Shown: piece after piece, positions 1 to 64,000 of the stretch
Numbering within the stretch: position 1 is the first letter of the stretch
How the letters are laid out: every line of letters starts with the position of its first letter
Source of the DNA: Patescibacteria group bacterium
GTDB lineage: Bacteria; Patescibacteriota; Kazan-3B-28
DNA: 64,000 nucleotides
Reading direction: 5' to 3'
Assembly (NCBI GenBank): GCA_041389145.1
Contig: JAWKSK010000002.1
Span: forward strand, 3,311 to 67,310
The notes under the pieces: model-generated
Databases searched by the model: none
Told to the model about the DNA's origin: nothing
Seen by the model: only the letters and a program-made list of their open reading frames with translations
Program-made: the position numbers and the translations under genes

Positions 1-53
1 TACAACTGTGAGCCCTCCAATTCCGGAATCAAATATTCCTAACATATGATTAA

Positions 54-130
54 TGGTGTCAGGGGTGGGAATCGAACCCACGACCCCAGGCTTATGAGTC
101 CTGTGCTCTAACCATCTGAGCTACCCTGAC
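54..130 (-). tRNA. tRNA with CAT anticodon (elongator Met or lysidine-modified Ile2), CCA encoded
   Basis: Reverse complement folds as a cloverleaf: acceptor GTCAGGG/CCCTGAC, D arm GCTC..GAGC, anticodon loop CTCATAA, T arm GTGGG TTCGATT CCCAC, 3' ACCA. Lacks the initiator 3xGC anticodon stem. Confidence 0.75.
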
Positions 131-187
131 AGATTACCAATTTGGTATGTGACTAATAGATACGTTTAGTATAGTAGATAGGTAGCC

Positions 188-1159
188 ATGAAAAAGCAAG
201 AGATTCTCAATCTAGTAAAGGATAAACTTAGTGACTTCGGAGCCATTAATTTGCCGATTGTGGTGGCGGTTTCCGGTGGGGTGGATTCAATGGTTTTATT
301 GGATGCGATTAGACGCGTAATGTTTGAGAAAAATATCACGGTAGTACATGTTAATCACAATTTGAGAAAGAACTCCGCAAAGGATGCAAAGCTGGTAGAG
401 CAATATTGCGAAAATTTTGGTTTGGATTTTAAATTGGTTGAACTTTCTATCCCAAAACCTAAATCTAAAAAAGTAACCCTGGAAGAAAAAGCTAGGGAAT
501 TAAGGTACAAAGCGCTTAGACAAGAAGCCCAAAAGGCCGGTGCTGTTTACATTGTGCTGGCCCATCATGCTAATGATCAGGTGGAAACAGCTTTGTTTAA
601 TATGGTACGTGGCTCAAGCCTGAGAGGGATGGGCGGAATGAAAGAGTGGGCAGGGGATTTGTTAAGACCCTTATTGGGTGTCTGGAAAACAGATTTAGAA
701 AAATATGCAAAGACATATAAGATTAAATACGCGGTTGACGAAACCAACAAAAATATAGATATTACCCGTAACTTTATCAGAAATAAGGTGATTGTTGATT
801 TTGAAAAAATTAATCCTAAGTTTTTAGAGCAAATGCTCAAGACCACGAGCGTGATTCAGTCTGCGGAACAGGCGGTAAGGGATATGGCTCGTTTGCATGT
901 AGCTGCTATGGCGGTGGCTAGTCCTGCTAAGTTAGAGTTTCCAATCTCAAAAATCAGCGAACTTACTCCATTTATGAGAGCCGAGGTGGTAAAGTATGCA
1001 GCAGAGCTGTTAGGGGTGCTAGATGTTGAATGGTCGGCTCGGTTGTTTGAACAAATTGATAAAATGGTTTTTGGGAAAGCAGCTACTAGTAATAAGTCGA
1101 TTGGAAGCAGATTGTTGGTGGCCAAGGCATATGATAAGATATCAATTAGTCTGAAATAA
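188..1159 (+). CDS. tilS: tRNA(Ile)-lysidine synthetase TilS
   Basis: N-terminal PP-loop ATPase motif [13 protein letters not shown]; about 320 aa is typical TilS size. Confidence 0.8.
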
Positions 1160-1162
1160 TTC

Positions 1163-2950
1163 ATGAAATCAAGTTTTTCAAAGGTAATGGGATATGTGCT
1201 GGCGATTTTTATCGTTGGGGCTTTGGTGTATAGCTTGTTTGGATATGACTCTAATACACCAGTAGAAATCCCACTTTCTGATGTCATCGCGCAGGTTGAA
1301 TCTGGAAAGGTGGATAAGATTGTAGTTAGTGGTGATGCATTAGAAATCACAACCACTGATGGTAAAGAGTATAAGTCTCGGAAAGAGACTGGTGTTTCTT
1401 TGAACGAAAGTGGGGTTGATACCTCACGGGTTGAAATCCAAGTATTGGATGCCCAATCTGGATATATCTGGGTTAACCTGCTGGGTAGTCTGATTCCATT
1501 CCTACTTATTATTGGATTCCTGTGGTTTATGTTTAGACAAGCACAGGGAACTGGTAACCAAGCAATGTCATTTGGAAGATCTAAGGCTCGTGTGCTGATG
1601 GGCGGAAAGAACCGGGTTACCTTTAAAGATGTTGCTGGTGCCAAGGAGGCAAAACAGGAGTTGGTGGAGGTGGTTGAATTCTTGAAGTATCCAACTAAAT
1701 TCACAGCCCTAGGTGCAAAGATCCCTAAGGGTGTATTGCTCGTGGGTCCTCCAGGAACTGGTAAAACGTTGTTAGCTAAAGCTGTTGCTGGTGAAGCAGG
1801 GGTACCATTCTTTAACATTTCTGGTTCTGAATTCGTTGAAATGTTTGTGGGTGTAGGTGCTTCACGTGTTCGTGATTTATTTGCTCAAGCAAAAAAGAAT
1901 GCTCCGGCAATTGTGTTTGTGGATGAAATTGATGCTGTAGGACGTCAACGTGGTGCAGGGCTTGGCGGTGGACATGATGAAAGAGAACAAACCCTAAACC
2001 AGATTTTGGTTGAGATGGATGGTTTTGAAACTAGTACCAACGTGATTGTGATAGCTGCAACTAACAGGCCAGATGTATTGGATCCTGCCTTGTTGCGCCC
2101 AGGTCGTTTTGACAGACGGGTAGTATTGGACCGTCCTGATATTAAGGACCGTCAGGAAATATTGATGGTACATACCCGGAACAAGCCATTGGATAACTCT
2201 GTTGATTTAGCGAAGATTGCAGCTCAAACTCCAGGTTTTGCCGGTGCTGATTTACAGAACTTAGTTAATGAAGCAGCAATCCTAGCTGCTAGACGAGATC
2301 GTAAAACCATTGGTGCTCAGGAATTTGATGAAGCAATTGAAAAGGTGCTGCTTGGTCCAGAAAGAAAGAATAAGATTTTGTCTGCTAAAGAGCGTGAGAT
2401 TACTGCATATCATGAAGCAGGTCATGCAGTTGTATCACATGTGTTACCTCATGGTGATCCAGTTCATAAGGTCTCGATTATTAGTAGAGGAATGGCACTG
2501 GGATACACATGGAATTTGCCATTAGAAGATAAGCACTTACATTCTAAAGATCAGTTCATCGATACCTTGGCCGGAATGTTGGGAGGAAGAGTGGCTGAGA
2601 AACTTATCTTTAAACACATTACAACCGGTGCTTCTAATGACCTTCAGAAGGTTACAAGATTGGCACGTCAGATGGTAATGAAATATGGAATGAGCGAAAA
2701 GATTGGACCAATTAGTTTGGGTTCAGATCAAGATATGGTATTCCTGGGCAGAGAACTGCATGAGAATAGAGATTATAGTGAGAAGGTGGCGGCTGAGGTT
2801 GATGCTGAAGTGTATGCCATCATTGATGAAGCAGAAAAGTTGGCAGAGAAGGTACTCAAAGAAAACTTAGCTGAATTGAAATCTGTTTCTCATGAGTTGT
2901 TGAAGAAGGAAACTCTGACCCAAGAAGAGTTCGAACACTTCTTTGCCTAG
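1163..2950 (+). CDS. ftsH: ATP-dependent zinc metalloprotease FtsH
   Basis: N-terminal TM segments, Walker [12 protein letters not shown] region, zinc motif HEAGHA; 595 aa. Confidence 0.95.
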
Positions 2951-2994
2951 AGTTTAGGCGCCACAATGTAAGGGGAACATTAGTGTGAATCATT

Positions 2995-4569
2995 ATGCTT
3001 AAAAAGCTAATCAATAGAACTTCTACTTTAAAAGAGGCAGCTGCTGTACTAGCAGTTGCTTCTTTGGTTAGTCGTTTGTTTGGAGTGGTAAGGGATAGCG
3101 TAATTGCATCCCATTATGCTGGAGATATATCAGATGCATATTTAGCTGCATTTGTTATCCCAGACTTCATCTTTAATCTTTTGATATTAGGGGCACTGTC
3201 TTCCGCTTTCATTCCAATCTTTACTGGTTATTTGAAGAGGAATGGAGAAGGTAATGATGAAGCTTGGGCACTGGTGAATACGTTGGTAAATGTCGGGGTG
3301 GTAGGTTTGGCCGTGGTGTTACTGGGTGGTGTGATGGCAGCACCGGTTTTAGTAAAGTTTGTTGCTCCGGGATTTGATCCAGGAAAACAAGAAATGGTGA
3401 TTATGATGATGAGAATAATGTTCTTATCTCCATTGTTCTTTGGTTTGAGTAACCTGGCTGGTGGAATCTTAAACTCATTTAAAAACTTCTTAGCTTACTC
3501 GTTAGCCCCAATTTTGTATAACGTGGGTATTATTGTGGGAGCTATCTACTTGGTTCCAATGATGGGATATATTGGTTTGGCATATGGTGTTGTGTTGGGT
3601 GCGTTGATGCATATGTTAATCCAACTGCCAGGAGTATTTAGTTTGGGGTATAAGTATCGGATGCATATAGATTTTAGACATCCGGCATTGAAACGGATGG
3701 CGGTGCTAATGATCCCAAGAACATTAGGGGTAGGGGTGGTGCAGGTAAATACAATTATTAACACGGCAATTGCATCTACATTGGCAGGTGGTGCGGTTTC
3801 GGTATTTAAATGGGCAGATAATCTGCAGAGCGTACCAATTGGAATTTTTGGTGTGTCATTTGCAGTGGCAGTGTTCCCAACCTTAGCGGAAAAATATAGC
3901 TTGCAAAAAATAGGGGAGTTTAGAGAAGACGTGGTGGCAGTTTTGCGGCAGATCTCATTCTTTGTGATTCCTTCGATGATGTTGTATTGGATATTACGTG
4001 CTCAGATTGTGAGACTGGTGTTGGGGTACGGTGCTTTTGACTGGGAGTTTACTAGGTTTACGGTATCAACACTGGCATTCTTCACCTTCGGTATGCTGGC
4101 TCAGTCGGTAATCCATTTATTGGCAAGATCGTTCTATGCATTGCATGACACCAAAACTCCACTGCTTGTTAGTTTGGGTGTGGTGTTAATTAATGCTGGG
4201 TTAGCATGGGAGTTATCACGATACTGGGGAGTTATTGGATTGGCAGGAGCAATTTCGATATCTGCCACAATTAATGCCGTGGTATTGTTTGGATTGTTGG
4301 CAAAAAGGTTAGGGGGTATGCCATGGTCTGAAATATTTGGATATTTAGGCAGAGTGATTTTGGCTAGCTTGGGAATGGGTGCAGTTGCTTACACGATGTT
4401 GAGGGTAGTTGATTTGATAGTGGTAACCCATACGTTTGTAGGTATTTTAAGTCAGACATTAATTACAGTATTGGTTGCAATCTTTGCCTACTTGGCGATG
4501 GCCAAACTATTAGCACTACCAGAAATGCAAATGATTGTGGGTCCGATTAGACGGATGGTTAGGAAATAA
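2995..4569 (+). CDS. murJ: Lipid II flippase MurJ (MviN)
   Basis: 524-aa polytopic membrane protein with MurJ-like N-terminus (AAAVLAVASLVSRLFGVVRD...AFIPIFT). Confidence 0.85.
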   Translation: MLKKLINRTSTLKEAAAVLAVASLVSRLFGVVRDSVIASHYAGDISDAYLAAFVIPDFIFNLLILGALSSAFIPIFTGYLKRNGEGNDEAWALVNTLVNVGVVGLAVVLLGGVMAAPVLVKFVAPGFDPGKQEMVIMMMRIMFLSPLFFGLSNLAGGILNSFKNFLAYSLAPILYNVGIIVGAIYLVPMMGYIGLAYGVVLGALMHMLIQLPGVFSLGYKYRMHIDFRHPALKRMAVLMIPRTLGVGVVQVNTIINTAIASTLAGGAVSVFKWADNLQSVPIGIFGVSFAVAVFPTLAEKYSLQKIGEFREDVVAVLRQISFFVIPSMMLYWILRAQIVRLVLGYGAFDWEFTRFTVSTLAFFTFGMLAQSVIHLLARSFYALHDTKTPLLVSLGVVLINAGLAWELSRYWGVIGLAGAISISATINAVVLFGLLAKRLGGMPWSEIFGYLGRVILASLGMGAVAYTMLRVVDLIVVTHTFVGILSQTLITVLVAIFAYLAMAKLLALPEMQMIVGPIRRMVRK

Positions 4570-4601
4570 AAAAACCTTCCTCGATGGGGCTTCGAGGAAG
4601 G
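4568..4601. terminator. Hairpin between convergent genes; the T-run is on the minus strand (terminator for 4628-5161, possibly bidirectional)
   Basis: aaaaaa ccttcctcga tggggc tcgaggaagg: perfect 10-bp stem flanked by an A-run on plus (U-run on minus). Confidence 0.5.
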
Positions 4602-4627
4602 CGGTCAACTGATCCATTGACCAGTGG

Positions 4628-5161
4628 TCACTCATCGTTGGCCTGTGGAATGGTACAGGTCATCGTGAGTAGTTGGTTGGGGTATCCTTTGTCATAGGCA
4701 ACAGCATGTTTTAATGCTGTGTTGAGCATGGCACCATCACCCCTGGGAAGAATTAGGATCATCTCTATCCACCTGCTGGTTTCTTCTTCCCATGAATGCC
4801 ATTGCTTGATAGCAAGGTATCCAGTGTTACCGTCGTATTTCTGGATGGTGATGCCACCCTTTGTACAGCGGTAGGTTTTGGGGTCACCGAAGATTGATAC
4901 TTTGACGTACTTGCCGTCGTAAGTCATCTGTTCGATTGCCCCATGGACTACAGGTGTCCAGAAATTTCTCTCGGGCAACTGCGCGCTGCCTTTGCCATCC
5001 AGGAAGTCCTGGAGGATGGAGGTTTCGGCTGGGTCGGTGTTGTACTCTTCCCAGGCGACATTGATTCTTCTGCCATAGGCAGAAGCAGCAATAAGGATCA
5101 CAATGAAGATGATCCACTTGATTGTTCTGCTCTTGGGTCTTCTGACCTTTGAACCTCTCAT
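4628..5161 (-). CDS. Hypothetical membrane-anchored/secreted protein
   Basis: Start trimmed to MRGSKVRRPK because of an AAGGGG RBS about 8 nt upstream. Basic N-tail then TM (WIIFIVILIAASAYG). Visibly higher G+C than neighbours. No recognisable family. Confidence 0.45.
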   Translation of the reverse strand: MRGSKVRRPKSRTIKWIIFIVILIAASAYGRRINVAWEEYNTDPAETSILQDFLDGKGSAQLPERNFWTPVVHGAIEQMTYDGKYVKVSIFGDPKTYRCTKGGITIQKYDGNTGYLAIKQWHSWEEETSRWIEMILILPRGDGAMLNTALKHAVAYDKGYPNQLLTMTCTIPQANDE

Positions 5162-5331
5162 TAGATTTCCCCTTTGCTTCCACCCAGTTCCTGGGTAGGG
5201 AAGCGATAATCTCAACCCTTTTGAAAGTTCATTGGTAGTGCTAGAATTGCATTACCAATCTCGCTTTGATTATACACTAATTATTGGTTCTTGTCAATGA
5301 AAATCCGCTCTGGTACACTGTTTTTAAGGAT

Positions 5332-7104
5332 ATGAAAGACATTAGAAATTTCTGTATTATTGCCCATATTGACCACGGTAAATCTACCTTGGCAGATAGA
5401 CTATTGGAAAAGACCGAAACAGTAACTGCTCGAGAAATGAAAGAGCAGCTTTTGGATACTATGGATTTGGAGCGGGAAAGAGGGATTACTATCAAGCTTC
5501 AGCCTGTAAGGATGAAGTATAAAGGGTATACCTTGAATTTGATTGATACCCCTGGTCACGTAGATTTTACATATGAGGTTTCAAGGTCTTTGGCCGCTGT
5601 TGAAGGCGCAATTTTGCTAGTAGATGCAACCCAAGGAATTGAAGCTCAAACCTTAGCAAACTTGAACTTGGCTTTAGAGCATGATTTAGAAATTATTCCA
5701 GCAATTAATAAGATTGATTTACCGGCAGCTGATCCGGAAAGAATCATCAATGAACTTGAATCTGTGATTGGAATTAAGAGAGAGGAAGTACTGTTGGTTT
5801 CTGGTAAGACTGGGGATGGGGTAATGGAGCTTTTGGATGCGGTGGTAGAAAGAGTTCCTGAACCAAAGGGGAATGAAAGTGCTGAACTGAGAGGATTGGT
5901 ATTTGATTCATACTTTGATCCATTCCGTGGAGTAGTAGCATATGTGCGCATTATGGATGGTGAGATTAAGTCTGGCCAGAAGATTAGAATGATGGCATCT
6001 GGAGCAGAAGCAGAGGTAATGGAAACAGGATTCTTCATGCCAAAGTTAACCAAACAAAATGAACTTGAAACAGGTCAGATTGGGTATGTGGCAACTGGAT
6101 TAAAAGAGGTAAGTAAGGTGCGCGTTGGTGATACTATCACTGGTGTTGCAGAAAACCCTAGTCCATTGCCCGGATACAAGCCGGCCGCTCCATTTGTATA
6201 TGCTGGGTTGTTTACAGTTGATAATGCAGACTTTCCTCAATTGCGTGAGGCATTGGATAAGTTGCAGTTGAGTGATTCTGCTCTGGTATTTGAACCGGAA
6301 AGTTCTCCAGCATTAGGGTTTGGATTCCGGTGTGGATTTTTGGGCTTGTTGCACATGGAGATTGTGCAAGAAAGATTGGAGCGTGAATTTAATTTAGACT
6401 TAGTAACAACAACTCCAAGTGTAAGTTACAAAATTGTGACTGCACGTGGGCATGAAGAAAAAACAATTCATAATCCTACTGAACTACCTGAGTCTAACTT
6501 TTATATTTCCATCTCAGAACCTTGGATTAAGTTAGAGATTGTGACACCTAATAGTTATCTTGGTGGAGTGATGCAGTTAATCCAGGGAAGACGTGGGGTG
6601 CAGGTCGATATTAAGTATTTAGATGCAGATCGAGTACTGGCTATCTATGAGATTCCATTAGCATCCGTTATCACCGATTTTTATGATCAGTTAAAAAGTA
6701 TTAGCTCCGGGTATGCTTCTTTGACCTATGAAATGATTGGGTTTAGAGAAGGGGATTTGGTAAAGGTGGATGTGCTATTAAATGGTGATGTAGTAGATAC
6801 CTTGTCAGTGATTGTGCACAAGAGTGAAGTGCAAAGGATTGGCAACCAGGTAACTACTAAGTTGAAAGAACTGTTGCCCAAGCAGAGCTTTAAGATTGTG
6901 ATTCAAGCAGCTATTGGTGGCAGAATTATTTCGAGATCAGAAATTGCCCCGTTTAGAAAAGATGTAACAGCTAAACTGTATGGGGGAGATGTAACCCGTA
7001 AAAATAAACTGTTAGACAAACAGAAGAAGGGTAAAAAGCGGATGAAAATGGTGGGTAAGGTGGAAATCCCTCAGGCAGCATTCATGAAAATGCTTGAGAA
7101 GTAG
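5332..7104 (+). CDS. lepA: Elongation factor 4 (LepA)
   Basis: Start at MKDIRNF (in-frame upstream extension in the ORF track rejected). GTPase motifs AHIDHGKST, DTPGH, NKID; conserved LepA C-terminal domain. Confidence 0.95.
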   Translation: MKDIRNFCIIAHIDHGKSTLADRLLEKTETVTAREMKEQLLDTMDLERERGITIKLQPVRMKYKGYTLNLIDTPGHVDFTYEVSRSLAAVEGAILLVDATQGIEAQTLANLNLALEHDLEIIPAINKIDLPAADPERIINELESVIGIKREEVLLVSGKTGDGVMELLDAVVERVPEPKGNESAELRGLVFDSYFDPFRGVVAYVRIMDGEIKSGQKIRMMASGAEAEVMETGFFMPKLTKQNELETGQIGYVATGLKEVSKVRVGDTITGVAENPSPLPGYKPAAPFVYAGLFTVDNADFPQLREALDKLQLSDSALVFEPESSPALGFGFRCGFLGLLHMEIVQERLEREFNLDLVTTTPSVSYKIVTARGHEEKTIHNPTELPESNFYISISEPWIKLEIVTPNSYLGGVMQLIQGRRGVQVDIKYLDADRVLAIYEIPLASVITDFYDQLKSISSGYASLTYEMIGFREGDLVKVDVLLNGDVVDTLSVIVHKSEVQRIGNQVTTKLKELLPKQSFKIVIQAAIGGRIISRSEIAPFRKDVTAKLYGGDVTRKNKLLDKQKKGKKRMKMVGKVEIPQAAFMKMLEK

Positions 7105-7172
7105 GCTCTAGCATTGATTTTTTATCCAATTTTTGTATAGTACAGTTAGCATATCTATAGTAGAGGTGGTTC

Positions 7173-7478
7173 ATGGATATGGTGTTCTTTCACAGTTCAA
7201 TAATGATAGCGGTTGTAGTTGCTATCCTTGCGTACAGATTTGCAGATGATGTTGTGAGACAGGGATCTGCAAATGCAACTCCTGGGATTAGCACAGGAAG
7301 CGTTTACGGTACCATTGTCTTAACAGTTGTACTTCACTGTTTCATACAGCTCATTCTTTGCATTACTGCAAGAGTAGATCTCACCGGGTACCTGATGATG
7401 GTGCTTCCAGTGATTTCCTTTGTCGCCGGCCTGTGTGTGAAGGGGGTCTTGTATCGCAGAATCAAGATCTCATCGTAA
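7173..7478 (+). CDS. Small hypothetical membrane protein
   Basis: 101 aa, 2-3 predicted TM helices, no recognisable family. Confidence 0.35.
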   Translation: MDMVFFHSSIMIAVVVAILAYRFADDVVRQGSANATPGISTGSVYGTIVLTVVLHCFIQLILCITARVDLTGYLMMVLPVISFVAGLCVKGVLYRRIKISS

Positions 7479-7501
7479 TCTGCAATCATTAGGAGGTTGA
7501 G

Positions 7502-7750
7502 ATGGTTTTTGCAGAGCAGGTTATTGCTGTAGTGATTCTCATCTTCACAGGATGGATAGGAAAACGTTACAGGGATTCAAATGCAGGGTGGACCGAGATA
7601 GTGATATTAACTCTTGGTCTCATGATTATGGTCTCTGTCGGTATCGTAATCTCGGGAATTTCCTGGATTTGGTACTTTGCATCAGCAATTCCAGTCATTT
7701 CCATCGCGGTAATGGATTGGTTGGGGTCACGCACTGTTGTCGGTAAATAA
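7502..7750 (+). CDS. Small hypothetical membrane protein
   Basis: 82 aa, hydrophobic, follows a GGAGG-like RBS (aggaggttgagATG). Confidence 0.35.
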   Translation: MVFAEQVIAVVILIFTGWIGKRYRDSNAGWTEIVILTLGLMIMVSVGIVISGISWIWYFASAIPVISIAVMDWLGSRTVVGK

Positions 7751-7779
7751 AAGCCGACTTCATTATTTGTTCTTCAAAT

Positions 7780-7804
7780 CTAGGGCTTCGGCCCTAGTTT
7801 TTTA
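7780..7804 (+). terminator. Rho-independent terminator
   Basis: ctagggc ttcg gccctag followed by tttttta. Confidence 0.6.
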
Positions 7805-7844
7805 TTAGCAATATATTGACAAGAGTGCTAACCAGCGTTAAATT
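7805..7844 (+). promoter_or_regulatory. CIRCE-like HrcA operator overlapping a sigma-70-like promoter upstream of hrcA-grpE-dnaK
   Basis: TTAGCAATA-N9-GAGTGCTAA (7805-7831) vs consensus TTAGCACTC-N9-GAGTGCTAA. Right arm 9/9, left arm 6/9. Embedded TTGACA (7816-7821), 17-nt spacer, TAAATT. Confidence 0.45.
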
Positions 7845-7881
7845 ATGAAAGCTATACAACTTTTTTGATGTTAGTTTTTCA

Positions 7882-8586
7882 ATGAACGAACGCCAAAAAC
7901 AAGTACTAAAAGTAATCGTTGAGGAGTTTGTAAAACTCCATGAACCAATTGGTTCAAGCCACGTAGTGGAAATGTTGCCGTTGTCGGTTAGTTCGGCAAC
8001 TATTCGTAATGATATGGCATTGTTGACTGAGGCTGGTTATCTTTCACAGCCACATACTTCTGCTGGAAGGGTTCCTACAGAAGATGGGTATCGGGAATAC
8101 ATTGCCTACACAATGCAGGAGCAAAAAGAGTTATCCCGCAGACAGCAGGAAATTCTGTCTAATCATTTTAAGAAGTTAAGAACGTTACAGGAGAAGTTTA
8201 AAGAAGCTGCAAAGATGCTTTCGGAACTATCCGGTAGCGTTAGTTTGCTAGTGGATGAAACAGATCAGGTGTATATGTCCGGTTTGTCAAAACTCCCGCA
8301 ACTACCAGAGTTTAGGGATAGTGATTTTGGAGAAGAGTTCATGAGTCTGTTAGAGGATCCAGCGACCAGAATGAAAGGATTGGTGGAGGCAGATATGGAA
8401 AATGCCCATCCTCGAATCTTGTTGGGTTCAGATAACCCGGTGAATGGAAAAACTTCAATTGTGATTACTAGATTTGGTCCAAATGGTAAGAAGGTAATCT
8501 CAGTAGTTGGGCCGGTACGAATGCATTATGGGAAAACAATACCGGCATTGGAATATATAAAGAAGATATTGGATGAGGAGGTGTAA
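7882..8586 (+). CDS. hrcA: Heat-inducible transcription repressor HrcA (short form)
   Basis: N-terminal winged-helix region KQVLKVIVEEF...PIGS typical of HrcA. Sits upstream of grpE-dnaK with the CIRCE-like element upstream. Confidence 0.8.
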   Translation: MNERQKQVLKVIVEEFVKLHEPIGSSHVVEMLPLSVSSATIRNDMALLTEAGYLSQPHTSAGRVPTEDGYREYIAYTMQEQKELSRRQQEILSNHFKKLRTLQEKFKEAAKMLSELSGSVSLLVDETDQVYMSGLSKLPQLPEFRDSDFGEEFMSLLEDPATRMKGLVEADMENAHPRILLGSDNPVNGKTSIVITRFGPNGKKVISVVGPVRMHYGKTIPALEYIKKILDEEV

Positions 8587-9050
8587 TGGATCAAGATAAT
8601 TTGCAACCAGAAGAAAATCAGGAACAGCCACAAGCAGAAAAGCAGATTGATTGGGAAGACGTTGCCAAAAGAGCCTTAGCCGATTTGGATAACTATAAGA
8701 AAGAAGCTGAACTACGTAATGCTGATATGGTGGAATTTCTAAAGGCAGGAACAGTCGTAAAATTTATGGATATCTATGACGACTTAAAGCGAGCAACGGA
8801 ATTTGTATCTGACGAACAAGCAAAAGCAGGTCTAATAGAAGTAGCGAAGAAATTTAAAGGTATTTTGCATTCGGATGGGTTGGAAGAGATAGATGTAGCA
8901 GTCGGTGAGTTGTTTGATCCAAACCTGGCAGAGGCAATCTCTCATGAAGAACATGAAGTGGGAGAAGGGAAGGTTATAGAAACAGTAGAAGTTGGTTTAA
9001 AGGTTGGAGGACGGGTGATAAAGCCAGCAAAAGTAAGAGTAGGTAAATAA
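8586..9050 (+). CDS. grpE: Nucleotide exchange factor GrpE
   Basis: Coiled-coil N-terminus plus a GrpE-like C-terminal beta domain; start overlaps the hrcA stop (ATGA); immediately upstream of dnaK. Confidence 0.8.
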   Translation: MDQDNLQPEENQEQPQAEKQIDWEDVAKRALADLDNYKKEAELRNADMVEFLKAGTVVKFMDIYDDLKRATEFVSDEQAKAGLIEVAKKFKGILHSDGLEEIDVAVGELFDPNLAEAISHEEHEVGEGKVIETVEVGLKVGGRVIKPAKVRVGK

Positions 9051-9062
9051 AGGAGAATCAAT

Positions 9063-11000
9063 ATGGGAAAAATAATTGGAATTGACTTAGGAACTACAAA
9101 CTCAGCTGTTGCTGTGATGCGTGGTGGTAAAGCAGAAATTATTCCATCATCAGAAGGTGGAAGAACTGTACCATCAATTGTAGCTATGAATAAGAATGGT
9201 GAGGTATTGGTTGGTCAGGTGGCAAAGCGCCAGGCGGTAACCAATGCTGAGAACACTATCTTTTCGGCTAAGAGGTTTATCGGAAGACGATTCTCAGATC
9301 CAGAGGTACAAAAGGATGTGAAGCTAATGCCATATACCCTAAAAGAGGGTCCAGGTGATTCGGTGATGATTAAGATGGGTGATAAGGATTATCGTCCAGC
9401 AGAAATCTCCGCCAAGGTACTTATGAAGATTAAGGCAGATGCAGAATCGTTCTTGGGTGAACCAGTGACCGAGGCTGTAATCACAGTGCCTGCTTACTTT
9501 GATGACTCTCAGCGTCAGGCTACTAAGGATGCAGGTAAGATCGCTGGCTTAGAGGTAAAAAGAATTATCAACGAACCGACTGCTGCCACTTTGGCATATG
9601 GTTTGGAGAGCAAGAAGAATGAAAAGGTGGTCATTTATGACCTTGGTGGTGGAACCTTCGATGTCTCGGTCTTAGAGATTGGTGATACCGATGGTGAATC
9701 AGTGTTCGAAGTAAAAGCTACCAATGGTGATACTCACTTAGGAGGTGATGACTTCGATCAGAAGATCATTGACTGGATTATCGATGAGTTCAAAAAGTCA
9801 GAAGGTGTTGATTTGCGTGAGGATAAGTTGGCATTACAACGCTTGAAGGAGGCTGGAGAAAAAGCAAAACAAGAACTCTCCAGTTCTAGTGAAACAGAAA
9901 TTAACATTCCGTTTGTGACAGCTGATGCATCGGGACCAAAGCACTTAAACATGAAGTTGACTCGTTCCCAGTTGGAACAGTTAGTTGGCGATTTAATTGA
10001 TAGAACTATCGAACCTATTAAGAAAGCTTTGGATGATGCTGGTCTACAAAAGGGTGATATCAACGAAATCATCTTGGTGGGTGGTATGACAAGAATGCCT
10101 GCAGTACAAGAAGCTGTGAAGAACTTCTTTGGAAAAGAACCAAATAAGAGCGTAAACCCAGATGAGGCAGTAGCAATCGGGGCTGCTATTCAGGGTGGTG
10201 TGTTGCAGGGCGATGTAAAAGATGTGTTGTTGTTGGATGTGACTCCATTATCCTTGGGACTGGAAACTATGGGTGGGGTAGCTACCAAGTTAATTACTCG
10301 TAACACCACAATTCCAACCAGTAAGTCACAGATTTTCTCGACTGCTGCAGATAACCAACCATCAGTAGAAATTCATGTGGTTCAGGGTGAGCGTGAAATG
10401 GCAGCTGATAACAAATCATTAGGTAGATTTGTATTGGATGGTATTCCACCAGCACCTCGTGGTGTTCCACAAGTTGAAGTTACCTTTGATATTGATGCCA
10501 ATGGTATCTTGAACGTAAAGGCGGTGGATAAAGGAACTGGAAAGGAACAGAAGATTACTATCACTGGTTCTTCTGGACTGTCTGCCGATGAGGTGGAAAG
10601 AATGGCAAAAGAAGCTGAAGCACATGCCGAGGAAGATAAGAAACGCAAAGAAGCAGTTGATGCTAGAAATAATGCAGACAGTTTGGTCTACACAGCTGAA
10701 AAAGCACTCAAGGATGCAGGAGATAAAGTAGATGCTGCAACAAGAGAACAGATTGAAGGCAAGGTTTCTGCGGTTAAATCTTTACTAGACGAAGAGAACC
10801 CAGATACCGAGGCTCTAAAGAAAGCAACAGAAGAGTTGTCTGCCGAAATACAAAAAGTTGGACAGGCGATGTATAGCCAAGATCAGGCTGGTGCTGCAGA
10901 GCAGGGACCTGAAGCTGGAGCTAAAGACGCCGATATCGAACAAGAACCTTCACAAGACGATACCAGTTCCACAGATGAGACTGGTGATGAATCGAAATAA
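9063..11000 (+). CDS. dnaK: Chaperone DnaK (Hsp70)
   Basis: [18 protein letters not shown], acidic C-terminal tail; 645 aa. Confidence 0.97.
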
Positions 11001-11022
11001 ATAATACACTGGGTAAGTAAAT

Positions 11023-11778
11023 ATGGGGGAACCCGGTATGACAAGAAATCGATCAACACTAGTACTATTGGGATTATTGGTAACGGTTGGGTTAACTGCT
11101 GCAGCATGCGGACGGGGACCTGGTCTTGCCAATGACAATCAAGATAATCAACAACAGGATACAGGCTCAACCACTCAAACTCCGGATGGAGTTGATTTGA
11201 GCCTTCCTGATTTAGGAACCGGAAATAGTAATGTTGGTACACCTCCGCAAAGCGGGTTGGGATTACCAGACTCAGTAGCAAGTCAGCCAATACTAGATGC
11301 TGAAGTGCAAAGAGCAACCGCAGCAGTTGCCGAACTGGAAGAAGATGTTGTATTGAAGTTGGTGTCGATGAAGTACATCAATTCATACTCTGATCAAACA
11401 GGGCTATCTACCAACTACTATATATTTGCATCACCTTCTAATCCGCAGTATTACTACTTGGTAAATGTGCCACGTAATGGGGATAGGTTGAAGAGGTTTA
11501 TCATGCCGGTAGACGACTTGGAATTGCAGTTTGATTTATTAGACATGCCGTTCCAATTCTGGAAGCTGTCATATATTGATGCAATCAAGGCAGCTGAAGG
11601 AGTGGGAGCCAAAGAATTTACCACTCAACACTCTAAATTTGATTTGTCTTTAATCTTGGCACAGCCCGCTGGTCAGTATCTGAATTGGTTTTTGACCTAT
11701 AGAGCAACTGACGGTTCTGGTGCAGTGCTGAAGATTGCGGTGGATAGTTACGGTGGTACTGCAAGTATCGTAAGGTAG
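11023..11778 (+). CDS. Hypothetical lipoprotein
   Basis: Signal peptide with lipobox LTAAAC, Gln/Asp-rich linker, no recognisable family; inserted between dnaK and dnaJ. Confidence 0.5.
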   Translation: MGEPGMTRNRSTLVLLGLLVTVGLTAAACGRGPGLANDNQDNQQQDTGSTTQTPDGVDLSLPDLGTGNSNVGTPPQSGLGLPDSVASQPILDAEVQRATAAVAELEEDVVLKLVSMKYINSYSDQTGLSTNYYIFASPSNPQYYYLVNVPRNGDRLKRFIMPVDDLELQFDLLDMPFQFWKLSYIDAIKAAEGVGAKEFTTQHSKFDLSLILAQPAGQYLNWFLTYRATDGSGAVLKIAVDSYGGTASIVR

Positions 11779-11834
11779 CAGGTATGAACTGCTTAGAATA
11801 ATGATGCTGAATTAGATTCAGTTGAGAATTAAAT

Positions 11835-12902
11835 ATGGCAAAGGACTACTATCAAATACTTGGCGTTGATAAAAACGCATCAGAAGAAGAAATAAAAAAG
11901 GCTTATAGAAAGCTGGCTTTAAAATATCATCCGGATAAGGGTGGTGGAGCAGATGCGGAAGCAAAGTTTAAAGAAGCTAGTGAAGCATATGCAGTACTTT
12001 CTGATAAACAAAAGCGAAGCCAGTATGACCAATTTGGTAGTAGTGCTTTCAATGGAGCTGGTGGATTTAATGGTGGTGGATTTGATTTTAACTCGGCAGA
12101 CTTTTCTGGATTTGAAGATATTTTTGAAAGCTTCTTTGGCGGTGGGTTTGGTGGCAGAACTGCACCACGTCGGGATGTAACAAAAGGCAAGGATATAGAA
12201 GTGGTAATGGAGATTGCCTTTGAGGAAGCGGCAAGTGGAGTAGAGAAAGAGATTCAGATTAATTCAGAGGCAAAGTGTGAGGTATGTGAAGGAACTGGAT
12301 CAACTAATAGACAGGTGAAAAAATGTACCAAGTGTGGTGGTGGTGGTCAGGTTACAGTAACGCGTAACACGATGTTTGGAGCAATTAGGCAAACTGCAAC
12401 CTGTGATGAATGTATGGGTGGAGGTGAAGTACCAGAACAGGTTTGTCGTAATTGTAGGGGCCAGGGAAGAGTACAGGCTCCACATAAAGTTAATGTGAAA
12501 ATACCGGCTGGTATTGATAATGGGCAGACTATTAGAATTCCTGGTCAGGGTGGAGCAGGGATAAGAGGCGCCAAGTCAGGGGATTTATATATTGTGGTAA
12601 AAGTAATGCCAAGTCGTGAATTCAGACGACAGGGTGCTAATTTGTATAAGAGTATTGAAGTTCCATATTCTAAGTTGGTGTTGGGTGGAATGGTGATGGT
12701 AAATACACTTCAAGGTGAGGTGAAGTTAAAGATACCTGCAGCTACCCAAGTTGGTGAGAACTTTAGAATTAAGAATCACGGAATGCCAATATTAGAAGGT
12801 AGAGGTAAAGGTGATTTATATGTACAGGTGGGAATTATGATTCCAAGTCGTCTGACTTTGCAACAAAGAAGACTGATTGAAGAACTGGATAACGAGCAGT
12901 AA
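11835..12902 (+). CDS. dnaJ: Chaperone DnaJ
   Basis: J domain with HPD (KYHPDKGGG), G/F-rich region, four CxxCxGxG zinc-finger repeats. Confidence 0.95.
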
Positions 12903-12925
12903 AAAGCCACCCGGGGGTGGCTGTA
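12903..12925. terminator. Hairpin between convergent dnaJ and 12936-13169
   Basis: aaaaa gccacccgggggtggc; the A-run on plus gives a U-run for the minus-strand transcript. Confidence 0.45.
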
Positions 12926-12935
12926 GTGAATCCAG

Positions 12936-13169
12936 TTATGACAGAGTTGGAAGCTTACTCGTAAGTTCATGAAGCACTGTAGAGGTGTCCTTATTTATCC
13001 ATTCCCAGTTGGCGGGATTATTGAATGTTTCAAGGACAACCTCTAGATAGTAGCTTCTTACTTCAGGGTTTACCCAACGGGCAAGTTGTCTGAGAGCTGC
13101 GTCCTTTACATTGGGGTCCTCGGTACTGGATTTGATGATGGTGCACAGGCGGTCATGGTCCAAACCCAT
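12936..13169 (-). CDS. Hypothetical small protein
   Basis: 77-aa ORF, no motif recognised. Confidence 0.3.
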   Translation of the reverse strand: MGLDHDRLCTIIKSSTEDPNVKDAALRQLARWVNPEVRSYYLEVVLETFNNPANWEWINKDTSTVLHELTSKLPTLS

Positions 13170-13290
13170 ACCGACTCCTTTGGTTTAAACTGGCTTCATT
13201 AAAGATTTATTGGAAGCGATTGTCAACTTTACTTTTTACTGGTTTGGGGCTACATTTAATGAGGTAATTTAAGACTAACGAAAGTGCATT

Positions 13291-13806
13291 ATGATCCCGA
13301 ATTGGGATGTTGTATTTCTGGCATTTGGGGGCGTAAGTCTTGTATATGGCTTGATGCTCCGCGAACGTATCGTAGTTACATTACTAGGTGCGTATGCAGC
13401 AATGATAGTCGCTGATAGATGGGGCGAAGCTCTTTATAATGTAGTAACGGAACAGGGTAGCCAGATCTTAAATCAAGCATTGATTAACGGAAATGTGTCT
13501 GTGTTTACTGTTCAGTTGGTGCTGTTCTCAATTGTAATGCTGATTATTGCACTAAGAGGTGGAGTATTTATTCATCACGAAGCAATGGGAGCGGGTATCA
13601 TGGCTCATATTGTGCAAATGATTTATGGATTACTGATTGCAGCAATGATTGCTTCTGTAATCCTAGGATTCTTACCTGCAGATCAGCTGCAAGTCATTTA
13701 TGAGAATTCAGAGTTTGCTAAACCACTTGTTGATTATCAGGCATGGTTACTGATAGCTCCTTTGATTCTGATGTTCTTTGCAGGTTGGGGACGGAGGTTT
13801 GATTAG
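13291..13806 (+). CDS. Hypothetical polytopic membrane protein
   Basis: 171 aa, about 5 TM helices; directly upstream of the GT2 gene. Confidence 0.4.
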   Translation: MIPNWDVVFLAFGGVSLVYGLMLRERIVVTLLGAYAAMIVADRWGEALYNVVTEQGSQILNQALINGNVSVFTVQLVLFSIVMLIIALRGGVFIHHEAMGAGIMAHIVQMIYGLLIAAMIASVILGFLPADQLQVIYENSEFAKPLVDYQAWLLIAPLILMFFAGWGRRFD

Positions 13807-13814
13807 AGTTAGTT

Positions 13815-14210
13815 ATGAGAATAAGATCGCTCACAGTAGGTGGGGAAAACGTAGAATGGCTCCAATGGAGTCGTTTTAAACGTAGGGAAAAAAGTGTCAC
13901 CATGTTTGTGGGAATTGCAGTATTATTGCATCTAATCTTTTGGGTAATATGGCATTTTTTCATTGCTCCGTATCCGATCGCATTAACTTTGCCAGTGGTA
14001 TTGGATCTTCCTGAAAATTTGCTCTGGGTCACTGATTACTTGTGGCCATTGGCTAATACTGTTATTCTGGCGTTTAACATTTGGTTGATCTACAGAGTGT
14101 ATAAAAAAGATATATTTGCTAGCTGGTTATTGATTGGAGGAACATTGTTCTTACAATTGGTGGTTTTGTCGGTAACTTTCTATCTAGCTTCATTCATTAG
14201 TCCGTTATAA
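13815..14210 (+). CDS. Hypothetical membrane protein
   Basis: 131 aa, 3-4 TM helices; 3-nt gap to the GT2 gene. Confidence 0.4.
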   Translation: MRIRSLTVGGENVEWLQWSRFKRREKSVTMFVGIAVLLHLIFWVIWHFFIAPYPIALTLPVVLDLPENLLWVTDYLWPLANTVILAFNIWLIYRVYKKDIFASWLLIGGTLFLQLVVLSVTFYLASFISPL

Positions 14211-14212
14211 AG

Positions 14213-15865
14213 ATGTTTAGTCGTTCAGCACAGAGATTTTGGGAAATTTTACCAGGTTTAACTACCTGGTCGATTTTAATATTGCCAGTTATTCTATCGA
14301 TTTTTTTTCCGGAAGGATTGGCATATTTCATTATTGTTTTTGATGTTTACTGGTTAACTAACGCCTTAATATTTGGAGGTCATCTGTGGTCTGGATTTAT
14401 TCATATGAAGCGAGCCATGAAAATAGATTGGCTGGAACGGTTGCATAAGACAGATAACTTGCAGGCTTGGTCTGATGAACTTAAGGCTAAGTTATTAGGT
14501 TTACGGGGTTTTGAAGCACGTAAGGTACATGAGGAATGGGAAGAGGTAGAAGCAATATTGAGACTTCCTGAAACCCAGAAGTCATGGCGGGAAGTGGTGC
14601 ATTCCGTAATTTATGCAATATATAAAGAGAGCTACGAAGTGGTAACTGCTTCGGTGCAGGCATGTTTAGCTACTAATTATCCAAAGGATAGGATAATGCT
14701 GGTATTGGCATTAGAAGAGAGGGCAGGTGAGGAGGCAGTGAAGATGGCGAATCGAATAAAAGAAGAATACGGAGATCAATTCTTTGATGTCTTGATTACT
14801 GTTCATCCAGATGGAATCGTAGGCGAAATTAAAGCCAAGGGAGCTAATGTATATCACGCAGGTCAGGAGTTAAAGAAGTATGTAGATGAGCATCAAATGG
14901 ATTATGAGGATGTGATGGTGTCTTGTTTTGACGCAGATACACTGCCAAGTCGTCAGTACTTTGCCAATCTGACTTATAAATATGTAATTAATCCGGAAAG
15001 AACCTATCGGAGTTATCAGCCAATCCCATTATTTAATAACAACATGTGGGATGTTCCAATGATGAATAGGCTAGTAGCTTTTGGTTCTTCCTATTGGCAG
15101 ATTATTGAGTCTACTCGTCCGTATCGACTTGTTAATTTCTCTTCACAAGCAATGAGTTTGAAGACCTTGGTAGAGATTGATTTTTGGGACAAGAGTGTGG
15201 TATCAGAGGATTCAAAGCAGTATTACCGGGCATATTATCACTATCATGGTAACCACAAAGTTGTTCCAATCTTTGCACCAGTATCAATGGATGCAGTGAT
15301 GGGTAAAAACTATTGGGACACAATGAAGGCCCAGTATATCCAAAAGCGGAGATGGGCATGGGGGATTGAGCATCTTCCATATGTAATGGAGAAGTTCTTC
15401 TCAAAGAGGGGAATCATGACTTTTTATGAAAGAGCTATTCACCCGTATAGAATATATGTAGGACATGTAGCATGGGCTACATCGTCACTGTTGATTGCAT
15501 TGGGTGCATGGATGCCAGTGTGGTTGAATGCGGACTTTAGAAGCTCAATCCTGGCATATCATCTACCAGTTCTTGCCCGTGATTTATTAAGTATTACCTG
15601 GGTAGGTATTGCTCTTCAGGCAATTATTGCAATGCAATTGTTGCCACCAAGACCAGACCATCATGGGATTGGTAAGAATATTGAGATGATTTTGATGTGG
15701 ATTCTAATGCCAATATCTGGAATATTGTTTGGATCATTGGCAGCAATTGATGCTGAAACGAGATTGATGTTTGGAAGATATCTGGGTTTTCATGTAACTG
15801 CAAAAGAGCGTAAAAGTACGATTGATCACCATCGGGTGGATATTACTTCGGTTAAGAACTCTTAA
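14213..15865 (+). CDS. Membrane-embedded family-2 glycosyltransferase (cellulose/chitin/hyaluronan-synthase-like processive GT)
   Basis: DxD motif CFDADTL and Q(R/Q)xRW motif QKRRWAWG, flanked by multiple TM helices. Confidence 0.75.
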   Translation: MFSRSAQRFWEILPGLTTWSILILPVILSIFFPEGLAYFIIVFDVYWLTNALIFGGHLWSGFIHMKRAMKIDWLERLHKTDNLQAWSDELKAKLLGLRGFEARKVHEEWEEVEAILRLPETQKSWREVVHSVIYAIYKESYEVVTASVQACLATNYPKDRIMLVLALEERAGEEAVKMANRIKEEYGDQFFDVLITVHPDGIVGEIKAKGANVYHAGQELKKYVDEHQMDYEDVMVSCFDADTLPSRQYFANLTYKYVINPERTYRSYQPIPLFNNNMWDVPMMNRLVAFGSSYWQIIESTRPYRLVNFSSQAMSLKTLVEIDFWDKSVVSEDSKQYYRAYYHYHGNHKVVPIFAPVSMDAVMGKNYWDTMKAQYIQKRRWAWGIEHLPYVMEKFFSKRGIMTFYERAIHPYRIYVGHVAWATSSLLIALGAWMPVWLNADFRSSILAYHLPVLARDLLSITWVGIALQAIIAMQLLPPRPDHHGIGKNIEMILMWILMPISGILFGSLAAIDAETRLMFGRYLGFHVTAKERKSTIDHHRVDITSVKNS

Positions 15866-16493
15866 TCGTTTTCTCGATAAAGAAGTGTGATTTTGAATTG
15901 GCTAGTTTAAGTAGTTCTAAGTTGGCTGGTAAAACTTCTTTTGGGCTGTAATCACTAAGGTTTCCCCAGAAGGAATTTTTTAGTTTGCCAGTTGGGTGAT
16001 GCCCAACGAAAACGTGGGCTAACATTTGGCTAACTAATTCGTCCTGTTCGTAAACGGTAATGTAGGAATCACCGATGTGATTTAAATCGGCTTTAATGCC
16101 GGTTTTTTCTTTTAGTTCTCGATTGGCAGCTGTAAGGATGGATTCACCTAAATGAATTTTACCGTACGGAAAACCTATTAAATCGATAAAGGGTTGTTTT
16201 TGGCGTTGGTATAAGAGCTGTTGCCCGTCTTCGTTAAAAACGATGATAAGGGTAACGATTTTAGGTTGGATTCTGGGTTGAAAACTTTTAAGGCTTAATT
16301 TATCAGCGAATGCCTTGCCGGTAGGGGTGAGGTGGTAGTGGTCATTGGTTTTGGTAACTAAGTTTTTTGAAATTAGTTTTTTGAGGTAATACATAAAATG
16401 ATTACCTTCTACAGTAAGGGGTTTGATGTCCCTGTATCTGGCTTTGTTTTTGTGGACGAGAATACTTAAGATGTGGTTTTCGATTTTGTGCAT
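15852..16493 (-). CDS. Nudix hydrolase with N-terminal winged-helix domain (NrtR-like architecture, reversed domain order)
   Basis: Nudix box GKIHLGESILTAANRELKEKTGI. N-terminal 65 aa look like a winged helix (ILSILVHKNKARYRDIKPLT...YYLKKLISKNLV). Confidence 0.7.
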   Translation of the reverse strand: MHKIENHILSILVHKNKARYRDIKPLTVEGNHFMYYLKKLISKNLVTKTNDHYHLTPTGKAFADKLSLKSFQPRIQPKIVTLIIVFNEDGQQLLYQRQKQPFIDLIGFPYGKIHLGESILTAANRELKEKTGIKADLNHIGDSYITVYEQDELVSQMLAHVFVGHHPTGKLKNSFWGNLSDYSPKEVLPANLELLKLANSKSHFFIEKTIKSS

Positions 16494-16681
16494 GTGAATA
16501 TTATATATGAATTTGACTCAAAATGTTTTGACTAGAGAGTAAGTTTTATCGTAGATATTATTAGGTTGGTTTTGAACCTTACATTGTGGCGAGGATGACA
16601 TGGATAAGCAGAAGCTTGTCGGAATAGGTGGTCCAATTCCTGCCGAACTATTATCTGAACTTCACAAGTTAGAGGAGGAGT

Positions 16682-17806
16682 ATGAAGACGAACGTGGAGA
16701 GGGAGAACAGGTGGATGGTTCTCGAATGGGATCAGCAAACTGTGTTGGGCTCATGTGAACCGGTCACTATCGTACAAGGCTTTCTTCCTGGGCATGAATA
16801 TGTTCGGGTTCGTCTTGTCTTTGACGTGAATAACAAATTCGTGAAGGCATCTCTGGACCGAAAGTCTGGATGGGGTCATGATCGCAAGGAGGCTACTTGT
16901 CCCTTGGGGGAACAGGAGGCGTCTGTATTACTACGGAGCTGCGGTCATCGTGTGATCAACAAGCTACGTTACACACTTAACCAAGACAATGGTGTAGAAG
17001 AGAGCTTGGACATCTACGATGGTGTGCTGGTTCCCTTTGGCCTGGTCAAGTTTGAACGAGAAGGTAGTCTTGATGAAAGTCTTCCTCTCGGGATACACGA
17101 TGCAGTCAAGGTTACCAACACCGTTTCAGACCAACAGCTGGCTGAGCTCTGTGAAGAGATTCAGCTTGGGATGTGGGAAGGAGTTGGTCCTGAAGTTCTT
17201 ATGGAGCAAATCCTGGATCCGATCAGGACAACAGTGATAACCGGTCCACCTGGATCGGGAAAAACTTCGGTGCTCAAGGTGCTAAAGACAGCAATGGGGC
17301 ATCAGATTCATTTCCTGGATGAGGTTGCCAGAATGGTGATCACTGGCTGTAACTGTCCTGTCCCGATTGATTTTCCAAGCGAGATGAAACGATTTGAGCG
17401 GTTGGTGATGTCAACTCAACAAACGGTTCACAAGTTTGGCTTGCAGAGGGCGAGGCTGGCTGGGAAAAAGATTCTGGTTTCTGACCGGTTTCTGGACCCT
17501 GTGGCATATCTAGGACCAGGTCTGAATCGTGGGCAGAAAGAGACCATCTTACGGGTGAATATTGGGTATGAACTGTCCAAGATTTACCAGGTTATTGTTC
17601 TGTTGCTGCCAGACAGAGAGACCTATGAGAGATATCAGTCTCAGGATGATGCACGGTCTGAGTCTTATGATGAGGCTCTATTGATCCAGGAATGGATTCT
17701 GGATGTCTACTCATCCCATCCCAATCTACTGACTGTCAATCCGGTCGCTGAAGGTCAACTTGATGCCAAGTTTGATCTCGTACGCAGGGCTATTGTTGGA
17801 GAGTAG
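16682..17806 (+). CDS. CYTH-like (triphosphate tunnel) domain fused to an AAA_28/NadR-type P-loop kinase domain
   Basis: Strong RBS gaggaggagtATG. N-terminus shows the CYTH pattern (VERENRW..., YVRVRL, INKLRY, LVKFERE). C-terminus has Walker A GPPGSGKTS plus DRFLDPVAY and YQVIVLLLPD signatures of NadR ribosylnicotinamide-kinase-like AAA_28. Higher G+C than flanks. Confidence 0.6.
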   Translation: MKTNVERENRWMVLEWDQQTVLGSCEPVTIVQGFLPGHEYVRVRLVFDVNNKFVKASLDRKSGWGHDRKEATCPLGEQEASVLLRSCGHRVINKLRYTLNQDNGVEESLDIYDGVLVPFGLVKFEREGSLDESLPLGIHDAVKVTNTVSDQQLAELCEEIQLGMWEGVGPEVLMEQILDPIRTTVITGPPGSGKTSVLKVLKTAMGHQIHFLDEVARMVITGCNCPVPIDFPSEMKRFERLVMSTQQTVHKFGLQRARLAGKKILVSDRFLDPVAYLGPGLNRGQKETILRVNIGYELSKIYQVIVLLLPDRETYERYQSQDDARSESYDEALLIQEWILDVYSSHPNLLTVNPVAEGQLDAKFDLVRRAIVGE

Positions 17807-17821
17807 AAAATGGTCATAATT

Positions 17822-17849
17822 ACCGCCCCCTCGGGGGCGGCTTTTTTTA
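17822..17849 (+). terminator. Rho-independent terminator
   Basis: ccgccccc tc gggggcgg followed by cttttttta. Confidence 0.7.
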
Positions 17850-17863
17850 TCTGAAAATAGGTG

Positions 17864-17892
17864 TTGACATAGGATGTAGGGGTCTGTATTCT
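17864..17892 (+). promoter_or_regulatory. Probable rRNA promoter
   Basis: TTGACA-17 nt-TATTCT about 240 nt upstream of the mature 16S 5' end. Confidence 0.55.
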
Positions 17893-18129
17893 AGTACTTG
17901 CAAAATTAATCTTTTAAAACGAGGTGAATTTGGAGCGAAAGCTTCATAGACGGGTGCAAAATATTGCAGCTGTTTTTACATCATTCTAGCGATTGATTTT
18001 ACGCCCTTTTCCAATCAGTAAGTACTTAGATATCCTTTAGAGTTAATTATTTTTGGGCTTACTTATTAAGTAAGCTAACAGTTGGAATCATCCGGACGCC
18101 TATTTATAGGTGTCACGGTTTCAACTTTT

Positions 18130-19594
<1,465 letters not shown>

Positions 19595-19744
19595 AGGGAG
19601 AAAGATTGATAGTAGGTAACCTTGACCTTGTGTCGGTTATACAACTATCTATCTCTAGATGTAGTCGATGCGCTTTGTAAACGGCTTGTGAACAAAGCGT
19701 AGGGGATATCTAAGTACTTATTGGTTAGAAGAGGATATACGATT

Positions 19745-19776
19745 AACGGCTCACGAAAGTGAGCCGTTAATTTATG
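19745..19776. terminator. Stem-loop downstream of 16S and downstream of the convergent minus ORF 19791-20201
   Basis: aacggctcac gaaa gtgagccgtt followed by aatttat. Confidence 0.4.
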
Positions 19777-19790
19777 TACTAATTGGTGGT

Positions 19791-20201
19791 TTAGCGCCAG
19801 TAGCCGATAATGGCTGCCATGGCGATGAGGGAAACCAACCAGTATCCTGCGTTTATGAACCAATATGTCCAAGGTTTTTGTTCCCAAGTGACTGCACCCA
19901 TGGTGATAGGCACAAAGAAGCCTAACCATGCCCAGAATGCGGTTGAGATGGCGCTCTGGACAGTGATTTCAATCCCGAAGCCTTGGGCTGCGAGATAAAT
20001 GAAGTGGGAGAGGATGTAGGCCATTAGGAAGCCTGTGATGATCATAAGAACCCAGCTGATAACTGGTGTGTTCTTCATATTCACATTGGCAATCTTGGAC
20101 CAGTAATCACCAAAAACTTTAGGAGAATACCAAATAGATCCAATGACCATATTAGAAACCACGGCTGCTAGAATTGCTAGATAGTTTACAGGAATATCCA
20201 T
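19791..20201 (-). CDS. Small polytopic membrane protein (DUF1761-like)
   Basis: 136 aa, four TM helices, motif IGSIWYSPKVFGDYW resembles DUF1761 proteins. Confidence 0.45.
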   Translation of the reverse strand: MDIPVNYLAILAAVVSNMVIGSIWYSPKVFGDYWSKIANVNMKNTPVISWVLMIITGFLMAYILSHFIYLAAQGFGIEITVQSAISTAFWAWLGFFVPITMGAVTWEQKPWTYWFINAGYWLVSLIAMAAIIGYWR

Positions 20202-20279
20202 ATTGAGGATGGAGTAAATATTATTGATTACATTATAGGATAAAAACTAAAAAACATCCGTTGTGGATGTTTTTAGCAT

Positions 20280-20356
20280 TGGTGGACCTGCGGGGATTCG
20301 AACCCCGGACCCCCTGCTTGCAAAGCAGGTGCTCTAGCCAACTGAGCTACAGGCCC
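20280..20356 (-). tRNA. tRNA-Ala(TGC)
   Basis: GGGCCTGTAGCTCAGTTGGCTAGAGCACCTGCTTTGCAAGCAGGGGGTCCGGGGTTCGAATCCCCGCAGGTCCACCA with a G3-U70 pair. Confidence 0.9.
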
Positions 20357-20396
20357 AATGTGTTAATAAACGAGCTTTTGCAAGCTCATATGGATT

Positions 20397-20612
20397 TTAT
20401 ATACCTAAGAAGCCTAAGTCAATAAAGTTAAGCATAATTAGGAGCCCAAGAAGGATTCCAATAATGCCAAATAGGAAGTAGGCGTAGTAGGTACTACCCA
20501 GATATCTTTCTGCCCAAGCTATCTGTAATCCGACTACTTCAGTGACTTTCTTGTAGTTGATTGCCAATAAGAGGCCGAGTACAAACAAAACGATCCCAAT
20601 AAAAAATTTCAT
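20397..20612 (-). CDS. Hypothetical small membrane protein
   Basis: 71 aa, two hydrophobic helices. Confidence 0.3.
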   Translation of the reverse strand: MKFFIGIVLFVLGLLLAINYKKVTEVVGLQIAWAERYLGSTYYAYFLFGIIGILLGLLIMLNFIDLGFLGI

Positions 20613-20696
20613 AACTAGATTATATCAGGTTGGAATTGTATTGATAGGTACTGGATTTTTTGCTATTTTAACTGTATTCTAAAACACGTTAGAGAA

Positions 20697-20773
20697 GGGC
20701 ATATAGCTCAGCTGGTTAGAGCGCAGTCCTGATAAGACTGAGGTCCCTGGTTCGAATCCAGGTATGCCCACCA
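20697..20773 (+). tRNA. tRNA-Ile(GAT)
   Basis: GGGCATATAGCTCAGCTGGTTAGAGCGCAGTCCTGATAAGACTGAGGTCCCTGGTTCGAATCCAGGTATGCCCACCA. Confidence 0.9.
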
Positions 20774-20783
20774 CAATCTAAAT

Positions 20784-20815
20784 AAAAAACAGAGCTTCTT
20801 CGCTCTGTTTTTTAA
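20784..20815. terminator. Bidirectional rho-independent terminator
   Basis: aaaaaac agagc ttcttc gctct gttttttaa: A-run and U-run on both sides. Confidence 0.65.
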
Positions 20816-21381
20816 TCCCAATGATCTTCCTCTAGATTTGCAAACTGGAGTTCTTTTCTTTCTAGGACTTGAAGTAGATGGGTTAGGTGAGAAAGGAAAT
20901 CACTAATCACTGAATAGTTGGAATCTTGAGCTGCTAGTTCTTTAATTTCTGCTAGTACCTGTTGAGATTCAAGGATGGCTGCCCGCATTAAGCTACTGGC
21001 TTTGTTTTGACCGGGTACAAGCTGTTTAAGAGTGGGAGAAATTCCGACGTTAAAATAGGCGATACAGTTCATAAGACCTTGGACATCTGATGCATTGATG
21101 GCACCTAAGGCGGCGATGGTGGAGGGATCGATTTTGTTTTGAAGCATGAACTTTAAACCAAATAACTTATGCTGAATTTTTTGAATAAGCTTTTTAACAT
21201 CTGGTATATTTGAAAAAGCTCTGGCTACCCCCAGAGCAACGATAAGTTTTTCAATATCTTGATGCGTGTTAGTCGATGGAGTTGGTTTGGCAAAGATATC
21301 TGCTAAATTACCCATCGGTCTATCGTTGGGGGAATTCGGCTGATTTGTGCTTCTAGAATAAGTTTTTACCATACAGGACAT
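20812..21381 (-). CDS. Hypothetical protein
   Basis: 189 aa, no motif recognised; divergent from recO. Confidence 0.4.
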   Translation of the reverse strand: MSCMVKTYSRSTNQPNSPNDRPMGNLADIFAKPTPSTNTHQDIEKLIVALGVARAFSNIPDVKKLIQKIQHKLFGLKFMLQNKIDPSTIAALGAINASDVQGLMNCIAYFNVGISPTLKQLVPGQNKASSLMRAAILESQQVLAEIKELAAQDSNYSVISDFLSHLTHLLQVLERKELQFANLEEDHWD

Positions 21382-21414
21382 AGTAGCACAAGTTGGTTTA
21401 GGTACAATATAGCT

Positions 21415-22164
21415 ATGGCAGAAATCAAAACTACAGGAATTGTTATCAAAAAGACAGATCTGGGAGAAGCGGATAGATTATTAACTGTCCTATCTTCAGA
21501 TTTAGGTAAGGTGAAGGTAGTGGGTAAAGGGATTAGAAGACCCAAAGCAAAGCTGTCTGCTTGGTTAGATATGTTTAGATACAATCATCTAACCCTGGCT
21601 AAGGGTAAGACATTTTATATTGCTACAGGCGCTCAGACCGAGGAGCTGCTACTCAAGGAAGGAATGGATTGGGATCGCTTAGCGGTTGGTTATTACCTGT
21701 GTGAATTGCTGGATAAGAACGTAGAGGAACATCAGGAGCTTCCGGGCTTATTTGAATTGTTAAGAGAATCACTAATGGATTTAGGTCAAGGAGAGGTATC
21801 TGAGCTGCTGATTAGAGCGAGCTTTGAATTAAAGTTTTTAGAATTGTTAGGGGTTAGTCCAGAACTTGAAAGGTGTGTGGTGACTGAAGCGGAGCTGAAT
21901 GTAGAACAGCAATACTTCTTTAGTATGCGAATGGGTGGAGTGGTAAGCCAGGAGGGTATACACCGGGATGATTTCGCCAGACAGGTGGGTGTGAATGAAA
22001 TAAAGATGATGCGAGTGTTGCGTCAGTATCCAGTTACAGCAGTGGCCAAGATTAAGGTAGAGAGTGAGGTAATAGAAAAAACAGCCCTATGTATATCGGA
22101 CTTTGTGGCACACGTTCTAGAGGCAAGAACTAAATCAATGAAGGTTAGCGAAGCAATAGCTTAG
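21415..22164 (+). CDS. recO: DNA repair protein RecO
   Basis: N-terminal OB-fold signature GIVIKKTDLGEADRLLTVLS...G; about 250 aa. Confidence 0.7.
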   Translation: MAEIKTTGIVIKKTDLGEADRLLTVLSSDLGKVKVVGKGIRRPKAKLSAWLDMFRYNHLTLAKGKTFYIATGAQTEELLLKEGMDWDRLAVGYYLCELLDKNVEEHQELPGLFELLRESLMDLGQGEVSELLIRASFELKFLELLGVSPELERCVVTEAELNVEQQYFFSMRMGGVVSQEGIHRDDFARQVGVNEIKMMRVLRQYPVTAVAKIKVESEVIEKTALCISDFVAHVLEARTKSMKVSEAIA

Positions 22165-23081
22165 CGTTTACGACGGCCATGAAAAGCCGTGTGGACTTCT
22201 TTGAGTTGCTTGTTGGTGATATGGGTGTAGACCTGGGTAGTGGTTATCGAGGAGTGTCCCAGGAGGGACTGTACCGATCTAATATCGGCTCCATTAATGA
22301 GCAAGTCGGTAGCATATGAGTGTCTAAGTGTGTGAGGGGTAACCTGTTTTACAATGCCTGCCAGAGTGGCATATTTTTGAATAATACGCTGAACGGTTCG
22401 AGGTGTAATTGGCTTATATGTTTCTGTGGTTCCGTGGGAGATGAATACGTGTTCATTGTCATCTCTGCGTTTATTTAGATAGTTGGCCAAATGGAGTTTG
22501 GCATCATTGGAAAGGAAGACAATTCTAGGTTTTTGACCCTTACCTCTAACAGAAAACTCACCTCGTTTGAGATTGATTTTTTCTTTGGTGAGATTAACTA
22601 GTTCAGATACACGCAGGCCAGTTGAATAGAGGGTGTGAAGGATTGCGGTATCACGGAGGTCTTGGAGGGTGTTGGTTTGGGGTACGGCATTGAATAAATC
22701 ATGAACCTCATTGGCTTCAAGGTAATCGACAATGCGTTGGGGAGTTTTAGCTAGTTCGACTTTCTCAGGAGCTAGGCTCTTGATATCATCCTTAGCTAGG
22801 AATTTTAAGAATGCACGGAGAGCGATGATATGGTAGTTCTGAGTAACTGGTTTTAACTCATTGCCATGTTCGTCGACATAGCGGTTTAAGAATTTGCGAT
22901 ACTTATGAACAAGTGGGAGATCGATTTGGATAGGGGTGAGGCCAGAGTGTCCTTCTTCAATTGCAAATTCTAAAAAGCGACTTAGGTAATGGTTGTAGTT
23001 CTCTAAGGTTTTATTACTCCGGTTACGTTCAATCTCAAGATAATCTAGGAAATCTTGGATGTGGGTTTTTACGGTTGCCAT
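22161..23081 (-). CDS. Tyrosine site-specific recombinase, XerC/XerD family
   Basis: Catalytic signature R...HTLRHSYATDLLINGADIRSVQSLLGHSSITTTQVYTH; about 300 aa. XerC and XerD are indistinguishable by eye. Confidence 0.85.
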   Translation of the reverse strand: MATVKTHIQDFLDYLEIERNRSNKTLENYNHYLSRFLEFAIEEGHSGLTPIQIDLPLVHKYRKFLNRYVDEHGNELKPVTQNYHIIALRAFLKFLAKDDIKSLAPEKVELAKTPQRIVDYLEANEVHDLFNAVPQTNTLQDLRDTAILHTLYSTGLRVSELVNLTKEKINLKRGEFSVRGKGQKPRIVFLSNDAKLHLANYLNKRRDDNEHVFISHGTTETYKPITPRTVQRIIQKYATLAGIVKQVTPHTLRHSYATDLLINGADIRSVQSLLGHSSITTTQVYTHITNKQLKEVHTAFHGRRKR

Positions 23082-23398
23082 ACATTAATTGTGCGACAAG
23101 TTGGGTTGGAATGCAAAAAGAAATGGCCTCCCCGTGGGAAGGCCGTGATAATACTGTGATACAGATCTGTTAAGGTCTGTGTGGCGGAGTGCGTTGAGGC
23201 AGGGATAAATAAAAGGGTGGATTCATTGGCGCTCCTTGTGTATCTGTAATGTGCGATTGCCGATTAAGGCAATGATGTTGGAGGGTGAACAACGACTAAC
23301 CCGGTCGTTTAAGGGTAGATTGGAACACCTCCTTAGTGATCATGCACCGAATGGATTGTTGAAAGGTGCGTGATATTTTTATTTAAACAGAAACTAAT

Positions 23399-24559
23399 TT
23401 ATTTAGGAAGGTAGTTGAGTGGATTAAGTGGTTTGTCGTTGAACCGGATCTCAAAGTGAAGGTGAGGTCCGGTAGAGCGACCGGTGGAACCCATAATACC
23501 AATGAGCTGTCCTTGTTGGACGTATTCACCGTTTTTAATTTTGAATTCGCTTAAGTGAGCATAACGGGTAACCCAGCCACCTCCATGGTTGATGTCGATA
23601 TGGTTACCATATCCATAACGGCCTGGGATGACAGTTGCTACACCAGAAGCAGAGGCATAGATACCCCAACCGTTGAGACGGTTTAAGTCTAGAGCTTGGT
23701 GGTAGCTCTTGTAGCCTTGGGAAATGAAGTGGGTAGCAGACTGAAGTGGCCAAATGAACTGACCCTGCCCGTCTGCAATGATGGAACTGGCCACTCCACT
23801 AGGAGTGATGGTTGCAGAACTACCAGTGCTGGTTTGGTTTGCGGTTGGAGCTTTTGGAGCAACCACACCGGGGATTAAGATTTCTTGTCCGGCAAAAATG
23901 GGCTGGCTGGTATCTAGGTTGTTGAATCTGGATATTTCATCAACATCCACTTTATATTTCCTAGAAATTGAGCTTAAAGTGTCGTTTCTGGCAACCGAAA
24001 CGTAGATACCATCAATTGGTGGAATCTTTAATTGTTGGCCAACGGTTAAGTTGTTACTGGAAAGCTTGTTGGCATATTTAAGTGTATCTGGGGAAATACC
24101 AAAATCTCTGGCAACAGATGCTACAGACTCACCAGCTCTGACATCGTAAACAATAGTAGTGGTACGGTTGTTGCGAGTGATGATGGTTTCGGTAGCACCA
24201 GTTTTAAAGATAAAGTCACTGTTTTCACCGACTGTCACAATAACTTCGTCATAGAGTGCTGATTCGTGGAAATAGTTTGCTGATGCAAGTTCAATCACAG
24301 TTCTAGATCTTGCAGGAGAGGATGGGGAAGAGAAGGTTTGTTCTGGAGTTACTCCTGAGATGATGACGATTAAGGCAAGTACGGCGATGCCCCAGTGGCC
24401 AGTAAAGGCGTTTAAGGAACGACCAAAATGCTTTTTGGAGATCAGTTTTTTATACTTGCCGAAATAACCACCGGTGTTGAATCCGAGGCGTTTAAGAGAA
24501 CGTTTGCGAGTAAGTTTGACTGGCTCTTCTACAACTTCTGGTTGCTTCTTAGGGGCCAC
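23399..24559 (-). CDS. M23 family metallopeptidase with two LysM domains
   Basis: N-terminal TM anchor; LysM-like repeats (YDVRAGESVASVARDFGIS..., YVSVARNDTLSSISRKYKV...); M23 motifs HIDINHGGGWVTRYAHL and GSTGRSTGPHLHFEI. Confidence 0.85.
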   Translation of the reverse strand: MAPKKQPEVVEEPVKLTRKRSLKRLGFNTGGYFGKYKKLISKKHFGRSLNAFTGHWGIAVLALIVIISGVTPEQTFSSPSSPARSRTVIELASANYFHESALYDEVIVTVGENSDFIFKTGATETIITRNNRTTTIVYDVRAGESVASVARDFGISPDTLKYANKLSSNNLTVGQQLKIPPIDGIYVSVARNDTLSSISRKYKVDVDEISRFNNLDTSQPIFAGQEILIPGVVAPKAPTANQTSTGSSATITPSGVASSIIADGQGQFIWPLQSATHFISQGYKSYHQALDLNRLNGWGIYASASGVATVIPGRYGYGNHIDINHGGGWVTRYAHLSEFKIKNGEYVQQGQLIGIMGSTGRSTGPHLHFEIRFNDKPLNPLNYLPK

Positions 24560-24703
24560 CTTTTTGGGCTGTTTCTTTGCTGCTAACTTGTCGCTTAATC
24601 TGGGTTTTTTCGGTTTACTAATTGCTAATGAATTAGTGGATATAAATGTTACCTGGGTAACAGATGCATTATACTATGCCACAAATAAGGATAATGTCAA
24701 TCG

Positions 24704-25702
24704 TTAGTTATGGTCGACAACAGTGATCTGAATGGCACCGTCAAAGCGGGTAACGGCATTGGCGGCATCTATTAAAAGTAGGTTGGCGCTATAGCTTCCT
24801 GGGTTGAGTGGGGCTGGTAAGGTTTTGCTATAGATACTGGAGCCGTTGAAGTCTGTAAGCTGATAGGTGGTGTTTTCAAATTCAATTTGAACCTGCTCCG
24901 TATTTAAGGAAACTGGAATAAAGATACCAAAGCTCTGATTGGCAACAACTGGGGTTGGAGAAACTCTAATGTTATTGCGGTCATAGGTTAAGGGTTCTGT
25001 TTTAATGCTTATGGTAACGGAATTACTATTAGGGCTTCCAATGTCTAAATCATTAATGGCAACTGCGGTCAGGGTTTGTTCACCATCGGTAAGAGCTCGT
25101 TCTAAGCGAACTTTGTATGCACCTTTTGAGTCAGTGGTGGTTGAGGTGTTTGGTTGGCCATTATTGGAGATAATAATTCTGGTATTGGCAGGTCCGGTTC
25201 CAATGATTTCAGGTTTTAGGATGTTGGTGGAAGTGCCAGCAGTTGGGCTCAAGATTTGGGGAGCAGCAGGAGCGGTTGGATCATGAAGTTCGAGGTATAG
25301 TTTTTCGGTAATGGTGCTGGCCTTAAAAGTAATTTCAACAGAACCAGGAGTGGTGCCTGAGGTGTAGATAAAGATAGCTGCAGATTCAACCTGGTTTTGC
25401 TTTTGAATGGTTCCAGATCCGCTGGTGATTTCTGCAGTAATGTCACCGATTGTTTTTGGATACTGTGCGGTAATCTTGGTTTGGCTGGTTCCGTTGGCGG
25501 CTAATCTGGTCTTATCTGTTTTGATTACCAGATTGGTTTCAGTAAGGGTGTTGAGCCCTTCGTTTATTTTATCAGTGACATTAGTCCAGTTGGTGCCACC
25601 AGTAAGGGCCCAAACACCGCTGGCTACAAGGATGAGTAGCGCCAGCGAAAGACTGACGATAAAGATTTTACTTTGTGGTTTTGTTGCTTTAGTGCGTTTC
25701 AT
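24704..25702 (-). CDS. Secreted/cell-surface protein with Ig-like beta-rich domains
   Basis: Signal anchor LSLALLILVASGVWA; Thr/Ser/Gly-rich beta-strand repeats; no enzymatic motif. Confidence 0.45.
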   Translation of the reverse strand: MKRTKATKPQSKIFIVSLSLALLILVASGVWALTGGTNWTNVTDKINEGLNTLTETNLVIKTDKTRLAANGTSQTKITAQYPKTIGDITAEITSGSGTIQKQNQVESAAIFIYTSGTTPGSVEITFKASTITEKLYLELHDPTAPAAPQILSPTAGTSTNILKPEIIGTGPANTRIIISNNGQPNTSTTTDSKGAYKVRLERALTDGEQTLTAVAINDLDIGSPNSNSVTISIKTEPLTYDRNNIRVSPTPVVANQSFGIFIPVSLNTEQVQIEFENTTYQLTDFNGSSIYSKTLPAPLNPGSYSANLLLIDAANAVTRFDGAIQITVVDHN

Positions 25703-25807
25703 GAGTGCTTATATATTGTAGGCTGGAATGTCGTGGTCTGGCAATTTAGTAGCAGAATGCTATATTATGGTGGCATAAGTCATAACTGTTTTTGGTTTAA
25801 ATACAAC

Positions 25808-27223
25808 ATGGTAAGAAGGAAAAACGAAAGCGAACCAGCTCCTAAAAAGAGCCCAATGAAATCAACCGCAAAGAAGATCCGGAAGGAGGTTTCGGTTGAT
25901 GAACCGATGCAGGCAGCAATGCCAAAAATGAAGAAAGCAAGAAAAGGAGGCGGTAGATTGGCGGTTGCGCTAATTATGGTTGCTGTGTTGTTAGGGGTGG
26001 GTTGGTTTGCAACCCAATGGTTATTAACTGGCACCAATGGAAACGTGCTTGCCGGATTATTTAACAATCAAACCAAATTAATTGGTGAGGAAGAGGGAAG
26101 AGTTAACTTTATGTTGCTCGGTAACCCAGGCCAAGAAGATTATGATGGCACCAGGTTAACGGACACCATTATGGTGGCAAGTTATGATGTGGAAAACGAT
26201 TCTTTGAATCTATTCTCAGTTCCACGTGATTTATATGTACCAGTTCCAACTGGTGGTTTTGCTAAAGCAAATGCAGTATATGAGATTGGAGAAGATAAGA
26301 ATAACGACGGAGCAGGTGCAGTAAGAGATATGTTAGAGGAGATTTTAGAGATAAAAATTCCTTACTACATGCGTATTGATTTTGATGGCTTCACCAAGGT
26401 GATAGATGAGTTGGGTGGGGTTACTGTAAATGTTGAAAAGGCATTGAGCGATCCGTTCTATCCAGGTCCAAACTTTGGTTATCAGTTAGTTGAATTCAGC
26501 CAAGGAACATACACCATGGATGGTGAAACTGCTCTGAAATATGCAAGGTCACGTCAAACTACATCTGATTTTGATCGGGCTAGAAGACAACAGCAAATTA
26601 TCTTGGCTCTAAGAGATAAGGCAATGGATTTGGAATTGTTAACTGCTCCAACCAAAGCATTTGAAATCTTAGATGTCTTGAGCAACCACTTTGCTACTAA
26701 CTTAAATCGTTCTGAGTTTGAAAGACTGATGAGGTTGGTTGTTGATTTTGATTCAAATAATGTTGTGAGTAAGGTGTTTGATGATAGTCCTGCAGGATTG
26801 TTGTATGGAACTCGGGTGGATAATATCTATGTCTTAAAGCCGGTAAACGATGATTACACAAAGCTTGCTGATTTCGTAAACAATGCGCTAACCAAACCAG
26901 CAGACGACAATACTTTACCTGAAGTAGTTGAAGAACCGCTCAAGATTGAAGTCATGAATGGTACCAATGTTACCGGGCTAGCTGGCAAGGTGGCTGATAA
27001 GTTATCTGGATTTGACTTTGACATCGTTAGAGTTGCAAACAATGCAACAAGGGGATTCGAAAATCCAGTTATCTACGACAACACAGATGGTAAGAAGTTT
27101 TCTAGCCTTAAGCGGTTAGCAGAAATTCTGGGAGCAACGATTAGCACTGAGAAAATTACCCTTCCTGCTAATGTAGAGGCTCGGGTAGTGGTAGGTTCAA
27201 GTTCAGAAGGATTTGCTAACTAG
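25808..27223 (+). CDS. LytR-CpsA-Psr (LCP) family cell-wall glycopolymer transferase
   Basis: Start trimmed to MVRRKNESEP. Basic cytoplasmic tail, single TM, LCP core (NFMLLGNPGQEDYDGTRLTDTIMVASYD...SVPRDLYV...RSRQ), C-terminal LytR_C-like domain. Confidence 0.8.
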   Translation: MVRRKNESEPAPKKSPMKSTAKKIRKEVSVDEPMQAAMPKMKKARKGGGRLAVALIMVAVLLGVGWFATQWLLTGTNGNVLAGLFNNQTKLIGEEEGRVNFMLLGNPGQEDYDGTRLTDTIMVASYDVENDSLNLFSVPRDLYVPVPTGGFAKANAVYEIGEDKNNDGAGAVRDMLEEILEIKIPYYMRIDFDGFTKVIDELGGVTVNVEKALSDPFYPGPNFGYQLVEFSQGTYTMDGETALKYARSRQTTSDFDRARRQQQIILALRDKAMDLELLTAPTKAFEILDVLSNHFATNLNRSEFERLMRLVVDFDSNNVVSKVFDDSPAGLLYGTRVDNIYVLKPVNDDYTKLADFVNNALTKPADDNTLPEVVEEPLKIEVMNGTNVTGLAGKVADKLSGFDFDIVRVANNATRGFENPVIYDNTDGKKFSSLKRLAEILGATISTEKITLPANVEARVVVGSSSEGFAN

Positions 27224-27229
27224 TACGTT

Positions 27230-28024
27230 ATGCCAAATTTAAAGAGAGTAGCCCGTTGGTTATGGGGCAATCGCAAGGCCTTGATTAGTTCAGGTCTTGC
27301 TTTGGCAATACTGTGGACTATTTTCTTCAATACTTCTTGGCTGGGCTGGGGACTGATTGGGCTTGGAGTGGTGCTATTCGTGGCAGTGTGGTGGGCTACC
27401 AATTTCTCATTCAAAGAGAAAAGCTTTTGGTTATTAGTGGCACACATGTTTTGGATCTCTGGTGGGGTTATTGGTTTTGTACTGTTTAATATTGTGGTTC
27501 TGTGGCACTTCTATCTAATTGCGGGTTTGGTTGCAGTTTTGTGGTGGTGGCTACTGATGATGTATGAATCATTTGCTGCCAGTGGAACTTGGCCAGTGAG
27601 AGTAAGGCCGGTATTGGACTTCTTTGATCTAGTGGCATATTTCTTTATTGGATCTACTTTATTGTTAGCTGCAGATTTCTATGGGTTAACTGCTGGATGG
27701 TTGGTTGTTGCAGTGGCGCTCCAGACAGTTCTGGCATTGTATCTGAGGTTCTGGAGAGAAGAGATTAAGGGTCTTAGAAGATGGTTGTATGTGGTATTAA
27801 TAACCTTGCTTACTCAGGAAGTAATGTGGGTGATTAGCTTCTGGCATAGAGGGGTTTATTTAAAGTCCTTTATGCTCGCAATTTTGTTTTATCTGATGGT
27901 TGAATCTGTGGTTCACTATGCCCAGAATAAGTTGACGGTGCGAGTTGCGCTGGAGTACATTGGTCTTGTTGTGGCAGCACTCGTGGGAGTGCTAATTGTC
28001 GACGGATTTCTAGTATTAAGGTAA
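27230..28024 (+). CDS. Hypothetical polytopic membrane protein
   Basis: 264 aa, about 8 TM helices, Trp-rich. Confidence 0.4.
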   Translation: MPNLKRVARWLWGNRKALISSGLALAILWTIFFNTSWLGWGLIGLGVVLFVAVWWATNFSFKEKSFWLLVAHMFWISGGVIGFVLFNIVVLWHFYLIAGLVAVLWWWLLMMYESFAASGTWPVRVRPVLDFFDLVAYFFIGSTLLLAADFYGLTAGWLVVAVALQTVLALYLRFWREEIKGLRRWLYVVLITLLTQEVMWVISFWHRGVYLKSFMLAILFYLMVESVVHYAQNKLTVRVALEYIGLVVAALVGVLIVDGFLVLR

Positions 28025-28030
28025 ACCAAG

Positions 28031-29131
28031 ATGGAAATTAAGAACGAATTACGAAAGTGGAGCGGCTTTATATTGTCAGGGGTAGTCGGTGCGTTGGTGA
28101 CTGCTATGATATTGGTTCCGCTAATTAATAATGCAATTAGAACTGGTAGTTTGCAGCCAATTGCGGTTGAAGAAGAATCTGCAACTATTGATGCCGTGAA
28201 TAAGATACTGCCCTCTACAGTGGCAATTATTAGTAGTCAGAACGTTAGAAGCGTATTTGGGGGAGTGTTCGAACAACGTGGCGGCGGTACTGGGTTTGTA
28301 ATCAGTGCAGATGGATTAATTGCAACCAACAGGCACGTGGTGGACTCTGAATCTGCTTCATATTCGGTGGTGACATCTGACGGTAAGTCATATGATGCAG
28401 AGGTGGTTGCCAGAGATGCTTTGGCAGATTTGGCAGTAATTAAAATAGACGCTATCGGACTTCAAGTAGCAGAGCTGGGTGATTCAGAAAATATTGTATT
28501 AGGTCAGAAGGTGATTGCAGTGGGCAATGCGTTAGGGGAATATCAGAACTCTGTAACTACCGGGGTGGTAAGTGGTATTGGTAGGGTAATTACGGCTGGT
28601 GATGGATCTGGTAGTAGTGAAAGGCTTGAAGGAGTGATTCAGACAGATGCAGCTATTAATCCAGGCAACTCAGGAGGACCGTTACTGAACCTTTCTGGTC
28701 AGGTGATTGGAATTAATACAGCAATAGATCAGCAGGGTCAGTCAGTGGGATTTGCAATCCCAATTAATAGTGTTAAATCTGCACTGAATTCCGTAATTGC
28801 AGATGGCGAGATTGTTAGACCAAGACTGGGGGTAAGATATCTGCAAATCACCAAAGAATTTGCTGAGCTTAACAAACTAGATATTACTGAAGGAGCCTTG
28901 GTAGCTCGGGGTGATACAGCCAGTGAAGTAGCCGTGATTCCAGGTGGACCTGCAGATATTGCTGGAATTGAAGAAGGAGATATTCTGGTATCGATTGATG
29001 ATGAAAAGATTACGGAAAAGAAAGGAATCCCTTCAATCTTACAGAACTACAAACCAGGTGATGTTATCGATATTGTTTTACTGAGGAATGGCAAAGAGCA
29101 GACAGTAAAGGTGACATTAGGTAAACTGTAG
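28031..29131 (+). CDS. HtrA/DegP-family serine protease with C-terminal PDZ domain
   Basis: Catalytic triad context (ATNRHVV; DLAVIK; GNSGGPLLN), PDZ-like C-terminus, N-terminal TM. Confidence 0.9.
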   Translation: MEIKNELRKWSGFILSGVVGALVTAMILVPLINNAIRTGSLQPIAVEEESATIDAVNKILPSTVAIISSQNVRSVFGGVFEQRGGGTGFVISADGLIATNRHVVDSESASYSVVTSDGKSYDAEVVARDALADLAVIKIDAIGLQVAELGDSENIVLGQKVIAVGNALGEYQNSVTTGVVSGIGRVITAGDGSGSSERLEGVIQTDAAINPGNSGGPLLNLSGQVIGINTAIDQQGQSVGFAIPINSVKSALNSVIADGEIVRPRLGVRYLQITKEFAELNKLDITEGALVARGDTASEVAVIPGGPADIAGIEEGDILVSIDDEKITEKKGIPSILQNYKPGDVIDIVLLRNGKEQTVKVTLGKL

Positions 29132-29133
29132 AT

Positions 29134-29349
29134 ATGGTAAAACTTGGTAGATATCGTCACTACAAAGGGGGAATCTATAACGTAATTGCTGTTGGGTTAT
29201 TGGAATCCAACCATGAACCAATGGTGGTTTATGTAAGCGAAGAGGAGTCCGGTGAGTTTCCGGCAGGTTCTACTTGGATTAGATCTGAGAAGGAGTTCAT
29301 GGCCACGATGGATGACGGGAGACCACGGTTCCAGTACTTACTAGCATAG
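29134..29349 (+). CDS. DUF1653-like small protein
   Basis: 71 aa; GRYRHYKGGIYNV matches the DUF1653 signature. Confidence 0.5.
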   Translation: MVKLGRYRHYKGGIYNVIAVGLLESNHEPMVVYVSEEESGEFPAGSTWIRSEKEFMATMDDGRPRFQYLLA

Positions 29350-29356
29350 ATATGAC

Positions 29357-29392
29357 AAAACCCGCCGGTAAAGGCGGGCTTTGTTTTTGTGT
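29357..29392. terminator. Bidirectional rho-independent terminator
   Basis: aaaa cccgcc ggtaaag gcggg ctttgtttttgt. Confidence 0.6.
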
Positions 29393-29405
29393 TCAAACAC
29401 AAACC

Positions 29406-30101
29406 TTACTTCTTGTGACCAAGGTCCTTGCGGACGTCGTCCAAGGCATCTGCTGCAGTCTTCTGACCACCAAGACCGAAGGCGAGACCTCCAGCCAAAG
29501 CGAACATGAAGAAGAGAGCAGTGAGGAAACGATCGATAATGATCGCAGCAATACCGAGCTGTTGCAATGCAACTGCAATGGTAAAGACGTAGATTGCCCA
29601 TTTGGTAACAGTAGCAAGAAGATTTGCACTGTGAATACGAGCTGCACCTACGGTTCCACGAACGATACCAGAGAAGAAGTGGGCTGCAAACAAACCAATT
29701 AACAAGATACCGATGGCTACAAACACGTTAGGAATGTAGGCAAGGATATTGTTTAAGAAGTCTGTAACTTTGGAAAGCTTGAGGACATCTGCTGCTGCCA
29801 AGAAGGCAATAAGCAAGATGGTCCAGCGAACCAACGCACCAACGAACTCTGATACTTCCATATCGAATCCAGATTTTTGGAAGATTGTCTTAGTTCCAAC
29901 TTTGTTTAGGGTTTGATCTAAGCGAATTTGCTTTAAGATTTGGGTTACCAAACGGTCAAGTCCGGCAGCAAAAATCCAACCAACCAACAAGATGACGATA
30001 GCGCCAACCAAGTTTGGTAGGAAGTATAAGAAACGTGCCCAGATGTCTTGCAGTGGGTTGAGGACTGCATCGCCCCATACGTTGAAGAGATTGTCTTGCA
30101 T
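29406..30101 (-). CDS. Membrane protein with repeated conserved TM-helix motifs (TM_helix-repeat / MscS-related small-channel-like)
   Basis: 231 aa; three internally similar segments each ending in a TM helix followed by a (Q/K)LG motif. Confidence 0.45.
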   Translation of the reverse strand: MQDNLFNVWGDAVLNPLQDIWARFLYFLPNLVGAIVILLVGWIFAAGLDRLVTQILKQIRLDQTLNKVGTKTIFQKSGFDMEVSEFVGALVRWTILLIAFLAAADVLKLSKVTDFLNNILAYIPNVFVAIGILLIGLFAAHFFSGIVRGTVGAARIHSANLLATVTKWAIYVFTIAVALQQLGIAAIIIDRFLTALFFMFALAGGLAFGLGGQKTAADALDDVRKDLGHKK

Positions 30102-30266
30102 CTCTAAATCCTTTGGTTATTAGTATTTCTAAGATAAAAACGTGATTACTTCGACCCCAATTAAAGGAACAAATATTACGACCTCATTATAGCAAAAACT
30201 GGCTTACTTATCATCTGGGGGTGGTTTTTTGATATGATATGAGGGATATGGGTAACTAATTTTGAT

Positions 30267-30725
30267 ATGAATAACAGAACATGGCTTTGGTTTGTAGTGG
30301 TTTTAGCGCTAGCAATGGCTAGTTACTTTATGTTTGGGTCTTTAGGTAAAGAACCGGTAGGTGACGATACTCAACAAGAGGTAGATACAAGTGAATCTCA
30401 GTCTACTGATTCAAGATTTATTAATTACACACCAGAAGCAGCAATGGCTGCCGCAGAAGAGGGTGATGCAGTATTATTCTTCCATGCTCCTTGGTGTCCA
30501 ACCTGCAGGGCATTAGAGGCAGATATTAACTCACATTTAGCTGACATTCCTGAGAATGTAACAATCTTAAAAACAGACTACGATACCTATCGGGCAATGG
30601 ATTTGGGTAAGAAGTTTGGAATTACCATTCAGCACACATTGGTTCAGGTTGATATTGATAATAATCAGATTAAGAAGTGGAGCGGAAGCCCAACATTAAG
30701 TAGTCTATTGGCTGAAATAGTTTAA
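30267..30725 (+). CDS. Membrane-anchored thioredoxin-fold protein
   Basis: N-terminal TM helix; active site WCPTC within FHAPWCPTCRAL. Confidence 0.7.
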   Translation: MNNRTWLWFVVVLALAMASYFMFGSLGKEPVGDDTQQEVDTSESQSTDSRFINYTPEAAMAAAEEGDAVLFFHAPWCPTCRALEADINSHLADIPENVTILKTDYDTYRAMDLGKKFGITIQHTLVQVDIDNNQIKKWSGSPTLSSLLAEIV

Positions 30726-31453
30726 TGGTATTACTGATTGTTTCCTTTTTGGCAGGGGTGCTAACCGTATTAGCACCTTGTACGTTGCCGGTGTTGCCGG
30801 TGATTTTTGCGAGTGCTGCTGGGTATGCTAACTGGCGAAAGACAATGGTGGTGATCCTATCACTTGCAGGATCGGTGTTGTTGTTTACATTATTGTTGAA
30901 AGCCAGCACCGTACTGATTGATATTCCGCCAACTTTCTGGCAGTGGTTTGCTGGCGTGATTTTGATAGTTATTGGGATTACTTATGTGTGGCCAAGCCTA
31001 TGGGCAAGGTTGGTTGGCGGAATCAATGGTGAGCAGGCAGCAAATAATCTACTAACCAAAGGATTTAGACAGGAAGGCTGGGCAGGCCCAGTATTAATGG
31101 GTGTGGCATTGGGTCCGGTATTTTCTAGTTGTAGTCCAACCTATGCAGTTATCTTGGCTACCGTATTGCCACAAAGCTGGGGATTGGGATTGGTTTATCT
31201 ACTAGCTTATATCTTCGGGTTTTCTTTATTATTGGTTCTGATTGCTTGGTTGGGACAAAGTTTGGTGTCCAAATTAACAGTGCTATCAGATCCAACAAAA
31301 TGGCCTAGAAAGGTGATTGGAATAGTATTGATTGTGCTTGGTTTGTCGATTGGTTTGGGATTAGAAAAAGACCTTGAGGCTAGTCTCATAGGCAATGGTA
31401 GTTTTGGGTTGTTGAACTTTGAGAATCAACTGCTTGAGTTGATTGATAACTAA
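30725..31453 (+). CDS. ccdA: CcdA/DsbD-family thiol-disulfide transporter
   Basis: Two conserved Cys in TM context (LAPCTLPVLP and SSCSPTY); about 6 TM helices; start overlaps the stop of the thioredoxin gene. Confidence 0.7.
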   Translation: MVLLIVSFLAGVLTVLAPCTLPVLPVIFASAAGYANWRKTMVVILSLAGSVLLFTLLLKASTVLIDIPPTFWQWFAGVILIVIGITYVWPSLWARLVGGINGEQAANNLLTKGFRQEGWAGPVLMGVALGPVFSSCSPTYAVILATVLPQSWGLGLVYLLAYIFGFSLLLVLIAWLGQSLVSKLTVLSDPTKWPRKVIGIVLIVLGLSIGLGLEKDLEASLIGNGSFGLLNFENQLLELIDN

Positions 31454-31454
31454 T

Positions 31455-31538
31455 TGGTGCTGGAGAGAGGACTCGAACCTCCACGCCTGACGGCACTGGT
31501 TCCTAAAACCAGCGTGTATACCATTTCACCACTCCAGC
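31455..31538 (-). tRNA. tRNA-Leu(TAG), class II with long variable arm
   Basis: GCTGGAGTGGTGAAATGGTATACACGCTGGTTTTAGGAACCAGTGCCGTCAGGCGTGGAGGTTCGAGTCCTCTCTCCAGCACCA. Confidence 0.85.
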
Positions 31539-31544
31539 TGGTAG

Positions 31545-32225
31545 TTATACTGTAATCATATCTTTGAGTTGGTCAAACTTTGCAGTGGAGATGCCGGTTA
31601 CATTTTGGATATCTTCAATAGATGAAAAATCACCGTTAAGGATACGGTGATCGATGATTCGTTGAGCGGTGACGGGTCCAATACCAGGAAGGATGTCTAG
31701 TTGAGATGCGGTGGCGGTATTGATGTTTATCTTGCTACTTGTTACTGGTGTGGATGGGGTAGTGGCCGAAGAAGAAATGGTTGGAGTGGTGGGTTGAAGT
31801 TTATCCCCGTATTGAGGGATGTAGATTTTGGTGTGGGATTCTAGCTGTTGGGCACGGTTGATGGTTTGAGCAATTGCTTTGATATCTGCTTGATTACTAA
31901 ATCCACCAGCAGCTTTAATACCGTCTTCTACGATACTGTTGCCGGTTAGGAAATAGACTCCAGGATTGGCAACACCACCTGCAATATCTACAACTATCTG
32001 ACTATCGGTTGAGGTGGTTGAGTTTTCTAATTCTGATTCAGTAATGATTGGGATTGCATCTGGATCGGATGCAAGGCTGACTGGGGCAGGGGCCACCATG
32101 AGGTAGACGCCAAGGGCAAGGGTAAGGGTGAGAAGACCAAAAAGCCAGAAGCGATATTTAAGAAAAATTGCTTCAGCTGGACTTGGCTTAGGCTCGAGTG
32201 AAGAAGGAGAGGACTGTGTCTCCAT
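31545..32225 (-). CDS. comEA: ComEA-like DNA-binding competence protein (SLBB + tandem helix-hairpin-helix)
   Basis: N-terminal TM; C-terminal HhH pair (ASQLDILPGIGPVTAQRIIDHR and SIEDIQNVTGISTAKFDQL). Confidence 0.75.
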   Translation of the reverse strand: METQSSPSSLEPKPSPAEAIFLKYRFWLFGLLTLTLALGVYLMVAPAPVSLASDPDAIPIITESELENSTTSTDSQIVVDIAGGVANPGVYFLTGNSIVEDGIKAAGGFSNQADIKAIAQTINRAQQLESHTKIYIPQYGDKLQPTTPTISSSATTPSTPVTSSKININTATASQLDILPGIGPVTAQRIIDHRILNGDFSSIEDIQNVTGISTAKFDQLKDMITV

Positions 32226-32721
32226 AGCGTTTACGGTTTAAGAGTTTGAAGGCATCGGGATATATTGGCTCGGTGTCGTTGCGATGTTCGATGATAATGA
32301 TTCCGTTATCAGCTAGTAGACTTGGATTGTCCCAGCCGGTAATATCTAAAGCCTCTTCATACCAAGGATCGGCAAAGATGAAGTCGTAGGGGAATTGATT
32401 GGCTTCTAGGAAAGAATCAACATTCATCATTCGAATAATCGATAAATCACTAACTCCCAAATCCTGGGCGTTTTGTTTAATCAGCTGATAGTGATTTCGG
32501 TCTTTGTCGATGAAAGTGGCTCGATTGGCGCCTCGACTTAAGGCTTCAAAACCAATTGCTCCAGAACCTGCAAACAAATCTAAAAACTGCTTGTTCTGAA
32601 CACTAGGACCAAGGATGTCGAATAAGGCCTTTCTAGCAATTTCTGGACTAGGCCTGAGACTGGGAATGGTCTTGATAAAGCGACCGCTTAAGTGTCCGCC
32701 TGTGATTCTGATTCTACTCAT
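32188..32721 (-). CDS. rsmD: 16S rRNA (guanine966-N2)-methyltransferase RsmD-like
   Basis: SAM-binding motif LDLFAGSGAIGFEALSRGA and DPPY-like motif FADPWY; 177 aa. Confidence 0.75.
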   Translation of the reverse strand: MSRIRITGGHLSGRFIKTIPSLRPSPEIARKALFDILGPSVQNKQFLDLFAGSGAIGFEALSRGANRATFIDKDRNHYQLIKQNAQDLGVSDLSIIRMMNVDSFLEANQFPYDFIFADPWYEEALDITGWDNPSLLADNGIIIIEHRNDTEPIYPDAFKLLNRKRYGDTVLSFFTRA

Positions 32722-34748
32722 TATTCTGCGTGGTAGTTAGGGGTAGCTATTTCTAATTGTTCCATAAGTTGGGGGTAAAGTTCTAGGGTAGGACTTAAGT
32801 GTAGTAGTTCTTTAGCAGCTGCTTGGGCGAATTCAATGCGGGCTGGGTCGGACCAGTCTGCAAGTCTGAACTTCACAAATCCAGCCTGAGAAATTCCAGT
32901 CAGACTGCCTGGACCTCTAAGTTCGAGGTCAAGTTCGGCAAGCTTGAATCCATCTGTAGTGGTGGCAAAGAGTTCCAGACGTTCCATGATATCAGTGTCT
33001 TCTTCGGTAGGGGTGACAAAACAATATGATTGGTGGTTAGAACGACCAACCCGACCTCTGAGCTGGTGTAGTTGGGAAAGACCAAAGCGTTCTGCCCCTT
33101 CGATTAGCATGACTGTCGCGTTGGGAACATCGATACCAACTTCGATAACAGTAGTGGTGACTATAATGTCTAGTTCATGGTTTTTGAACTGTTCCATAAC
33201 TTGAGCTTTAGTGCTGGAATCTAGTCGACCATGGAGAACTCCAACGCTGTGGTTAGGGAATAGTTTACGAATTGCATCCGCTTCTTTTTCTACAGATTTT
33301 GCGTTGAGTTTAAGGCTGGTTTCAATTAATGGAGTGACGATGAATGCTTGATGTCCAAGTTTGAGTTGGTTTTTGATTTGGGTGTAGGCAGCTTTACGTT
33401 GGGAGTTGGAAATAGCTTGGGAAATGATAGGTAAGCGATGGGCAGGTGGCTGGGGAATAATAGAAAGGTCTAAATCTCCAAAGAGGGTTAGTGCGAGAGA
33501 GCGAGGAATTGGAGTAGCGGTAAGGCTGACGAAGTGAGGGTAGATATGTTTTTGTTGGTTACTACCTGCAAGTTTTAAGGCTTCGCGTTGTTTGACCCCA
33601 AAGCGATGTTGTTCGTCGACGACAACAAGGTTTAGGTTATTAAACTCAACTGTTTTGTGGATTAGCTTGTGTGTGCCAATCACAATATCGGCATTTGTGT
33701 CACCGATGGTTTTGCTTTGGGTTTGTAAACTAATAGTGAAGTTAAACTGTTCGGCTAGGGGTTGAAGATTGTAGTAGTGCTGGTGGGCAAGAACTTCGGT
33801 AGGAACCATTAAGGCTGATTGGAAGTCAAAACGAGCAGCGTTAAACATGGCTAGAGTAGCCACGATGGTTTTACCAGACCCGACGTCTCCTTCGATAAGT
33901 CGGTTGGTAGGGGTGGGCTTGTCAGTGTCTTGTAATAGGTCCCAAAGTGCCCGTTTCTGGCCGTTGGTGAGAGTGAATGGCAGATTACTAATTACATCCT
34001 TGATGAATGCAAGGTCGGTAGGGATGGGCTTAGCTTTGGAGGTGGTGAGGAAGTTTTTTCCTGCTTGGACTTGAAGCTGAACTCCCAGAAGTTCATCAAA
34101 AGCTAGACGTTCTTTGGCAGCTTCAAGTTTGGCAGTGTCAGTAGGGAGGTGAAGTTGCCTAATGGCAGTATCTAAATCTAAGAGGTTCCATTTCTTAACC
34201 AGTTGGTTAGGAAGAGGATCGACAATAGTGTCCAAATTGGGGATGAGCCGCATGAAGATGCGACGTAGAATTTTGGTGGTAAGACCACCAATACTAGAAT
34301 AGGTAGGTACTATTCTTCCTGAATGGATTGGGGTTTTTTCGGCAATTTCGACACTTGGATTGGAGAACATTAGGCCTCGTTTGCCTTGGACAAGAGCACC
34401 GGTAAGGTAGTAGTAGGTTTCGGTTTTAAGGTTTTTTACCAGGTATGGTTGATTGAACCAGGTGATGTCTACTGAACCGGTGGCGTCATGGGCAGTGGCC
34501 TGTGTAAGCACCATTCTGCGCCTGGATGTCCTAAACATCTTGGGGTTTTCGAGGGTGGCTTTGATGGTGTATTTTTGCCCATTTGGTTGTAAATCTTGGA
34601 TCTGTTGAAGTTGGGTTAGATCATCCCAGGCCCGTGGAAGGATGCGTAAAAGGTCTTGTACGGTAAGGAGACCGAGGCTTACAAGCTTCTCAGTAGTTGC
34701 GGGTCCGATACCCGGAATCTTATCTAGTCTGGCATTGGGAGATATCAC
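32721..34748 (-). CDS. recG: ATP-dependent DNA helicase RecG
   Basis: N-terminal wedge domain; helicase motifs GDVGSGKT, VVVDEQHRFG, TATPIPR, QLHQLRGRVGR. Confidence 0.95.
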   Translation of the reverse strand: MISPNARLDKIPGIGPATTEKLVSLGLLTVQDLLRILPRAWDDLTQLQQIQDLQPNGQKYTIKATLENPKMFRTSRRRMVLTQATAHDATGSVDITWFNQPYLVKNLKTETYYYLTGALVQGKRGLMFSNPSVEIAEKTPIHSGRIVPTYSSIGGLTTKILRRIFMRLIPNLDTIVDPLPNQLVKKWNLLDLDTAIRQLHLPTDTAKLEAAKERLAFDELLGVQLQVQAGKNFLTTSKAKPIPTDLAFIKDVISNLPFTLTNGQKRALWDLLQDTDKPTPTNRLIEGDVGSGKTIVATLAMFNAARFDFQSALMVPTEVLAHQHYYNLQPLAEQFNFTISLQTQSKTIGDTNADIVIGTHKLIHKTVEFNNLNLVVVDEQHRFGVKQREALKLAGSNQQKHIYPHFVSLTATPIPRSLALTLFGDLDLSIIPQPPAHRLPIISQAISNSQRKAAYTQIKNQLKLGHQAFIVTPLIETSLKLNAKSVEKEADAIRKLFPNHSVGVLHGRLDSSTKAQVMEQFKNHELDIIVTTTVIEVGIDVPNATVMLIEGAERFGLSQLHQLRGRVGRSNHQSYCFVTPTEEDTDIMERLELFATTTDGFKLAELDLELRGPGSLTGISQAGFVKFRLADWSDPARIEFAQAAAKELLHLSPTLELYPQLMEQLEIATPNYHAE

Positions 34749-34790
34749 CTTAGAATTGCTTAAAAATACGCTTCCAGAGCTAAAAAACCA

Positions 34791-34819
34791 TTGACGAAAG
34801 GTGATATTTACGATATAAT
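34791..34819 (+). promoter_or_regulatory. Near-consensus sigma-70-like promoter
   Basis: TTGACG-17 nt-TATAAT; spacer and 5' UTR bracketed by a perfect 10-bp inverted repeat (aaggtgatat ... atatcacctt). Confidence 0.5.
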
Positions 34820-34885
34820 TTAGGTAAGAGCTTGTGAGCTGGGGACAGCTATATAAGCTATATCACCTTACAATTACAGCCTACC

Positions 34886-35056
34886 ATGAAGATGCACGCA
34901 TCGATTATAGACTTTAACGGAATGCAGTTTCGCTCAGAACGTTCTATAGATGAACGACTTAGAGCTAAAACTCGTGGAAAACTATCTACCCGCAGACGTA
35001 AAAACAATGTCGCTCGAAACGTTCGCGGAACATTAGATCAAATATTAGGTTGGTAA
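34886..35056 (+). CDS. 56-aa Arg/Lys-rich small protein (below the ORF-track size cutoff)
   Basis: Read by hand: MKMHASIIDFNGMQFRSERSIDERLRAKTRGKLSTRRRKNNVARNVRGTLDQILGW. Lies between a consensus promoter and a terminator. No confident match to a ribosomal protein. Confidence 0.3.
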   Translation: MKMHASIIDFNGMQFRSERSIDERLRAKTRGKLSTRRRKNNVARNVRGTLDQILGW

Positions 35057-35091
35057 TGTAAGTTAACTATATGAAAACAGAATAAAGCGAA

Positions 35092-35120
35092 AGAGCCTGC
35101 GTATATGCAGGCTCTTTTGA
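35092..35120. terminator. Rho-independent terminator (bidirectional)
   Basis: agagcctgc gtatat gcaggctct tttgaattt. Confidence 0.55.
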
Positions 35121-35135
35121 ATTTATGGTGAAGTC

Positions 35136-35369
35136 CTAGGATTGTGCACGAATGTACGCATCCCGAAAACCCATTCTCATGGAGGTTGATTCGATAATTG
35201 GTTGCGGATGGACATCGGAGCAGTGCTGACAAACAGGTGCTAATTGAATATTAGCAATCTGGTCATTTGTGTAACCTGCTTCGATAAACTGAAGATACAA
35301 CCAATCATTACCAAGAGTCTGGACTAGTTCGGCAGCGCGCCTCCGTTGAATGCTGTTTGGCATAACCAC
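35136..35369 (-). CDS. Hypothetical small protein
   Basis: 77-aa ORF with somewhat elevated G+C; no motif. Confidence 0.3.
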   Translation of the reverse strand: MVMPNSIQRRRAAELVQTLGNDWLYLQFIEAGYTNDQIANIQLAPVCQHCSDVHPQPIIESTSMRMGFRDAYIRAQS

Positions 35370-35423
35370 ACCTCAAGGTACTTATTCAGCTTTAATGTAC
35401 TTCTAGTTTTGAGGAGAGTCAAT

Positions 35424-36617
35424 TTAAATGAGCTTCAAGAACTTACGTTTACCAACTTGGATGATTGTCTTGGTTTCTTTTTCTAATTCGAAGGTTGGAT
35501 TGGTGATTGGTTGGGAATCTAGCTTGATTCCATTTTGATTCATGAGTCTGCGACCTTCTGATTTGGAAGCGATGATATTTTGGTTAACTAGGAGGTCTAG
35601 GAGTTCTGTAGTTTTGGTTAGTTTGTAAGTTAGGATGTCGGATGGAAGCTGACCTTTTTGGAATTGGTTGATGAATGCTTGTTGAGCAGTATCGGCAGCC
35701 TTCTTGCCGTCATACATTTCTACAATGGTATGAGCGAGTTTGAGTTTGAGGTCTCTTGGGTTTTGGGATTTGAGTTGAGACTTAATTATAGCCAGTTCCT
35801 TTAGAGAAATATGAGTGGCAAGACGGAAGTAATCATAGATTGCTTCATCGTTGATTGACATGGTTTTGCCAAACTTATCTTTAGGGGTATCTGTAAGCGA
35901 AATGTAGTTGCCGAGTGATTTGCTCATCTTTTGGACTCCATCGGTGCCAACTAGAATACTTGAAGTAATGATGGCTTGTGGTTTTTGGCCGAACTTTTCT
36001 TGGTAGGTACGACCCATCATTTCGTTGAAGAGTTGATCATTACCAACGATGGTAAGGTCTGATTTGAGCATGACAGAATCGTATCCCTGGATAATTGGGT
36101 AGATCATTTCGTGCATTCTAATTTCGCGACCTGATTTGATGCGGTCCTGAAACATATCACGTTCGATGAGTTGAGCATGAGTGATTTGGGACATTAGGCT
36201 GACAAATTCTGATGTCTTCATTTTGCCAAACCAATCGTTATTGTTTTCGATTTCAAAAACAGTTTTGTTGGGTTTAAGAATTTTATTTACCTGTTTGATG
36301 TAGGTATTGGCATTCTTTTTAATTTCGGCAGGAGTAATAACTTTTCTGGTTTCGGATTTGCCGGTCGGATCACCAATTTGGGTGGTGAAGCCACCGATTA
36401 AGAAGACTACTTTATGACCCCAGTCTTGGAGTTGTCTCATCATCCAGAGGTTTACTCCATGACCAATGTGAATATCTGGTGAGGTAACATCGACACCAAA
36501 TTTAATTGTTAGTTTTTTACCGGTTTGGAGAGCAACTTTGAGTTCTTTTTCTCCGACAATAGACTCGACGCGGCGAGTTAAAAATTCATTGAGTTCTGTA
36601 GGGGTAGGTTTATGCAT
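35424..36617 (-). CDS. tyrS: Tyrosyl-tRNA synthetase
   Basis: HIGH motif (DIHIGHG), GDPTGKS, KMSKS (KMSKSLGN), C-terminal S4-like domain. Confidence 0.9.
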   Translation of the reverse strand: MHKPTPTELNEFLTRRVESIVGEKELKVALQTGKKLTIKFGVDVTSPDIHIGHGVNLWMMRQLQDWGHKVVFLIGGFTTQIGDPTGKSETRKVITPAEIKKNANTYIKQVNKILKPNKTVFEIENNNDWFGKMKTSEFVSLMSQITHAQLIERDMFQDRIKSGREIRMHEMIYPIIQGYDSVMLKSDLTIVGNDQLFNEMMGRTYQEKFGQKPQAIITSSILVGTDGVQKMSKSLGNYISLTDTPKDKFGKTMSINDEAIYDYFRLATHISLKELAIIKSQLKSQNPRDLKLKLAHTIVEMYDGKKAADTAQQAFINQFQKGQLPSDILTYKLTKTTELLDLLVNQNIIASKSEGRRLMNQNGIKLDSQPITNPTFELEKETKTIIQVGKRKFLKLI

Positions 36618-36683
36618 GACTATATTGTAACTAATTTGTGTCAGATTCGGATATTTTGTATTGTACCCAGAGCTGTAATCAGT

Positions 36684-36692
36684 TGGTATAAT
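36684..36692 (+). promoter_or_regulatory. Extended -10 promoter element upstream of the PBP1A gene
   Basis: TGGTATAAT (TGn + TATAAT). Confidence 0.4.
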
Positions 36693-36737
36693 AGGTAAGT
36701 TAATCAGAAATTAGTGGGGGTTGGGGGATATTCCCAT

Positions 36738-39257
36738 ATGAGTGAATTAATGCCATTTAGGCCAAATTATAGTCGAATTAGAAAACAGATGCGTGGGCGT
36801 CGGATTTTGCGTAGAACCCAAAAGCAGGCCTTTTCTTTATTAGGCAGATTGGGGATTAATACCTGGCCAAAGCTAGGATTGGCTGTATTTGCAGTCCTGT
36901 TTTTGGCGGTTAGTTTCTTTACAGCAGTAGCTTCAATTGGATTGCCAAACCCAGCAAGATTGGTTATTTATTCTGCTTCAGATTCTACCAAGGTGTTGGA
37001 TCGGAATGGGGTAGTGCTGTACGACATCTTTAATGAAAAGCGGAGAACTACTATTACATTGGAGGAAATTCCAGATGTATTAAAACAGGCAACAATTGCA
37101 ATTGAGGATAAAGATTTCTATCACCACAATGGTTTTGATATTAGAGGTTTCTTGCGTGGGGTTGTGTTGGCTCCGTTATCTGGAAAAGGATTCCAGGGAG
37201 GTTCAACCATTACACAGCAGTTTGTGAAGAATGCAATTATTGGGGATAGCAGAACAGTTACCCGTAAGGCAAAAGAATTAATCCTAGCCTTCCAGCTAGA
37301 ACAGATTTATTCCAAGGATAAGTTGTTGGAATTGTATTTGAATGAAATTCCATACGGTAACAGTGCCTATGGAGTAGAGGCAGCATCTCTTACCTACTTT
37401 AATAAACATGCAAAAGATTTATCTTTGCCAGAAGCGGCTGCATTAGCTGCGTTACCACAGGCACCATCCAGATATTCTCCTTGGGGTTCTCGTTCTGATC
37501 TGTGGTTAGGAAGAAAAGACACAGTATTGAATAACATGTATGACCAAGGTTACATCACCAAAGAAGAAAGAGATGAAGCTAAGGTGGCTGAGATTAAGGT
37601 ACAGCCACGTAAGGATTCGGTGAAGGCTCCTCACTTTGTGCAGTATGTACGTGAATTGTTAGCTGATAAGTATGGAGAAAAAGTATTAGAAGAAGGTGGT
37701 TTGCAAATTACCACCACTTTGGATTGGGATAAACAAAAAGCTGCTGAAGATTCCATTTCAGCAAGAGCAGAGTTCAACTTGTCTAACTACAATGCGGGCA
37801 ATGCAGCATTGGTATCGATTGATCCAAATACTGGTGAGATTCTAGCAATGGTAGGAAGCAAGGATTACTTTGATCAGGATATTGATGGATATGTAAACGT
37901 AGCGGTGGCAGAAAGACAGCCAGGTTCTTCTATCAAGCCAGTGGTATATGCAGCGGCATTCAAGAAGGGATATGGTCCGGCTACGATGCTAATGGATGTG
38001 CAGACAGATTTTGGCAATGGGTATACACCACGTAACTACGATGGTGGATTTAGAGGTCCAATTTCTATTCGGTCTGCATTGGCTAACTCCCAAAACATTC
38101 CAGCAGTTAAAGCATTGGCATATGCAGGGGTTAGAGAAACTACTGACTTAGCTCAAGATATGGGATTGTCCACTTTGGATGATCCGGAAAGATATGGATT
38201 GTCGTTAACCTTGGGTGGAGGAGAAGTGACTTTGTTAGAACTCACATCTGCCTATGGTGTGTTTGCAACTGGAGGGTTAAGAACTGAACCAGTAGCTGTG
38301 TTGAAGGTTCAAGACAAGAGAGGCAGAGTGTTAGAAGAATATCAGCCAAGTAAACCAAAGCGTGTATTGGATGCAGAGGTGGCTTACTTAATCAGCAATA
38401 TTCTTTCAGATGATCCAGCACGTGCTCAGGTGTTTGGAACTGGTGGTCCGTTAACTTTGCCTGGAAGAGTCGTGGCTGCTAAGACTGGTACCACTAACGA
38501 CTTTAAAGATGGTTGGACAGTTGGATTTACCCCAGACTTAGTAACTGGTGTATGGGCAGGTAACAATCGAAATGAATCAATGTCTGCATCGTCTGGATTG
38601 GTGGCAGCTCCAATGTGGAACTCATATATGAGAAGTGCTTTATCTGGGGTTCCAAACAAACCATTCTCAAGACCAGCTGGAATTCGTGATATTGAGGTCG
38701 ATAAGTTATCTGGATTATTGCCAAGTGATGCTACTCCAGAAACAAAGACTGAAATTTTTGCTAGCTTTGCAGTCCCTACCAAGACAGATGATGTGCATAA
38801 GAAGATTAAGGTAGCAAAAGCAGATCCAACCAAGTTGGCACCGGCTGGATTCCCACCAGATCAAATTGAGGAACGAGTATTTGTAGAACTACATTCTGAA
38901 AGACCAAATAATGCAGCTTGGGAAAACCCAGTAAAGAAATGGGCAGAAGATAATGGGTTTACCATACCAACAGAAATCTATACAGGTGGATTTGCTGACC
39001 CAGATATCACCATCCAAAGTCCATCTAATGGAGCGACTGTAAATGGACCATTTACAGTGGTGGCTAAGATCCGCGATGGAGTAGAAGTTGATAAGGTTGA
39101 ATTCGTGTTGGATGGTGAGGTGAAAGGAAGTAAGACAAGTGGACCATATCAATTAGAACTTTCTCCACCGATTGATGATTCTACTCACACAGTGCTTGTG
39201 AGATTGATAACAAAGAGTAATCAGGTGTCTACTACCGAGATACAGGTAAAAACCTAG
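36738..39257 (+). CDS. Class A penicillin-binding protein (PBP1A: glycosyltransferase + transpeptidase) with C-terminal Ig-like domain
   Basis: GT51 motifs (EDKDFYHHNG, GGSTITQQ) and transpeptidase motifs SSIKP, SxN, KTGT. Start placed at the ATG (MSELMPF); an in-frame GTG at 36714 is possible. Confidence 0.9.
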   Translation: MSELMPFRPNYSRIRKQMRGRRILRRTQKQAFSLLGRLGINTWPKLGLAVFAVLFLAVSFFTAVASIGLPNPARLVIYSASDSTKVLDRNGVVLYDIFNEKRRTTITLEEIPDVLKQATIAIEDKDFYHHNGFDIRGFLRGVVLAPLSGKGFQGGSTITQQFVKNAIIGDSRTVTRKAKELILAFQLEQIYSKDKLLELYLNEIPYGNSAYGVEAASLTYFNKHAKDLSLPEAAALAALPQAPSRYSPWGSRSDLWLGRKDTVLNNMYDQGYITKEERDEAKVAEIKVQPRKDSVKAPHFVQYVRELLADKYGEKVLEEGGLQITTTLDWDKQKAAEDSISARAEFNLSNYNAGNAALVSIDPNTGEILAMVGSKDYFDQDIDGYVNVAVAERQPGSSIKPVVYAAAFKKGYGPATMLMDVQTDFGNGYTPRNYDGGFRGPISIRSALANSQNIPAVKALAYAGVRETTDLAQDMGLSTLDDPERYGLSLTLGGGEVTLLELTSAYGVFATGGLRTEPVAVLKVQDKRGRVLEEYQPSKPKRVLDAEVAYLISNILSDDPARAQVFGTGGPLTLPGRVVAAKTGTTNDFKDGWTVGFTPDLVTGVWAGNNRNESMSASSGLVAAPMWNSYMRSALSGVPNKPFSRPAGIRDIEVDKLSGLLPSDATPETKTEIFASFAVPTKTDDVHKKIKVAKADPTKLAPAGFPPDQIEERVFVELHSERPNNAAWENPVKKWAEDNGFTIPTEIYTGGFADPDITIQSPSNGATVNGPFTVVAKIRDGVEVDKVEFVLDGEVKGSKTSGPYQLELSPPIDDSTHTVLVRLITKSNQVSTTEIQVKT

Positions 39258-39360
39258 TTTGGACATTGGTTTATACGAAATATCGTGATATGTTTGGGGC
39301 GCAACAAGTTAGTTGGGGTCGAATTAGTTATACCAGGTAACCTCATGGAGGATTACTATT

Positions 39361-39582
39361 ATGGACGAAAACATGAACAATGATGCTATGCCTCAGAATG
39401 ATGAAGGCATGATGAACAACGATGGTGACATGAACAACAACGATTCTATGCCTAACGAAGGTGACAACACCGAAATGGGTGGCGAAGGCGAAGCAAAGCC
39501 AGAAATGCCAGCTGAAGGCGAAGAAGAAGGTGGTGACATGAACACCGGTGGGGATGACATGGGTATGGATAACGCTGCTTAA
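39361..39582 (+). CDS. Highly acidic Met/Asn/Asp/Gly-rich 73-aa protein
   Basis: GGAGG RBS 10 nt upstream; own terminator downstream; repeated M-x-x-(D/N) and MxM spacing. Confidence 0.4.
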   Translation: MDENMNNDAMPQNDEGMMNNDGDMNNNDSMPNEGDNTEMGGEGEAKPEMPAEGEEEGGDMNTGGDDMGMDNAA

Positions 39583-39616
39583 GGCGCCAACTAAGTTAGA
39601 CTCAAATTATAGATAT

Positions 39617-39654
39617 AGCTGACCTCATTTACGGGGTCAGCTATATTTTGTTTG
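39617..39654 (+). terminator. Rho-independent terminator
   Basis: agctgacc tcatttacg gggtcagct atattttgtttg. Confidence 0.65.
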
Positions 39655-39713
39655 ACATAAGATATGAGATAACTAGTATATATAGAGCAAATTAGTTAAG
39701 AAAAAGGAGAAAG

Positions 39714-40994
39714 ATGCAAGTTTCTCGAGAAAATGTTTCTGGTAATAAGGTAAAGCTCACCATTACAACTGAAATGGGTGAGTGGAATGAACTATTAGAT
39801 AGTGCTGCTGCTTCATTGGGAAAGTCTGTAAAGATTGAAGGATTCCGTGAAGGCAAGGCCCCAAGAAGTGTAGTTATTAATAAAGTGGGTGAAGCCCGTG
39901 TGTTGTCGGCTGCATCTGAATTAGCAATTGAAAAGTTTTATCCACAAGCAGTTAGGGATGAAAAGTTACGTCCAATTAACTTCCCATCAGTAACTGTGGA
40001 TCAGGTAGGGTTAGATGCTCCAGTAGTATTTAGCGCCGAAGTGGCAGTAATGCCAGAAGTTACCCTTGGTGACTACACCAAGATCCGGGTAAAGAGAGAG
40101 GTTCCAGAAGTTAGTGACCAGATGGTAACTGATACTTTGGAAAGCATGCGCAAAAAGATGGCCGAATACAACGAAGTCGATCGGGAGGCCAAAGAAGGTG
40201 ACTGGACTGAAATTGATTTCACTGGCTATGTAGATGACAAAGAGTTTCCAGGTGGAGCATCTAAGAACCATCCATTGGTGATTGGGGAGAAGATGTTTAT
40301 CCCAGGTTTTGAAGAGGGACTGGTAGGAATGAAGGCTGGGGATGAAAAAGAAATTGAAGTTACCTTCCCAACTGAATACCATGCAGCAGAACTAGCAGGT
40401 AAGCCGGCTAAGTTTAAGGTGAAGTTGCACAAGGTAAAGGAAATGAGCTTACCTGAACAAGACGATGCTTTTGCTAAAAAGGCTTCTAAGTTTGAATCTT
40501 TAGATGAACTAAAGGCAGATATTCGTAAGTTCATGGAAGAGGATGCTAATAGAAGAGCAGACGAACAGGTAAGAGAAGAAGCAATTAAAGAACTAGTTAA
40601 GGTAGTGAAGTTGGAAGTTCCAGAAGAATTAGTGGAACAAGAACTAACCGCCATGCTTAACGATCTAAAAGGTAAGGTGGCAAATGCCCACATGACCTTT
40701 GAAGATTATTTGGGTAAGGCTGGTACTAATGAAGCAGGCCTTAAATCTCAGTGGAGAGAACAAGCTGTGGATAGAGTAAAGGCTGGCCTTGCCTTAGATG
40801 CATTGGCCACTAAAGAAGATATCCAAGTAACTCATGATGAAGTTCATGTAGAGTTGGATAAGTTAAAGGCCCAGTATCCAGACCAAGCTGAAGAAATTGA
40901 AAAACACTATGGTGGACATAATCATGGCCACTTGGAAAGTCAGCTAAGAACTAGAAAGGTAGTAGATAGGCTGATTGAGATAGCTGGACAGTGA
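39714..40994 (+). CDS. tig: Trigger factor
   Basis: N-terminal ribosome-binding domain, central FKBP-type PPIase domain (FTGYVDDKEFPGG...IPGFEEGLVGMKAGDEK), C-terminal helical domain. Confidence 0.9.
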   Translation: MQVSRENVSGNKVKLTITTEMGEWNELLDSAAASLGKSVKIEGFREGKAPRSVVINKVGEARVLSAASELAIEKFYPQAVRDEKLRPINFPSVTVDQVGLDAPVVFSAEVAVMPEVTLGDYTKIRVKREVPEVSDQMVTDTLESMRKKMAEYNEVDREAKEGDWTEIDFTGYVDDKEFPGGASKNHPLVIGEKMFIPGFEEGLVGMKAGDEKEIEVTFPTEYHAAELAGKPAKFKVKLHKVKEMSLPEQDDAFAKKASKFESLDELKADIRKFMEEDANRRADEQVREEAIKELVKVVKLEVPEELVEQELTAMLNDLKGKVANAHMTFEDYLGKAGTNEAGLKSQWREQAVDRVKAGLALDALATKEDIQVTHDEVHVELDKLKAQYPDQAEEIEKHYGGHNHGHLESQLRTRKVVDRLIEIAGQ

Positions 40995-40995
40995 T

Positions 40996-42540
40996 ATGTT
41001 GTTACGAATTAAGAATTATAGAGCATTCAGTGGTGATGACGGCTTTGAATTAAATTTATCTGATGGATTCGTAATCTCTCTACTTGGCCCTAATAATGCT
41101 GGGAAGAGCTCGGTTCTCAGATTGCTTTACGATTTAAAGGATTTGTTTTCAAGATTAGTAAGGCTTCATGGATTCGGAATTGGAAATCCAAGGTTTGAGT
41201 TTAACTACGTCTACTCACACCCTACTGAAATTGTTCCTCGAACCAGTGCTGATGGTGATTTTGAAATTACATTAAAAGACAACATTTCGAATCGCATAGT
41301 GTCTATTGTTTTAGTCGTCTCTGGAACTTCTGTAGAAAGTATAAACCTGCTGGTTGATGGAGAGCGCTTTTCTAATTTGGGGTATCAAATTAATAACGAC
41401 GTCCTTGTTTCTACCCGGGGGGAAGAGAATATTTCTTTGATTTCATTCAGGAAGGTGTTCAATGCTTTGTCTGACACATTTTATGTACCAGCATTTCGCA
41501 ATGCAATTAATCTCGGTTCGAATGAAAACTATATGGGTCTCAAAACAGGGACTTCCTTTATAAGATTGGTTGACGAACAAATTAGTTCTGATAATGCTAC
41601 GACTAGAATTGAAGCAGAGAAAATTACATCTGATATAAGAAGAATTCTGGATATGCCAGACTTTAGAATTTGGACTTCTCAAAATGGTAAATTGATGGTT
41701 CAGACTTCTACGGGGACATCTAGGCTTGAGGATTTGGGATCAGGTGTATCCCAACTTGTCATTGTTTTGTTAAATCTGGCAGTAGCAAAGCCAAGTATTA
41801 TTTTGATTGATGAACCAGAATTGGGACTGCATCCAGCTTTGCAAATCGCTTTTATTAATACTTTATTATCCTATTCAAAATATGGGGTAGCGTTTGCAAC
41901 GCATAGTATTGGACTTGCGAGGGCGACATCTGATCATGTTTATTGGATAGAACAAACTCGTGAGGGTAAATCTACACTTTCAAGTTTTGAGACTGACGGG
42001 AGAGTGAGCTATGAAGAATTTTTGGGCGAGGTAGGATTTGAGAGTATTGCAAAGTTGGACTATGAGACCTTGCTTCTTGTAGAGGGCAAGAATGATATTA
42101 AAGTGTTTCACCAATTACTAAGAAACTATTCAAAGCTCGATAGGGTTTTGATTTTACCTCTTGGAGGCGGGAATTTGATTAGGGGCGGTGTTGAGCTTGA
42201 AATGTCTCATTTTGCCCGAATTGCTGCTAGCTCAAAGTTGGCATGGATTGATAGTGATCGAACTGTTCCTGATGAAGATTTAGATCAGCATATCGTTGAT
42301 TTTGTTGACTTGTGTGCAATACCTCCAATATCTATTGATGTTAGTGTTTCTGATCGAAGAGAACTGGAAAATTATTTTCCTCATGAGTATATTTTAAATG
42401 TTATTCCTGGTTATCAAGATATTGGTTCTTTTGGTGAAGCAACGAGGGATTTAAAAAGATTAGGGTGGCAGGTTGCCAAGCGTATTAATCCTAGTGACTT
42501 AGAAGGAACTGATTTAGGAGTTTTTTTGAATGGGTTATAA
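40996..42540 (+). CDS. OLD-family-like ATP-dependent nuclease: N-terminal ABC/AAA_15-21 ATPase + C-terminal TOPRIM-like (DUF4435-like) domain
   Basis: IKNYRAFSG...LLGPNNAGKSSVLRLL (Walker A); IILIDEPELGLHPALQ (Walker B/D-loop); C-terminal LLLVEGKNDIKVFHQLL, LPLGGGN and acidic cluster WIDSDRTVPDEDLD. ATG is 1 nt after the tig TGA. Confidence 0.65.
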   Translation: MLLRIKNYRAFSGDDGFELNLSDGFVISLLGPNNAGKSSVLRLLYDLKDLFSRLVRLHGFGIGNPRFEFNYVYSHPTEIVPRTSADGDFEITLKDNISNRIVSIVLVVSGTSVESINLLVDGERFSNLGYQINNDVLVSTRGEENISLISFRKVFNALSDTFYVPAFRNAINLGSNENYMGLKTGTSFIRLVDEQISSDNATTRIEAEKITSDIRRILDMPDFRIWTSQNGKLMVQTSTGTSRLEDLGSGVSQLVIVLLNLAVAKPSIILIDEPELGLHPALQIAFINTLLSYSKYGVAFATHSIGLARATSDHVYWIEQTREGKSTLSSFETDGRVSYEEFLGEVGFESIAKLDYETLLLVEGKNDIKVFHQLLRNYSKLDRVLILPLGGGNLIRGGVELEMSHFARIAASSKLAWIDSDRTVPDEDLDQHIVDFVDLCAIPPISIDVSVSDRRELENYFPHEYILNVIPGYQDIGSFGEATRDLKRLGWQVAKRINPSDLEGTDLGVFLNGL

Positions 42541-42583
42541 TACTATTGAATGATATAGCATCAGCAAATAATCAAAACCAGCT

Positions 42584-43156
42584 ATGAGTCTTGTTCCAAT
42601 GGTTATCGATAAGTCCCCGGCAGGTGAGCGGGCTTTCGACATTTATTCCAGATTGCTTAAGGACAGAATTGTATTCTTAAGTGGTCCGGTAGAGAGCGAT
42701 AGTGCTAATACAGTTATTGCTCAGCTTTTGTTTTTAGCAGCAGAAGATCCTAAGAAGGATATCTTCTTATACATCAATAGTCCTGGAGGGTCAGTTACAG
42801 ATGGAATGGCTATCTATGACACGATGCAACACATCAAACCAGATGTGGTGACTATTTGTGTAGGAATGGCAGCTTCTATGGGAGCAGTTCTATTAGCTGG
42901 TGGAGCCAAGGGTAAGCGTCATGCATTACCTAACTCACGAGTAATGATTCACCAGGTATTGGGTGGAGCACAAGGACAGGCAAGTGATATTGAAATTCAT
43001 GCCAAGGAAATCTTGAGATGGAAATCTAAATTAAATGAAGTATTGGCAAAGCATACCAAGCAGAAGTTAGAGAAGATTGAACGAGATACTGATCGTGATA
43101 ACTTCATGGATGCTAGTGAAGCCAAGGCATATGGATTAATTGATGAGGTATTTTAA
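42584..43156 (+). CDS. clpP: ATP-dependent Clp protease proteolytic subunit ClpP
   Basis: GMAASMGA active-site Ser context, catalytic His in MIHQVLGG, 190 aa. Confidence 0.95.
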
Positions 43157-43159
43157 ACA

Positions 43160-43612
43160 ATGTTGAACGAACAAGAATTACAGAATGCTATTGAAGAAGC
43201 ATTAAGACAGTCTGGAGATGTAGATTTGTCTGCAACTACTGGGATAACTGATACTTATAGTTGGTTGGGTGGTTACGGAAGCGGATTAGCTACAACTTGG
43301 AGTTGGATTTTAACTTTAGTAATCGTTGCAGCTCAATGGGCAATTTTCGAAAAAGCAAAGCAACCTGGATGGGCTGCAATTATTCCTATTTATGGAACTC
43401 TCATTTTCCTAAAGATTGCCAATCGTCCATGGTGGTGGATTTTCTTGTTCCTGATTCCAATCGTAGGATTGGTATATGGAATTATGGCATCTCATCAGAT
43501 ATCTAAGGCATTCGGTAAAGGAACAGGATTTACAGTTGGTTTGGTATTGTTGCCATTTGTGTTCTATCCAATCTTGGCCTTTAGTTCAGACAAATATCAG
43601 AAGCCAGCCTAG
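43160..43612 (+). CDS. Hypothetical membrane protein
   Basis: 150 aa; soluble N-terminus then 3 TM helices with Trp-rich stretch NRPWWWIF; occupies the position usually held by clpX. Confidence 0.4.
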   Translation: MLNEQELQNAIEEALRQSGDVDLSATTGITDTYSWLGGYGSGLATTWSWILTLVIVAAQWAIFEKAKQPGWAAIIPIYGTLIFLKIANRPWWWIFLFLIPIVGLVYGIMASHQISKAFGKGTGFTVGLVLLPFVFYPILAFSSDKYQKPA

Positions 43613-43652
43613 TTTTAACGGCTCATAATAATGAGCCATTGAAGAATCAAAG

Positions 43653-44507
43653 ATGAGCATATTTAAGGAACTGGTTGGACAAGAAGCAGTAAAGCGGACG
43701 CTGGAGCGTCACATTCAGAGGGGGAATTTGCCTCAGGCTTTAATCTTTGCTGGTCCAGCTGGGGTAGGTAGAACAACAGCTGCTAAGATTTTGGCAAAGA
43801 CATTGCATGGAAATCAGTCGGATACTCATCCGGATACCTTTTGGTTTGCGGAAAGAGTATTGGATAAGCGGGACCGGAAAATTGCCTCACCGATAAAAGA
43901 AACAGCGGATGAGATGGTGAAGTTTTTGTCATTAACTCCAATGGTGTCTAAACACAAGATTGCAATTGTAGACATGGGTGACGATTTAAGTACTGAAGCC
44001 CAAAATACTTTACTTAAAACCTTAGAAGAACCAAGAGCTAATAGTTTGATGATACTAGTGGTTAGTGATGAACACAGATTATTGCCTACAATTGTTTCAA
44101 GAGCTCAGGTAATGAGGTTCGTACCACTTAATAATAGTGAGATTAAAACCATAGTTCCGGCTGCTAGTGATGAGATGGTGAGGTATGCAGGAGGAAGTAT
44201 CAGACGGATTATGCAATTGACTCAAGGCCAGGAAGAGTTTGAAAAAGCTCGGAATGTGTATGAGTTCTGGATGAACTTGGATGAACAGAGTACAGAAAAC
44301 AGATTGAGGATTGCAGAAGAGCTGAAAGATAGGGAAGAGGCCATTGCATTCTTAGAAGCAGGGATACGAGTGTGTAGAACTCAACTGTTAGAAGAGGATG
44401 GAATTGAGATGACAGAAAAGATAGAACAGTTGGAATTGGCGATCGAAAAGATTAATGCCAATGCCAATTTGAGATTGGCTCTGGATGCAGTTTTGCTTGT
44501 GATATAA
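43653..44507 (+). CDS. holB: DNA polymerase III delta-prime subunit (HolB)-like clamp-loader subunit
   Basis: LIFAGPAGVGRTTAAKILAKTLH P-loop-like box, SRC-type region VSRAQVMRF, about 285 aa. Confidence 0.75.
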   Translation: MSIFKELVGQEAVKRTLERHIQRGNLPQALIFAGPAGVGRTTAAKILAKTLHGNQSDTHPDTFWFAERVLDKRDRKIASPIKETADEMVKFLSLTPMVSKHKIAIVDMGDDLSTEAQNTLLKTLEEPRANSLMILVVSDEHRLLPTIVSRAQVMRFVPLNNSEIKTIVPAASDEMVRYAGGSIRRIMQLTQGQEEFEKARNVYEFWMNLDEQSTENRLRIAEELKDREEAIAFLEAGIRVCRTQLLEEDGIEMTEKIEQLELAIEKINANANLRLALDAVLLVI

Positions 44508-44536
44508 GGGTAAATTTGCTAGAGTAGCCGTATCAT

Positions 44537-45118
44537 TTGAAGAGTAGTGCTATGTGGGAAATTATTATTTTTCTAGCCACAATTTTGTTGGCCATCATGA
44601 TTGTTAGAAAGCTACCAGTAGATGTGGTAGCCGATGATAATGGTGAAGAGTTGGATTCGGATGAGAAGAGTCCAATGGAACAGGCTGACGATTATATCGA
44701 AGCAGGTCATTACCGTAGGGCTGAGAATTTGTTGTTGAAGGTAATCTCTCAGGATCCAGACGATGCAGCTGCATACAACAAGTTGGGAATGGTGTATTTA
44801 CGGGAAAAGAACTACAAGGATGCTAGAGCTTCCTTGAATCAGGCTTTGAAGTTAGAGCCAGAAAATGACACCTTCCATAACAACTTGGGTTTGGTTTATT
44901 ACCAAAAAGGTGAATACGATGATGCAATTGAGGCATATGAAAGATCTGTTGAGATTGATAACAAGATTCCATCTCGTTTGGTAAACTTAGGTCTGGCTTA
45001 CTTCATGGTTAAGAAATACAGAAGAGCAGCTGACCAATTTGAAAAAGCTTTAATCTTAGACCCAAGAAATGAAAGTTATAAGGATCTGTTAAAGCAAGCA
45101 GAAGAGAAAATGGATTAA
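44537..45118 (+). CDS. TPR-repeat protein, membrane-anchored
   Basis: N-terminal TM; four TPR-like repeats (AAYNKLGMVY..., ARASLNQALKLEP..., FHNNLGLVYYQKGEYDDAIEAYERS...). Confidence 0.7.
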   Translation: MKSSAMWEIIIFLATILLAIMIVRKLPVDVVADDNGEELDSDEKSPMEQADDYIEAGHYRRAENLLLKVISQDPDDAAAYNKLGMVYLREKNYKDARASLNQALKLEPENDTFHNNLGLVYYQKGEYDDAIEAYERSVEIDNKIPSRLVNLGLAYFMVKKYRRAADQFEKALILDPRNESYKDLLKQAEEKMD

Positions 45119-45199
45119 TTCCTAATTCTGCTATTGAAAAACTAATTGTTATCTTATAGATTGGTTTAGTCTGTTAAGGACTACATCTTTCTAAAAGAT

Positions 45200-45274
45200 G
45201 CCCAAGTAGCTCAGGGGTAGAGCACTCCCATGGTAAGGGAGGGGTCACGAGTTCAAATCTCGTCTTGGGCTCCA
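45200..45274 (+). tRNA. tRNA-Thr(GGT)
   Basis: GCCCAAGTAGCTCAGGGGTAGAGCACTCCCATGGTAAGGGAGGGGTCACGAGTTCAAATCTCGTCTTGGGCTCCA. Confidence 0.9.
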
Positions 45275-45279
45275 TGTAA

Positions 45280-45364
45280 GCCGAGGTACCGAAGCGGTCA
45301 AACGGGACTGACTGTAAATCAGTTGGCTATGCCTTCCTAGGTTCGAATCCTAGCCTCGGCACCA
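45280..45364 (+). tRNA. tRNA-Tyr(GTA), long variable arm
   Basis: GCCGAGGTACCGAAGCGGTCAAACGGGACTGACTGTAAATCAGTTGGCTATGCCTTCCTAGGTTCGAATCCTAGCCTCGGCACCA. Confidence 0.9.
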
Positions 45365-45366
45365 TT

Positions 45367-45441
45367 GCCGGCTTAGCTCAGTGGTAGAGCAATCGCTTTG
45401 TAAGCGAAAGGTCATCGGTTCAAGTCCGATAGCCGGCTCCA
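45367..45441 (+). tRNA. tRNA-Thr(TGT)
   Basis: GCCGGCTTAGCTCAGTGGTAGAGCAATCGCTTTGTAAGCGAAAGGTCATCGGTTCAAGTCCGATAGCCGGCTCCA. Confidence 0.9.
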
Positions 45442-45460
45442 CTAAATTTAAATAGAAAGA

Positions 45461-45491
45461 AAGCGCGCTTCCCGTAGGTTGCGCGCTTTTT
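45461..45491 (+). terminator. Rho-independent terminator after the tRNA cluster
   Basis: aaagcgcgc ttcccgtaggtt gcgcgctttttcc. Confidence 0.7.
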
Positions 45492-45511
45492 CCAAATTGA
45501 GGGGCAGCTGG

Positions 45512-45919
45512 TTAGGCTGCTTTCTTCTCATGAACGAGGATGTCGTCGGGATGGATATGGAGAGGGTATCGGCCATTCCTTAAACCCTCCTTCTCGGTTC
45601 TCGACTTATCATCCTGAGGGGTGGCCGGCATGCCGACCTTTCTCATGACCAGTTCGTGGACGTTCTTGTCGAGCTGCGTACGAGTGAGCTCGGCAATGTC
45701 ATACCGGATTTGCGAGAAATCATCCCAACGGTTGCTGTTCTCGGCAATCACTTGGCGAATAGATTGAGCGACCGCATTCTGGATGCCGGTATTCTTGAGA
45801 ACATGATAGGTGACGCAGACAACAGCTGTATCACCATTCGAGATCGCTACTTCAAGCTCTATGCTGAACGCAGAGAACTCATCAAGGATAGGGTCAGCTA
45901 TCCGAAAACTGCTACTCAT
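45512..45919 (-). CDS. Hypothetical protein, visibly GC-rich relative to neighbours
   Basis: 135-aa ORF with no motif; about 50% or more G+C by eye against an about 40% background. Confidence 0.4.
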   Translation of the reverse strand: MSSSFRIADPILDEFSAFSIELEVAISNGDTAVVCVTYHVLKNTGIQNAVAQSIRQVIAENSNRWDDFSQIRYDIAELTRTQLDKNVHELVMRKVGMPATPQDDKSRTEKEGLRNGRYPLHIHPDDILVHEKKAA

Positions 45920-46041
45920 TTTCCCTCCGACGGAATGTGCAAATTTGATTTACCTGTTTATAGGTTCGTTTATAATATGTAATTAACAGCTTTAGGTCAA
46001 GGATTTTATGGTTTGGGGCTGGATTATTTCAGAATTAGCTG

Positions 46042-46070
46042 TTGACATCTATAGGAGATGGGGGCATAAT
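46042..46070 (+). promoter_or_regulatory. Sigma-70-like promoter upstream of rplK
   Basis: TTGACA-17 nt-CATAAT, 34 nt upstream of the rplK GTG start. Confidence 0.5.
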
Positions 46071-46103
46071 TTCCTAAGTAAAAAAGAATAAGCAAATAAT
46101 CTC

Positions 46104-46529
46104 GTGGCAAAGAAAGTTAAATCAGTTATTAAATTGCAGTGCGAGGCTGGTAAAGCAACTCCAGCTCCACCTGTTGGAACCGTTTTGGGTCCTACTGGTA
46201 TTGCAATGCAAGATTTCTGTCAGCAGTTTAATGACAGAACCAAAGATCAGATGGGATCTATTATCCCAGCTGTAATTACTATCTACGAAGACAGATCTTT
46301 TGATTTCATCACTAAGCAACCTCCAGCAGCTGAGCTAATCAAGCACGCCTTGAAGTTAAGCAAGGGTTCTGGTGTTCCTAACAAGGAAAAGGTGGCTAAG
46401 ATGACTCAGGCACAGCTTCAAGAAGTGGCTGAAAGAAAGATGCCTGACTTAAACGCAATTGATATTGAGGCAGCAAAGAAGATTATCGCCGGTACTGCCA
46501 GAAATATGGGTGTGGAAATAGTAGATTAA
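46104..46529 (+). CDS. rplK: 50S ribosomal protein L11
   Basis: [12 protein letters not shown]...[14 protein letters not shown]...; 141 aa; GTG start. Confidence 0.95.
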
Positions 46530-46547
46530 TAATGAAAGGGGGACATC

Positions 46548-46877
46548 ATGGCTCAAAACCACGGTATCGTTAGAACAATTTATCTGTATCTGTTCGCGTT
46601 AGTTGGTTTGTTCCTGTTCGTGTTTAGTACTGTGAGTTTGGTGAGTACAACCTTAAATCGGTATGTGTTCCCAACAGAGTACGTTAGATATGACATTTCT
46701 AAACCAGTAGATGGTGAAGAAAATGTGATATCTGAAGAAGAACAAGAAGCAAACTTTATCAAGCAACAGGATAATGACTTCAAGCGAGGAGTTAACGGTT
46801 CTGTACCAGGTGTCATTATTGGTTACTTGTTGTGGATGTTCCACTGGAAGGTAATCACCAAAGATCACAAAAGTTAG
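46548..46877 (+). CDS. Hypothetical two-TM membrane protein inserted between rplK and rplA
   Basis: 109 aa; two hydrophobic helices flank an acidic loop; RBS-like aaagggggacatcATG. Confidence 0.4.
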   Translation: MAQNHGIVRTIYLYLFALVGLFLFVFSTVSLVSTTLNRYVFPTEYVRYDISKPVDGEENVISEEEQEANFIKQQDNDFKRGVNGSVPGVIIGYLLWMFHWKVITKDHKS

Positions 46878-46944
46878 ACAATATATTATTCGAGGTGGGA
46901 GCTTAGCAGTCGGCTAAGTGCTTGACCACGCAGGAGATAAAGAA

Positions 46945-47691
46945 ATGGCAGAAGCCAAGAAAGCAAAGAAGACCGAATCTAAGAAGGATAAAGTCCAGAA
47001 GTTTGGTCATGGTAAGAAGTACAACGAGCTTGTACAAAAAGTAGATAAGGAGAAGTTGTATGACTTGTCCGAAGCTTTGGATTTAGTGAAGGAAACTTCA
47101 CCAACCAAGTTTGATGCAACTGTTGAGTTGCACATGCAAATGGGATTGGATCCAAAGACTCCAGAACAAAACATTAGAGGTACAGTCACTCTTCCAGCAG
47201 GAAGTGGTAAGGTGCCAAAGATTTTGGTACTGGCTGAAGAAGCTGACGCTGAAAAAGCAAAGAAGGCAGGTGCTGACTTTGCAGGGTTAGACGACATGAT
47301 TGAGAAGATTGGTACTGGTTGGTTAGATTTTGATTTAGTAATTGCTACACCTGCAGCTATGCCTAAGGTGGGTAAGATGGGTCAAACTCTTGGTACCAAG
47401 GGATTGATGCCTAACCCAAAGTCAGGAACTGTATCTGCAGACCCAGCTAAGGCGGTAGAGGAGTTTAAGAAGGGTAAGGTAGAATACCGCTTAGATAAGG
47501 ATGCAATTGTGCACATGGGTATTGGTAAGGTTTCTTTCTCAGCAGATGACTTGAAGAAGAACTTTATGGCCGTGTTTGCTGCAATTAGATCTGCTAAGCC
47601 ATCTAGTGCTAAGGGAACCTACATGAAGAGATTGAGCTTATCCTCTTCTATGGGTCCTGGTATTAAGGTAGATATCAACACAGTCGTCTAA
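46945..47691 (+). CDS. rplA: 50S ribosomal protein L1
   Basis: Start at the ATG after a CAGGAG RBS (8-nt spacing); the ORF-track GTG extension was rejected. L1 fold signature (GTVTLPAGSGK...GKMGQTLGTKGLMPNPKSGTV). Confidence 0.95.
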   Translation: MAEAKKAKKTESKKDKVQKFGHGKKYNELVQKVDKEKLYDLSEALDLVKETSPTKFDATVELHMQMGLDPKTPEQNIRGTVTLPAGSGKVPKILVLAEEADAEKAKKAGADFAGLDDMIEKIGTGWLDFDLVIATPAAMPKVGKMGQTLGTKGLMPNPKSGTVSADPAKAVEEFKKGKVEYRLDKDAIVHMGIGKVSFSADDLKKNFMAVFAAIRSAKPSSAKGTYMKRLSLSSSMGPGIKVDINTVV

Positions 47692-47709
47692 GATTGGTTC
47701 AAAGTTTTA

Positions 47710-47745
47710 AAAAGGAGCTGGCTAGTTGCCAGCTCCTTTGTTATG
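47710..47745. terminator. Bidirectional terminator after rplA and after the minus-strand ORF 47756-48181
   Basis: aaaa ggagctggc tagtt gccagctcc tttgttatg. Confidence 0.6.
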
Positions 47746-47755
47746 AACAGTGAAC

Positions 47756-48181
47756 TCAGGTGCAAACCGTTTTACGTTCTGCCTTGAAGGTAAGGTCGAT
47801 TACCAGTTCACGGTTCATTTGCTCAACCCACTCAGTTCGTTGCCGTTGTCTTTGAATGACTAGATCTGGGCTGTACGGTAGCTCGCTAGTTTCAAGGACT
47901 TCAGCAGGGAGTGAACCGTTAATAAACCGTTCAGCGATAACCCTCTTGCAACACTCCCAGACCAGAACCTGTCCATCTGTGAGTTTAATTGCATGAAGGT
48001 AGTAGTGATCAGGATGGTGGTCACATTCACCAATATTTGCCCCGCCACCATCAAAGATGTAAGGGTAGTGATCTGTCCCACATGAACATCTGATCCTTTG
48101 TCCGACTATCATAACAAAGGCAATCTTCTCAAAGAAAATTTGAGCAAGAGGGTCGGTCTTGGTCATATCTAGGTGCATCAT
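47756..48181 (-). CDS. Hypothetical Cys/His-rich protein (possible zinc binder), GC-rich
   Basis: 141 aa with clustered C/H (RCSCGTDH...ECDHHPDHYYLH...WECCKR). Weak resemblance to deaminase-type zinc sites but no HAE/PCxxC. Confidence 0.35.
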   Translation of the reverse strand: MMHLDMTKTDPLAQIFFEKIAFVMIVGQRIRCSCGTDHYPYIFDGGGANIGECDHHPDHYYLHAIKLTDGQVLVWECCKRVIAERFINGSLPAEVLETSELPYSPDLVIQRQRQRTEWVEQMNRELVIDLTFKAERKTVCT

Positions 48182-48253
48182 TTCCTCCTGTACTGGATTG
48201 GGGTTAGTATCAAATATATTGATATCTATGTCAATTTGTTACAATTGACTGTC

Positions 48254-48685
48254 ATGAAGGTAAAAGTATCCAGAATAGATGTAAATCTGCCGATGCCGAT
48301 GTATCAGACCAAGGGGTCTGCCGGGTTTGATATATATGCTCGTGAAGAGGTAACCATCATGCCTGGAGAGCTGGTTAGAATTCCAACCAATCTGATAGTG
48401 GATACTCCAGTGGGATATTTCTTGATGCTGTCTTTAAGATCTTCTACCCCTAAAAAGAAACCAGGATTAGTGGTGCCACATGGAGTTGGAGTAGTGGATT
48501 CGGATTACAATGGACCAGATGATGAGGTATTGATGCAGGTGTTAAATACTGGAGATATTGCAGTAACGATAGAAAAGGGTGAACGGTTTGCTCAGGGGGC
48601 ATTTGTGAAAATAGATATGGCAACATTTATAGATACACCAAGACCAGTAGGGATGAGTCGAGGTGGATTTGGAAGTACAGGATAA
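48254..48685 (+). CDS. dut: dUTP diphosphatase (trimeric dUTPase)
   Basis: Start trimmed to MKVKVS. dUTPase motifs GSAGFDI, RSS, GVVDSDYNG. Putative TTGATA-15 nt-TACAAT promoter immediately upstream suggests a leaderless or short-leader mRNA. Confidence 0.85.
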   Translation: MKVKVSRIDVNLPMPMYQTKGSAGFDIYAREEVTIMPGELVRIPTNLIVDTPVGYFLMLSLRSSTPKKKPGLVVPHGVGVVDSDYNGPDDEVLMQVLNTGDIAVTIEKGERFAQGAFVKIDMATFIDTPRPVGMSRGGFGSTG

Positions 48686-48710
48686 TCTGGGGGAGAAAGG
48701 GAAGCCAAAA

Positions 48711-49388
48711 GTGAAGATTGATTTAAATGAAGAGCAGTTACAAAGATTTATTGTATTTGAAGGGGTAGATGGGAGTGGCCAGGATACTCAAGCACAGATA
48801 TTTGCAGATCATTTAAAAAAGCAGGGGTATAAAGTGTGGTTAACATCAGAACCTAGTAAGGACTTGGCATCTTTGGGTGTAACGGTTAGATATATTCTCA
48901 CCAACCAACCAGATTTTCCAGCTCATAGCTTACAGTTGCTGATGGTTGCAGATAGAGCAATGCATGTGGAGCAGATTAAGAAGTACCTGTCAGATGGATA
49001 TGTAGTGATTTGTGTTAGGTATATGTATTCCACATTGGCTTTTGGATTTGCTGATGGAATCGATATTAATTGGCTAGTGGAACTGAATAGATATTTTCCA
49101 CGTCCAGCAGCTGTTGCATATTTAGATTTAGCAGCCGAAAGTTCAATGCAGAGAGTAGAGAAGAGATCGCGAGAAAAAGGCCAGCCATTGGATCGGTTTG
49201 AAACAGTAGCTAACCTGGAAAAGGTGAGAAATGCATATTTAGACTTACAAAAGCTATGTCCTGAGATAAGGGTGGTGGATGCCTTTGGAACAATTGAAGA
49301 AGTAGCAACTAGAGTGCGTGAAACTATTGGTGAGACTATTGGACTCGAGAGTAAAGAACAGAAACCGTTGGATTTGCAGATGAGTTAG
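48711..49388 (+). CDS. Thymidylate-kinase-like protein with non-canonical P-loop
   Basis: FIVFEGVDGSGQDTQ aligns to the Tmk motif IV(F/I)EG(I/L)DG(A/S)GK(S/T)T but with Lys to Gln and Ser/Thr to Asp. The DR(Y/H)-like LLMVADRAMH and lid region are present. GTG start after a GGAGAAAGGG RBS; the ORF-track start at 48663 overlaps dut. Confidence 0.6.
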   Translation: MKIDLNEEQLQRFIVFEGVDGSGQDTQAQIFADHLKKQGYKVWLTSEPSKDLASLGVTVRYILTNQPDFPAHSLQLLMVADRAMHVEQIKKYLSDGYVVICVRYMYSTLAFGFADGIDINWLVELNRYFPRPAAVAYLDLAAESSMQRVEKRSREKGQPLDRFETVANLEKVRNAYLDLQKLCPEIRVVDAFGTIEEVATRVRETIGETIGLESKEQKPLDLQMS

Positions 49389-49503
49389 TTGGTTTTTCTG
49401 TGGAGCTGTGGTTAACTGTTTGGGTTAAGGAAATTATTATTGGGGGTGTACCTTGGCTAACAAGGGAAGTCCACAGCGTCCATTCTGTGCCAAGCTTGAT
49501 GCA

Positions 49504-50391
49504 ATGATTGGCAAGAAGATCCAGGTCTTAGACCATGGATACATTCGGCTTGTTGACTACATGGGTGTACAGGCCAGCGTAGCTCAAGCTGCCAGGGTTT
49601 CCTATCAGAAGGGAACCAGAAGGACTAGCGAGGATGTTGGTCTGGTTCGTAGGTTATATCGTGATCGTCACACGAGTCCATTGGAACAGCTTGTGATTAC
49701 GTTTGATCTGCGGATGCCAATCTTCGTGATGAGACAGTGGGTTCGACATCGAACTGCTCGTCTGAACGAAGAATCTGCTCGGTATTCTGAACTGGAGTCC
49801 ATTTTCTATCTCCCCAAGAGAGAGAGGATGGTGAGTCAGTCCAAGAAGAACAAGCAGGGAGGAGGTAAACTGCTCGATGATGCAGTTGCCGATCATATTG
49901 CTCAGCTGTTGCTGGGTGGGCAGGATGCGGCAGCTCGTGATTATGCAGAAATGATTAGGGCAGATTACGCCAGGGAGTTGGCACGGATCAACTTGCCACT
50001 CTCAATCTACACGAGAGTGAGGTGGCAGATTGATCTGCACAACCTTCTTCACTTCCTGTCACTGAGAAATGATCCTCATGCCCAGTATGAAATCAGGGTC
50101 TACGCCGAGCTCATTTACGAGAAGTATCTGAAGATCTGGGTGCCTGACATCTGTAGGGCATTTGAGGACCACACGCTCAAGTCTCTCCGCTATTCATTCA
50201 TTGACCAGCAAGTCGTGGAATGGGCAAGGAAGGAGTATTCTGGTGGAAACTGGGTTGATTCTCTGAGGCTGGTGCTGGCAGCCAATCCCAAGGATGAGGA
50301 TTCTCAGTTGTTCAGGCTGGCTAAGCAGTTCAATGTCAGTCCTGGTGAGATTAGCGAGCTGTTATCGAAGCTTGTCTTTCTCGAGAGTTAG
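49504..50391 (+). CDS. thyX: Flavin-dependent thymidylate synthase ThyX
   Basis: ThyX signature RHRTARLNEESARY (RHR-x7-S-x-RY); N-terminus MIGKKIQVLDHGYIRLVDYMG matches ThyX starts. In-frame TTG at 49453 is possible. GC-rich. Confidence 0.85.
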   Translation: MIGKKIQVLDHGYIRLVDYMGVQASVAQAARVSYQKGTRRTSEDVGLVRRLYRDRHTSPLEQLVITFDLRMPIFVMRQWVRHRTARLNEESARYSELESIFYLPKRERMVSQSKKNKQGGGKLLDDAVADHIAQLLLGGQDAAARDYAEMIRADYARELARINLPLSIYTRVRWQIDLHNLLHFLSLRNDPHAQYEIRVYAELIYEKYLKIWVPDICRAFEDHTLKSLRYSFIDQQVVEWARKEYSGGNWVDSLRLVLAANPKDEDSQLFRLAKQFNVSPGEISELLSKLVFLES

Positions 50392-50410
50392 TCTATCGGT
50401 TCGGAGTTGG

Positions 50411-50448
50411 TGTCTTAGGATGCCAGCTCCGATTTTTTTGTTGACACA
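50411..50448 (+). terminator. Rho-independent terminator after thyX
   Basis: cggagttgg tgtcttaggatg ccagctccg atttttttg (one G-U pair in the stem). Confidence 0.6.
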
Positions 50449-50449
50449 G

Positions 50450-50478
50450 ATTGGGTTTTTGCATAAGATGGTCGCAGT
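50450..50478 (+). promoter_or_regulatory. Sigma-70-like promoter for rplJL
   Basis: TTGACA-17 nt-TAAGAT. Confidence 0.5.
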
Positions 50479-50633
50479 CTCCTTTATAGACAGTGGGCAC
50501 AAAAGATAAGCCCCACCGAGAAGGACATAATTAAGCCTTGGGCCAGATTTTGGTCAGATGAGGATTTAATCGTGTTCTGCTCGGTGAGCAGAATTTTTTG
50601 TTGCTCGATATATCAGCTTTAAAAGTTGCAGGT
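50479..50633 (+). promoter_or_regulatory. rplJ 5' leader with attenuator-like hairpin (L10 autoregulatory leader candidate)
   Basis: 155-nt structured leader; hairpin ttctgctc ggtg agcagaa followed by ttttttg at 50575-50600, just upstream of the rplJ ATG. Confidence 0.4.
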
Positions 50634-51164
50634 ATGCCAAAAACACGCCAACAGAAGGCAGAGGTCATTGACTCTCTCACTTCGGCGCTAAAGGCTACTA
50701 CCCACGGGGTGCTGACTGACTTTGATAAGTTGACGATGGCTGACCTTGATGCCTTTAGAGCAACTGCTCGTGAAAAGGGTGTGAAGTATACAGTGGTCAA
50801 ACCAACCTTGGTCCAGATTGCTGCTGAAAATGCAGGAATCACTGGTCTCGACATTGCCAAAACCGGTAAAAGCTACGGCTTAGCCTGGGGTGAAGGTATT
50901 GATGAGGTCGGAATCTCCAAGTTGGTAAATGACTTTGCCAAGAAAAGTGATGATCGGGTGCATATTGCTCTCGGTATCATTGATGGCAAGATCGTTGACG
51001 CCGAGACAGTAAAGCAACTTGCCAGCTTGCCATCTTACGAAGAGTTGATGGCTCGTGTAGTGGGCAGTATGAATGCGCCAATCGGAAACTTTGTCTATTC
51101 CTTGAACTGGAATACTCAGAGCTTCTACAACGTTATAAAAGCAATTCAAGCAAGCAAAGCTTAG
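50634..51164 (+). CDS. rplJ: 50S ribosomal protein L10
   Basis: Start at MPKTRQQKAEVID; the ORF-track TTG extension was rejected. About 176 aa, upstream of rplL. Confidence 0.9.
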   Translation: MPKTRQQKAEVIDSLTSALKATTHGVLTDFDKLTMADLDAFRATAREKGVKYTVVKPTLVQIAAENAGITGLDIAKTGKSYGLAWGEGIDEVGISKLVNDFAKKSDDRVHIALGIIDGKIVDAETVKQLASLPSYEELMARVVGSMNAPIGNFVYSLNWNTQSFYNVIKAIQASKA

Positions 51165-51190
51165 TCTTGAATCTAATCTAGATAATTACT

Positions 51191-51697
51191 ATGGAAGAAA
51201 ACACAACTCCAGAAGAGCAGACTACTCCTGAGGTAGCTGCTGAAGAAACCACTGCTGAAGCTACTGTAGCTGAAGCTCCAGCTGCTGAAGAGAAGAAAGA
51301 AGTAGATACTTCTAACCTCTCTAAGAAAGCTATGGAAGTACTTGATACCGTTTCTGAGATGACCGTTTTGGAACTCGCAGAATTGGTAAAGGTAATGGAA
51401 GATAAGTTTGGTGTATCCGCAGCTCCTGCAGCAGTTGCAGTTGCTGGTGGTGCCGTAGCTGGTGGCGGTGAAGCCGCTGAAGAAAAGGATGAATTCACTG
51501 TTAAGATCACCGATGCTGGTGCTAACAAGATTGCAGTTATTAAGGCTGTACGTGAAGTCACCGAACTCGGTTTGAAGGAAGCTAAGGATCTTGTAGATGC
51601 AGCTCCTGCAACCGTAAAGGAAAACGTTAAGAAGGATGCCGCTAACGAAATGAAGGCAAAGCTTGAAGAAGCTGGTGCCAAGGTAGAACTTGCTTAA
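51191..51697 (+). CDS. rplL: 50S ribosomal protein L7/L12
   Basis: Ala/Glu-rich hinge and conserved C-terminal domain ([38 protein letters not shown]...[11 protein letters not shown]). Confidence 0.95.
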
Positions 51698-51710
51698 TTA
51701 AGCTGATAAT

Positions 51711-51740
51711 CATAAAGCCCCTCAACTGAGGGGTTTTATG
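51711..51740. terminator. Rho-independent terminator after rplL (shared with the convergent minus ORF)
   Basis: aaagcccctc aact gaggggtttt atgatgc. Confidence 0.6.
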
Positions 51741-52158
51741 ATGCTTTATTGCTAAGTTGGATCACCCAGTATTCTTGAACCTCTTTTCTTCTAAGAGCTT
51801 CACAACGGTGATTGCCGTCGGTAATATCGCTTGGGTTTCCCCAGAAATCAGTGGTGATAATGGGTGGAGGAACCCATCCTTCATCAATAAGTCTTATGAA
51901 TTTGGAAATATTGTATTCCCAATCATTATCCGTCCATTTACGATTACTGCCTGGCGGTCCGACTTGAATATTTAGAGAGTCTAGGGGTTCGAGTGTTAGA
52001 GACTGAACTAAAACTTTGTTTTCTAGGTTCTCAAGAACTTCTGCGAGCTTGAGGTTGTTACCTTCATGTTTGAGATAATCAACGCACCATTCTTGTAGAC
52101 GATTTTCTTGATAGGCCTGAGTGGCTGATTCGATATTCCATTGATGGTGGTTAATCAT
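51736..52158 (-). CDS. Small protein with C-terminal ParB/sulfiredoxin-like (DGxHR) domain
   Basis: C-terminal GWVPPPIITTDFWGNPSDITDGNHRCEALRRKEVQEYWVI matches the ParB N-terminal domain/Srx pattern. Start set at MINHHQW to avoid overlap with tgt; the ORF track extends to 52266. Confidence 0.45.
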   Translation of the reverse strand: MINHHQWNIESATQAYQENRLQEWCVDYLKHEGNNLKLAEVLENLENKVLVQSLTLEPLDSLNIQVGPPGSNRKWTDNDWEYNISKFIRLIDEGWVPPPIITTDFWGNPSDITDGNHRCEALRRKEVQEYWVIQLSNKAS

Positions 52159-52191
52159 AGGGTTATTGTATACGAAATGTGTTAATGTGTT

Positions 52192-53298
52192 TTGGATATG
52201 GCAATAGAATTTGATATTAAACACAGGCAAAAAAGAGCCAGGTTGGGTGTCGTTCACACTGACCATGGTAGTTTTACAACTCCCACGGTAACCACTAACT
52301 TTACACCAGCATTGCTGAGAACTGGATTAACTCCAGATGAAGTAGCAGAGCTGGGAGTTGAGTTGTTGTTGGTCAATACATTGCATGCAGAACTAGCAGG
52401 GGTAGATGACGTGCATCGGTTTTTGAATTGGAATGGTCCAGTAATTGCTGATTCGGGTGGGTATCAGATGATTAGTTTGGCGCAGAAGTTAAAGATCCAA
52501 AACGATGGAGTCGAATTTGAAATGGATGGGAAGCAGATTAAGATGACTCCAGAAAAAGTTTTAGAGATACAGAGAAGAATTGGGATCGATATGATGATGC
52601 CCTTAGATTTTGTAGTAGATGTGAGACGGCATAATGTCTGGACTTTTGTAAGTGCGGTATTAAAAACAGAGGCTTGGTTTAAGCAAGCATACAAAACTGG
52701 TTCAGAAAATTTGTACTACATAGTACAGGGTGGAACTAGTAGTTTGGCTCGGAGTATTAGTTTAAGGTTTGCAAATAAATGGTTTAGTAGGGGAGTGCAG
52801 CTAATGGCACTGGGAGGAATTTCTTTAGGTGAATCATCTAATGCAATTCATCAGACAGTGGAATATTGTTGTGCAAGATTACCAGAAAAAGCTCCACGGC
52901 ATTTATTGGGAGTGGGGAGGCCAGTTGATTTAGTAAAGGGTGTGATGGCAGGTATTGATACTTTTGATTGCGTTGCCATTACCAGAGAAGCTAGACATGG
53001 AAGATTATGGGTAGATGGGGGAATGGTGAGATTGACCCAGGGTGGATATGTAGATGATAATCGGGTAATTGAAGATGGATGTGATTGTCCAACATGTATG
53101 GGTGGGGTTACCAGAGCAAGTTTGCGAGCTGGTCTTAAATCTAAAGATGCAAGATTGAAGAACAAGACTCAAATACTGCTGATGAAACATAATATTAGGT
53201 ATGTAATGAGGCTAGTGGAGCAACTGAGGGAAGAGATCAAAAATGGAGACCTAGAGCGGTTTTATTCTGAATGGGTAAAGCGTAATGTGGTTGACTAA
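52192..53298 (+). CDS. tgt: Queuine/preQ1 tRNA-ribosyltransferase (tRNA-guanine transglycosylase)
   Basis: Aligns by eye along its length with bacterial Tgt: ARLGVVHTDHGSFTTP; ADSGGYQ (DSGGFQ); LGVGRPVDLVKGVMAGIDTFDCV; zinc site CDCPTC...H. Confidence 0.85.
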   Translation: MDMAIEFDIKHRQKRARLGVVHTDHGSFTTPTVTTNFTPALLRTGLTPDEVAELGVELLLVNTLHAELAGVDDVHRFLNWNGPVIADSGGYQMISLAQKLKIQNDGVEFEMDGKQIKMTPEKVLEIQRRIGIDMMMPLDFVVDVRRHNVWTFVSAVLKTEAWFKQAYKTGSENLYYIVQGGTSSLARSISLRFANKWFSRGVQLMALGGISLGESSNAIHQTVEYCCARLPEKAPRHLLGVGRPVDLVKGVMAGIDTFDCVAITREARHGRLWVDGGMVRLTQGGYVDDNRVIEDGCDCPTCMGGVTRASLRAGLKSKDARLKNKTQILLMKHNIRYVMRLVEQLREEIKNGDLERFYSEWVKRNVVD

Positions 53299-53399
53299 TT
53301 TTAGTTTTTATGGTGTACTTTGGGTAACTTGATCTTATGACAAGACTAGATGAATAAATTGCAGTTACAAACTGTGATTCAGCGCTTCTGTAATAGGAA

Positions 53400-54083
53400 G
53401 TGAGTAATAAGGAGAAGGCTGTGTTTTCTAACATGTTGTATGAACTCAGGTACTTCCTGGGCAAGAACTGGCCGATTGTCAGCGTGATTGCTCTTGGGGT
53501 GATCCTGTTCTTCACCCAGAGCACGTGGATGCCGATGGTGGAAATGATGTCAAAGCCGACCGCGGCACATGCTCAGGCCAGCGTTGACACTGGAGCTCAG
53601 AGTCTGATGGCCGAGATGGCTGCAAACCCGGATGACCCCAACTTCGGCGGAGGTGCTGTGAGTAGCCCTGATGATTCAAGCGTGCCAGCCAAGGGTGGAC
53701 GGGTGAATGCTTCTGACCTGACACCATGTCGCAATCAGCCAGTTATGGGTTCAGAGCTGGGTCCTGCCTATCTTGGTGCCAACGTTCAACTTCCAGCTAC
53801 CATTAACCGTATCAGTTCCGATACTATCTTCTTCAAGTGTAGCGGTGATATAGCCAGCAAGGTTGAATACGATGGTTTGTACTATGTGCAAATCATGGAC
53901 GAACCGGTGAAGTGGGCGGGGTCCAGTTCCTATGGTTCGGCGGCAGTGGCTCGGCCATGTGAAGTGAAGAAGGTGCGGGGTGGCGTTGAATGTACTCTGG
54001 TTGGAATGGAGCGAGGCAAGTCCTACCTGATACCAGATGCGGCATCTAACACCAGCTCAAGAGCCTACCTGGTTCGCAAGTAG
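53400..54083 (+). CDS. Hypothetical secreted/membrane-anchored protein, strongly GC-rich
   Basis: 227 aa; N-terminal TM/signal anchor (WPIVSVIALGVILFF); four Cys; G+C clearly above all surrounding genes (about 55-58% by eye). Confidence 0.45.
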   Translation: MSNKEKAVFSNMLYELRYFLGKNWPIVSVIALGVILFFTQSTWMPMVEMMSKPTAAHAQASVDTGAQSLMAEMAANPDDPNFGGGAVSSPDDSSVPAKGGRVNASDLTPCRNQPVMGSELGPAYLGANVQLPATINRISSDTIFFKCSGDIASKVEYDGLYYVQIMDEPVKWAGSSSYGSAAVARPCEVKKVRGGVECTLVGMERGKSYLIPDAASNTSSRAYLVRK

Positions 54084-54104
54084 GAAGAACATCTAGTCAC
54101 AACG

Positions 54105-54140
54105 AAAAGGTGAGTCGCATGGAAGCGGCCCACCTTTTTT
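54105..54140. terminator. Hairpin between convergent genes
   Basis: aaaaggtg ...18-nt loop... cacctttttt. Confidence 0.4.
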
Positions 54141-54155
54141 CAATACCAGTATTGT

Positions 54156-55139
54156 TTAGAAGAGGCTATTAAAGAAGTTAACGATGCCGGTTACCGCATT
54201 GTTAATTACAGTTTGGAGCTGCTGAGAAAGTGTAGGTGAAGTTGGTTCTTGGGTAACAGGATCTGGTTCAGAAGTGGTTGCAGGTGGGGTGATTGTAGTT
54301 CCGGTTCCTGTTGTGAGGTTTGGATTGGTCACCACCACTCTAGCCGATGCGGATAGATTTCCATATGAAGCGGTAATCTGTACGTCGCCAGTAGCAATTC
54401 CGGTAACGGTGCCATCGTTTGCTACGGTGGCAATATTTGAGTTGCTGGTTCTCCAGGAGACAGCACCAGAAATATTTACATTGTTGTTTTTGTCATCTAA
54501 TGCGAGGACTAGGAATTTACGGGTAGAGCCAATGTTTAACTCTGTGGAGGTTGGAGCAATGTAGATAGCTTTAACGGTGGTGGTAGGAATGAGTGGGGTG
54601 GTACCAGGTGCGGTTTTGCTAAGTGATCTGAGGCTAACGCTTCCGTCTGTAATGATTTGAAGATTTTTAGTTCCTGATAAATCTAATGGTTGGGAACGAG
54701 AGGTTACAAGTTGATCGTTTACTAAAATCTGAGCATCTCTTCCGTCTCCACTAAAGTCGAGATACCAAGGGGTGGAGTTGAGGCTGTCGTCTAGAGCAAG
54801 GTTTAGCTGGTAGCGGTCGTTAGGATTAATGAGTTCAACACTCTGGTCGGTAAAGTACTGGGAACCACCTTCTAGGTGATTGATGTAAAGGTAACCGGCA
54901 ATTTTCTGGCCAAAAGCAATTCCAGTGTAGCTAGTACCTTGATATCTAATTTGATTGGCTCCAGAAATTGGGGTTTGGGAAATTGTAATAACTTCTGAAT
55001 TATTGCCCTGTGGTTCATGGGTGATTTTGTAGGCATAGGCTGAACCTACAATAAATGCCAATAAAGCAAATATGGCGAGAGCAATTTCTAGCTCACCATG
55101 AATGAATTCTAGTTTTTTATGAGAACGTGGTTTTTTCAT
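54156..55139 (-). CDS. Cell-surface protein with bacterial Ig-like (Big_2-type) domain
   Basis: N-terminal signal anchor; Big_2-like segment SNIATVANDGTVTGIATGDVQITASYGNLSASARVVV; Thr/Pro-rich C-terminal linker. Confidence 0.55.
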   Translation of the reverse strand: MKKPRSHKKLEFIHGELEIALAIFALLAFIVGSAYAYKITHEPQGNNSEVITISQTPISGANQIRYQGTSYTGIAFGQKIAGYLYINHLEGGSQYFTDQSVELINPNDRYQLNLALDDSLNSTPWYLDFSGDGRDAQILVNDQLVTSRSQPLDLSGTKNLQIITDGSVSLRSLSKTAPGTTPLIPTTTVKAIYIAPTSTELNIGSTRKFLVLALDDKNNNVNISGAVSWRTSNSNIATVANDGTVTGIATGDVQITASYGNLSASARVVVTNPNLTTGTGTTITPPATTSEPDPVTQEPTSPTLSQQLQTVINNAVTGIVNFFNSLF

Positions 55140-55249
55140 TTAAGTGGCTTTATTGTATCAGAAATAAAGAGTCCTTCTAAGGTGTAGAAGGCTTGAGAAA
55201 TTGAGTATTTTCTGGTAATTTACTAGTTGTCATTTTCTCGGAGGATAAT

Positions 55250-55471
55250 ATGGTTATTTCTGTGGGTGATGGCAATCCAAGTGCATTGTTTCATATTTAT
55301 TCTAAAGTAAGGGATGGGAAGGAGCTGTCTCCTGAAGAGAAGGAGCTACTTACCATTATCGATCCCAAAACTTATAGAAAGCGAATGCTTTCAGCTGATG
55401 AGCTTTATAGCATGCTAATGTCCGATAGTGGCATTGGGGCCTACAACCCAAGATATGATGGGATGAGATAA
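55250..55471 (+). CDS. Hypothetical small protein
   Basis: 73-aa ORF with a GGAGGA RBS about 8 nt upstream. Confidence 0.3.
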   Translation: MVISVGDGNPSALFHIYSKVRDGKELSPEEKELLTIIDPKTYRKRMLSADELYSMLMSDSGIGAYNPRYDGMR

Positions 55472-55540
55472 AGCACTGCTGTACCAAACAGGGATCTGCT
55501 TCGGCGGATCCCTTCATTCTTTTTATGCTAATATAGCTAT

Positions 55541-56626
55541 ATGCTTTACGCAGTTATTATTGCTGGTGGACAGGGAACAAGGTTGTGGCCAGCAAGTCGA
55601 AAAAACAGTCCAAAACAGTTAAAGCCCTTTGCAGGGGGCGAGTCTTTGTTGCAAAGAACTTACAAGCGAGTAGCTAAGATTGTTCCACATGAAAGAATTT
55701 ACGTGGAAACCAATGCAGATTATGCAGAGGAGTTTTTGGCACAGATTCCAGAACTGACAAGTGATCGGATGATATTAGAGCCAGAAGGAAAGAACACTGC
55801 ACCAGCAGTGGGATTAGCAGCTGCAGTTTTGCACGAGATTGATCCAGAGGCCACGATGATAAATATCTGGTCTGATCATTTTTATGATGATGAAGCTGGT
55901 TATTTGCAGATGGTGGAGACTGTTCAGGCAGCGGTTGAGAAAAACCCAGATTATGTGGTGGGGATTCAAGCAATTCCAACATATCCTGCGACTGGATTTG
56001 GTTATCTTGAGGCAGGTGAGGTAATTGAAAAAACAGATGCATACACCTTGTATAAGTGTGAGCGATTTGTAGAGAAGCCTGATTTAGAAACTGCTAAGCA
56101 GTTCTTGGCTACTGGTAAGTATTACTGGAATACAGCAAACTTTATTTGGAAGGTAAAAACCTTACTTAATATGTATCAAGAGTATGCTCCCGAGGTTCAT
56201 GCTGGAATTATGAAGTCAGCTAGTGCATGGAATAGCGGTGAATGGAGCAAGGTGGTAGCTGAGGAATTTTCTAAAATGCCATCGATTGCAATTGATTATC
56301 TGATTTTTGAAAAAGCTAACAATATTGCCTTTATACCAGCTCGAATTGGTTGGAAGGATGTGGGTAGCTGGAAGGTGGTCTATGACGTCTTGTCACAGGC
56401 TGAGGGGAGCGGATTAGTCACTCGAGGCAAAGTAGTGACTATGGATGCGGAAAACTCTTTGATTTTTAACGAAAATCAGAGTAAGCTAGTGGCTGTCGCG
56501 GGGGTTGATGACCTGGTGGTAGTGGATACCCCTGATGCCTTGCTGGTGATGAAAAAAAGTAGGGATCAGGAGATTAAACAGGTAGTAGCTCAGATACGCG
56601 AAATGGGGGATGATCAGTACTTATAA
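55541..56626 (+). CDS. manC: Mannose-1-phosphate guanylyltransferase (GDP-mannose pyrophosphorylase)
   Basis: N-terminal nucleotidyltransferase motif IIAGGQGTRLWP...PKQ; about 360 aa without a PMI domain. Confidence 0.8.
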   Translation: MLYAVIIAGGQGTRLWPASRKNSPKQLKPFAGGESLLQRTYKRVAKIVPHERIYVETNADYAEEFLAQIPELTSDRMILEPEGKNTAPAVGLAAAVLHEIDPEATMINIWSDHFYDDEAGYLQMVETVQAAVEKNPDYVVGIQAIPTYPATGFGYLEAGEVIEKTDAYTLYKCERFVEKPDLETAKQFLATGKYYWNTANFIWKVKTLLNMYQEYAPEVHAGIMKSASAWNSGEWSKVVAEEFSKMPSIAIDYLIFEKANNIAFIPARIGWKDVGSWKVVYDVLSQAEGSGLVTRGKVVTMDAENSLIFNENQSKLVAVAGVDDLVVVDTPDALLVMKKSRDQEIKQVVAQIREMGDDQYL

Positions 56627-56641
56627 ATTGCTAGTAATTCA

Positions 56642-57973
56642 GTGCAAATGTTTAAGAAATATTTTACCTACGGATTAATCATTGTGGCCCTATTGGGTTC
56701 AATTGTGGTTGATTTTCCAGGGGTAGCTAACTTCCTAGGAATTGGTGGAAACTTTAAAGTACGCCAAGGCTTAGACTTACAAGGTGGTACCCAGCTGGTT
56801 TATCAGACCGATATTAGTAAAGTTCCTTTAGGGGAAGAGGATGATTCTGTAACTGGAGTTGTTGAGGTGATTAGAAATCGTGTCGACAGCTTGGGAGTTG
56901 CTGAACCAGTAATCCAAAAGACCAGTAATAATGATCGGGTAATCGTAGAATTACCTGGTATTTCTGATATCAATGAAGCGATTGATTTAATTGGGGCAAC
57001 CGCCCAGCTTGAGTTTAGAGAAGGAATTCTGGATAAGAGTATCGATGCTAATGGACAAATCTTATCTTCTAACTATGAGGATTGGGCAGACGTTGGTCTA
57101 ACTGGTGCAAACTTTGTTAAAGCCCAAGTGCAGTTTGATCAGAGTCAGAGTGCTGTGATTGCACGTCCCCAAATTGGAATTAGCTTTGATGCAGAAGGAA
57201 GAGATAAGTTTGCAGAAGTAACTGGTAGAAACATTGATAAGCCAATTGCTATCTTCTTGGATAACGAAATTTTATCTGCTCCAACCGTGCAGACTAAGAT
57301 TGATTCCGAGAGTGCTGTGATTAATGGAAACTTCGATATTGAAGAGGCTAAGCTTTTAGCAATTCAGTTGAATGCTGGTGCGTTGCCAGTTCCAATCACT
57401 TTAATTTCTCAGAACAACATCGGAGCAACACTAGGCAGTGAAGCAGTAGAGAAGAGCGTAGTTGCTGGAATTTTGGGTCTACTGTTAGTCATGTTATTCA
57501 TGATTCTTTACTATCGCTTACCAGGTATTTTGGCTGCCCTTGCCTTGGTGTTTTACACCTTGCTATCAATGGCTATCTTTATCTCAATTCCAGTAACCTT
57601 AACCATTGCTGGTATTGCTGGTTTCATTCTGTCTATTGGTATGGCAATTGATGCCAACATTCTGATTTTTGAAAGAATGAAAGAAGAATTACGCGAAGGT
57701 GCAAGCTTGTTAGTTGCAATTGAACAAGCCTTTAAGAGAGCTTGGAGTTCGATTAGAGATTCGAACTTCTCATCTTTGATTACTGCAGCCATTCTGTATG
57801 GATTTGGTTCAGGAACAATTAAAGGATTTGCTCTTACCTTAGGAATTGGTATTTTGGTCAGTATGTTTACTGCCATGACCGTAACCCAGGTAATGATGAA
57901 GTTAATGGCCAGTACAAGCTTGAAGAACAGAATGGGCTTGTGGATTAACGGATGGAATGGAGGAAAAGTATGA
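56642..57973 (+). CDS. secD: Protein translocase subunit SecD
   Basis: Large periplasmic domain then six TM helices with conserved SecD C-terminal region; followed by overlapping secF. Confidence 0.9.
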   Translation: MQMFKKYFTYGLIIVALLGSIVVDFPGVANFLGIGGNFKVRQGLDLQGGTQLVYQTDISKVPLGEEDDSVTGVVEVIRNRVDSLGVAEPVIQKTSNNDRVIVELPGISDINEAIDLIGATAQLEFREGILDKSIDANGQILSSNYEDWADVGLTGANFVKAQVQFDQSQSAVIARPQIGISFDAEGRDKFAEVTGRNIDKPIAIFLDNEILSAPTVQTKIDSESAVINGNFDIEEAKLLAIQLNAGALPVPITLISQNNIGATLGSEAVEKSVVAGILGLLLVMLFMILYYRLPGILAALALVFYTLLSMAIFISIPVTLTIAGIAGFILSIGMAIDANILIFERMKEELREGASLLVAIEQAFKRAWSSIRDSNFSSLITAAILYGFGSGTIKGFALTLGIGILVSMFTAMTVTQVMMKLMASTSLKNRMGLWINGWNGGKV

Positions 57974-58887
57974 ATATCGTAAAATACAGAGCTTGGTGGT
58001 TAGGTTTCTCAGGATTGTTAGTAGTTGCTAGTTTGGCTGCTATCTTTACCTATGGTTACCGCTTGGGCATTGATTTTGCTGGTGGAACTAACCTTGAGGT
58101 TCAATTGAGAGAGATTAATACTGAAGCCCTAGAAACTGGACTTGAAGAGTACTTGGTTACAACTTATAAGGATGTAACTGGGTTTGATACCGCAGCTCAG
58201 AGTACTGGTGAGGATCGGTACTTATTGAAGAGTCAGGTAATTGATAACGACACCAAGAATAACTGGATTACCACCATCTCCGCCAACATGGCTGTGGATG
58301 AATTGCGGTTTGAAACAGTGAGTCCAGTAATTGGTGGAGAGGCAGTGCGTAAGACCATCTTGGCAGTGTTGCTCGCAATTATTGTGATCTTGTTGTACTT
58401 GGCATATTCTTTCCGTAAAGTTCCAAAGCCAGCTAGTGCTTGGAGATTTGGAGTAGCTACCATTATTGCTTTGACTCATGACGTTATTATTCTGATGGGT
58501 ACCTATGCAATCTTGGGTCAGTTCTTTGGAGCGGAAGTGGATGCCATGTTTATGACGGCCATGTTGACTCTGCTTGGGTTCTCTGTACATGACACCATTG
58601 TTACTTTCGATAGGTTGCGTGAGAACTTGATTCGTCAGGGTGGTGATAACTTTGCTACTAAGGTAAACAACAGTATTATCGAAACAATTACACGTTCGAT
58701 TAACACTTCCTTCACCGTGGTTCTAGTATTGTTGGCAATGGTATTGATGGGTGGTGGTTCTATCTTCTTCTTCACTCTGTCATTGTTGATTGGAATCATT
58801 ATTGGTACTTACTCATCTATCTTTGTGGCCTCCATGGTATTGCTGTGGTGGCAGTCCAGAGCAGAGCGAGCTTTGTTGAAGCAGTAA
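57952..58887 (+). CDS. secF: Protein translocase subunit SecF
   Basis: Conserved SecF core (IALTHDVIILMGTYAILGQ...), six TM helices; overlaps the secD end. Confidence 0.9.
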   Translation: MEWRKSMNIVKYRAWWLGFSGLLVVASLAAIFTYGYRLGIDFAGGTNLEVQLREINTEALETGLEEYLVTTYKDVTGFDTAAQSTGEDRYLLKSQVIDNDTKNNWITTISANMAVDELRFETVSPVIGGEAVRKTILAVLLAIIVILLYLAYSFRKVPKPASAWRFGVATIIALTHDVIILMGTYAILGQFFGAEVDAMFMTAMLTLLGFSVHDTIVTFDRLRENLIRQGGDNFATKVNNSIIETITRSINTSFTVVLVLLAMVLMGGGSIFFFTLSLLIGIIIGTYSSIFVASMVLLWWQSRAERALLKQ

Positions 58888-58900
58888 CTAAGTGTGAAAT

Positions 58901-58943
58901 AAAAAGTGGGAGTACGCGAGTTGCGTACTCCCTTTTACTTTAC
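58901..58943 (+). terminator. Rho-independent terminator after secF
   Basis: gggagtacgc gagtt gcgtactccc ttttactttacc. Confidence 0.65.
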
Positions 58944-59406
58944 CGTATCAAGAAGTGATTAAGTGCTGCATGGGGATTCTCTCCTTGGCATGCACAACCG
59001 AGCCAGACCCCACAGATAGGGAATTCATGGGATATCCAGTAGCGGTGTGAGGGCTACTTACCACGGATACAGGAACCCATCCACATATTGTGGCTTTGCT
59101 CGTCCAGTCTAATGAACGTGTCTGTGTATTCAGATAATCTCGTTCTTGATTCACCCCTGGCAATATATGCCATGCGATTCGGGCTTCGGCTCCCAAAGCT
59201 CTGGTGGAGTTGTTTTTGAGATATGCCTGATTCTCTCAAATGTTGCCGTCTATTACAGTCGCATCTCCGGTATGTCAGCCGATGCGATGAGGGTGGAGGT
59301 AAAAATGAGGTGCCGTGAGTAATATGTAGTACTAGAGCGGATTTTTATAGTCAATAAGACATCTTGGATTGACTATGCGATATGATCAATCGACAATATA
59401 GGTGGT

Positions 59407-59841
59407 TTGCAACTTACGGCCAAAGGAGGTGATAGTAAGTTGAAGTACCTTGGTATCACAATTGCTAGTGATCTTAGGATTACACGTGTTGATGTTATGG
59501 ACGAGACGATACCGCACTTATTGAATACGGGAATGATTTGTTTGGTGCGGAAAGACCTACCGGATAAGGATCAGAACAAGATCCACTATGTGTTGATCGA
59601 TGAAAATCGATCGCAGATGGTGATTAGCCGGTATTTTGACGAAGAAGGAGTCGAGTTAATCGCTAAAATTGCAATAGCGGTAATGCGTGATGAAGAAGCA
59701 AAGTTTGAACTTTCTGACATCATTTATGCATTACTGCCAATTGGAAGCGAAGACTCAAGATACTTCTCAGACCATCTGAAACTAATCATGTCGTCTCTGG
59801 CTGACATGATTAAGCACTATAAGATAGAGGTGGGTGTGTGA
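59407..59841 (+). CDS. Hypothetical protein
   Basis: 144-aa ORF with a GGAGG RBS (aaaggaggtgatagtaagTTG/ATG region); no motif recognised. Confidence 0.35.
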   Translation: MQLTAKGGDSKLKYLGITIASDLRITRVDVMDETIPHLLNTGMICLVRKDLPDKDQNKIHYVLIDENRSQMVISRYFDEEGVELIAKIAIAVMRDEEAKFELSDIIYALLPIGSEDSRYFSDHLKLIMSSLADMIKHYKIEVGV

Positions 59842-59913
59842 CAATGTGGACACTGGCAAATTAGTGGGTTGGATTCCTAATAGGTTCCAGCCCACTTTTG
59901 CTAATATATAGTT

Positions 59914-61602
59914 ATGGTGACAATTGCTGTGAATAAGGCCAACTGGGAGGTGGCAAGGTTTGTAGATGTACCAGCTGAGTTGGTGGATTACAATTTTGTA
60001 ATTGCACAGTTGTTGTTAAAGCGAGGGATTGATTCAAAGCAAGCAGCAGAAAGATTCCTGTCCCCGGACCTTACGAAGTTAGCAGATCCAAAGTTAATCG
60101 CTGGCCTGATAGTAGCGGTGGAACGGATTAGAAAGGCAGTTGAGAACCAGGAGCAAGTGGTGGTGTATGGTGACTATGATGTAGATGGAGTGACTTCATC
60201 TACGGTGCTAATTGGGGTGTTAAAGGAGCTTGGTCTAAAAGCCCAAGTATATCTACCAGAACGACTAAGCGAAGGGTATGGGCTTAATGCCAAGGCCTTA
60301 GATAAGTTAAAGGCAGCGGGATGTGAGCTAGTGATTACGGTGGATAATGGGACAGTGGCGGTAGATGAGATTGCACATGCTAACAGTCTGGGGATGGAGG
60401 TAATTGTAATAGACCACCATGAACCACACGGTGAGATGCCAGATGCTGTAGCGATAGTAAATCCCAAGTTAAAGGATAGTAAGTATCCATTTAGAGAATG
60501 TGCAGCAGTTGGGGTGGTGTATCATCTGGCTCGAGAATTAGTGGGTGAGGATGAGGCACAAAAATATTTGGATCTTGTTGCGATTGGGACGATTGCAGAT
60601 GTGGTTGGGTTAGTGGAAGACAACAGAGTGTTTGCGGTAGAAGGTTTGCGTCGATTGAACTCGACTACCAGACCGGGCTTGCGGTCGCTAATGGCAGTTG
60701 CTGGCATCGGCGAAAAGGAAGTAGAAGCCTATCATATTGGGTTTCAGATTGGTCCAAGAATTAATGCTGCAGGCCGGATAGATCATGCACGATTAGCATT
60801 TGATGTATTGAATGCAGAAGATGATAAGCAGGCTATGTTGGTGGCAGAACAACTGAATAATTTAAATAGTTCAAGGCAGGAGCTGTCTTCTCAAATGCTA
60901 ATTGCAGCACAGGTTCAAGCCGAGACCAGTAACAAGAAGGTAATTGTGGTGGGGAGTGAGAGATGGTCAATTGGAGTAGCAGGAATTGTGGCAGGAAGGT
61001 TGGTGGAGCAGTTTGCAAAACCAGCATTGGTATTTGAATTTAGAGATGGGAAGGCAAAGGGATCTGCAAGAAGTGTAGATGGAGTGCACTTAGTGGAGCT
61101 AATTAGTGAAGTAGAAGAATTGGTAGAGCAGTTTGGTGGTCATGCTAAGGCGGCTGGGTTAGAAGTGGAATTGGATAGGTTTGAAGAATTTAGAGTTGCT
61201 TTAGAAAACAAAGCAGATCAGATTGCAGATGAACTATTGGTTTCTAAAGTTAGCTTGGAAATGTGGTTGGCTGCAGATCAGATAAATATGGAACTCGCAG
61301 ATAGGTTAGAGAAGTTGGCACCATATGGGTTCGGTAATCCTACTCCAACGTTTGGAGTAATGGGGATGAGTTATGTAAGCTGTCAGCCATTTGGAAACGA
61401 TAGGTTTGCTAAGTTTTTGTTTAAAGATGATGGTGGGAAATATTTGGAGTTGGTGCATTTTGGGGAATGGAAGGAATTAGCTTTGGAAATGGAGGTGGGT
61501 AAGCGGTATGATGTCGCCTTTAATATGGGGGTATCGATTTGGAGAGATAGAAAGTTTTTACAGCTTAAATTAGTAGCAATTCGGGACCAGGCTAGCAATT
61601 GA
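59914..61602 (+). CDS. recJ: Single-stranded-DNA-specific exonuclease RecJ
   Basis: DHH motifs (VYGDYDVDGVTS; VIVIDHHEP), DHHA1 region, C-terminal OB-like domain. Confidence 0.9.
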   Translation: MVTIAVNKANWEVARFVDVPAELVDYNFVIAQLLLKRGIDSKQAAERFLSPDLTKLADPKLIAGLIVAVERIRKAVENQEQVVVYGDYDVDGVTSSTVLIGVLKELGLKAQVYLPERLSEGYGLNAKALDKLKAAGCELVITVDNGTVAVDEIAHANSLGMEVIVIDHHEPHGEMPDAVAIVNPKLKDSKYPFRECAAVGVVYHLARELVGEDEAQKYLDLVAIGTIADVVGLVEDNRVFAVEGLRRLNSTTRPGLRSLMAVAGIGEKEVEAYHIGFQIGPRINAAGRIDHARLAFDVLNAEDDKQAMLVAEQLNNLNSSRQELSSQMLIAAQVQAETSNKKVIVVGSERWSIGVAGIVAGRLVEQFAKPALVFEFRDGKAKGSARSVDGVHLVELISEVEELVEQFGGHAKAAGLEVELDRFEEFRVALENKADQIADELLVSKVSLEMWLAADQINMELADRLEKLAPYGFGNPTPTFGVMGMSYVSCQPFGNDRFAKFLFKDDGGKYLELVHFGEWKELALEMEVGKRYDVAFNMGVSIWRDRKFLQLKLVAIRDQASN

Positions 61603-61631
61603 TGGAGCTATCACTATAATAGGAAGAGACT

Positions 61632-62906
61632 ATGGCAAAAATGTTTCAAAAACCCAGGGGGACTCAAGATATTCTGCCAACGGATCAGAAGTACTGGTTT
61701 TTTGTAGAGGATAACTTTCGTGATGCAATGTTGTCGGCAGGATTTGGTCGGATTATGCTTCCGACTTTTGAAGATGCCAACTTATTCATCCGTGGGGTAG
61801 GCCAAGAAACTGACATTGTCAGTAAAGAACTGTATGAATTCAAAGATAAGAGTGGAAATAGCTTAGCTCTTCGTCCAGAAGGAACAGCTGGAGCAGTACG
61901 TGCTTATATTGAGAACGGAATGCATAAAGAACCACAACCAATTAAGTGGTTCTACTTCGCGCCAATGTATCGTTATGACAGACCACAGGCGGGTAGATAC
62001 CGTGAGTTCTATCAAGCAGGTGCTGAGTTAATTGGTGAGTTGGATCCTGCAGTAGATGCTCAGATTATTGCCTTGGCATATAAGTTCTACCAAAAGATTG
62101 GAATTGGAGATGTGGTAGTAAAGATAAATAGCCTCGGTGACACCAAGTCCAGAACCAAGATGAAGAAGGCATTGGTAGATTTCTTATCAGCACATAGGAA
62201 AGATTTGTGTAAGGACTGTAAGCGGAGAATGGTGAAAAACCCACTCCGAGTTTTGGATTGTAAGGAAAAAAGTTGCCAACCAATTGCCGATGAAGCAGGA
62301 AGTGTGTTGTTGGATAATTTGAATAAAACATCTAAGGATTTCTTTACTAAAGTTTTGGAATACTTAGATGAAATGGGAGTAAAGTACGAACTAACCCCAA
62401 GACTAGTTAGAGGGTTGGATTATTACACTCATACTGCATTTGAATTCTTTGCTAAAGAATCTGGTTTGTCATTAGGTGGGGGTGGAAGATATGACGAACT
62501 GGTAAAAACCTTGGGTGGTTCTGATGCACCAGCTATTGGATTTGCCTTAGGGGTAGAGCGCATGATTGATGTGATTAAGCAGCGCAAAATTGAAGTACCA
62601 GAACCAGTGATTGCAGAGGTATTTGTGATTCAGTTAGGAGATGAGGCAAAGAAAAAGGCAGTGGGTGTAATTTCTAAGCTTTCAGATGCTGGGTATAAGG
62701 TGGCACATGCGCTGGGTAAGGGAAATATTTCAGCCCAGATGAAGGTGGCAGATAAGATGGGTACTAAGATTGGAGTGATTATTGGTGAACGAGAAGTACA
62801 TGACGGTAATGTCATCATTAGAAACCTAATTGATAGAACCCAGGAATCAGTAGCGGATCGGGACATGGTAAAAATGTTGGAACGTAAACTGAAGGAGGTA
62901 AAGTAA
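61632..62906 (+). CDS. hisS: Histidyl-tRNA synthetase
   Basis: Class II motifs: RPEGTAGAVR, motif 2 YRYDRPQAGRYREFYQ, motif 3 GGGRYD; C-terminal anticodon-binding domain. Confidence 0.95.
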   Translation: MAKMFQKPRGTQDILPTDQKYWFFVEDNFRDAMLSAGFGRIMLPTFEDANLFIRGVGQETDIVSKELYEFKDKSGNSLALRPEGTAGAVRAYIENGMHKEPQPIKWFYFAPMYRYDRPQAGRYREFYQAGAELIGELDPAVDAQIIALAYKFYQKIGIGDVVVKINSLGDTKSRTKMKKALVDFLSAHRKDLCKDCKRRMVKNPLRVLDCKEKSCQPIADEAGSVLLDNLNKTSKDFFTKVLEYLDEMGVKYELTPRLVRGLDYYTHTAFEFFAKESGLSLGGGGRYDELVKTLGGSDAPAIGFALGVERMIDVIKQRKIEVPEPVIAEVFVIQLGDEAKKKAVGVISKLSDAGYKVAHALGKGNISAQMKVADKMGTKIGVIIGEREVHDGNVIIRNLIDRTQESVADRDMVKMLERKLKEVK

Positions 62907-63220
62907 TGACAGATGCAAAATGGGCAGAAGTCTTGGATCAAGTATCTGAGAACTTTGATGTAGAAGATCAGGGTAAGTATGAATTAGAGGATGTTCCTGG
63001 GGGAATGGTGGAATATGTTGAATTCGAATCCCCAATGGGCAAGGTGAGATTAGAAAGAAGTTCAACTCCTAGAGTTGAAGGAACCAAAGCTACTGGAGGT
63101 AGTAAGTATGGTGCAGGTTCTTATGTAGAGAAGGTTTACTCTGATACCGACGTAGTACACACCTTTAGTGCATTCAAGGAAGTAGACGGGGAGTGGGAAG
63201 CGTTCGAGTATGCAGGATGA
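62906..63220 (+). CDS. Hypothetical acidic protein
   Basis: 104 aa; start overlaps the hisS stop; overlaps the following nuclease gene by 11 nt (possible operon). Confidence 0.35.
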   Translation: MTDAKWAEVLDQVSENFDVEDQGKYELEDVPGGMVEYVEFESPMGKVRLERSSTPRVEGTKATGGSKYGAGSYVEKVYSDTDVVHTFSAFKEVDGEWEAFEYAG

Positions 63221-63890
63221 GCTAATTAGTGTTGAACGTCAGGAGGTGATAAAACTATCACCTAGTACTTTAAATTTGTATTTAGAGTGTCCAAGGTGTC
63301 TGTGGCTCAGTTGGCATCGAAAGATTAAAAGACCATCTGGAATTTTTCCATCATTGCCTGGGGGAATGGATTTGGTATTAAAAGAATATTTTGACCATTA
63401 TCGGGGTGGGGATAGTTTGCCACCAATTGTAGCTGATAAATTACCAGGGAAGTTAATGAATCCGCTGCCAAAAACCTTGATGTATAAAGATAGTCAAAGG
63501 CGAGCTATTCTAATTGGAAAACTAGATGATGCATTAGAAATTGGCGAAGGACTGCATTCTGTGATGGATCATAAGACCAGGGGATTTCCACCGAAGGATG
63601 GGATATTGTTTCCGTATCAATTACAGATGGACGTCTATGATTTCTTGATGCAAGAAAGTGGATTTCCAACAGACCACAGGGCCTATTTAGTGTATTACTA
63701 TCCAACTCCTGGTCAGTTGCACAATGATTTTCCATTTGTAGTGGAGGTGAAAGACGTATTGGCTAATCCAACTCGAGCTAAACAGGTATTTGAAGATACA
63801 GTGAAGATGTTGAGGGATAAGATGCCAGCTGCTAGTGATAGGTGTATATACTGTAATTGGGCAGAGCAGATAAATAATTTGGAGGTATAA
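63210..63890 (+). CDS. PD-(D/E)XK nuclease-superfamily protein, Cas4/RecB-nuclease-like with Cys cluster
   Basis: N-terminal CPRC plus C-terminal CIYC (Cas4-like 4Cys arrangement); core ...D-x13-(D)HK (LDDALEIGEGLHSVMDHKTRG) and YxY region. Confidence 0.5.
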   Translation: MQDELISVERQEVIKLSPSTLNLYLECPRCLWLSWHRKIKRPSGIFPSLPGGMDLVLKEYFDHYRGGDSLPPIVADKLPGKLMNPLPKTLMYKDSQRRAILIGKLDDALEIGEGLHSVMDHKTRGFPPKDGILFPYQLQMDVYDFLMQESGFPTDHRAYLVYYYPTPGQLHNDFPFVVEVKDVLANPTRAKQVFEDTVKMLRDKMPAASDRCIYCNWAEQINNLEV

Positions 63891-63893
63891 AGA

Positions 63894-64000
63894 TGGGAGA
63901 TTCAATTTTTCATAAATTTGTCAGTGGGGAAGTGAAGCCAACAACAAAGGTGTATTTTAACGATGAAGATGCTTTGGCAATTGACTCAAATTCACCGCAG
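63894..64000 (+). CDS. HIT-family (histidine triad) protein, 5' partial, continues beyond the window
   Basis: MGDSIFHKFVSGEVKPTTKVYFNDEDALAIDSNSPQ resembles HINT N-termini (IFxKIxxGEIP...VYEDDxxLAFxDIxPQAP). Confidence 0.5.

Follow-up and report, generated by a model that had tools for sequence, protein, structure and literature searches.

The complete gene at positions 16682–17806 (+ strand, stop codon included) of the window, i.e. the whole 64-kb stretch of DNA that was analysed, was shown to encode a genuine two-domain protein of 374 aa, a member of a rare, unnamed bacterial family in which a CYTH/triphosphate-tunnel (TTM) domain is fused to an AAA_28 P-loop kinase domain. The preliminary description had proposed a CYTH and P-loop kinase fusion from sequence landmarks, and this was borne out, as both domains were established within one ORF and relatives of the same length exist. 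Every motif that it had quoted was found in the 374-aa translation, namely VERENRW (residues 5–11), YVRVRL (40–45), INKLRY (92–97), LVKFERE (121–127), GPPGSGKTS (188–196), DRFLDPVAY (268–276) and YQVIVLLLPD (302–311). The gene was shown to be a single ORF with a long ATG start at 16682 and not two separate ORFs, as same-length homologs aligned with it end to end, with alignments starting at query residues 1–6 and running to the C-terminus.

The fusion was also as rare as first supposed. Some 25 relatives of matching length were recovered, of which most came from Patescibacteria and a few from Gammaproteobacteria, Planctomycetia and Firmicutes MAGs, and TTM-kinase fusions have been treated as plant-specific in the literature (PMC9582702). 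Members of the same architecture comprised 16 proteins of 353–391 aa retrieved by phmmer, plus P0033 and P0034. A pattern scan of GTDB gave full-length matches at 8 loci, but it used a 6-member sub-alignment that covers one P-loop-flank pattern only, so that the phyletic range given here is a minimum. A true CYTH + PRK protein of 579 aa (P0035) was found separately. Both domain superfamilies are well known and their combination has been studied in plants only; for the CYTH + AAA_28 architecture, neither a name nor a curated model nor a paper was found. Neighbours of the fused genes elsewhere (thioredoxin/TrxB/LeuRS, an HD_4 hydrolase, an integrase and UppS) were not conserved, and no conserved operon partner across the wider fusion family was found in the neighbourhoods compared.

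Tunnel and kinase domains of the fusion protein

The N-terminal half was established indirectly, through sequence profiles and a predicted structure, as a NeuTTM-like CYTH/triphosphate-tunnel domain (residues 1–165; 16682–17176, +). Pfam CYTH (PF01928) did not match the fusion protein, either whole or as its N-terminal half, even at E ≤ 10, and matched 8 of 15 aligned, mostly stand-alone relatives (best E-value 6.8e-9) and 2 of 16 fused relatives. Word-indexed searches for homologs, queried with the full-length protein, its N-terminal half and the family alignment, returned almost only the gene itself; the family was revealed by exhaustive phmmer, which with residues 1–178 as the query gave ~30 true relatives. 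Two further proteins in the phmmer list (P0003 and P0028) were judged spurious, being eukaryotic repeat proteins by sequence. Against the PDB, a profile of 30 N-domain sequences matched NeuTTM (2FBL/3TYP) over its full length with an E-value of 2e-30, and an HMM built without the target scored the target at 113.7 bits and NeuTTM at 109.0 bits. Structure prediction gave a confident, alignment-based AlphaFold model in which both halves were folded (pLDDT 89.5 across both domains, pTM 0.80), used in place of a discarded single-sequence run (pLDDT 33). NeuTTM chains were the top Foldseek PDB matches of this model (probability 1.00, TM ~0.63 normalised by target length), and the predicted strand/helix pattern of the domain was that of a beta-barrel. 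These matches support the CYTH fold that had been proposed for this half, with a change in its extent: the tunnel domain measured ~165 aa instead of the ~190 aa first estimated and was followed by a helical linker (residues ~166–180; 17177–17221, +), helices being predicted at residues 150–161 and 170–178.

The C-terminal half (residues 181–374; 17222–17803, +) was assigned by Pfam, Foldseek and hhalign to an AAA_28 P-loop domain resembling nucleoside/nucleotide kinases. It matched Pfam AAA_28 (PF13521) with an E-value of 3.1e-13 (bit score 50.7, cutoff 27; residues 185–351, profile positions 3–154 of 164), as did all 16 fused relatives scanned. Thus, of the two Pfam families named for this protein, AAA_28 was recovered and CYTH was not. 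The residues predicted to form the kinase catalytic apparatus were shown to be intact, i.e. K194/T195 of Walker A, E214, D268-R269 with D272, and the LID-like R325/E327. Among 18 members, G188 and K194 of the Walker A/P-loop motif GPPGSGKT (residues 188–195; 17243–17266, +) were invariant, as was D272, while R269, E214, R325 and E327 were each present in 17 and D268 in 16. The D268-R269-F-L-D272 motif (17483–17497, +), which is thymidylate kinase (TMPK)-like in its ‘DR’, resembles the TMPK ‘DRY’. The protein ends in a helix (residues 357–372), and its C-terminus lies within the predicted kinase domain.

Foldseek matches of the kinase domain included thymidylate kinases, dNK, adenylate kinase and NadR (8X7F), with E-values of 6e-6 to 7e-5, and its sequence profile reached generic P-loop kinases only in the PDB. 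This domain had been described as NadR-type. It shares with the RNK domain of NadR the Pfam family AAA_28 (1.9e-30 for E. coli NadR) and aligned by hhalign to NadR residues 231–357 with 93.7% probability. However, the two were only 18% identical, NadR has ‘DT’ where the fusion family has ‘DR’, E. coli NadR carries HTH_3 and CTP_transf_like domains whereas the target has neither an HTH nor an NMNAT domain, and thymidylate kinases, the best structural matches, fitted the kinase domain better than NadR did. Thus, membership of AAA_28 stood, whereas the kinship with NadR is remote and had been overstated. A reading of the gene as part of a defence system was rejected, as PADLOC returned P-loop-level noise only.

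Substitutions in the tunnel

Across the 30 N-domains of the family, the tabulated charged tunnel positions were invariant (30/30) except for positions 10 and 123. The invariant residues included the metal-2 glutamates E6 and E8 of the ExExK-type motif E6-R-E8-N-R10 (16697–16711, +), the metal-2 glutamate E125 (the second of the ExE) and the basic tunnel residues R42, R44, K61, R68, K94 and R96. Position 10, at which Arg takes the place of the motif Lys in the target, was R or K throughout, with Arg in 25 of 30 members. The target retained both its metal-2 acidic patch (E6, E8, E70 and E125) and its basic triphosphate-binding residues (R10, R42, R44, K61, R68, K94 and R96).

Position 123 lies in the strand K123-F-E125-R-E127 (17048–17062, +), for which MAFFT and an independent hmmalign alignment agreed. 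It was Glu in 28 of 30 N-domains and Lys only in the target and its ortholog P0002, and it aligned with E114 of NeuTTM, E169 of AtTTM3 and E160 of ygiF, the metal-1 glutamate (roles of the two strand glutamates, metal-1 and metal-2, are taken from PMC4641920). All TTMs that have been characterised are described as having this glutamate, and mutating it greatly lowered the activity of AtTTM3 and ygiF (PMC4641920). Of the acidic tunnel residues, the metal-2 glutamates were thus conserved and the metal-1 glutamate was not. Codon 34 (16781–16783, +) specified Phe where NeuTTM has Tyr-28, which with Lys-52 forms the catalytic dyad proposed for that enzyme (PMC3440374); this position was Tyr in 27 of 30 members, Phe in the target and P0002, and Ile in one further member. 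Overall, the tunnel was fully canonical in 27 of the 30 N-domains. The K123 and F34 substitutions are a new finding and, in these alignments, mark the target and its ortholog. These orthologs share both substitutions at only 44% identity, with the two domains about equally conserved (43.8% for the N-domain and 46.9% for the C-domain), which argues for a maintained derived state and not for decay.

Glu at position 127 was carried by 6 of 30 N-domains, the target included. It lies on the same strand face as K123, and a two-residue register shift could restore a metal-1 ligand there.

Compared to NeuTTM (NE1496, the inorganic triphosphatase of Nitrosomonas europaea), with which it is ~24% identical, the target N-domain shares the ExEx[K/R], RxR and KxR motifs, the dyad Lys (K61, equivalent to Lys-52), the metal-2 Glu and a C-terminal ‘N..LA’ helix. 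NeuTTM is, however, a stand-alone protein of ~150 aa whereas the target domain is fused to a kinase, and the target has Lys for the metal-1 E114 and Phe for the dyad Tyr-28. Among characterised proteins, a P-loop small-molecule kinase is paired with a tunnel domain only in AtTTM1 and AtTTM2 of Arabidopsis, in which the tunnel has kept its basic residues and lost its metal-binding glutamates; the inactive tunnel of AtTTM1 is docked on the kinase and has been proposed to be regulatory (PMC9582702). Unlike the target, the plant proteins have an N-terminal kinase of the UCK/PRK type and a C-terminal membrane anchor, whereas the target has a C-terminal AAA_28 kinase (with no PRK match in Pfam) within which its C-terminus is predicted to lie. 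The substitutions differ as well, being Glu to Gln in plants and metal-1 Glu to Lys, plus Tyr to Phe, in the target. As the plant kinase-TTM cluster has been described as unique to plants, the bacterial fusion would be independent of it, and its reverse domain order and different kinase family indicate at least two separate origins of the pairing. Such repeated origin argues for a functional logic in which triphosphate/polyphosphate sensing or hydrolysis is tied to small-molecule phosphorylation.

The divergent wHTH-Nudix gene and the proposed function

Transcribed divergently from the fusion gene is a gene for a 213-aa winged-HTH (wHTH) and Nudix protein (15852–16493, − strand), a putative regulator with HTH_45 at residues 32–66 (Pfam, 7e-5), NUDIX at residues 80–187 (1.2e-13) and the Nudix box REUxEK; its nearest solved relatives are ADP-ribose pyrophosphatases and NadM-Nudix. 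The intergenic region between the two genes holds a perfect 11-bp palindrome, TTTGACTCAAA (16512–16522), which is a candidate operator. In its general form, TTTGASTCAAA, this palindrome was unique in the window (0.07 copies expected), and it occurred once each in L001 (the locus of ortholog P0002) and L027, in the same relative place, and was absent from the other 26 loci. The wHTH-Nudix protein has been kept beside P0002 (55% identity) and also adjoins a stand-alone AAA_28 gene in Saccharibacteria, and all three regulator-carrying loci (3/3) had the palindrome. This recurrence in three loci is a new finding that suggests a putative NrtR-like regulator and, as one of the three kinases is without a tunnel, it supports regulation of the kinase and not a role tied to the tunnel. 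One-mismatch copies occurred at chance frequency in the window, so that no wider regulon was visible there. Of the two gene starts, that of the Nudix gene is nearer to the palindrome, which may serve only in autoregulation of that gene.

Like NrtR, the neighbour joins an ADPR-pyrophosphatase-like Nudix domain to a winged HTH, and its arrangement, in which a unique palindrome separates it from a divergent kinase gene of the salvage type, fits the NrtR concept (PMC2330246). In NrtR, however, the Nudix domain is N-terminal and the wHTH C-terminal, whereas the neighbour has the reverse order.

The explanation of the whole that we tentatively favour, giving it close to an even chance, is that a NeuTTM-like tunnel is joined to an active AAA_28 kinase, that the non-canonical tunnel would bind a ligand, and that the wHTH-Nudix protein would exert control. 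The C-domain would be active and would use ATP to phosphorylate a small molecule resembling a nucleoside or nucleotide, as part of the salvage on which the organism depends. The tunnel would still bind a ligand with a triphosphate group (PPPi, short polyP or an NTP) and, in the target clade, would have given up canonical two-metal hydrolysis; it might then serve the kinase as a ligand-binding/regulatory module, the role suggested for AtTTM1 in plants and the one we prefer, or might alternatively be a hydrolase with altered chemistry in which Lys stands in for metal 1. Lysine in place of a metal ligand can sustain catalysis in some enzyme families. Most other members, with a canonical tunnel, would probably be real triphosphohydrolases. 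Expression of the fusion gene would probably be set by the divergent wHTH-Nudix protein via TTTGACTCAAA, by analogy with the ADP-ribose-sensing NrtR.

A bolder form of this explanation, which we regard as unlikely in its entirety, is that bacteria invented the fusion independently and in the reverse order of plant TTM1/2, that the K123/F34 tunnel would be a metal-1-independent sensor of triphosphate or short polyphosphate that gates the salvage kinase allosterically, and that the gene would be under a reversed-order, NrtR-like repressor acting on TTTGASTCAAA. If true, organisms without de novo nucleotide or cofactor synthesis would here control nucleotide salvage through a compact circuit.

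The preliminary description had instead inferred a bifunctional enzyme, and this is the alternative that survives best: the tunnel would hydrolyse or cyclise a triphosphorylated substrate and the kinase would act on a related nucleoside or nucleotide, in a coupled salvage or signalling pathway. Consistent with this, all tabulated charged tunnel residues besides positions 34 and 123 are kept, the whole metal-2 patch and the dyad Lys among them, the orthologs resemble each other as closely in the N-domain as in the kinase domain, most family N-domains (27 of 30) are fully canonical, and Glu127 might compensate for K123. However, the target has lost both the Tyr of the proposed NeuTTM dyad and a Glu described as invariant, mutants of which are weak in AtTTM3 and ygiF (PMC4641920), and the tunnel is inactive in the one TTM-kinase fusion whose structure has been studied. 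We therefore consider full bifunctionality somewhat doubtful for the target; its kinase half is backed by intact residues, whereas K123 and F34 leave the tunnel half uncertain.

It is also conceivable, but quite improbable, that the protein is a kinase linked to polyP or PPPi, in which the TMPK-like domain would move phosphate as PPK2/PPK3 do and the tunnel would hold or trim the chain. PPK3 has been described as an exapted TMPK paralog (PMC12995831), the thymidylate kinases that match the kinase domain best in structure include 5H70, the cPPK3 homolog, and the tunnel has its nearest solved relative in NeuTTM, an enzyme that hydrolyses PPPi specifically. Against this, 5H70 was one among dozens of similarly scoring TMPK matches, Pfam gave AAA_28 and not Thymidylate_kin or PPK2, and no ppx, ppk or CHAD gene lay beside a fused gene in the loci with annotated neighbours.

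Whichever role the tunnel has, its canonical form in most members and the K123/F34 form in the target clade provide a natural ‘before and after’ set, and comparison of the two variants could show how tunnel enzymes become sensors. Patescibacteria live by salvage, and the kinase, the Nudix-type regulator and a defined palindrome would make up a small, testable putative regulon.

Inheritance and boundaries of the gene

The fusion gene had a G+C content of 48.7%, compared to a mean of 42.4% (sd 2.9) in the 54 other ORFs of the window (z = 2.2) and 38–40% in its immediate neighbours, and a GC3 of 0.50 compared to 0.39. Its G+C was therefore above that of its neighbours, as first described, but not uniquely so, since ThyX and two other ORFs in the window were equally GC-rich. 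Vertical inheritance in this Patescibacteria lineage was shown by comparison with L001, where the 44% identical ortholog P0002 lies in a genome with 93.5% 16S identity and the gene order is shared (GrpE-like, DnaJ, a 170-aa protein, GT-like, wHTH-Nudix (−), the fusion gene (+) and 16S (+)). Ortholog P0002 is also GC-rich in its own genome, which indicates that the anomaly in composition is old and maintained, and in every low-GC host of the family examined, the gene exceeded its flanks in G+C by 2.7 to 8.2 points. Synonymous sites were saturated between the orthologs at 44% protein identity.

The gene had been described as horizontally acquired, and its raised G+C (z = 2.2), its own terminator and the patchy distribution of the family across phyla, with many members in high-GC genomes, would suit recently acquired genomic-island cargo. 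Such a recent event is very unlikely, as the ortholog is found at the same point of the shared gene order, 5' of the 16S gene, the flanking proteins of the two loci are 55–74% identical, mobile-element genes are absent next to the fusion gene, and both lineages show the raised G+C, which other low-GC hosts share to a milder degree. The common ancestor of the two lineages may nevertheless have received the gene by an ancient transfer.

The gene has its own ribosome-binding site and terminator, as originally noted: an SD-like GAGGAGGAG (16672–16680, +) lies directly 5' of ATG 16682, and the terminator scan found an intrinsic terminator (17823–17850, +) made up of a CCGCCCC-CTCG-GGGGCGG hairpin with 7/7 G-C pairs, followed by the T-run CTTTTTTTAT. 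Its described location beside the 16S gene (18128–19592, +), which begins 321 nt downstream, was likewise correct. A promoter-like TAGAGA-17-TATTAT (16533–16561, +) lies 5' of the gene; it is a weak consensus match (9 of 12 positions), and the promoter scan returned as many sites as expected by chance.

At this exact locus, the NCBI record lists a 284-aa ‘ATP-binding protein’ that starts at GTG codon 91 (16952), and the reading in which this AAA_28 protein is the true gene and the upstream 90 codons are untranslated is exceedingly improbable, as those codons include seven invariant tunnel residues (E6, E8, R42, R44, K61, R68 and E70), ~28 relatives align to them from query residues 1–10, the GTG has GGAG only, 13 nt upstream, whereas ATG 16682 has its SD-like GAGGAGGAG, and a start at codon 91 would bisect the tunnel domain, halving its predicted beta-barrel. 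The public annotation of the gene is thus truncated and conceals the tunnel domain, and this truncation, together with the Pfam miss of that domain, implies that the architecture is probably under-counted in databases. Codons 1–90 and the remainder of the gene were alike in their GC1/GC2/GC3 pattern.

Domain architecture and distribution

The gene at 16682–17806 (+) appears in the ORF list as a single uninterrupted frame encoding 374 aa from an ATG start. Its kinase half matched Pfam AAA_28 at residues 185–351, scoring 50.7 bits where the cutoff is 27 (E = 3.1e-13). The N-terminal half had no Pfam match at E values up to 10; therefore, the proposed CYTH (triphosphate-tunnel) domain had to be tested independently. 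Against 5.8 billion proteins, word-indexed searches retrieved nothing but the protein itself. An exhaustive phmmer search with residues 1–178 against 1.84 billion cluster representatives gave 32 hits, two of which, eukaryotic repeat proteins, were discarded as spurious. Sixteen of the remainder (353–391 aa) aligned with the target over its full length, and the others comprised proteins of 150–290 aa, some of them clear fragments, and one Ham1+CYTH fusion. Pfam CYTH was found in 2 of 16 fused relatives and in 8 of 15 sequences of an alignment made up mostly of stand-alone relatives (best E = 6.8e-9). A profile of 30 N-domains matched the Nitrosomonas europaea inorganic triphosphatase NeuTTM (PDB 2FBL/3TYP) over its entire length (E = 2e-30), and an HMM from which the target and its ortholog had been excluded scored the target at 113.7 bits and NeuTTM at 109.0 bits.

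The AlphaFold model used for the fold, based on an 18-sequence family alignment, reached a pLDDT of 89.5 and a pTM of 0.80, compared with a pLDDT of 33 for a single-sequence model. Foldseek ranked NeuTTM chains first in the PDB, followed for the C-domain by thymidylate kinases, deoxynucleoside kinase, adenylate and shikimate kinases and NadR. Because sequence profiles and predicted fold support each half, both domains are confirmed and the protein is a true tunnel-kinase fusion. The observation made in the preliminary description thus held, and its interpretation was supported in part.

Each GTDB species was represented by one genome in a scan that used just one peptide pattern, and the resulting list is therefore a lower bound; its full-length matches came from Parcubacteria, Nealsonbacteria and Paceibacterota, as well as from two Gammaproteobacteria MAGs, a Planctomycetia MAG, an Acutalibacteraceae MAG and an unclassified bacterium. 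The fused-family clusters that we checked were nameless and singletons or almost so, NCBIfam holds no model for the family, and a literature search found no paper naming both "CYTH" and "AAA_28"; tandems of TTM and kinase domains have been treated as plant-unique (PMC9582702). The component domain families are already known; as far as could be searched, the bacterial architecture, the clade-specific metal-1 rewiring and the Nudix/palindrome module described below are all undescribed. Gene neighbourhoods of distant family members bore no relation to one another. In Parcubacteria SG8_24, an HD_4 (RelA/SpoT-type hydrolase) gene (L010 5220–6056, −) is convergent with the fused gene, a single case unconserved elsewhere. 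Other fusions among the relatives joined Ham1/ITPase to CYTH (P0021, 360 aa) and CYTH to a PRK uridine-kinase-type domain in a plant-like architecture (P0035, 579 aa).

Tunnel and kinase active sites

Tabulation of tunnel positions across the 30 N-domains showed that E6, E8, R42, R44, K61, R68, E70, K94, R96 and E125 are invariant. At position 10, where the ExExK motif has its Lys, 25 domains carry Arg and 5 carry Lys. The target and its ortholog stand apart at two sites: position 34 is Phe only in this pair (Tyr in 27 of 30, Ile in one), and position 123 is Lys only in this pair and Glu in the other 28. MAFFT and an independent hmmalign concurred in equating F34, K61, K123 and E125 with Tyr-28, Lys-52, Glu-114 and Glu-116 of NeuTTM, in which Tyr-28/Lys-52 is the proposed catalytic dyad (PMC3440374). 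Of the two Glu on this strand, the first (Glu-169 of Arabidopsis AtTTM3, Glu-160 of ygiF) completes, with the triphosphate, the coordination of metal 1, and the second forms metal site 2 with the N-terminal ExE pair (PMC4641920). The first Glu is described as invariant in all characterised TTMs, and mutating it strongly lowers activity in AtTTM3 and ygiF (PMC4641920). Thus, the basic triphosphate-binding lining and the metal-2 patch persist in the target clade, and what is missing is the dyad Tyr and the canonical metal-1 ligand; among the acidic tunnel residues, E6, E8, E70 and E125 were kept and the metal-1 Glu was replaced by K123. The two proteins are equally conserved in both domains (43.8% identity in the N-domain, 46.9% in the C-domain). 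That proteins just 44% identical share K123 and F34 under equal conservation argues for a maintained derived state and not decay.

In the kinase domain, Walker A residues G188 and K194 are invariant across the family, and conservation extends to E214, which follows strand 2, to D268-R269..D272 and to R325/E327, which are LID-like; the domain is probably a competent catalyst. The domain had been called NadR-type. Profile-profile comparison with E. coli NadR gave a probability of 93.7% over NadR residues 231–357, but with merely 18% identity, and NadR has "DT" where the fused family has "DR"; the sequence profile retrieved only adenylate and thymidylate kinases from the PDB. The label is therefore right only at the level of the shared Pfam family.

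A putative wHTH-Nudix regulator and possible functions

Divergent from the fused gene lies a gene for a winged-HTH + Nudix protein (15852–16493, −), a putative regulator that, among solved proteins, is most closely related to ADP-ribose pyrophosphatases and the NadM-Nudix enzyme. In its Nudix box, REUxEK, the catalytic "EE" pair has Lys instead of its second Glu, and the same replacement occurs in a Saccharibacteria homolog ('REIQEK'). The gene also adjoins the ortholog (55% identity), and in the Saccharibacteria locus L027 a homolog (33% identity) is divergent from a stand-alone 200-aa AAA_28 protein of the same family. A perfect 11-bp intergenic palindrome, TTTGA-S-TCAAA, near the regulator's start is a candidate operator (16512–16522 in the window; 5636–5646 in the ortholog locus, L001; 3733–3743 in L027). 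It occurs once in the 64-kb window, against 0.07 expected by chance, and as one copy at the same relative position in all three loci with wHTH-Nudix; it is absent from the other 26 loci examined. NrtR is a Nudix-related regulator of NAD metabolism (PMC2330246); the neighbour and palindrome resemble the NrtR arrangement, although the neighbour has the reverse domain order. Such a module would connect the sensing of nucleotides or ADP-ribose-type molecules to the kinase, and not necessarily to the tunnel.

Our best joint reading, held at somewhat below even confidence, combines a kinase, a triphosphate-binding tunnel that is regulatory or of altered chemistry in the target clade, and wHTH-Nudix control. 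The protein would be a salvage-type small-molecule kinase whose N-terminal tunnel binds a triphosphate-bearing ligand, in the target clade without canonical two-metal hydrolysis, and the gene would probably be controlled by the wHTH-Nudix protein. The tunnel may act as a ligand-binding or regulatory module, modelled on AtTTM1 of Arabidopsis, in which an inactive tunnel docked in the kinase acceptor site was proposed to be regulatory (PMC9582702); alternatively, its chemistry may be altered. The main rival, which we consider doubtful, is that both domains are active and that E127 ("KFERE"), a Glu on the same strand face in the target and ortholog and present in 6 of the 30 N-domains, compensates for K123. 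A polyphosphate-linked kinase, suggested by similarity to thymidylate kinases and PPK3, is improbable and found no contextual support: in the loci with annotated neighbours, no ppx, ppk or CHAD gene flanked the fused gene.

Inheritance, the 16S locus and gene boundaries

The fused gene had been described as GC-rich and horizontally acquired. Its G+C content is 48.7%, whereas 54 other long ORFs average 42.4% (sd 2.9; z = 2.2) and its immediate neighbours have 38–40%; its GC3 is 0.50 vs 0.39. This real excess is not confined to the fused gene: three more window ORFs are as GC-rich or richer (48.8–53.2%): the flavin-dependent thymidylate synthase ThyX (49453–50391) and two ORFs without a Pfam match (4628–5215, −, and 53400–54083). 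The closest relative is the ortholog P0002 (44% identity), whose gene lies on a contig of GCA_040384045.1 in the same gene order: GrpE-like, DnaJ, a 170-aa ORF, glycosyltransferase-like, wHTH-Nudix on the opposite strand, fused gene and 16S. Flanking proteins are 55–74% identical. As the 16S genes of the two genomes are just 93.5% identical, the fused gene has occupied this slot since the common ancestor of two separate lineages. The ortholog (L001 6001–7128) is likewise GC-rich (52.0%, GC3 0.64; neighbours 38–45% and ~0.39), and thus the anomaly is old and maintained. Recent horizontal acquisition is contradicted. Other family members show a milder excess over their flanks in low-GC hosts (2.7 to 5.5 points) and differ from them by −0.1 to +3.7 points in high-GC hosts. 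The excess might stem from a GC-rich donor, if the gene was transferred long ago and has ameliorated slowly, from selection on composition, or from some local effect close to the rRNA promoter.

The 16S gene, which the preliminary description had placed beside the fused gene, is complete and bacterial (18128–19592, +; Rfam), and a 16S gene lies directly after the fused gene in L001 as well. Downstream are a DUF1761 gene (19791–20201, −), tRNA-Ala(TGC) (20280–20356, −) and tRNA-Ile(GAT) (20697–20773, +). No 23S gene follows anywhere in the 64-kb window, and the rRNA operon looks unlinked or rearranged. The glycosyltransferase-like gene is one 550-aa ORF in the window (14213–15865) and two overlapping ORFs in L001 (3133–4404 and 4401–4949; 423 and 182 aa); the gene is either genuinely split in L001 or only seems so through a frameshift or a fault in the assembly. 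A tyrosine recombinase gene (Phage_integrase family; 22161–23081, −) adjoins recO 4.4 kb downstream of the fused gene, and a similar one lies directly upstream of the fused gene in a Nealsonbacteria genome (L011 2907–3866); both are probably XerC/D-type housekeeping genes.

The NCBI record for the target locus (P0001) is a 284-aa 'ATP-binding protein' starting at a GTG at codon 91. This model lacks codons 1–90 (16682–16951), the first half of the tunnel domain, and would split the barrel and drop seven invariant tunnel residues. It is contradicted by relatives' alignments, which begin at residues 1–10 of the phmmer N-half query, by the GC1/GC2/GC3 pattern of codons 1–90, which is the same as in the remainder of the gene, by the 375-aa call of the ortholog, and by the strong SD-like GAGGAGGAG just before the ATG (16672–16680, +), whereas the GTG has merely GGAG 13 nt upstream. 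This ribosome-binding site had been recognised earlier, as had seven peptide landmarks, all located here (residues 5–11, 40–45, 92–97, 121–127, 188–196, 268–276 and 302–311), and the gene's own terminator, which the scan placed 17 nt past the stop codon (17823–17850, +), where seven G-C pairs form a hairpin ahead of a T-run. Between the terminator and the 16S gene there is a good match to a sigma-70-like promoter (TTGACA-17-TATTCT, 17864–17892). As the first half of the domain is absent from the NCBI model, the database record gives no sign of a CYTH domain.

Follow-up and report, generated by a model that had tools for sequence, protein, structure and literature searches.

A probable stand-alone class-1-type OLD nuclease gene in a variable tig-clpP slot of a Kazan-related Patescibacteria genome

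A 514-aa open reading frame (ORF) between tig and clpP in a 64,000-nt stretch of Patescibacteria DNA (contig JAWKSK010000002.1 of assembly GCA_041389145.1; hereafter the window) encodes an N-terminal ABC ATPase followed by a C-terminal Toprim domain, with an OLD-like fold and intact conserved catalytic residues. The gene stands alone, and its presence at this site is sporadic. We consider it likely that the gene is a horizontally acquired, stand-alone class-1-type member of the OLD family (ABC ATPase plus Toprim two-metal nuclease), lodged in a variable tig-clpP slot of Kazan-related Patescibacteria. Family membership, the sporadic distribution and a type IIG enzyme at the same site in the nearest relative indirectly support an antiphage function. 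For the substrate (DNA or tRNA), the trigger, the oligomeric state and the transcription of the gene, we infer the most plausible options below.

The ORF runs from 40996 to 42540 on the forward strand, the end coordinate including its TAA stop codon (42538-42540). A single T (40995) separates the tig TGA (40992-40994) from the ORF ATG (40996-40998), and the clpP ATG follows at 42584 after a gap of 43 nt, confirming the coordinates of the initial annotation. Two genes border the slot:

39714..40994, + strand, tig (trigger factor), left border of the slot (Pfam Trigger_N 1.5e-36, FKBP_C 9.4e-18, Trigger_C 5.4e-33)
42584..43156, + strand, clpP, right border of the slot (Pfam CLP_protease 1.4e-86)

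Downstream of clpP lie a gene for a DUF5684 membrane protein and then holB, instead of the clpX that had been assumed to complete the locus. On sequence grounds, the ORF represents a genuine gene and a chance reading frame is ruled out, because an identical protein is on deposit (MEZ4210320.1, "MAG: AAA family ATPase [Patescibacteria group bacterium]") and hundreds of full-length homologues exist (E-values down to 1e-87, 31-38% identity), to which the full-length reading frame aligns with 100% coverage. Its GC3 of 0.297 is the lowest among ten neighbouring genes. Neither direct or inverted repeats flanking the gene nor an adjoining integrase or transposase ORF are found, and a recognisable mobile element is therefore rejected. 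A tRNA-Thr(UGU) gene, the preferred substrate of P2 Old, lies 2.8 kb downstream, a proximity that we judge coincidental.

The N-terminal region shows the following features of an ABC-type ATPase, with conservation counted over 247 homologues:

40996..41985, + strand, ABC-type ATPase region (aa 1-330; Pfam AAA_15 6.7e-17, AAA_21 8.7e-17; AF2 model pLDDT 83; Foldseek)
41086..41109, + strand, Walker A / P-loop GPNNAGKS (aa 31-38, Lys37), invariant in 244/247, the other 3 gapped
41734..41754, + strand, ABC signature-like motif LGSGVSQ (aa 247-253), G248 and G250 invariant, Q253 in 215/247
41797..41835, + strand, Walker B and D-loop IILIDEPELGLHP (aa 268-280; Asp272, Glu273, His279), invariant
41899..41904, + strand, H-loop Thr302-His303, His in 244/247, aligned with 'STHS' of Ts and P2 OLD

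AAA_15 and AAA_21 span aa 1-307 and score above the Pfam cut-offs. Foldseek matches of this region are Ts OLD, Rad50, GajA and PtuA, and the AF2 model contains a two-helix insertion (aa 185-218) at the position of the OLD/Rad50 dimerisation or coiled-coil insert. The Walker B/D-loop segment aligns with 'IIEEPEMYLHP' of Ts OLD and 'IDEPELYLHP' of P2 Old, and the D-loop His lies 7 residues past the Walker B acid, the same distance as in Ts (E276/H283) and P2 (D299/H306). The protein carries the residues that mark an OLD-type ATPase, namely the Walker A Lys (K37), the Walker B acids (D272/E273), the D-loop His (H279) and the H-loop His (H303); the roles of such residues in OLD ATPase and Toprim sites have been described (PMC7049728).

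The C-terminal domain has a Toprim fold that is closest to the OLD Toprim domains, with these features:

42058..42537, + strand, predicted Toprim nuclease domain (aa 355-514)
42082..42096, + strand, Toprim Glu motif EGKND, Glu363 a putative metal A ligand and Asp367 a putative metal B ligand
42250..42258, + strand, DxD-type motif Asp419-Ser420-Asp421, putative metal A ligands, invariant D-S-E/D with the family consensus DSE
42355..42375, + strand, RRELENY motif (consensus RRAxENY), Glu458 a putative second metal B ligand

The domain had previously been read as TOPRIM/DUF4435-like; the Toprim part of that reading holds, and the DUF4435 part falls, with no DUF4435 signature in the window protein. 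The motifs quoted in the initial annotation (Walker A, Walker B/D-loop, LPLGGG and the C-terminal acidic motifs) are all present in the protein, with LLLVEGKND at aa 360-367, LPLGGG at aa 387-392 and WIDSD at aa 417-421. The HMM alignment places LLVEGxxD over LLVEGYGD of Ts OLD (E377, D381) and LLVEGKTE of P2 (E398, E402), and among the family members E363 occurs in 247/247 and D/E367 in 246/247. A predicted strand has the DxD-type motif at its C-terminal end, 56 residues after the Glu (54 in Ts, 55 in P2), and the motif, this spacing and the strand end together make Asp419 and Asp421 putative metal A ligands. R455, E458, N459 and Y460 are near-invariant among the 247 members, and E458 may be equivalent to S478/E480 of Ts OLD, with E480 its plausible counterpart. 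Conservation of the ATPase and Toprim acidic residues, a check that had been proposed for this locus, is clear: K37, D272, E273, H279, H303, E363, D/E367, D419, E/D421 and E458 are essentially invariant among the 247 homologues and all kept here, and they correspond to the positions at which mutation abolishes the activity of Ts and P2 OLD (PMC7049728). Position 467 is Leu in the window protein versus Lys, Arg or Gln in 232/247 members, and nuclease activity could be weakened if this position matches the transition-state residue (Arg487 in Ts OLD, Lys550 in P2 Old). Gln occupies the position in 40/247, so it is not strictly basic.

The OLD-type ATPase plus Toprim assignment of the initial annotation is borne out by Pfam AAA_15/AAA_21, PADLOC, the Ts OLD profile match, hhalign with P2 Old and Foldseek. 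PADLOC matches comprise AriA, Old, ATPase-Toprim_I-B, AriAB and GajA, several extending into aa 379-386. The family profile matches Ts OLD (6p74; 9e-9) over a stretch that spans the ATPase-Toprim junction, with weaker matches to GajA, AriA, PtuA and Eco8 OLD. In hhalign, P2 Old is matched with a probability of 97.6% (E 4.3e-12), and Ts OLD is the best Foldseek match of the full model (E 1.3e-12). The OLD match came by profile search; with the single sequence, the PDB yielded nothing but transporter ATPases, apart from a weak match to Eco8 OLD. The Toprim domain alone gave no significant Foldseek match (best E 0.02), and a family profile restricted to the C-terminal domain matched no OLD chain by sequence. 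Pfam OLD-like_TOPRIM (PF20469) does not match the window protein and stays below its gathering threshold in every family member, with sub-threshold hits in 28/32 homologues (best E 1.5e-4); this threshold is a sequence-model criterion and does not define the OLD family.

The clade of ~520-aa proteins is a small subfamily of about 550 clusters at 50% identity, and the homologues nearest to the window protein belong to unrelated phyla, Acidobacteria and Dehalococcoidia among them. A tblastn search of 50,697 phage records found no homologue, and plasmid records gave nothing beyond AAA ATPases at 22-29% identity. The homologue contexts L008, L009 and L011/L012 have no neighbouring gene in common and no adjacent helicase. 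One homologue is flanked by two ParE toxin-antitoxin pairs.

Synteny was compared using Tig homologues and their contigs, a sample of eight related genomes plus the present one (nine in all); a scan of genome contigs with Tig gave only a distant Bacillota locus, uninformative for synteny. The eight related genomes have the backbone recG-tyrS-PBP-tig-slot-clpP-holB in common, and the ATPase-Toprim gene is missing from 8/8 of their tig-clpP intervals, where the slot is empty or otherwise occupied. The gene is thus a sporadic insertion and not a conserved tig-clpP component, in line with the initial annotation. In the closest relative (Tig 96% identical), the slot occupant is a type IIG restriction-modification enzyme (PADLOC 8.9e-247), and the remaining relatives have no slot cargo, small unknown ORFs (110-143 aa, matching no Pfam family) or, in Kazan genomes, purA. 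Since the slot also holds this non-defence cargo, the location by itself is no proof of defence. The DNA similarity between the tig region and the relatives stops at the tig stop codon. At the other end, ~45 nt before clpP are common to all relatives aligned (L002, L004-L007), including a -10-like box. Two promoter-like elements are present in the window:

39652..39679, + strand, promoter-like site TTGACA-16-TAGTAT upstream of tig (consensus scan, 10/12 matches; a pattern match only)
42554..42559, + strand, -10-like box TATAGC with TG before it, right slot border (TATAAT in L005-L007)

Because an empty-site relative has a terminator-like hairpin 3' of tig and the -10-like box before clpP is shared, the tig-clpP interval of this lineage is a variable intergenic hot spot rather than the tight operon assumed earlier, and the putative link to heat-shock control that was drawn from the location is less compelling than first proposed. 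In the present genome no terminator was found, and this, together with the 1-nt spacing, makes co-transcription of the ATPase-Toprim gene with tig plausible; the site at 39652..39679 is the likely start of a transcript that would also carry the inserted gene.

By analogy with characterised OLD proteins, the ATPase head would most likely dimerise and bind or hydrolyse ATP, and the enzyme would thus be gated by a phage-derived cue. The predicted Toprim site, with metal A bound by Glu363, Asp419 and Asp421 and metal B by Asp367 and Glu458, may then nick or degrade nucleic acid and so halt phage multiplication. Its target could be phage DNA undergoing replication, following Vibrio Vc OLD and Thermus OLD, or the anticodon stem of a host tRNA, following P2 Old. 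The gene is probably carried on the tig transcript and translationally coupled to tig.

The same features could be read in other ways. A fold akin to Rad50, SMC and RecN heads, a position in a core region with the start abutting tig, and the OLD-family ATPase Cran1, which is reported to have a non-defence role in archaeal cell-cycle progression (PMC12796447), would all suit a housekeeping or cell-cycle/genome-maintenance ATPase (RecF, RecN or Cran1 type) that is co-expressed with proteostasis genes. This is very unlikely for a gene that is missing from 8/8 same-backbone relatives, including the one with 96%-identical Tig and a restriction enzyme at the same site, that has its closest homologues at 31-38% identity in unrelated phyla, and that shows the lowest GC3 among its neighbours. 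There is a small chance that the gene is a selfish or decaying passenger, either an addiction-type toxic nuclease (post-segregational killing) or an inactive remnant, with no present antiphage role. Pfam names AAA_21 a 'putative AbiEii toxin', the homologue between the ParE pairs and Leu467 fit such a passenger, and the phenotypes of YbjD are reported to be independent of its Toprim domain (PMC13261556). However, the frame is full length, all ATPase and acidic Toprim residues are intact, no antitoxin-like small ORF lies beside the gene, and the Gln found in 40/247 members relaxes the expectation at position 467. An ABC transporter ATP-binding subunit has a practically negligible probability and is effectively refuted by domain architecture and gene context. 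It reflects automatic homologue names (JGI 'ABC-type cobalamin/Fe3+-siderophores transport system ATPase subunit' and similar) and the best single-sequence PDB/NCBIfam matches, which fall on transporter ATPases (1e-7 to 1e-8) and take in the Walker A/B segments only; however, the scores are ~30 bits against NCBIfam cut-offs above 240, no permease or binding-protein gene lies next to the gene or its homologues, and a C-terminal Toprim with an AAA_15/AAA_21-type ATPase is foreign to transporters.

Two further readings keep a nuclease but change its type. In a fused PARIS-like AriA-AriB protein (class 4), a phage anti-restriction protein would be detected by the ABC ATPase, which in response would free or switch on a Toprim tRNase of the DUF4435 type. 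We think this improbable, and the DUF4435/AriB-type reading is rejected, given the missing signature and a Toprim nearer OLD classes 1 and 2. It is also unlikely that the ~520-aa clade forms a distinct OLD class, marked by a DSE/RRAxENY Toprim that escapes current Pfam models and by a shortened helical insert, and perhaps responding to a trigger or acting on a substrate of its own; in this genome, translational coupling to trigger factor would then tie nuclease dosage to ribosome/proteostasis gene expression, and a defence gene would be wired into a housekeeping transcript of a minimal-genome symbiont.

The class-1-type reading makes the ATPase-Toprim protein an ordinary kind of defence gene, with a presumed antiphage function, from an unstudied branch of the OLD family. 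Within this widespread antiphage family the class 1 OLD nucleases are understood least, with demonstrated defence roles only for P2 Old (tRNA substrate) and Vibrio Vc OLD (DNA), and the locus contributes an uncharacterised, divergent subfamily only half recognised by the standard domain models. It also shows that reduced Patescibacteria genomes maintain, next to core proteostasis genes, a small slot in which accessory genes are exchanged; two of its observed occupants are defence-type. Because two near-identical strains hold either the ATPase-Toprim gene or a type IIG enzyme at one site, they offer a natural comparison. The practical value is modest: a biochemical candidate and a marker site for defence-gene turnover in uncultivated bacteria.

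Among known OLD systems, the defining trait of class 1 is a gene that stands alone and lacks any conserved neighbouring partner (PMC10568477), as found here between tig and clpP. The class 1 proteins Ts OLD (PDB 6P74), P2 Old and Vc OLD likewise come as single genes of about 500-590 aa with no dedicated partner, and P2 Old and Vc OLD defend on their own (PMC12445682, PMC12392090). They share with the window protein an N-terminal ABC ATPase with D-loop His and H-loop His and a C-terminal Toprim with Glu-x3-Asp/Glu and a DxD-type motif at equal spacing, and they are its best sequence-profile and structural matches among all solved proteins, although identity in the structural alignments is merely about 15-16%. 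The window family differs in its Toprim below the OLD-like_TOPRIM threshold, in a DSE rather than DxD consensus with the family-specific RRAxENY, in a short helical insert of two predicted helices where the Ts OLD dimerisation domain is larger, and in a recognisable LGSGxxQ, whereas Ts OLD is reported without a defining signature. E. coli YbjD, also class 1, cannot be aligned with the window family, and hhalign finds no relationship to the family profile. Unlike Gabija GajA (class 2), which is ~60 aa longer, the gene and its homologues have no GajB/UvrD-like helicase beside them; clpP lies downstream, and the neighbourhood contains one helicase gene only, the conserved housekeeping gene recG on the opposite strand 6 kb upstream, in agreement with the initial annotation. 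Retron effectors (class 3) have an adjacent reverse transcriptase and a retron ncRNA, whereas no reverse transcriptase ORF occurs in this gene neighbourhood and an Rfam scan of the whole window gave only 16S rRNA and tRNAs. PARIS (class 4) uses two proteins, the ATPase AriA and the DUF4435 Toprim protein AriB, in place of one fused 514-aa polypeptide. The slot itself resembles the E. coli pan-genome defence hot spots without mobility genes (PMC10121019). Unlike these, it lies in a reduced Patescibacteria genome and takes single-gene occupants, one of them metabolic (purA), in a sample of nine genomes; as in E. coli, it has no integrase, transposase or flanking repeats, holds two different defence-type genes, and combines a fixed core-gene site with strain-variable cargo.

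The OLD-like ORF and two features near it are arranged as follows.

40996-42540, + strand, OLD-like ORF, 514 aa
39361-39582, + strand, 73-aa ORF just 5' of tig, very acidic, low-complexity and rich in Asn, Asp, Glu, Met and Gly
43160-43612, + strand, DUF5684 membrane protein gene, 150 aa (Pfam 1.9e-27), between clpP and holB

The tig TGA (40992-40994) is followed by a single T and then by the ATG of the OLD-like ORF, whose TAA (42538-42540) lies 43 nt before the clpP start at 42584. The position of the ORF and both spacings are as given in the initial annotation, and every motif that it quoted was found in the ORF. The left neighbour is trigger factor (Pfam Trigger_N, FKBP_C, and Trigger_C) and the right neighbour is ClpP (Pfam CLP_protease, 1.4e-86); clpX is absent from the locus, and clpP is followed by the DUF5684 gene and then holB. 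The gene is real, because a deposited protein, MEZ4210320.1 ('MAG: AAA family ATPase [Patescibacteria group bacterium]'), is identical to its product, and because 563 database proteins match it at E <= 1e-3, of which the best 120 are all full-length (510-548 aa, 31-38% identity).

In aa 1-307, Pfam AAA_15 (6.7e-17) and AAA_21 (8.7e-17) both exceed their cut-offs. The best PADLOC models are AriA (4.5e-19), NsnB, MAD3, AbiLi, and Old (3.6e-13, aa 265-379), together with PtuA, ATPase-Toprim_I-B (aa 251-386), AriAB, and GajA; the signal comes mostly from the ATPase, although the matches to Old, ATPase-Toprim, AriAB, and GajA extend into the first part of the C-terminal domain. NCBIfam gave transporter ATPase matches far below threshold and weak matches to MAD3 and the retron Eco8 effector. 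The annotation of homologues as transporters is mistaken, judged by architecture as well as by context. A profile built from 32 homologues matches the Thermus scotoductus class 1 OLD (Ts OLD, PDB 6p74) with E = 9e-9, from the signature/Walker B region to the first Toprim motif, and matches AriA, PtuA, GajA, and Eco8 OLD less strongly. With hhalign, this profile aligns to phage P2 Old (probability 97.6%, E 4.3e-12), and the recently described class 1 OLD YbjD of E. coli gave no alignment to it. For the full-length model (pLDDT 83), Foldseek ranks Ts OLD first (E 1.3e-12), closely followed by Rad50, GajA, PtuA, and Eco8 OLD.

All Pfam models are below threshold in aa 332-514. Among the 32 homologues, weak C-terminal matches were obtained to OLD-like_TOPRIM (28/32), DUF3226 (29/32), and Toprim (8/32). 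AlphaFold2 models this region with confidence (pLDDT 89.4, pTM 0.84), as a beta/alpha core of four strands with helices after it. Foldseek with the C-terminal domain alone returned nothing significant, the best matches being the C-terminal region of a Xanthomonas OLD (E 0.02) and then AriB. Because of the weak homologue matches, the domain model, and the top rank of Ts OLD for the full-length model, the predicted C-terminal domain is an OLD-type Toprim, and AriB/DUF4435 is not its nearest kin; of the TOPRIM/DUF4435-like domain originally proposed, the Toprim part is retained and the DUF4435 kinship is not.

The catalytic residues of Ts OLD are K34, E276, H283, and H310 in the ATPase, and E377/D431/D433 (metal A), D381/S478/E480 (metal B), and R487 in the Toprim domain; those of P2 Old are K37, D299, H306, and H332, and E398/D453/D455, E402/D541/E543, and K550 (Schiltz et al., PMC7049728). 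In HMM and hhalign alignments, the residues of the OLD-like protein at the corresponding positions are K37 (Walker A), D272/E273 (Walker B), H279 (D-loop), and H303 (H-loop) in the ATPase, and E363 and D367 in the LLVEGKND motif of the Toprim domain. D419-S-D421 lies 56 residues after E363 (54 at the corresponding distance in Ts OLD, 55 in P2 Old), at the end of a strand predicted in the AlphaFold2 model. Together with K37, H279, and H303, the predicted Toprim acids (E363, D367, and D419-S-D421) and the Walker B acids D272/E273 are essentially invariant in a 247-member alignment. R455, E458, N459, Y460, and D506 are also essentially invariant, and E458 is a putative second metal B ligand. Position 467 is unusual in the OLD-like protein, being Leu where 169 members have Lys, 40 Gln, and 23 Arg.

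An ORF/Pfam survey of the neighbourhood revealed neither a UvrD-like helicase nor a reverse transcriptase nor a Toprim protein of its own near the OLD-like gene, and an Rfam scan of the whole window found no retron RNA; recG, 6 kb upstream, is part of the conserved backbone. Because OLD classes are defined by genomic context (PMC10568477), the OLD-like gene, as a single gene, is class 1. Homologues on long contigs have neighbours unrelated to one another: aminotransferase and two-component genes (L008), unknown genes and a HicB (L011/L012), or two ParE toxin-antitoxin pairs (5200-5693 and 7603-8198) bracketing the homologue (P0105, on the 142-kb contig L009). Such ParE bracketing is typical of accessory or defence islands. 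A census with the C-terminal profile against 1.84 billion representative proteins gave 1801 matches at E <= 1e-3, 958 at <= 1e-10, and 553 at <= 1e-30; most of the best 150 are 500-560 aa with the domain C-terminal, and the shorter ones are fragment-like. Judged from these matches, the subfamily is small and its architecture fixed. Those members that carry a taxon name are from metagenome-assembled genomes of Acidobacteria, Dehalococcoidia, and Patescibacteria. No homologue was found by tblastn in 50,697 phage records, and plasmid records gave distant AAA ATPases only.

Relatives were chosen through Tig homologues forming a graded identity series, and their contigs were looked up. They share the backbone recG-tyrS-PBP1a-small ORF-tig-[slot]-clpP-holB-TPR.

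Content of the tig-clpP slot in relatives (locus, Tig identity, content)
L002/L003, 96%, 1045-aa type IIG restriction-modification enzyme (PADLOC REase_MTase_IIG 8.9e-247; domains MmeI_Mtase/Eco57I/Type_ISP_C; 7323-10460 of L002, also in L003)
L004, 85%, 123-aa ORF, opposite strand
L005, 68%, 110-aa ORF
L006, 68%, empty, 99 nt
L007, 67%, 143-aa ORF
L016, 53%, 199-aa ORF
L018/L019 (candidate division Kazan), 53%, purA

The OLD-like gene is missing at every relative's slot examined (L002-L007, L016, L018/L019). DNA similarity between the window and relatives ends exactly at the tig stop codon and restarts about 45 nt 5' of the clpP ATG, and the gene has the lowest GC (0.377) and GC3 (0.297) among ten neighbouring genes. 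Searches around it revealed neither flanking repeats nor mobility genes. The OLD-like gene is a sporadic insertion, as initially supposed, rather than a core tig-clpP component. Near-identical strains (Tig 96%) differ by a defence-gene swap at this one site, OLD-type versus type IIG.

The 73-aa ORF 5' of tig lacks any Pfam match. Its position is taken by ORFs of 60-128 aa in most of the relatives examined (L002/L003, L005, L006, L007, and L016/L017), and no small ORF was called there in L018/L019. Where the window has the DUF5684 gene, holB directly follows clpP in L005, L006, L007, and L018, and a 271-aa reverse-strand ORF intervenes in L016, so that the clpP-holB interval seems to be another small variable slot, beside the first.

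The initial annotation assumed a tig-clpP operon. In L006, where the slot is empty, a GC-rich hairpin (GGGAAGGGCGAGC-TTT-GCTCGCCCTTTTT) and a T run lie right after tig (about 3460-3560), and a similar hairpin follows tig in L004 (about 1345-1400). A -10-like box about 25-30 nt 5' of the clpP start is common to all relatives (TATAAT in L005-L007; TATAGC or TATAGT in the window, L002, and L004). Because of these hairpins and the shared box, tig and clpP seem to be transcribed separately in this lineage, the slot being the space between terminator and promoter, which argues against the operon. In the window, no terminator-like hairpin was found between tig and the OLD-like ORF or between the latter and clpP, and the sole strong promoter-like site found is upstream of tig (39652-39679). 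Since one base separates the tig stop and the OLD-like start, the OLD-like gene is likely co-transcribed and translationally coupled with tig.

Further features were recorded elsewhere in the window.

14213-15865, + strand, 550-aa ORF, no Pfam family at E <= 1e-8
18128-19592, + strand, complete 16S rRNA gene
20280-20356, - strand, tRNA-Ala, opposite in strand to the 16S gene
20697-20773, + strand, tRNA-Ile, same strand as the 16S gene
45200-45441, + strand, tRNA-Thr(GGU), tRNA-Tyr, tRNA-Thr(UGU) cluster
45512-45919, - strand, 135-aa ORF between the tRNA cluster and rplK, in an unusually GC-rich stretch (about 0.5 versus 0.43 for the window)

The setting of the 550-aa ORF is otherwise fully housekeeping (ftsH, murJ, lepA, dnaK, recG, secDF, recJ, and hisS). 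The Rfam scan gave no 23S rRNA match anywhere in the window, and the 16S gene appears to have no 23S gene following it, an arrangement reported for some candidate phyla radiation bacteria. GC rises locally to 0.52 over about 45200-45800; the tRNA cluster explains part of this rise, which continues over the 135-aa ORF, a region with no Rfam match.

On family profile, predicted fold, and single-gene context, the protein is a divergent class-1-type OLD nuclease with a putative nuclease role, and the OLD-family identification stands in this form. A housekeeping ATPase, RecF or Cran1-like, is disfavoured, as the gene is missing from close relatives and its homologues are distant and cross-phylum. 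The gene may instead be a selfish or decaying passenger, against which stand the intact reading frame and the retention of every catalytic residue. As an OLD nuclease, by analogy with characterised class 1 enzymes, its ABC ATPase head would gate the enzyme by binding and hydrolysing ATP, and nucleic acid, with DNA or tRNA as candidate substrates, would be cleaved at the Toprim two-metal site. Ts OLD both nicks DNA and degrades it (PMC7049728). Vc OLD, a DNA nickase, blocks replication of the phage genome (PMC12392090), and P2 Old, once ATP hydrolysis has activated it, cleaves its preferred substrate, tRNA-Thr(UGU), in the anticodon stem (PMC12445682). The tRNA-Thr(UGU) gene near the OLD-like gene is probably a coincidence.

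Mildly noteworthy are the reduced Patescibacteria genome of the host, the alternation of an OLD-type gene and a type IIG restriction enzyme at one site in near-identical strains, and an uncharacterised subfamily that current Toprim sequence models miss. A variable slot between core genes is a known pattern for defence genes (PMC10121019), and the OLD-like locus resembles the defence hot spots described there in being such a slot.

Follow-up and report, generated by a model that had tools for sequence, protein, structure and literature searches.

The window analysed here is a stretch of 64,000 nucleotides, in which a block of 2.7 kb lies between rplA and rplJ; downstream of rplA there is a bidirectional terminator, followed by a minus-strand Cys/His-rich ORF, then dut, a tmk-like gene, and thyX, and finally a strong terminator ahead of the rplJ promoter and leader. 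The upstream ribosomal operon is opened by rplK (L11, 46104–46529, plus strand; an ORF with 70–96% identity to the L11 of relatives), with a promoter-like TTGACA-17-CATAAT upstream of it at 46042–46070 in the sequence scan, and is closed by rplA (L1, 46918–47691, plus strand; PF00687 at 4.4e-61). On the other side of the block are rplJ (L10, 50634–51164, plus strand; PF00466), whose start, ATG 50634, was judged from homologues (the N-terminus MPKTRQQK is common to relatives), and rplL (L7/L12, 51191–51697, plus strand; an ORF with 62–99% identity in relatives), with a scanned terminator 3′ of it at 51709–51742. A gene for a DUF5671 membrane protein (46548–46877, plus strand; PF18920 at 2.2e-7) is found between rplK and rplA. 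Among the related loci, which were retrieved with the L1 protein of the window as the query and are numbered L001 onwards, it occupies the same position in L007, L013, L014, and L016 and is absent between rplK and rplA in L002, L003, L004, and L017; it is context, outside the thymidylate block.

The first gene of the block, the Cys/His-rich orphan, is an ORF of 140–141 residues at 47756–48181 on the minus strand. The following three genes are on the plus strand. The product of dut (48254–48685) is a trimeric dUTPase (PF00692 at 2.6e-18) that has the full set of five motifs, among them GVVDSDYNG and, at the C-terminus, GGFGSTG, through which its alignment to PDB 3h6x extends. The product of the tmk-like gene (48711–49388) is annotated as dTMP kinase, with a PF02223 match at 2.2e-33. 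According to their homologues, the starts of these two genes were corrected to ATG 48254 (not 48173) and GTG 48711 (not 48663), respectively. The flavin-dependent thymidylate synthase gene thyX (49453–50391) matches PF02511 at 6.8e-50, TIGR02170 with 180 bits (cut-off 88), and PDB 6j61 at 4.9e-55, and its product carries the RHRTARLNEESARY motif. A second copy of dut, tmk, thyX, thyA, folA, or a dCMP deaminase gene was not found within the 64-kb window. An earlier sequence-only reading had listed these same parts, among them the 141-aa minus-strand ORF, the dUTPase with GVVDSDYNG, ThyX with its motif, and a terminator belonging to the block; we found every listed gene and signal at or near the positions it gave.

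The terminator between rplA and the Cys/His gene (47711–47739) is a perfect inverted repeat with a 12-bp stem and a 5-nt loop, flanked by U-rich tails on both strands. Both strands give a stable hairpin (dG −25 and −21.9 kcal/mol, z −6.6 and −5.1), so that the element is considered bidirectional and would also terminate the Cys/His gene. Downstream of thyX, a 14-bp stem (50401–50432) followed by U7 forms an intrinsic terminator (50401–50439, plus strand; dG −23.9 kcal/mol, z −6.1). The rplJ promoter-like site, TTGACA-17-TAAGAT at 50441–50469 (plus strand, sequence scan), is kept in L001, L012, and L102, and TTGAC-N17-TA(G/A)(G/A)AT is seen again 5′ of rplJ in the remaining relatives. The rplJ leader RNA (50476–50633, plus strand; fold z −4.1) contains an attenuator-like hairpin (50574–50594) plus U6 and is conserved in 11 loci; its helix GTGGGC/GCCCAC carries compensatory changes, and CCGAGA pairs with TCTCGG. 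Because the scans of the whole window barely exceed the shuffled expectation (16 promoter sites vs. 11.3 ± 3.2, and 7 terminators vs. 4.5 ± 2.0), the operon structure is judged from single hairpins and from their conservation and that of the genes, which suggest that dut, the tmk-like gene, and thyX form one co-directional unit with its own terminator.

In Escherichia coli and Bacillus subtilis, rplKA and rplJL are transcribed separately, and between them lie a terminator or a promoter plus the autoregulatory L10 leader. As in the canonical rplKAJL(-rpoBC) cluster, the window keeps the order rplK-rplA and rplJ-rplL, the terminator, the promoter, and a conserved leader. It differs in two clade-specific features, the DUF5671 gene between rplK and rplA and the 2.7 kb of deoxynucleotide-metabolism genes in the gap, and also in its leader, for which the Rfam L10_leader search gave no match at E ≤ 1. 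The natural space between the two operons, from the rplKA terminator to the promoter and leader of rplJL, has probably been turned into a dedicated slot for pyrimidine deoxynucleotide genes, which in the window is organized as a divergent pair, with the Cys/His gene on the minus strand opposite the dut-tmk(like)-thyX unit.

In relatives, the same gap is filled. We observed dut inside it in all nine related genomes that show both rplA and rplJ (L1 identity to the window of about 67–78%), surrounded by a changing set of genes: dCMP deaminase-dut-tmk in L002; IVP-dut-thyA-folA in L003, followed on the opposite strand by a dCMP-deaminase fusion and a cytidylyltransferase; a minus-strand Cys/His gene, dut, tmk, and a minus-strand gene for a ThyX of 608 aa in L004; dut-dCTP deaminase in L006; two unknown ORFs, dut, and tmk in L013; dut-tmk in L016; Cys/His-dCMP deaminase-dut-tmk-thyX in L017; and tmk-thyX-dut-Zn ribbon-tmk in L014, where the first tmk encodes a canonical Walker-A lysine (K) and the second the glutamine (Q) form discussed below. 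The loci L001, L012, and L102 show tmk-thyX-rplJ. In the outgroups L009 and L010 (L1 identity 48–50%), rplJ directly follows rplA in a canonical contiguous rplKAJL. The invariant anchor of the slot is dut, around which dCMP deaminase, dCTP deaminase, tmk, thyA plus folA, and several kinds of thyX have been gained or lost. The identity matrices of Dut and L1 are correlated (Pearson 0.78, Spearman 0.67) no less well than those of L1 and L10 (0.76 and 0.54), so that the divergence of Dut tracks L1 as well as L10 does.

The base composition separates thyX from the other genes of the block. Against a window of 42.7% GC, whose genes average a GC of 0.427 ± 0.031 and a GC3 of 0.396 ± 0.066, thyX has a GC of 0.495 and a GC3 of 0.553 (z +2.2 and +2.4), and dut (0.413) and tmk (0.405) are both under the gene mean. 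The claim that the Cys/His ORF and thyX are richer in GC than the adjoining ribosomal genes thus stands for thyX and not for the Cys/His ORF, whose GC of 0.458 (z +1.0) equals that of rplJ and rplL (0.460). Hence thyX is the sole gene of the block with a deviant composition, and dut and tmk are native. In every relative, the GC3 of the thymidylate-synthase gene exceeds that of its flanks.

The last position of the slot is occupied in relatives by ThyX alleles that are 45–60% identical, by a ThyX of 246, about 290, or 608 aa, by ThyA plus DHFR, or by no thymidylate synthase. Between the window and L012, L10 is 98% identical, L12 99%, Tmk 90%, and Tgt 91%, whereas ThyX is only 51% identical; compared with L102, the values are 99% for L10, 95% for L12, and 95.9% for the rplJ-rplL DNA, and only 45% for ThyX. 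The ThyX of L001 is 77% identical to that of the window. The tmk-thyX spacer (49389–49452, plus strand), its ribosome-binding site GGGGGTG, and the TTG start codon are kept in the window, L001, L012, and L102 as the conserved 5′ flank of a swappable cassette, and similarity collapses from thyX codon 2. The breakpoints are exact: one coincides with the thyX start codon, and the other with the T-run of the terminator, where homology resumes; the hairpins at this place in L012 and L102 are unrelated, so that the hairpin goes with the thyX allele. From these comparisons, thyX appears as the only gene repeatedly swapped between relatives, and it is swapped as a precise cassette. In the genus of the window, the exchange is a clean swap from codon 2 to the terminator stem, for which recombination in the conserved flanks would be the simplest account. 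It is very unlikely that the divergence of ThyX between congeners instead reflects accelerated evolution in place under diversifying selection: the C-terminal extension common to the four slot ThyX proteins, their loose NJ clade, and a GC3 of about 0.55 in all four genes are in favor of this idea, but about half of the ThyX residues differ throughout the protein, except for the catalytic motifs, next to flanking DNA that is 96% identical, the breakpoints are sharp and the hairpins unrelated, and the L012 ThyX is nearer to sequences of other organisms (60–61% identity) than to that of the window (51%). One of these nearer sequences has a large-genome, non-CPR context. Given that the four slot alleles and three other sequences form one weak NJ clade, in which the four are an exclusive group in only 15 of 100 bootstrap replicates, the donors may be fellow clade members instead of foreign phyla.

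Non-orthologous displacement between thyA and thyX, and their lateral transfer, have reportedly been described before (Myllykallio et al. 2002; Stern et al. 2010; as cited in PMC10733785). The slot agrees with this pattern in that ThyX and ThyA (plus DHFR) are patchy and largely mutually exclusive among the relatives and the gene is compositionally foreign; in contrast, the alternatives here share one fixed chromosomal slot adjoining the rplJ promoter and, within one genus, are exchanged allele for allele with boundaries sharp to the base pair.

Taken together, the 2.7-kb block is very probably a native, lineage-typical neighborhood of a Kazan-3B-28-like clade of Patescibacteria, in which dut, and usually also the tmk-like gene, would have been passed on vertically at the rplA-rplJ position, and the last position is a hot spot of thymidylate-synthase replacement. 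The earlier proposal of a horizontally acquired, possibly phage-derived dTTP cassette is not supported for dut and the tmk-like gene, which lie at the same place in relatives, have native composition, and diverge along with the flanking ribosomal proteins; it survives for thyX alone, whose composition deviates, whose presence is patchy, and which was replaced between congeners. The comparison of rplA-rplJ across relatives, which had been suggested as the check on vertical inheritance, speaks against import of the first two genes, and the fallback offered at that time, an unusually located thymidylate pathway that belongs to the host itself, comes close to the evidence.

That the whole four-gene block is a recent phage-derived auxiliary cassette inserted between rplA and rplJ is highly improbable. 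The dut, tmk, and thyX families are indeed common in phages (PHROG matches; 910, 436, and 85 phage records), the tight packing is like that of phage nucleotide modules (dut, tmk, thyX/thyA, RNR), the GC of thyX is raised, the block has its own terminator, and the nearest ThyX outside the clade (P0003, 53%) has a phage-like setting, next to a ribonucleotide reductase and small ORFs that lack annotation. However, the gap holds dut in all nine genomes, its divergence follows L1, and the GC of dut and tmk is native or below average. The suggested phage affinity was not borne out either, because the phage homologues, at 31–50% identity, are farther than the cellular ones: ThyX reaches at most 48% in INPHARED and 50% in IMG/VR vs. 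53–54% in cellular sequences, Dut 40% in phages vs. 54–68% in relatives, and Tmk 31–33% in phages, and the Tmk-Q and Cys/His families are missing from 2.9 million viral contigs. We found no integrase, att repeat, or flanking direct repeats at the block, no adjoining tRNA gene (the nearest lie upstream of rplK), and no phage-specific PHROGs, structural or replication genes among its neighbors, and its position is conserved in a cellular lineage. That the clade ancestor gained a dut-containing module by a single ancient horizontal transfer, possibly viral, and that this module was then inherited vertically with local turnover, is less improbable, though still unlikely: the contiguous rplKAJL of the outgroups indicates that genes first entered the gap in a single event at the root of the clade, the slot still takes in new genes, and mobile elements often carry nucleotide-metabolism genes as cargo. 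Nevertheless, such a gain is indistinguishable from a translocation of the native dut within the ancestral genome, the composition is fully ameliorated, and a donor signal was not found.

In the route encoded by the slot of the window, Dut converts dUTP to dUMP (and PPi), and ThyX converts dUMP to dTMP using FAD, NADPH, and methylene-tetrahydrofolate. The following step, from dTMP to dTDP by the Tmk-like protein, is doubtful because this protein is without the Walker-A lysine. The family assignment of the kinase in the sequence-only reading was correct (TIGR00041, 131 bits, cut-off 83), but the missing lysine had been overlooked. The Walker A is degenerate (GSGQDTQ), and alignment to the Tmk proteins in PDB shows that Gln and Asp replace the Lys and Ser/Thr and that DRY is changed to VRY; the Gln is invariant in 15 of 15 family members. 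The catalytic status of the predicted dTMP kinase is thus uncertain. We consider the chances evenly balanced that it is a non-catalytic or re-purposed paralogue, for example one that regulates or scaffolds a canonical Tmk, or one that binds nucleotides, with dTDP supplied by an enzyme encoded elsewhere. The replacements in all 15 members and the presence of a canonical GK Tmk together with the Q form in L014 point in this direction. On the other hand, the protein passes the equivalog cut-off that NCBIfam sets for dTMP kinase, its AF2 model predicts a confident Tmk fold (pLDDT 89.4; TM-score 0.90 and rmsd 1.7 Å to T. maritima Tmk 3hjn) with a LID region, the dTMP-side residues, the LID arginines, and the DRX arginine are kept, no further tmk lies in the window, and the slots of L013 and L016 hold the Q form only. 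The tmk-holB arrangement is common in bacteria; in the window, holB is present (43653–44507), preceded by clpP and a DUF5684 gene, and the tmk-like gene lies in the ribosomal gap, not beside it. A precedent for re-purposing is PPK3, in which exapted dTMPK paralogues comprise a catalytic and a regulatory subunit (PMC12995831). As in that system, at least one genome (L014) has a paralogue alongside a canonical Tmk; in contrast, rPPK3 loses the DRX arginine instead (PMC12995831), the Tmk-like gene is without ppx or polyphosphate context, and its product is closer to the true Tmk 3hjn (5.7e-24) than to the PPK3 homologue 2plr (2.6e-12).

The Cys/His protein has no match in Pfam, NCBIfam, or PHROG, and only four short relatives among 1.84 billion representatives. 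The family is very small and confined to the clade, and its gene invariably points away from the dut operon, as seen in the window, L004, L017/L018, and L019. The residues C32, C34, C53, H55, H56, C77, and C78 are invariant, and the protein is a predicted zinc binder that could regulate the operon or serve it as an accessory factor. Its translation probably starts at the second ATG (48178), which is behind a perfect AGGAGG. The region between this gene and dut (48182–48253) may have a regulatory role: it contains a 7-bp inverted repeat, GTCAATT-N6-AATTGAC, and, in the sequence scan, a minus-strand promoter-like TTGACA-17-GATACT (48234–48206), whose GTCAA core is also present in the corresponding intergenic region in L004, L017, and L019.

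The gene order that the sequence-only reading had described between rplA and rplJ was confirmed by the ORF map together with Pfam and NCBIfam scans. The block is preceded by rplK (46104-46529) and rplA (46918-47691) and followed by rplJ (ATG at 50634) and rplL. It contains a Cys/His-rich ORF on the minus strand (47756-48181), without a family match in Pfam or NCBIfam, and the genes dut (trimeric dUTPase, ATG at 48254), tmk-like (48711-49388, GTG start) and, downstream of the latter, thyX. The start codons of dut, tmk, rplJ and the Cys/His gene were reassigned by comparison with homologues; the last of these probably starts at its second ATG, which is preceded by a perfect AGGAGG. A perfect 12-bp hairpin at 47711-47739 serves as the rplA terminator. 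It folds well from either strand (z = −6.6 and −5.1), each with a U-rich tail, and would therefore also terminate the convergent Cys/His gene. The thyX terminator (14-bp hairpin plus U7, 50401-50439, z = −6.1) is directly followed by TTGACA-17-TAAGAT (50441-50469) and a leader of about 160 nt ahead of rplJ. Since no terminator is present in the dut-tmk gap (25 nt) or in the tmk-thyX gap (64 nt), dut-tmk-thyX would form a single transcription unit, divergent from the Cys/His gene. The tmk-thyX spacer has a promoter-like site (49412-49440), but its -10 box is not shared by relatives, and therefore we do not claim an independent thyX promoter.

Dut matched PF00692 (66.5 bits against a cut-off of 22; 2.6e-18) and PDB dUTPases down to 4.6e-20, and in its translation, aligned to 3h6x, all five dUTPase motifs are present (SAGFDIY, LRSS, GVVDSDYNG, RFAQG and SRGGFGSTG); its NCBIfam scores were slightly below the cut-offs (TIGR00576, 95.7 against 102.55 bits; NF001862, 88.3 against 103). 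By domain (PF02511, 169.9 bits, 6.8e-50), score (TIGR02170, 179.8 bits against a cut-off of 87.9; PDB 6j61 at 4.9e-55) and signature (RHR-x7-S-x-R, with RHRTARLNEESARY aligned to RHRTASVNEISGRY of 6j61), the thyX product is predicted to be a flavin-dependent thymidylate synthase. An NCBI protein from a Patescibacteria group bacterium MAG shares 100% identity with the ThyX of the window. The nearest ThyX from outside the clade (P0003, 53%) is encoded on contig L021 in a phage-like nucleotide module, in which small unannotated ORFs, tightly packed and all in one direction, precede the genes for the large and the small (glutaredoxin-fused) subunits of ribonucleotide reductase.

The order rplKAJL is among the most conserved in bacteria and serves as a syntenic marker. 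Loci from other genomes (designated by L and a number) were collected through L1 scans of genomes and metagenomes and through look-ups of contigs encoding homologues of Tmk, ThyX and the Cys/His protein, and were annotated by tblastn and Pfam; L1 retrieved candidate division Kazan (RIFCSPHIGHO2_01_FULL_44_14) and other Patescibacteria contigs at 69-73% identity. Nine relatives show both rplA and rplJ, and in all of them dut lies in the gap between the two. The gap reads dCMP deaminase-dut-tmk in L002; 23S-IVP-dut-thyA-folA in L003 (Kazan), followed on the opposite strand by a dCMP-deaminase fusion and a cytidylyltransferase; CysHis(−)-dut-tmk-(−)608-aa ThyX in L004; dut-dCTP deaminase in L006; two ORFs of unknown function-dut-tmk in L013; tmk (207 aa)-thyX-dut-Zn-ribbon ORF-tmk (227 aa) in L014; dut-tmk in L016; and CysHis-dCMP deaminase-dut-tmk-(−)246-aa ThyX in L017. 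The shorter contigs L001, L012 and L102 show tmk-thyX-rplJ-rplL, and in the more distant L009 and L010 (L1 48-50%) rplJ directly follows rplA. The presence of dut in the gap of every such relative indicates that the interruption is an old trait common to the clade, with dut as its invariant anchor. Across nine genomes, the pairwise identities of Dut and L1 were correlated (Pearson 0.78, Spearman 0.67) as strongly as those of L1 and L10 (0.76 and 0.54), which is what would be expected of co-inherited neighbours. The DUF5671 membrane ORF (109 aa, 46548-46877), which lies between rplK and rplA in the window and also in L007, L013, L014 and L016, and is absent from that position in L002, L003, L004 and L017, interrupts the ribosomal cluster at a second place and is specific to a sub-clade.

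The block had been read as a GC-rich cassette, horizontally acquired and possibly derived from a phage. The window has a GC content of 42.7%, and its 60 genes average 0.427 ± 0.031 for GC and 0.396 ± 0.066 for GC3. Against this background thyX stood out (GC 0.495, GC3 0.553; z = +2.2 and +2.4), whereas the Cys/His ORF (0.458, z = +1.0) equals rplJ and rplL (0.460), and dut (0.413, z = −0.4) and tmk (0.405, z = −0.7) are slightly under the mean. The proposed elevation in G+C thus holds for thyX and fails for the other three genes; in every relative, the GC3 of the thymidylate-synthase gene exceeds that of its neighbors. Among 50,697 phage genomes the best identities were 42-48% for ThyX, about 40% for Dut and 31-33% for Tmk; in IMG/VR, ThyX reached at most 50%, and the families of the Cys/His protein and of the tmk-like protein, here called Tmk-Q, gave no match. 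Cellular sequences were closer, at 53-54% for ThyX and 54-68% for the Dut of relatives. PHROG matches of the block genes were to generic enzyme families only. A repeat search of the block borders found no att-like flanking direct repeats beyond the similarity of the terminators, where the 10-nt identity between those of rplA and thyX (GCCAGCTCC) is too short to interpret; the block, whose ORFs are all accounted for, contains no recombinase or integrase, and the nearest tRNAs lie 2.3 kb upstream, beyond rplK-rplA.

On these phage identities, generic PHROGs and missing repeats and recombinase, we reject a recent phage cassette. Phage derivation of the block as a whole is contradicted by the presence of dut in the same gap in relatives and by the greater distance of the phage homologues; acquisition survives for thyX only, the one gene whose allele varies among close relatives. 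An ancient acquisition by the ancestor of the clade and a translocation of native genes account for these data equally well. The block is therefore best described as a lineage-specific, vertically inherited neighborhood for dTTP synthesis, located in a permissive gap between two ribosomal operons, in which the thymidylate-synthase position is hot-swappable. Gene-order change and thyA/thyX displacement are both known phenomena, of which the block is a variant; the placement of dut, tmk and thyX between rplA and rplJ was not described in the literature searched, which is weak evidence given its incomplete coverage. As a rare genomic change, the clade-wide interruption of rplKAJL is usable as a synapomorphy of Kazan-like Patescibacteria, and it cautions against taking such interruptions for recent islands.

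The variation of thyX was apparent in a congeneric contrast of three genomes, the window, L012 and L102. Between the window and L012, identities were 98% for L10, 99% for L12, 90% for Tmk and 91% for Tgt, but only 51% for ThyX; between the window and L102, they were 99% for L10, 95% for L12 and 95% for the Tmk C-terminus, but only 45% for ThyX, and the rplJ-rplL DNA was 95.9% identical across 1.3 kb. The ThyX proteins of L012 and L102 share 60% identity, and L001, which is more distant (Tgt 73%), has a window-type ThyX at 77%. This divergence spans the whole protein, catalytic motifs excepted. The L012 ThyX is 60-61% identical to other database sequences, above its identity to the window ThyX, and one of its close matches comes from an ordinary bacterium whose large genome carries ppk1 and cheW. 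In a DNA alignment of the junctions, all four genomes keep the sequence from the 3′ end of tmk through the spacer and its RBS GGGGGTG to the TTG start. Similarity is lost from thyX codon 2 and regained precisely at the T-run that precedes the rplJ -35 box, and the terminator hairpin differs from one thyX allele to the next. The variation of thyX is a whole-gene cassette replacement, for which recombination in the conserved flanks would be the simplest route.

In the wider clade, this position is occupied by other ThyX types or by ThyA plus DHFR, or is empty. In the sequences of L013, L014 and L016, without thyX at this position, the rplJ -35 box (TTGACC/TTGACT) falls within the last tmk-like codons (..KPLDL..), which marks where thyX was added; the window retains the same peptide tail, with the -35 motif erased from its DNA by synonymous changes. 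When the 120 best ThyX matches were placed in an NJ tree, the four alleles from this slot and three other sequences made up one weakly supported group, and the four alleles formed an exclusive clade in just 15 of 100 bootstrap replicates. The donors may have been other members of the clade. The slot offers a clean natural case of both non-orthologous (ThyA+DHFR versus ThyX) and xenologous (ThyX allele) displacement, and its fixed locus and defined breakpoints make it useful for understanding how reduced-genome symbionts renew essential genes.

The tmk-like protein scored well above threshold as a thymidylate kinase (PF02223, 115.9 bits, 2.2e-33; TIGR00041, 131 bits against a cut-off of 83.25), and its AF2 model (pLDDT 89.4) superimposed on 3hjn, the Tmk of T. 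maritima, with a TM-score of 0.90 and an rmsd of 1.7 Å. Its Walker A motif departs from GxxxxGK[ST]: GVDGSGQDTQ aligns to GIDGSGKSTQ of 3hjn, and relative to GxDGxGK(S/T)TQ in solved Tmks, Lys is replaced by Gln and Ser/Thr by Asp. The Walker A lysine is conserved in P-loop NTPases. Their Walker A Ser/Thr is described as strictly conserved (10.1101/2022.06.23.497301). The Gln is invariant in 15 of 15 family members, down to 36% identity; the lysine position is occupied by Gln in L017 and by Leu in L004, the L002 protein is of the canonical GK type, and L014 encodes a canonical GK protein beside the Q form in the same slot. The DRY motif reads VRY, a family-conserved change that retains the catalytic Arg and Tyr and loses the Asp. 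The LID region, with its basic residues and DRFE motif, is present (QRVEKRSREKGQPLDRFE; R148 and F163-E164 invariant), and conservation extends to the LID arginines and to the residues on the dTMP side.

Judged from its sequence, the tmk-like protein is a conserved Tmk paralogue that has lost the ATP-site lysine and the Mg-binding Ser/Thr. One possibility is that it still acts as a dTMP kinase, through a non-canonical mechanism; the alternative is a paralogue that is non-catalytic or has been re-purposed, for which PPK3, a pair of exapted dTMPK paralogues with one regulatory member, provides a precedent (PMC12995831). No second tmk was found within the 64-kb window. A Tmk without the P-loop lysine was not described in the literature searched, again weak evidence since coverage was incomplete. 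The conserved loss of this lysine in the sole tmk-like gene seen poses a testable question of how dTDP is synthesized.

We regard as rather unlikely a joint reading in which the dTTP slot combines a ThyX that is hyper-polymorphic through cassette exchange under selection with a new with-no-lysine Tmk family. If it were true, ThyX alleles 45-60% identical amid flanks about 96% identical would imply that a housekeeping enzyme is under frequency-dependent or antagonist-driven selection, for instance by phage or host inhibitors, and the GSGQDTQ Tmk would either phosphorylate dTMP non-canonically or serve as a partner or sensor without catalytic activity.

The Cys/His protein had four short relatives among 1.84 billion representative proteins and one among 5.8 billion word-indexed clusters; its family has seven invariant positions (C32, C34, C53, H55, H56, C77 and C78). 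In all contexts recovered (window, L004, L017/L018 and L019), the gene is divergent from a dut-led operon and has a conserved TTGAC(A) -35 box. These features suggest that the protein binds zinc and is functionally tied to the dut operon, possibly as its regulator. The structure model from the four-sequence alignment was unusable (pLDDT 44.8), and permissive Pfam matches (Zn_ribbon_5 at 0.078, Pterin_4a at 0.24) were noise. A fifth HMMER match, P0140 (1241 aa, E 1.6e-6), was an RTX-like repeat protein and is considered spurious because it matched just a short PDHY...DGT.W stretch, three times. NrdR-like and cytidine-deaminase-like identities were considered, and both were set aside on the basis of their motifs. 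Small Cys-rich ORFs adjacent to dut also occur in L013 (4019-4513, a DnaJ-type CxxCxGxG protein) and in L014 (5561-5920, a CxxC...CxxC zinc-ribbon protein); they and the Cys/His ORF are mutually unrelated.

The Rfam L10_leader covariance model (RF00557) gave no match at E ≤ 1 in 45400-52300, and three weak Rfam matches around the block were discarded, one being a terminator hairpin and the others chance matches. The rplJ leader (50476-50633) is kept in 11 loci and may be an undescribed clade-specific variant of the L10 leader. Its GTGGGC/GCCCAC helix covaries, and it further contains a pairing of CCGAGA with TCTCGG and, at 50574-50594, an attenuator hairpin with a U-run.

Other variable positions were observed near the block. 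The rplL-tgt gap is a second variable slot, with a 176-aa ORF in the window (51736-52266, minus strand) and a 140-aa ORF in L012 (3277-3699), both with a DGNHR motif and no Pfam match, and a Ham1-like ITPase in L014 (7951-8493); it is empty in L001, L013 and L016. A membrane-anchored 227-aa protein (53400-54083, GC 0.532) is 37% identical to its L012 counterpart (4941-5630) between flanks of about 90%; its two ends (N-terminal VS.KEKA..WMPMVE, C-terminal SRAYLV) are conserved around a swapped middle, so that it looks like a hypervariable surface protein. A 135-aa orphan ORF between the tRNA cluster and rplK (45512-45919, minus strand; GC 0.505, GC3 0.588) is 46% identical to its L007 counterpart, with neighbors at 94-98%. 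The three GC-rich genes of the approximately 10 kb at 45.5-54 kb, namely this ORF, thyX and the 53400-54083 gene, are those most divergent from congeners. At 45200-46104, tRNA-Thr, tRNA-Tyr, tRNA-Thr and a terminator hairpin (45460-45489) precede rplK, and tuf, secE and nusG are absent upstream of it in the window, unlike the usual bacterial arrangement. No 23S gene follows the 16S rRNA gene (18128-19592) in the window, which indicates an unlinked rRNA operon; in the same region (18128-20773), tRNA-Ala lies on the strand opposite to the 16S gene and tRNA-Ile on the 16S strand.
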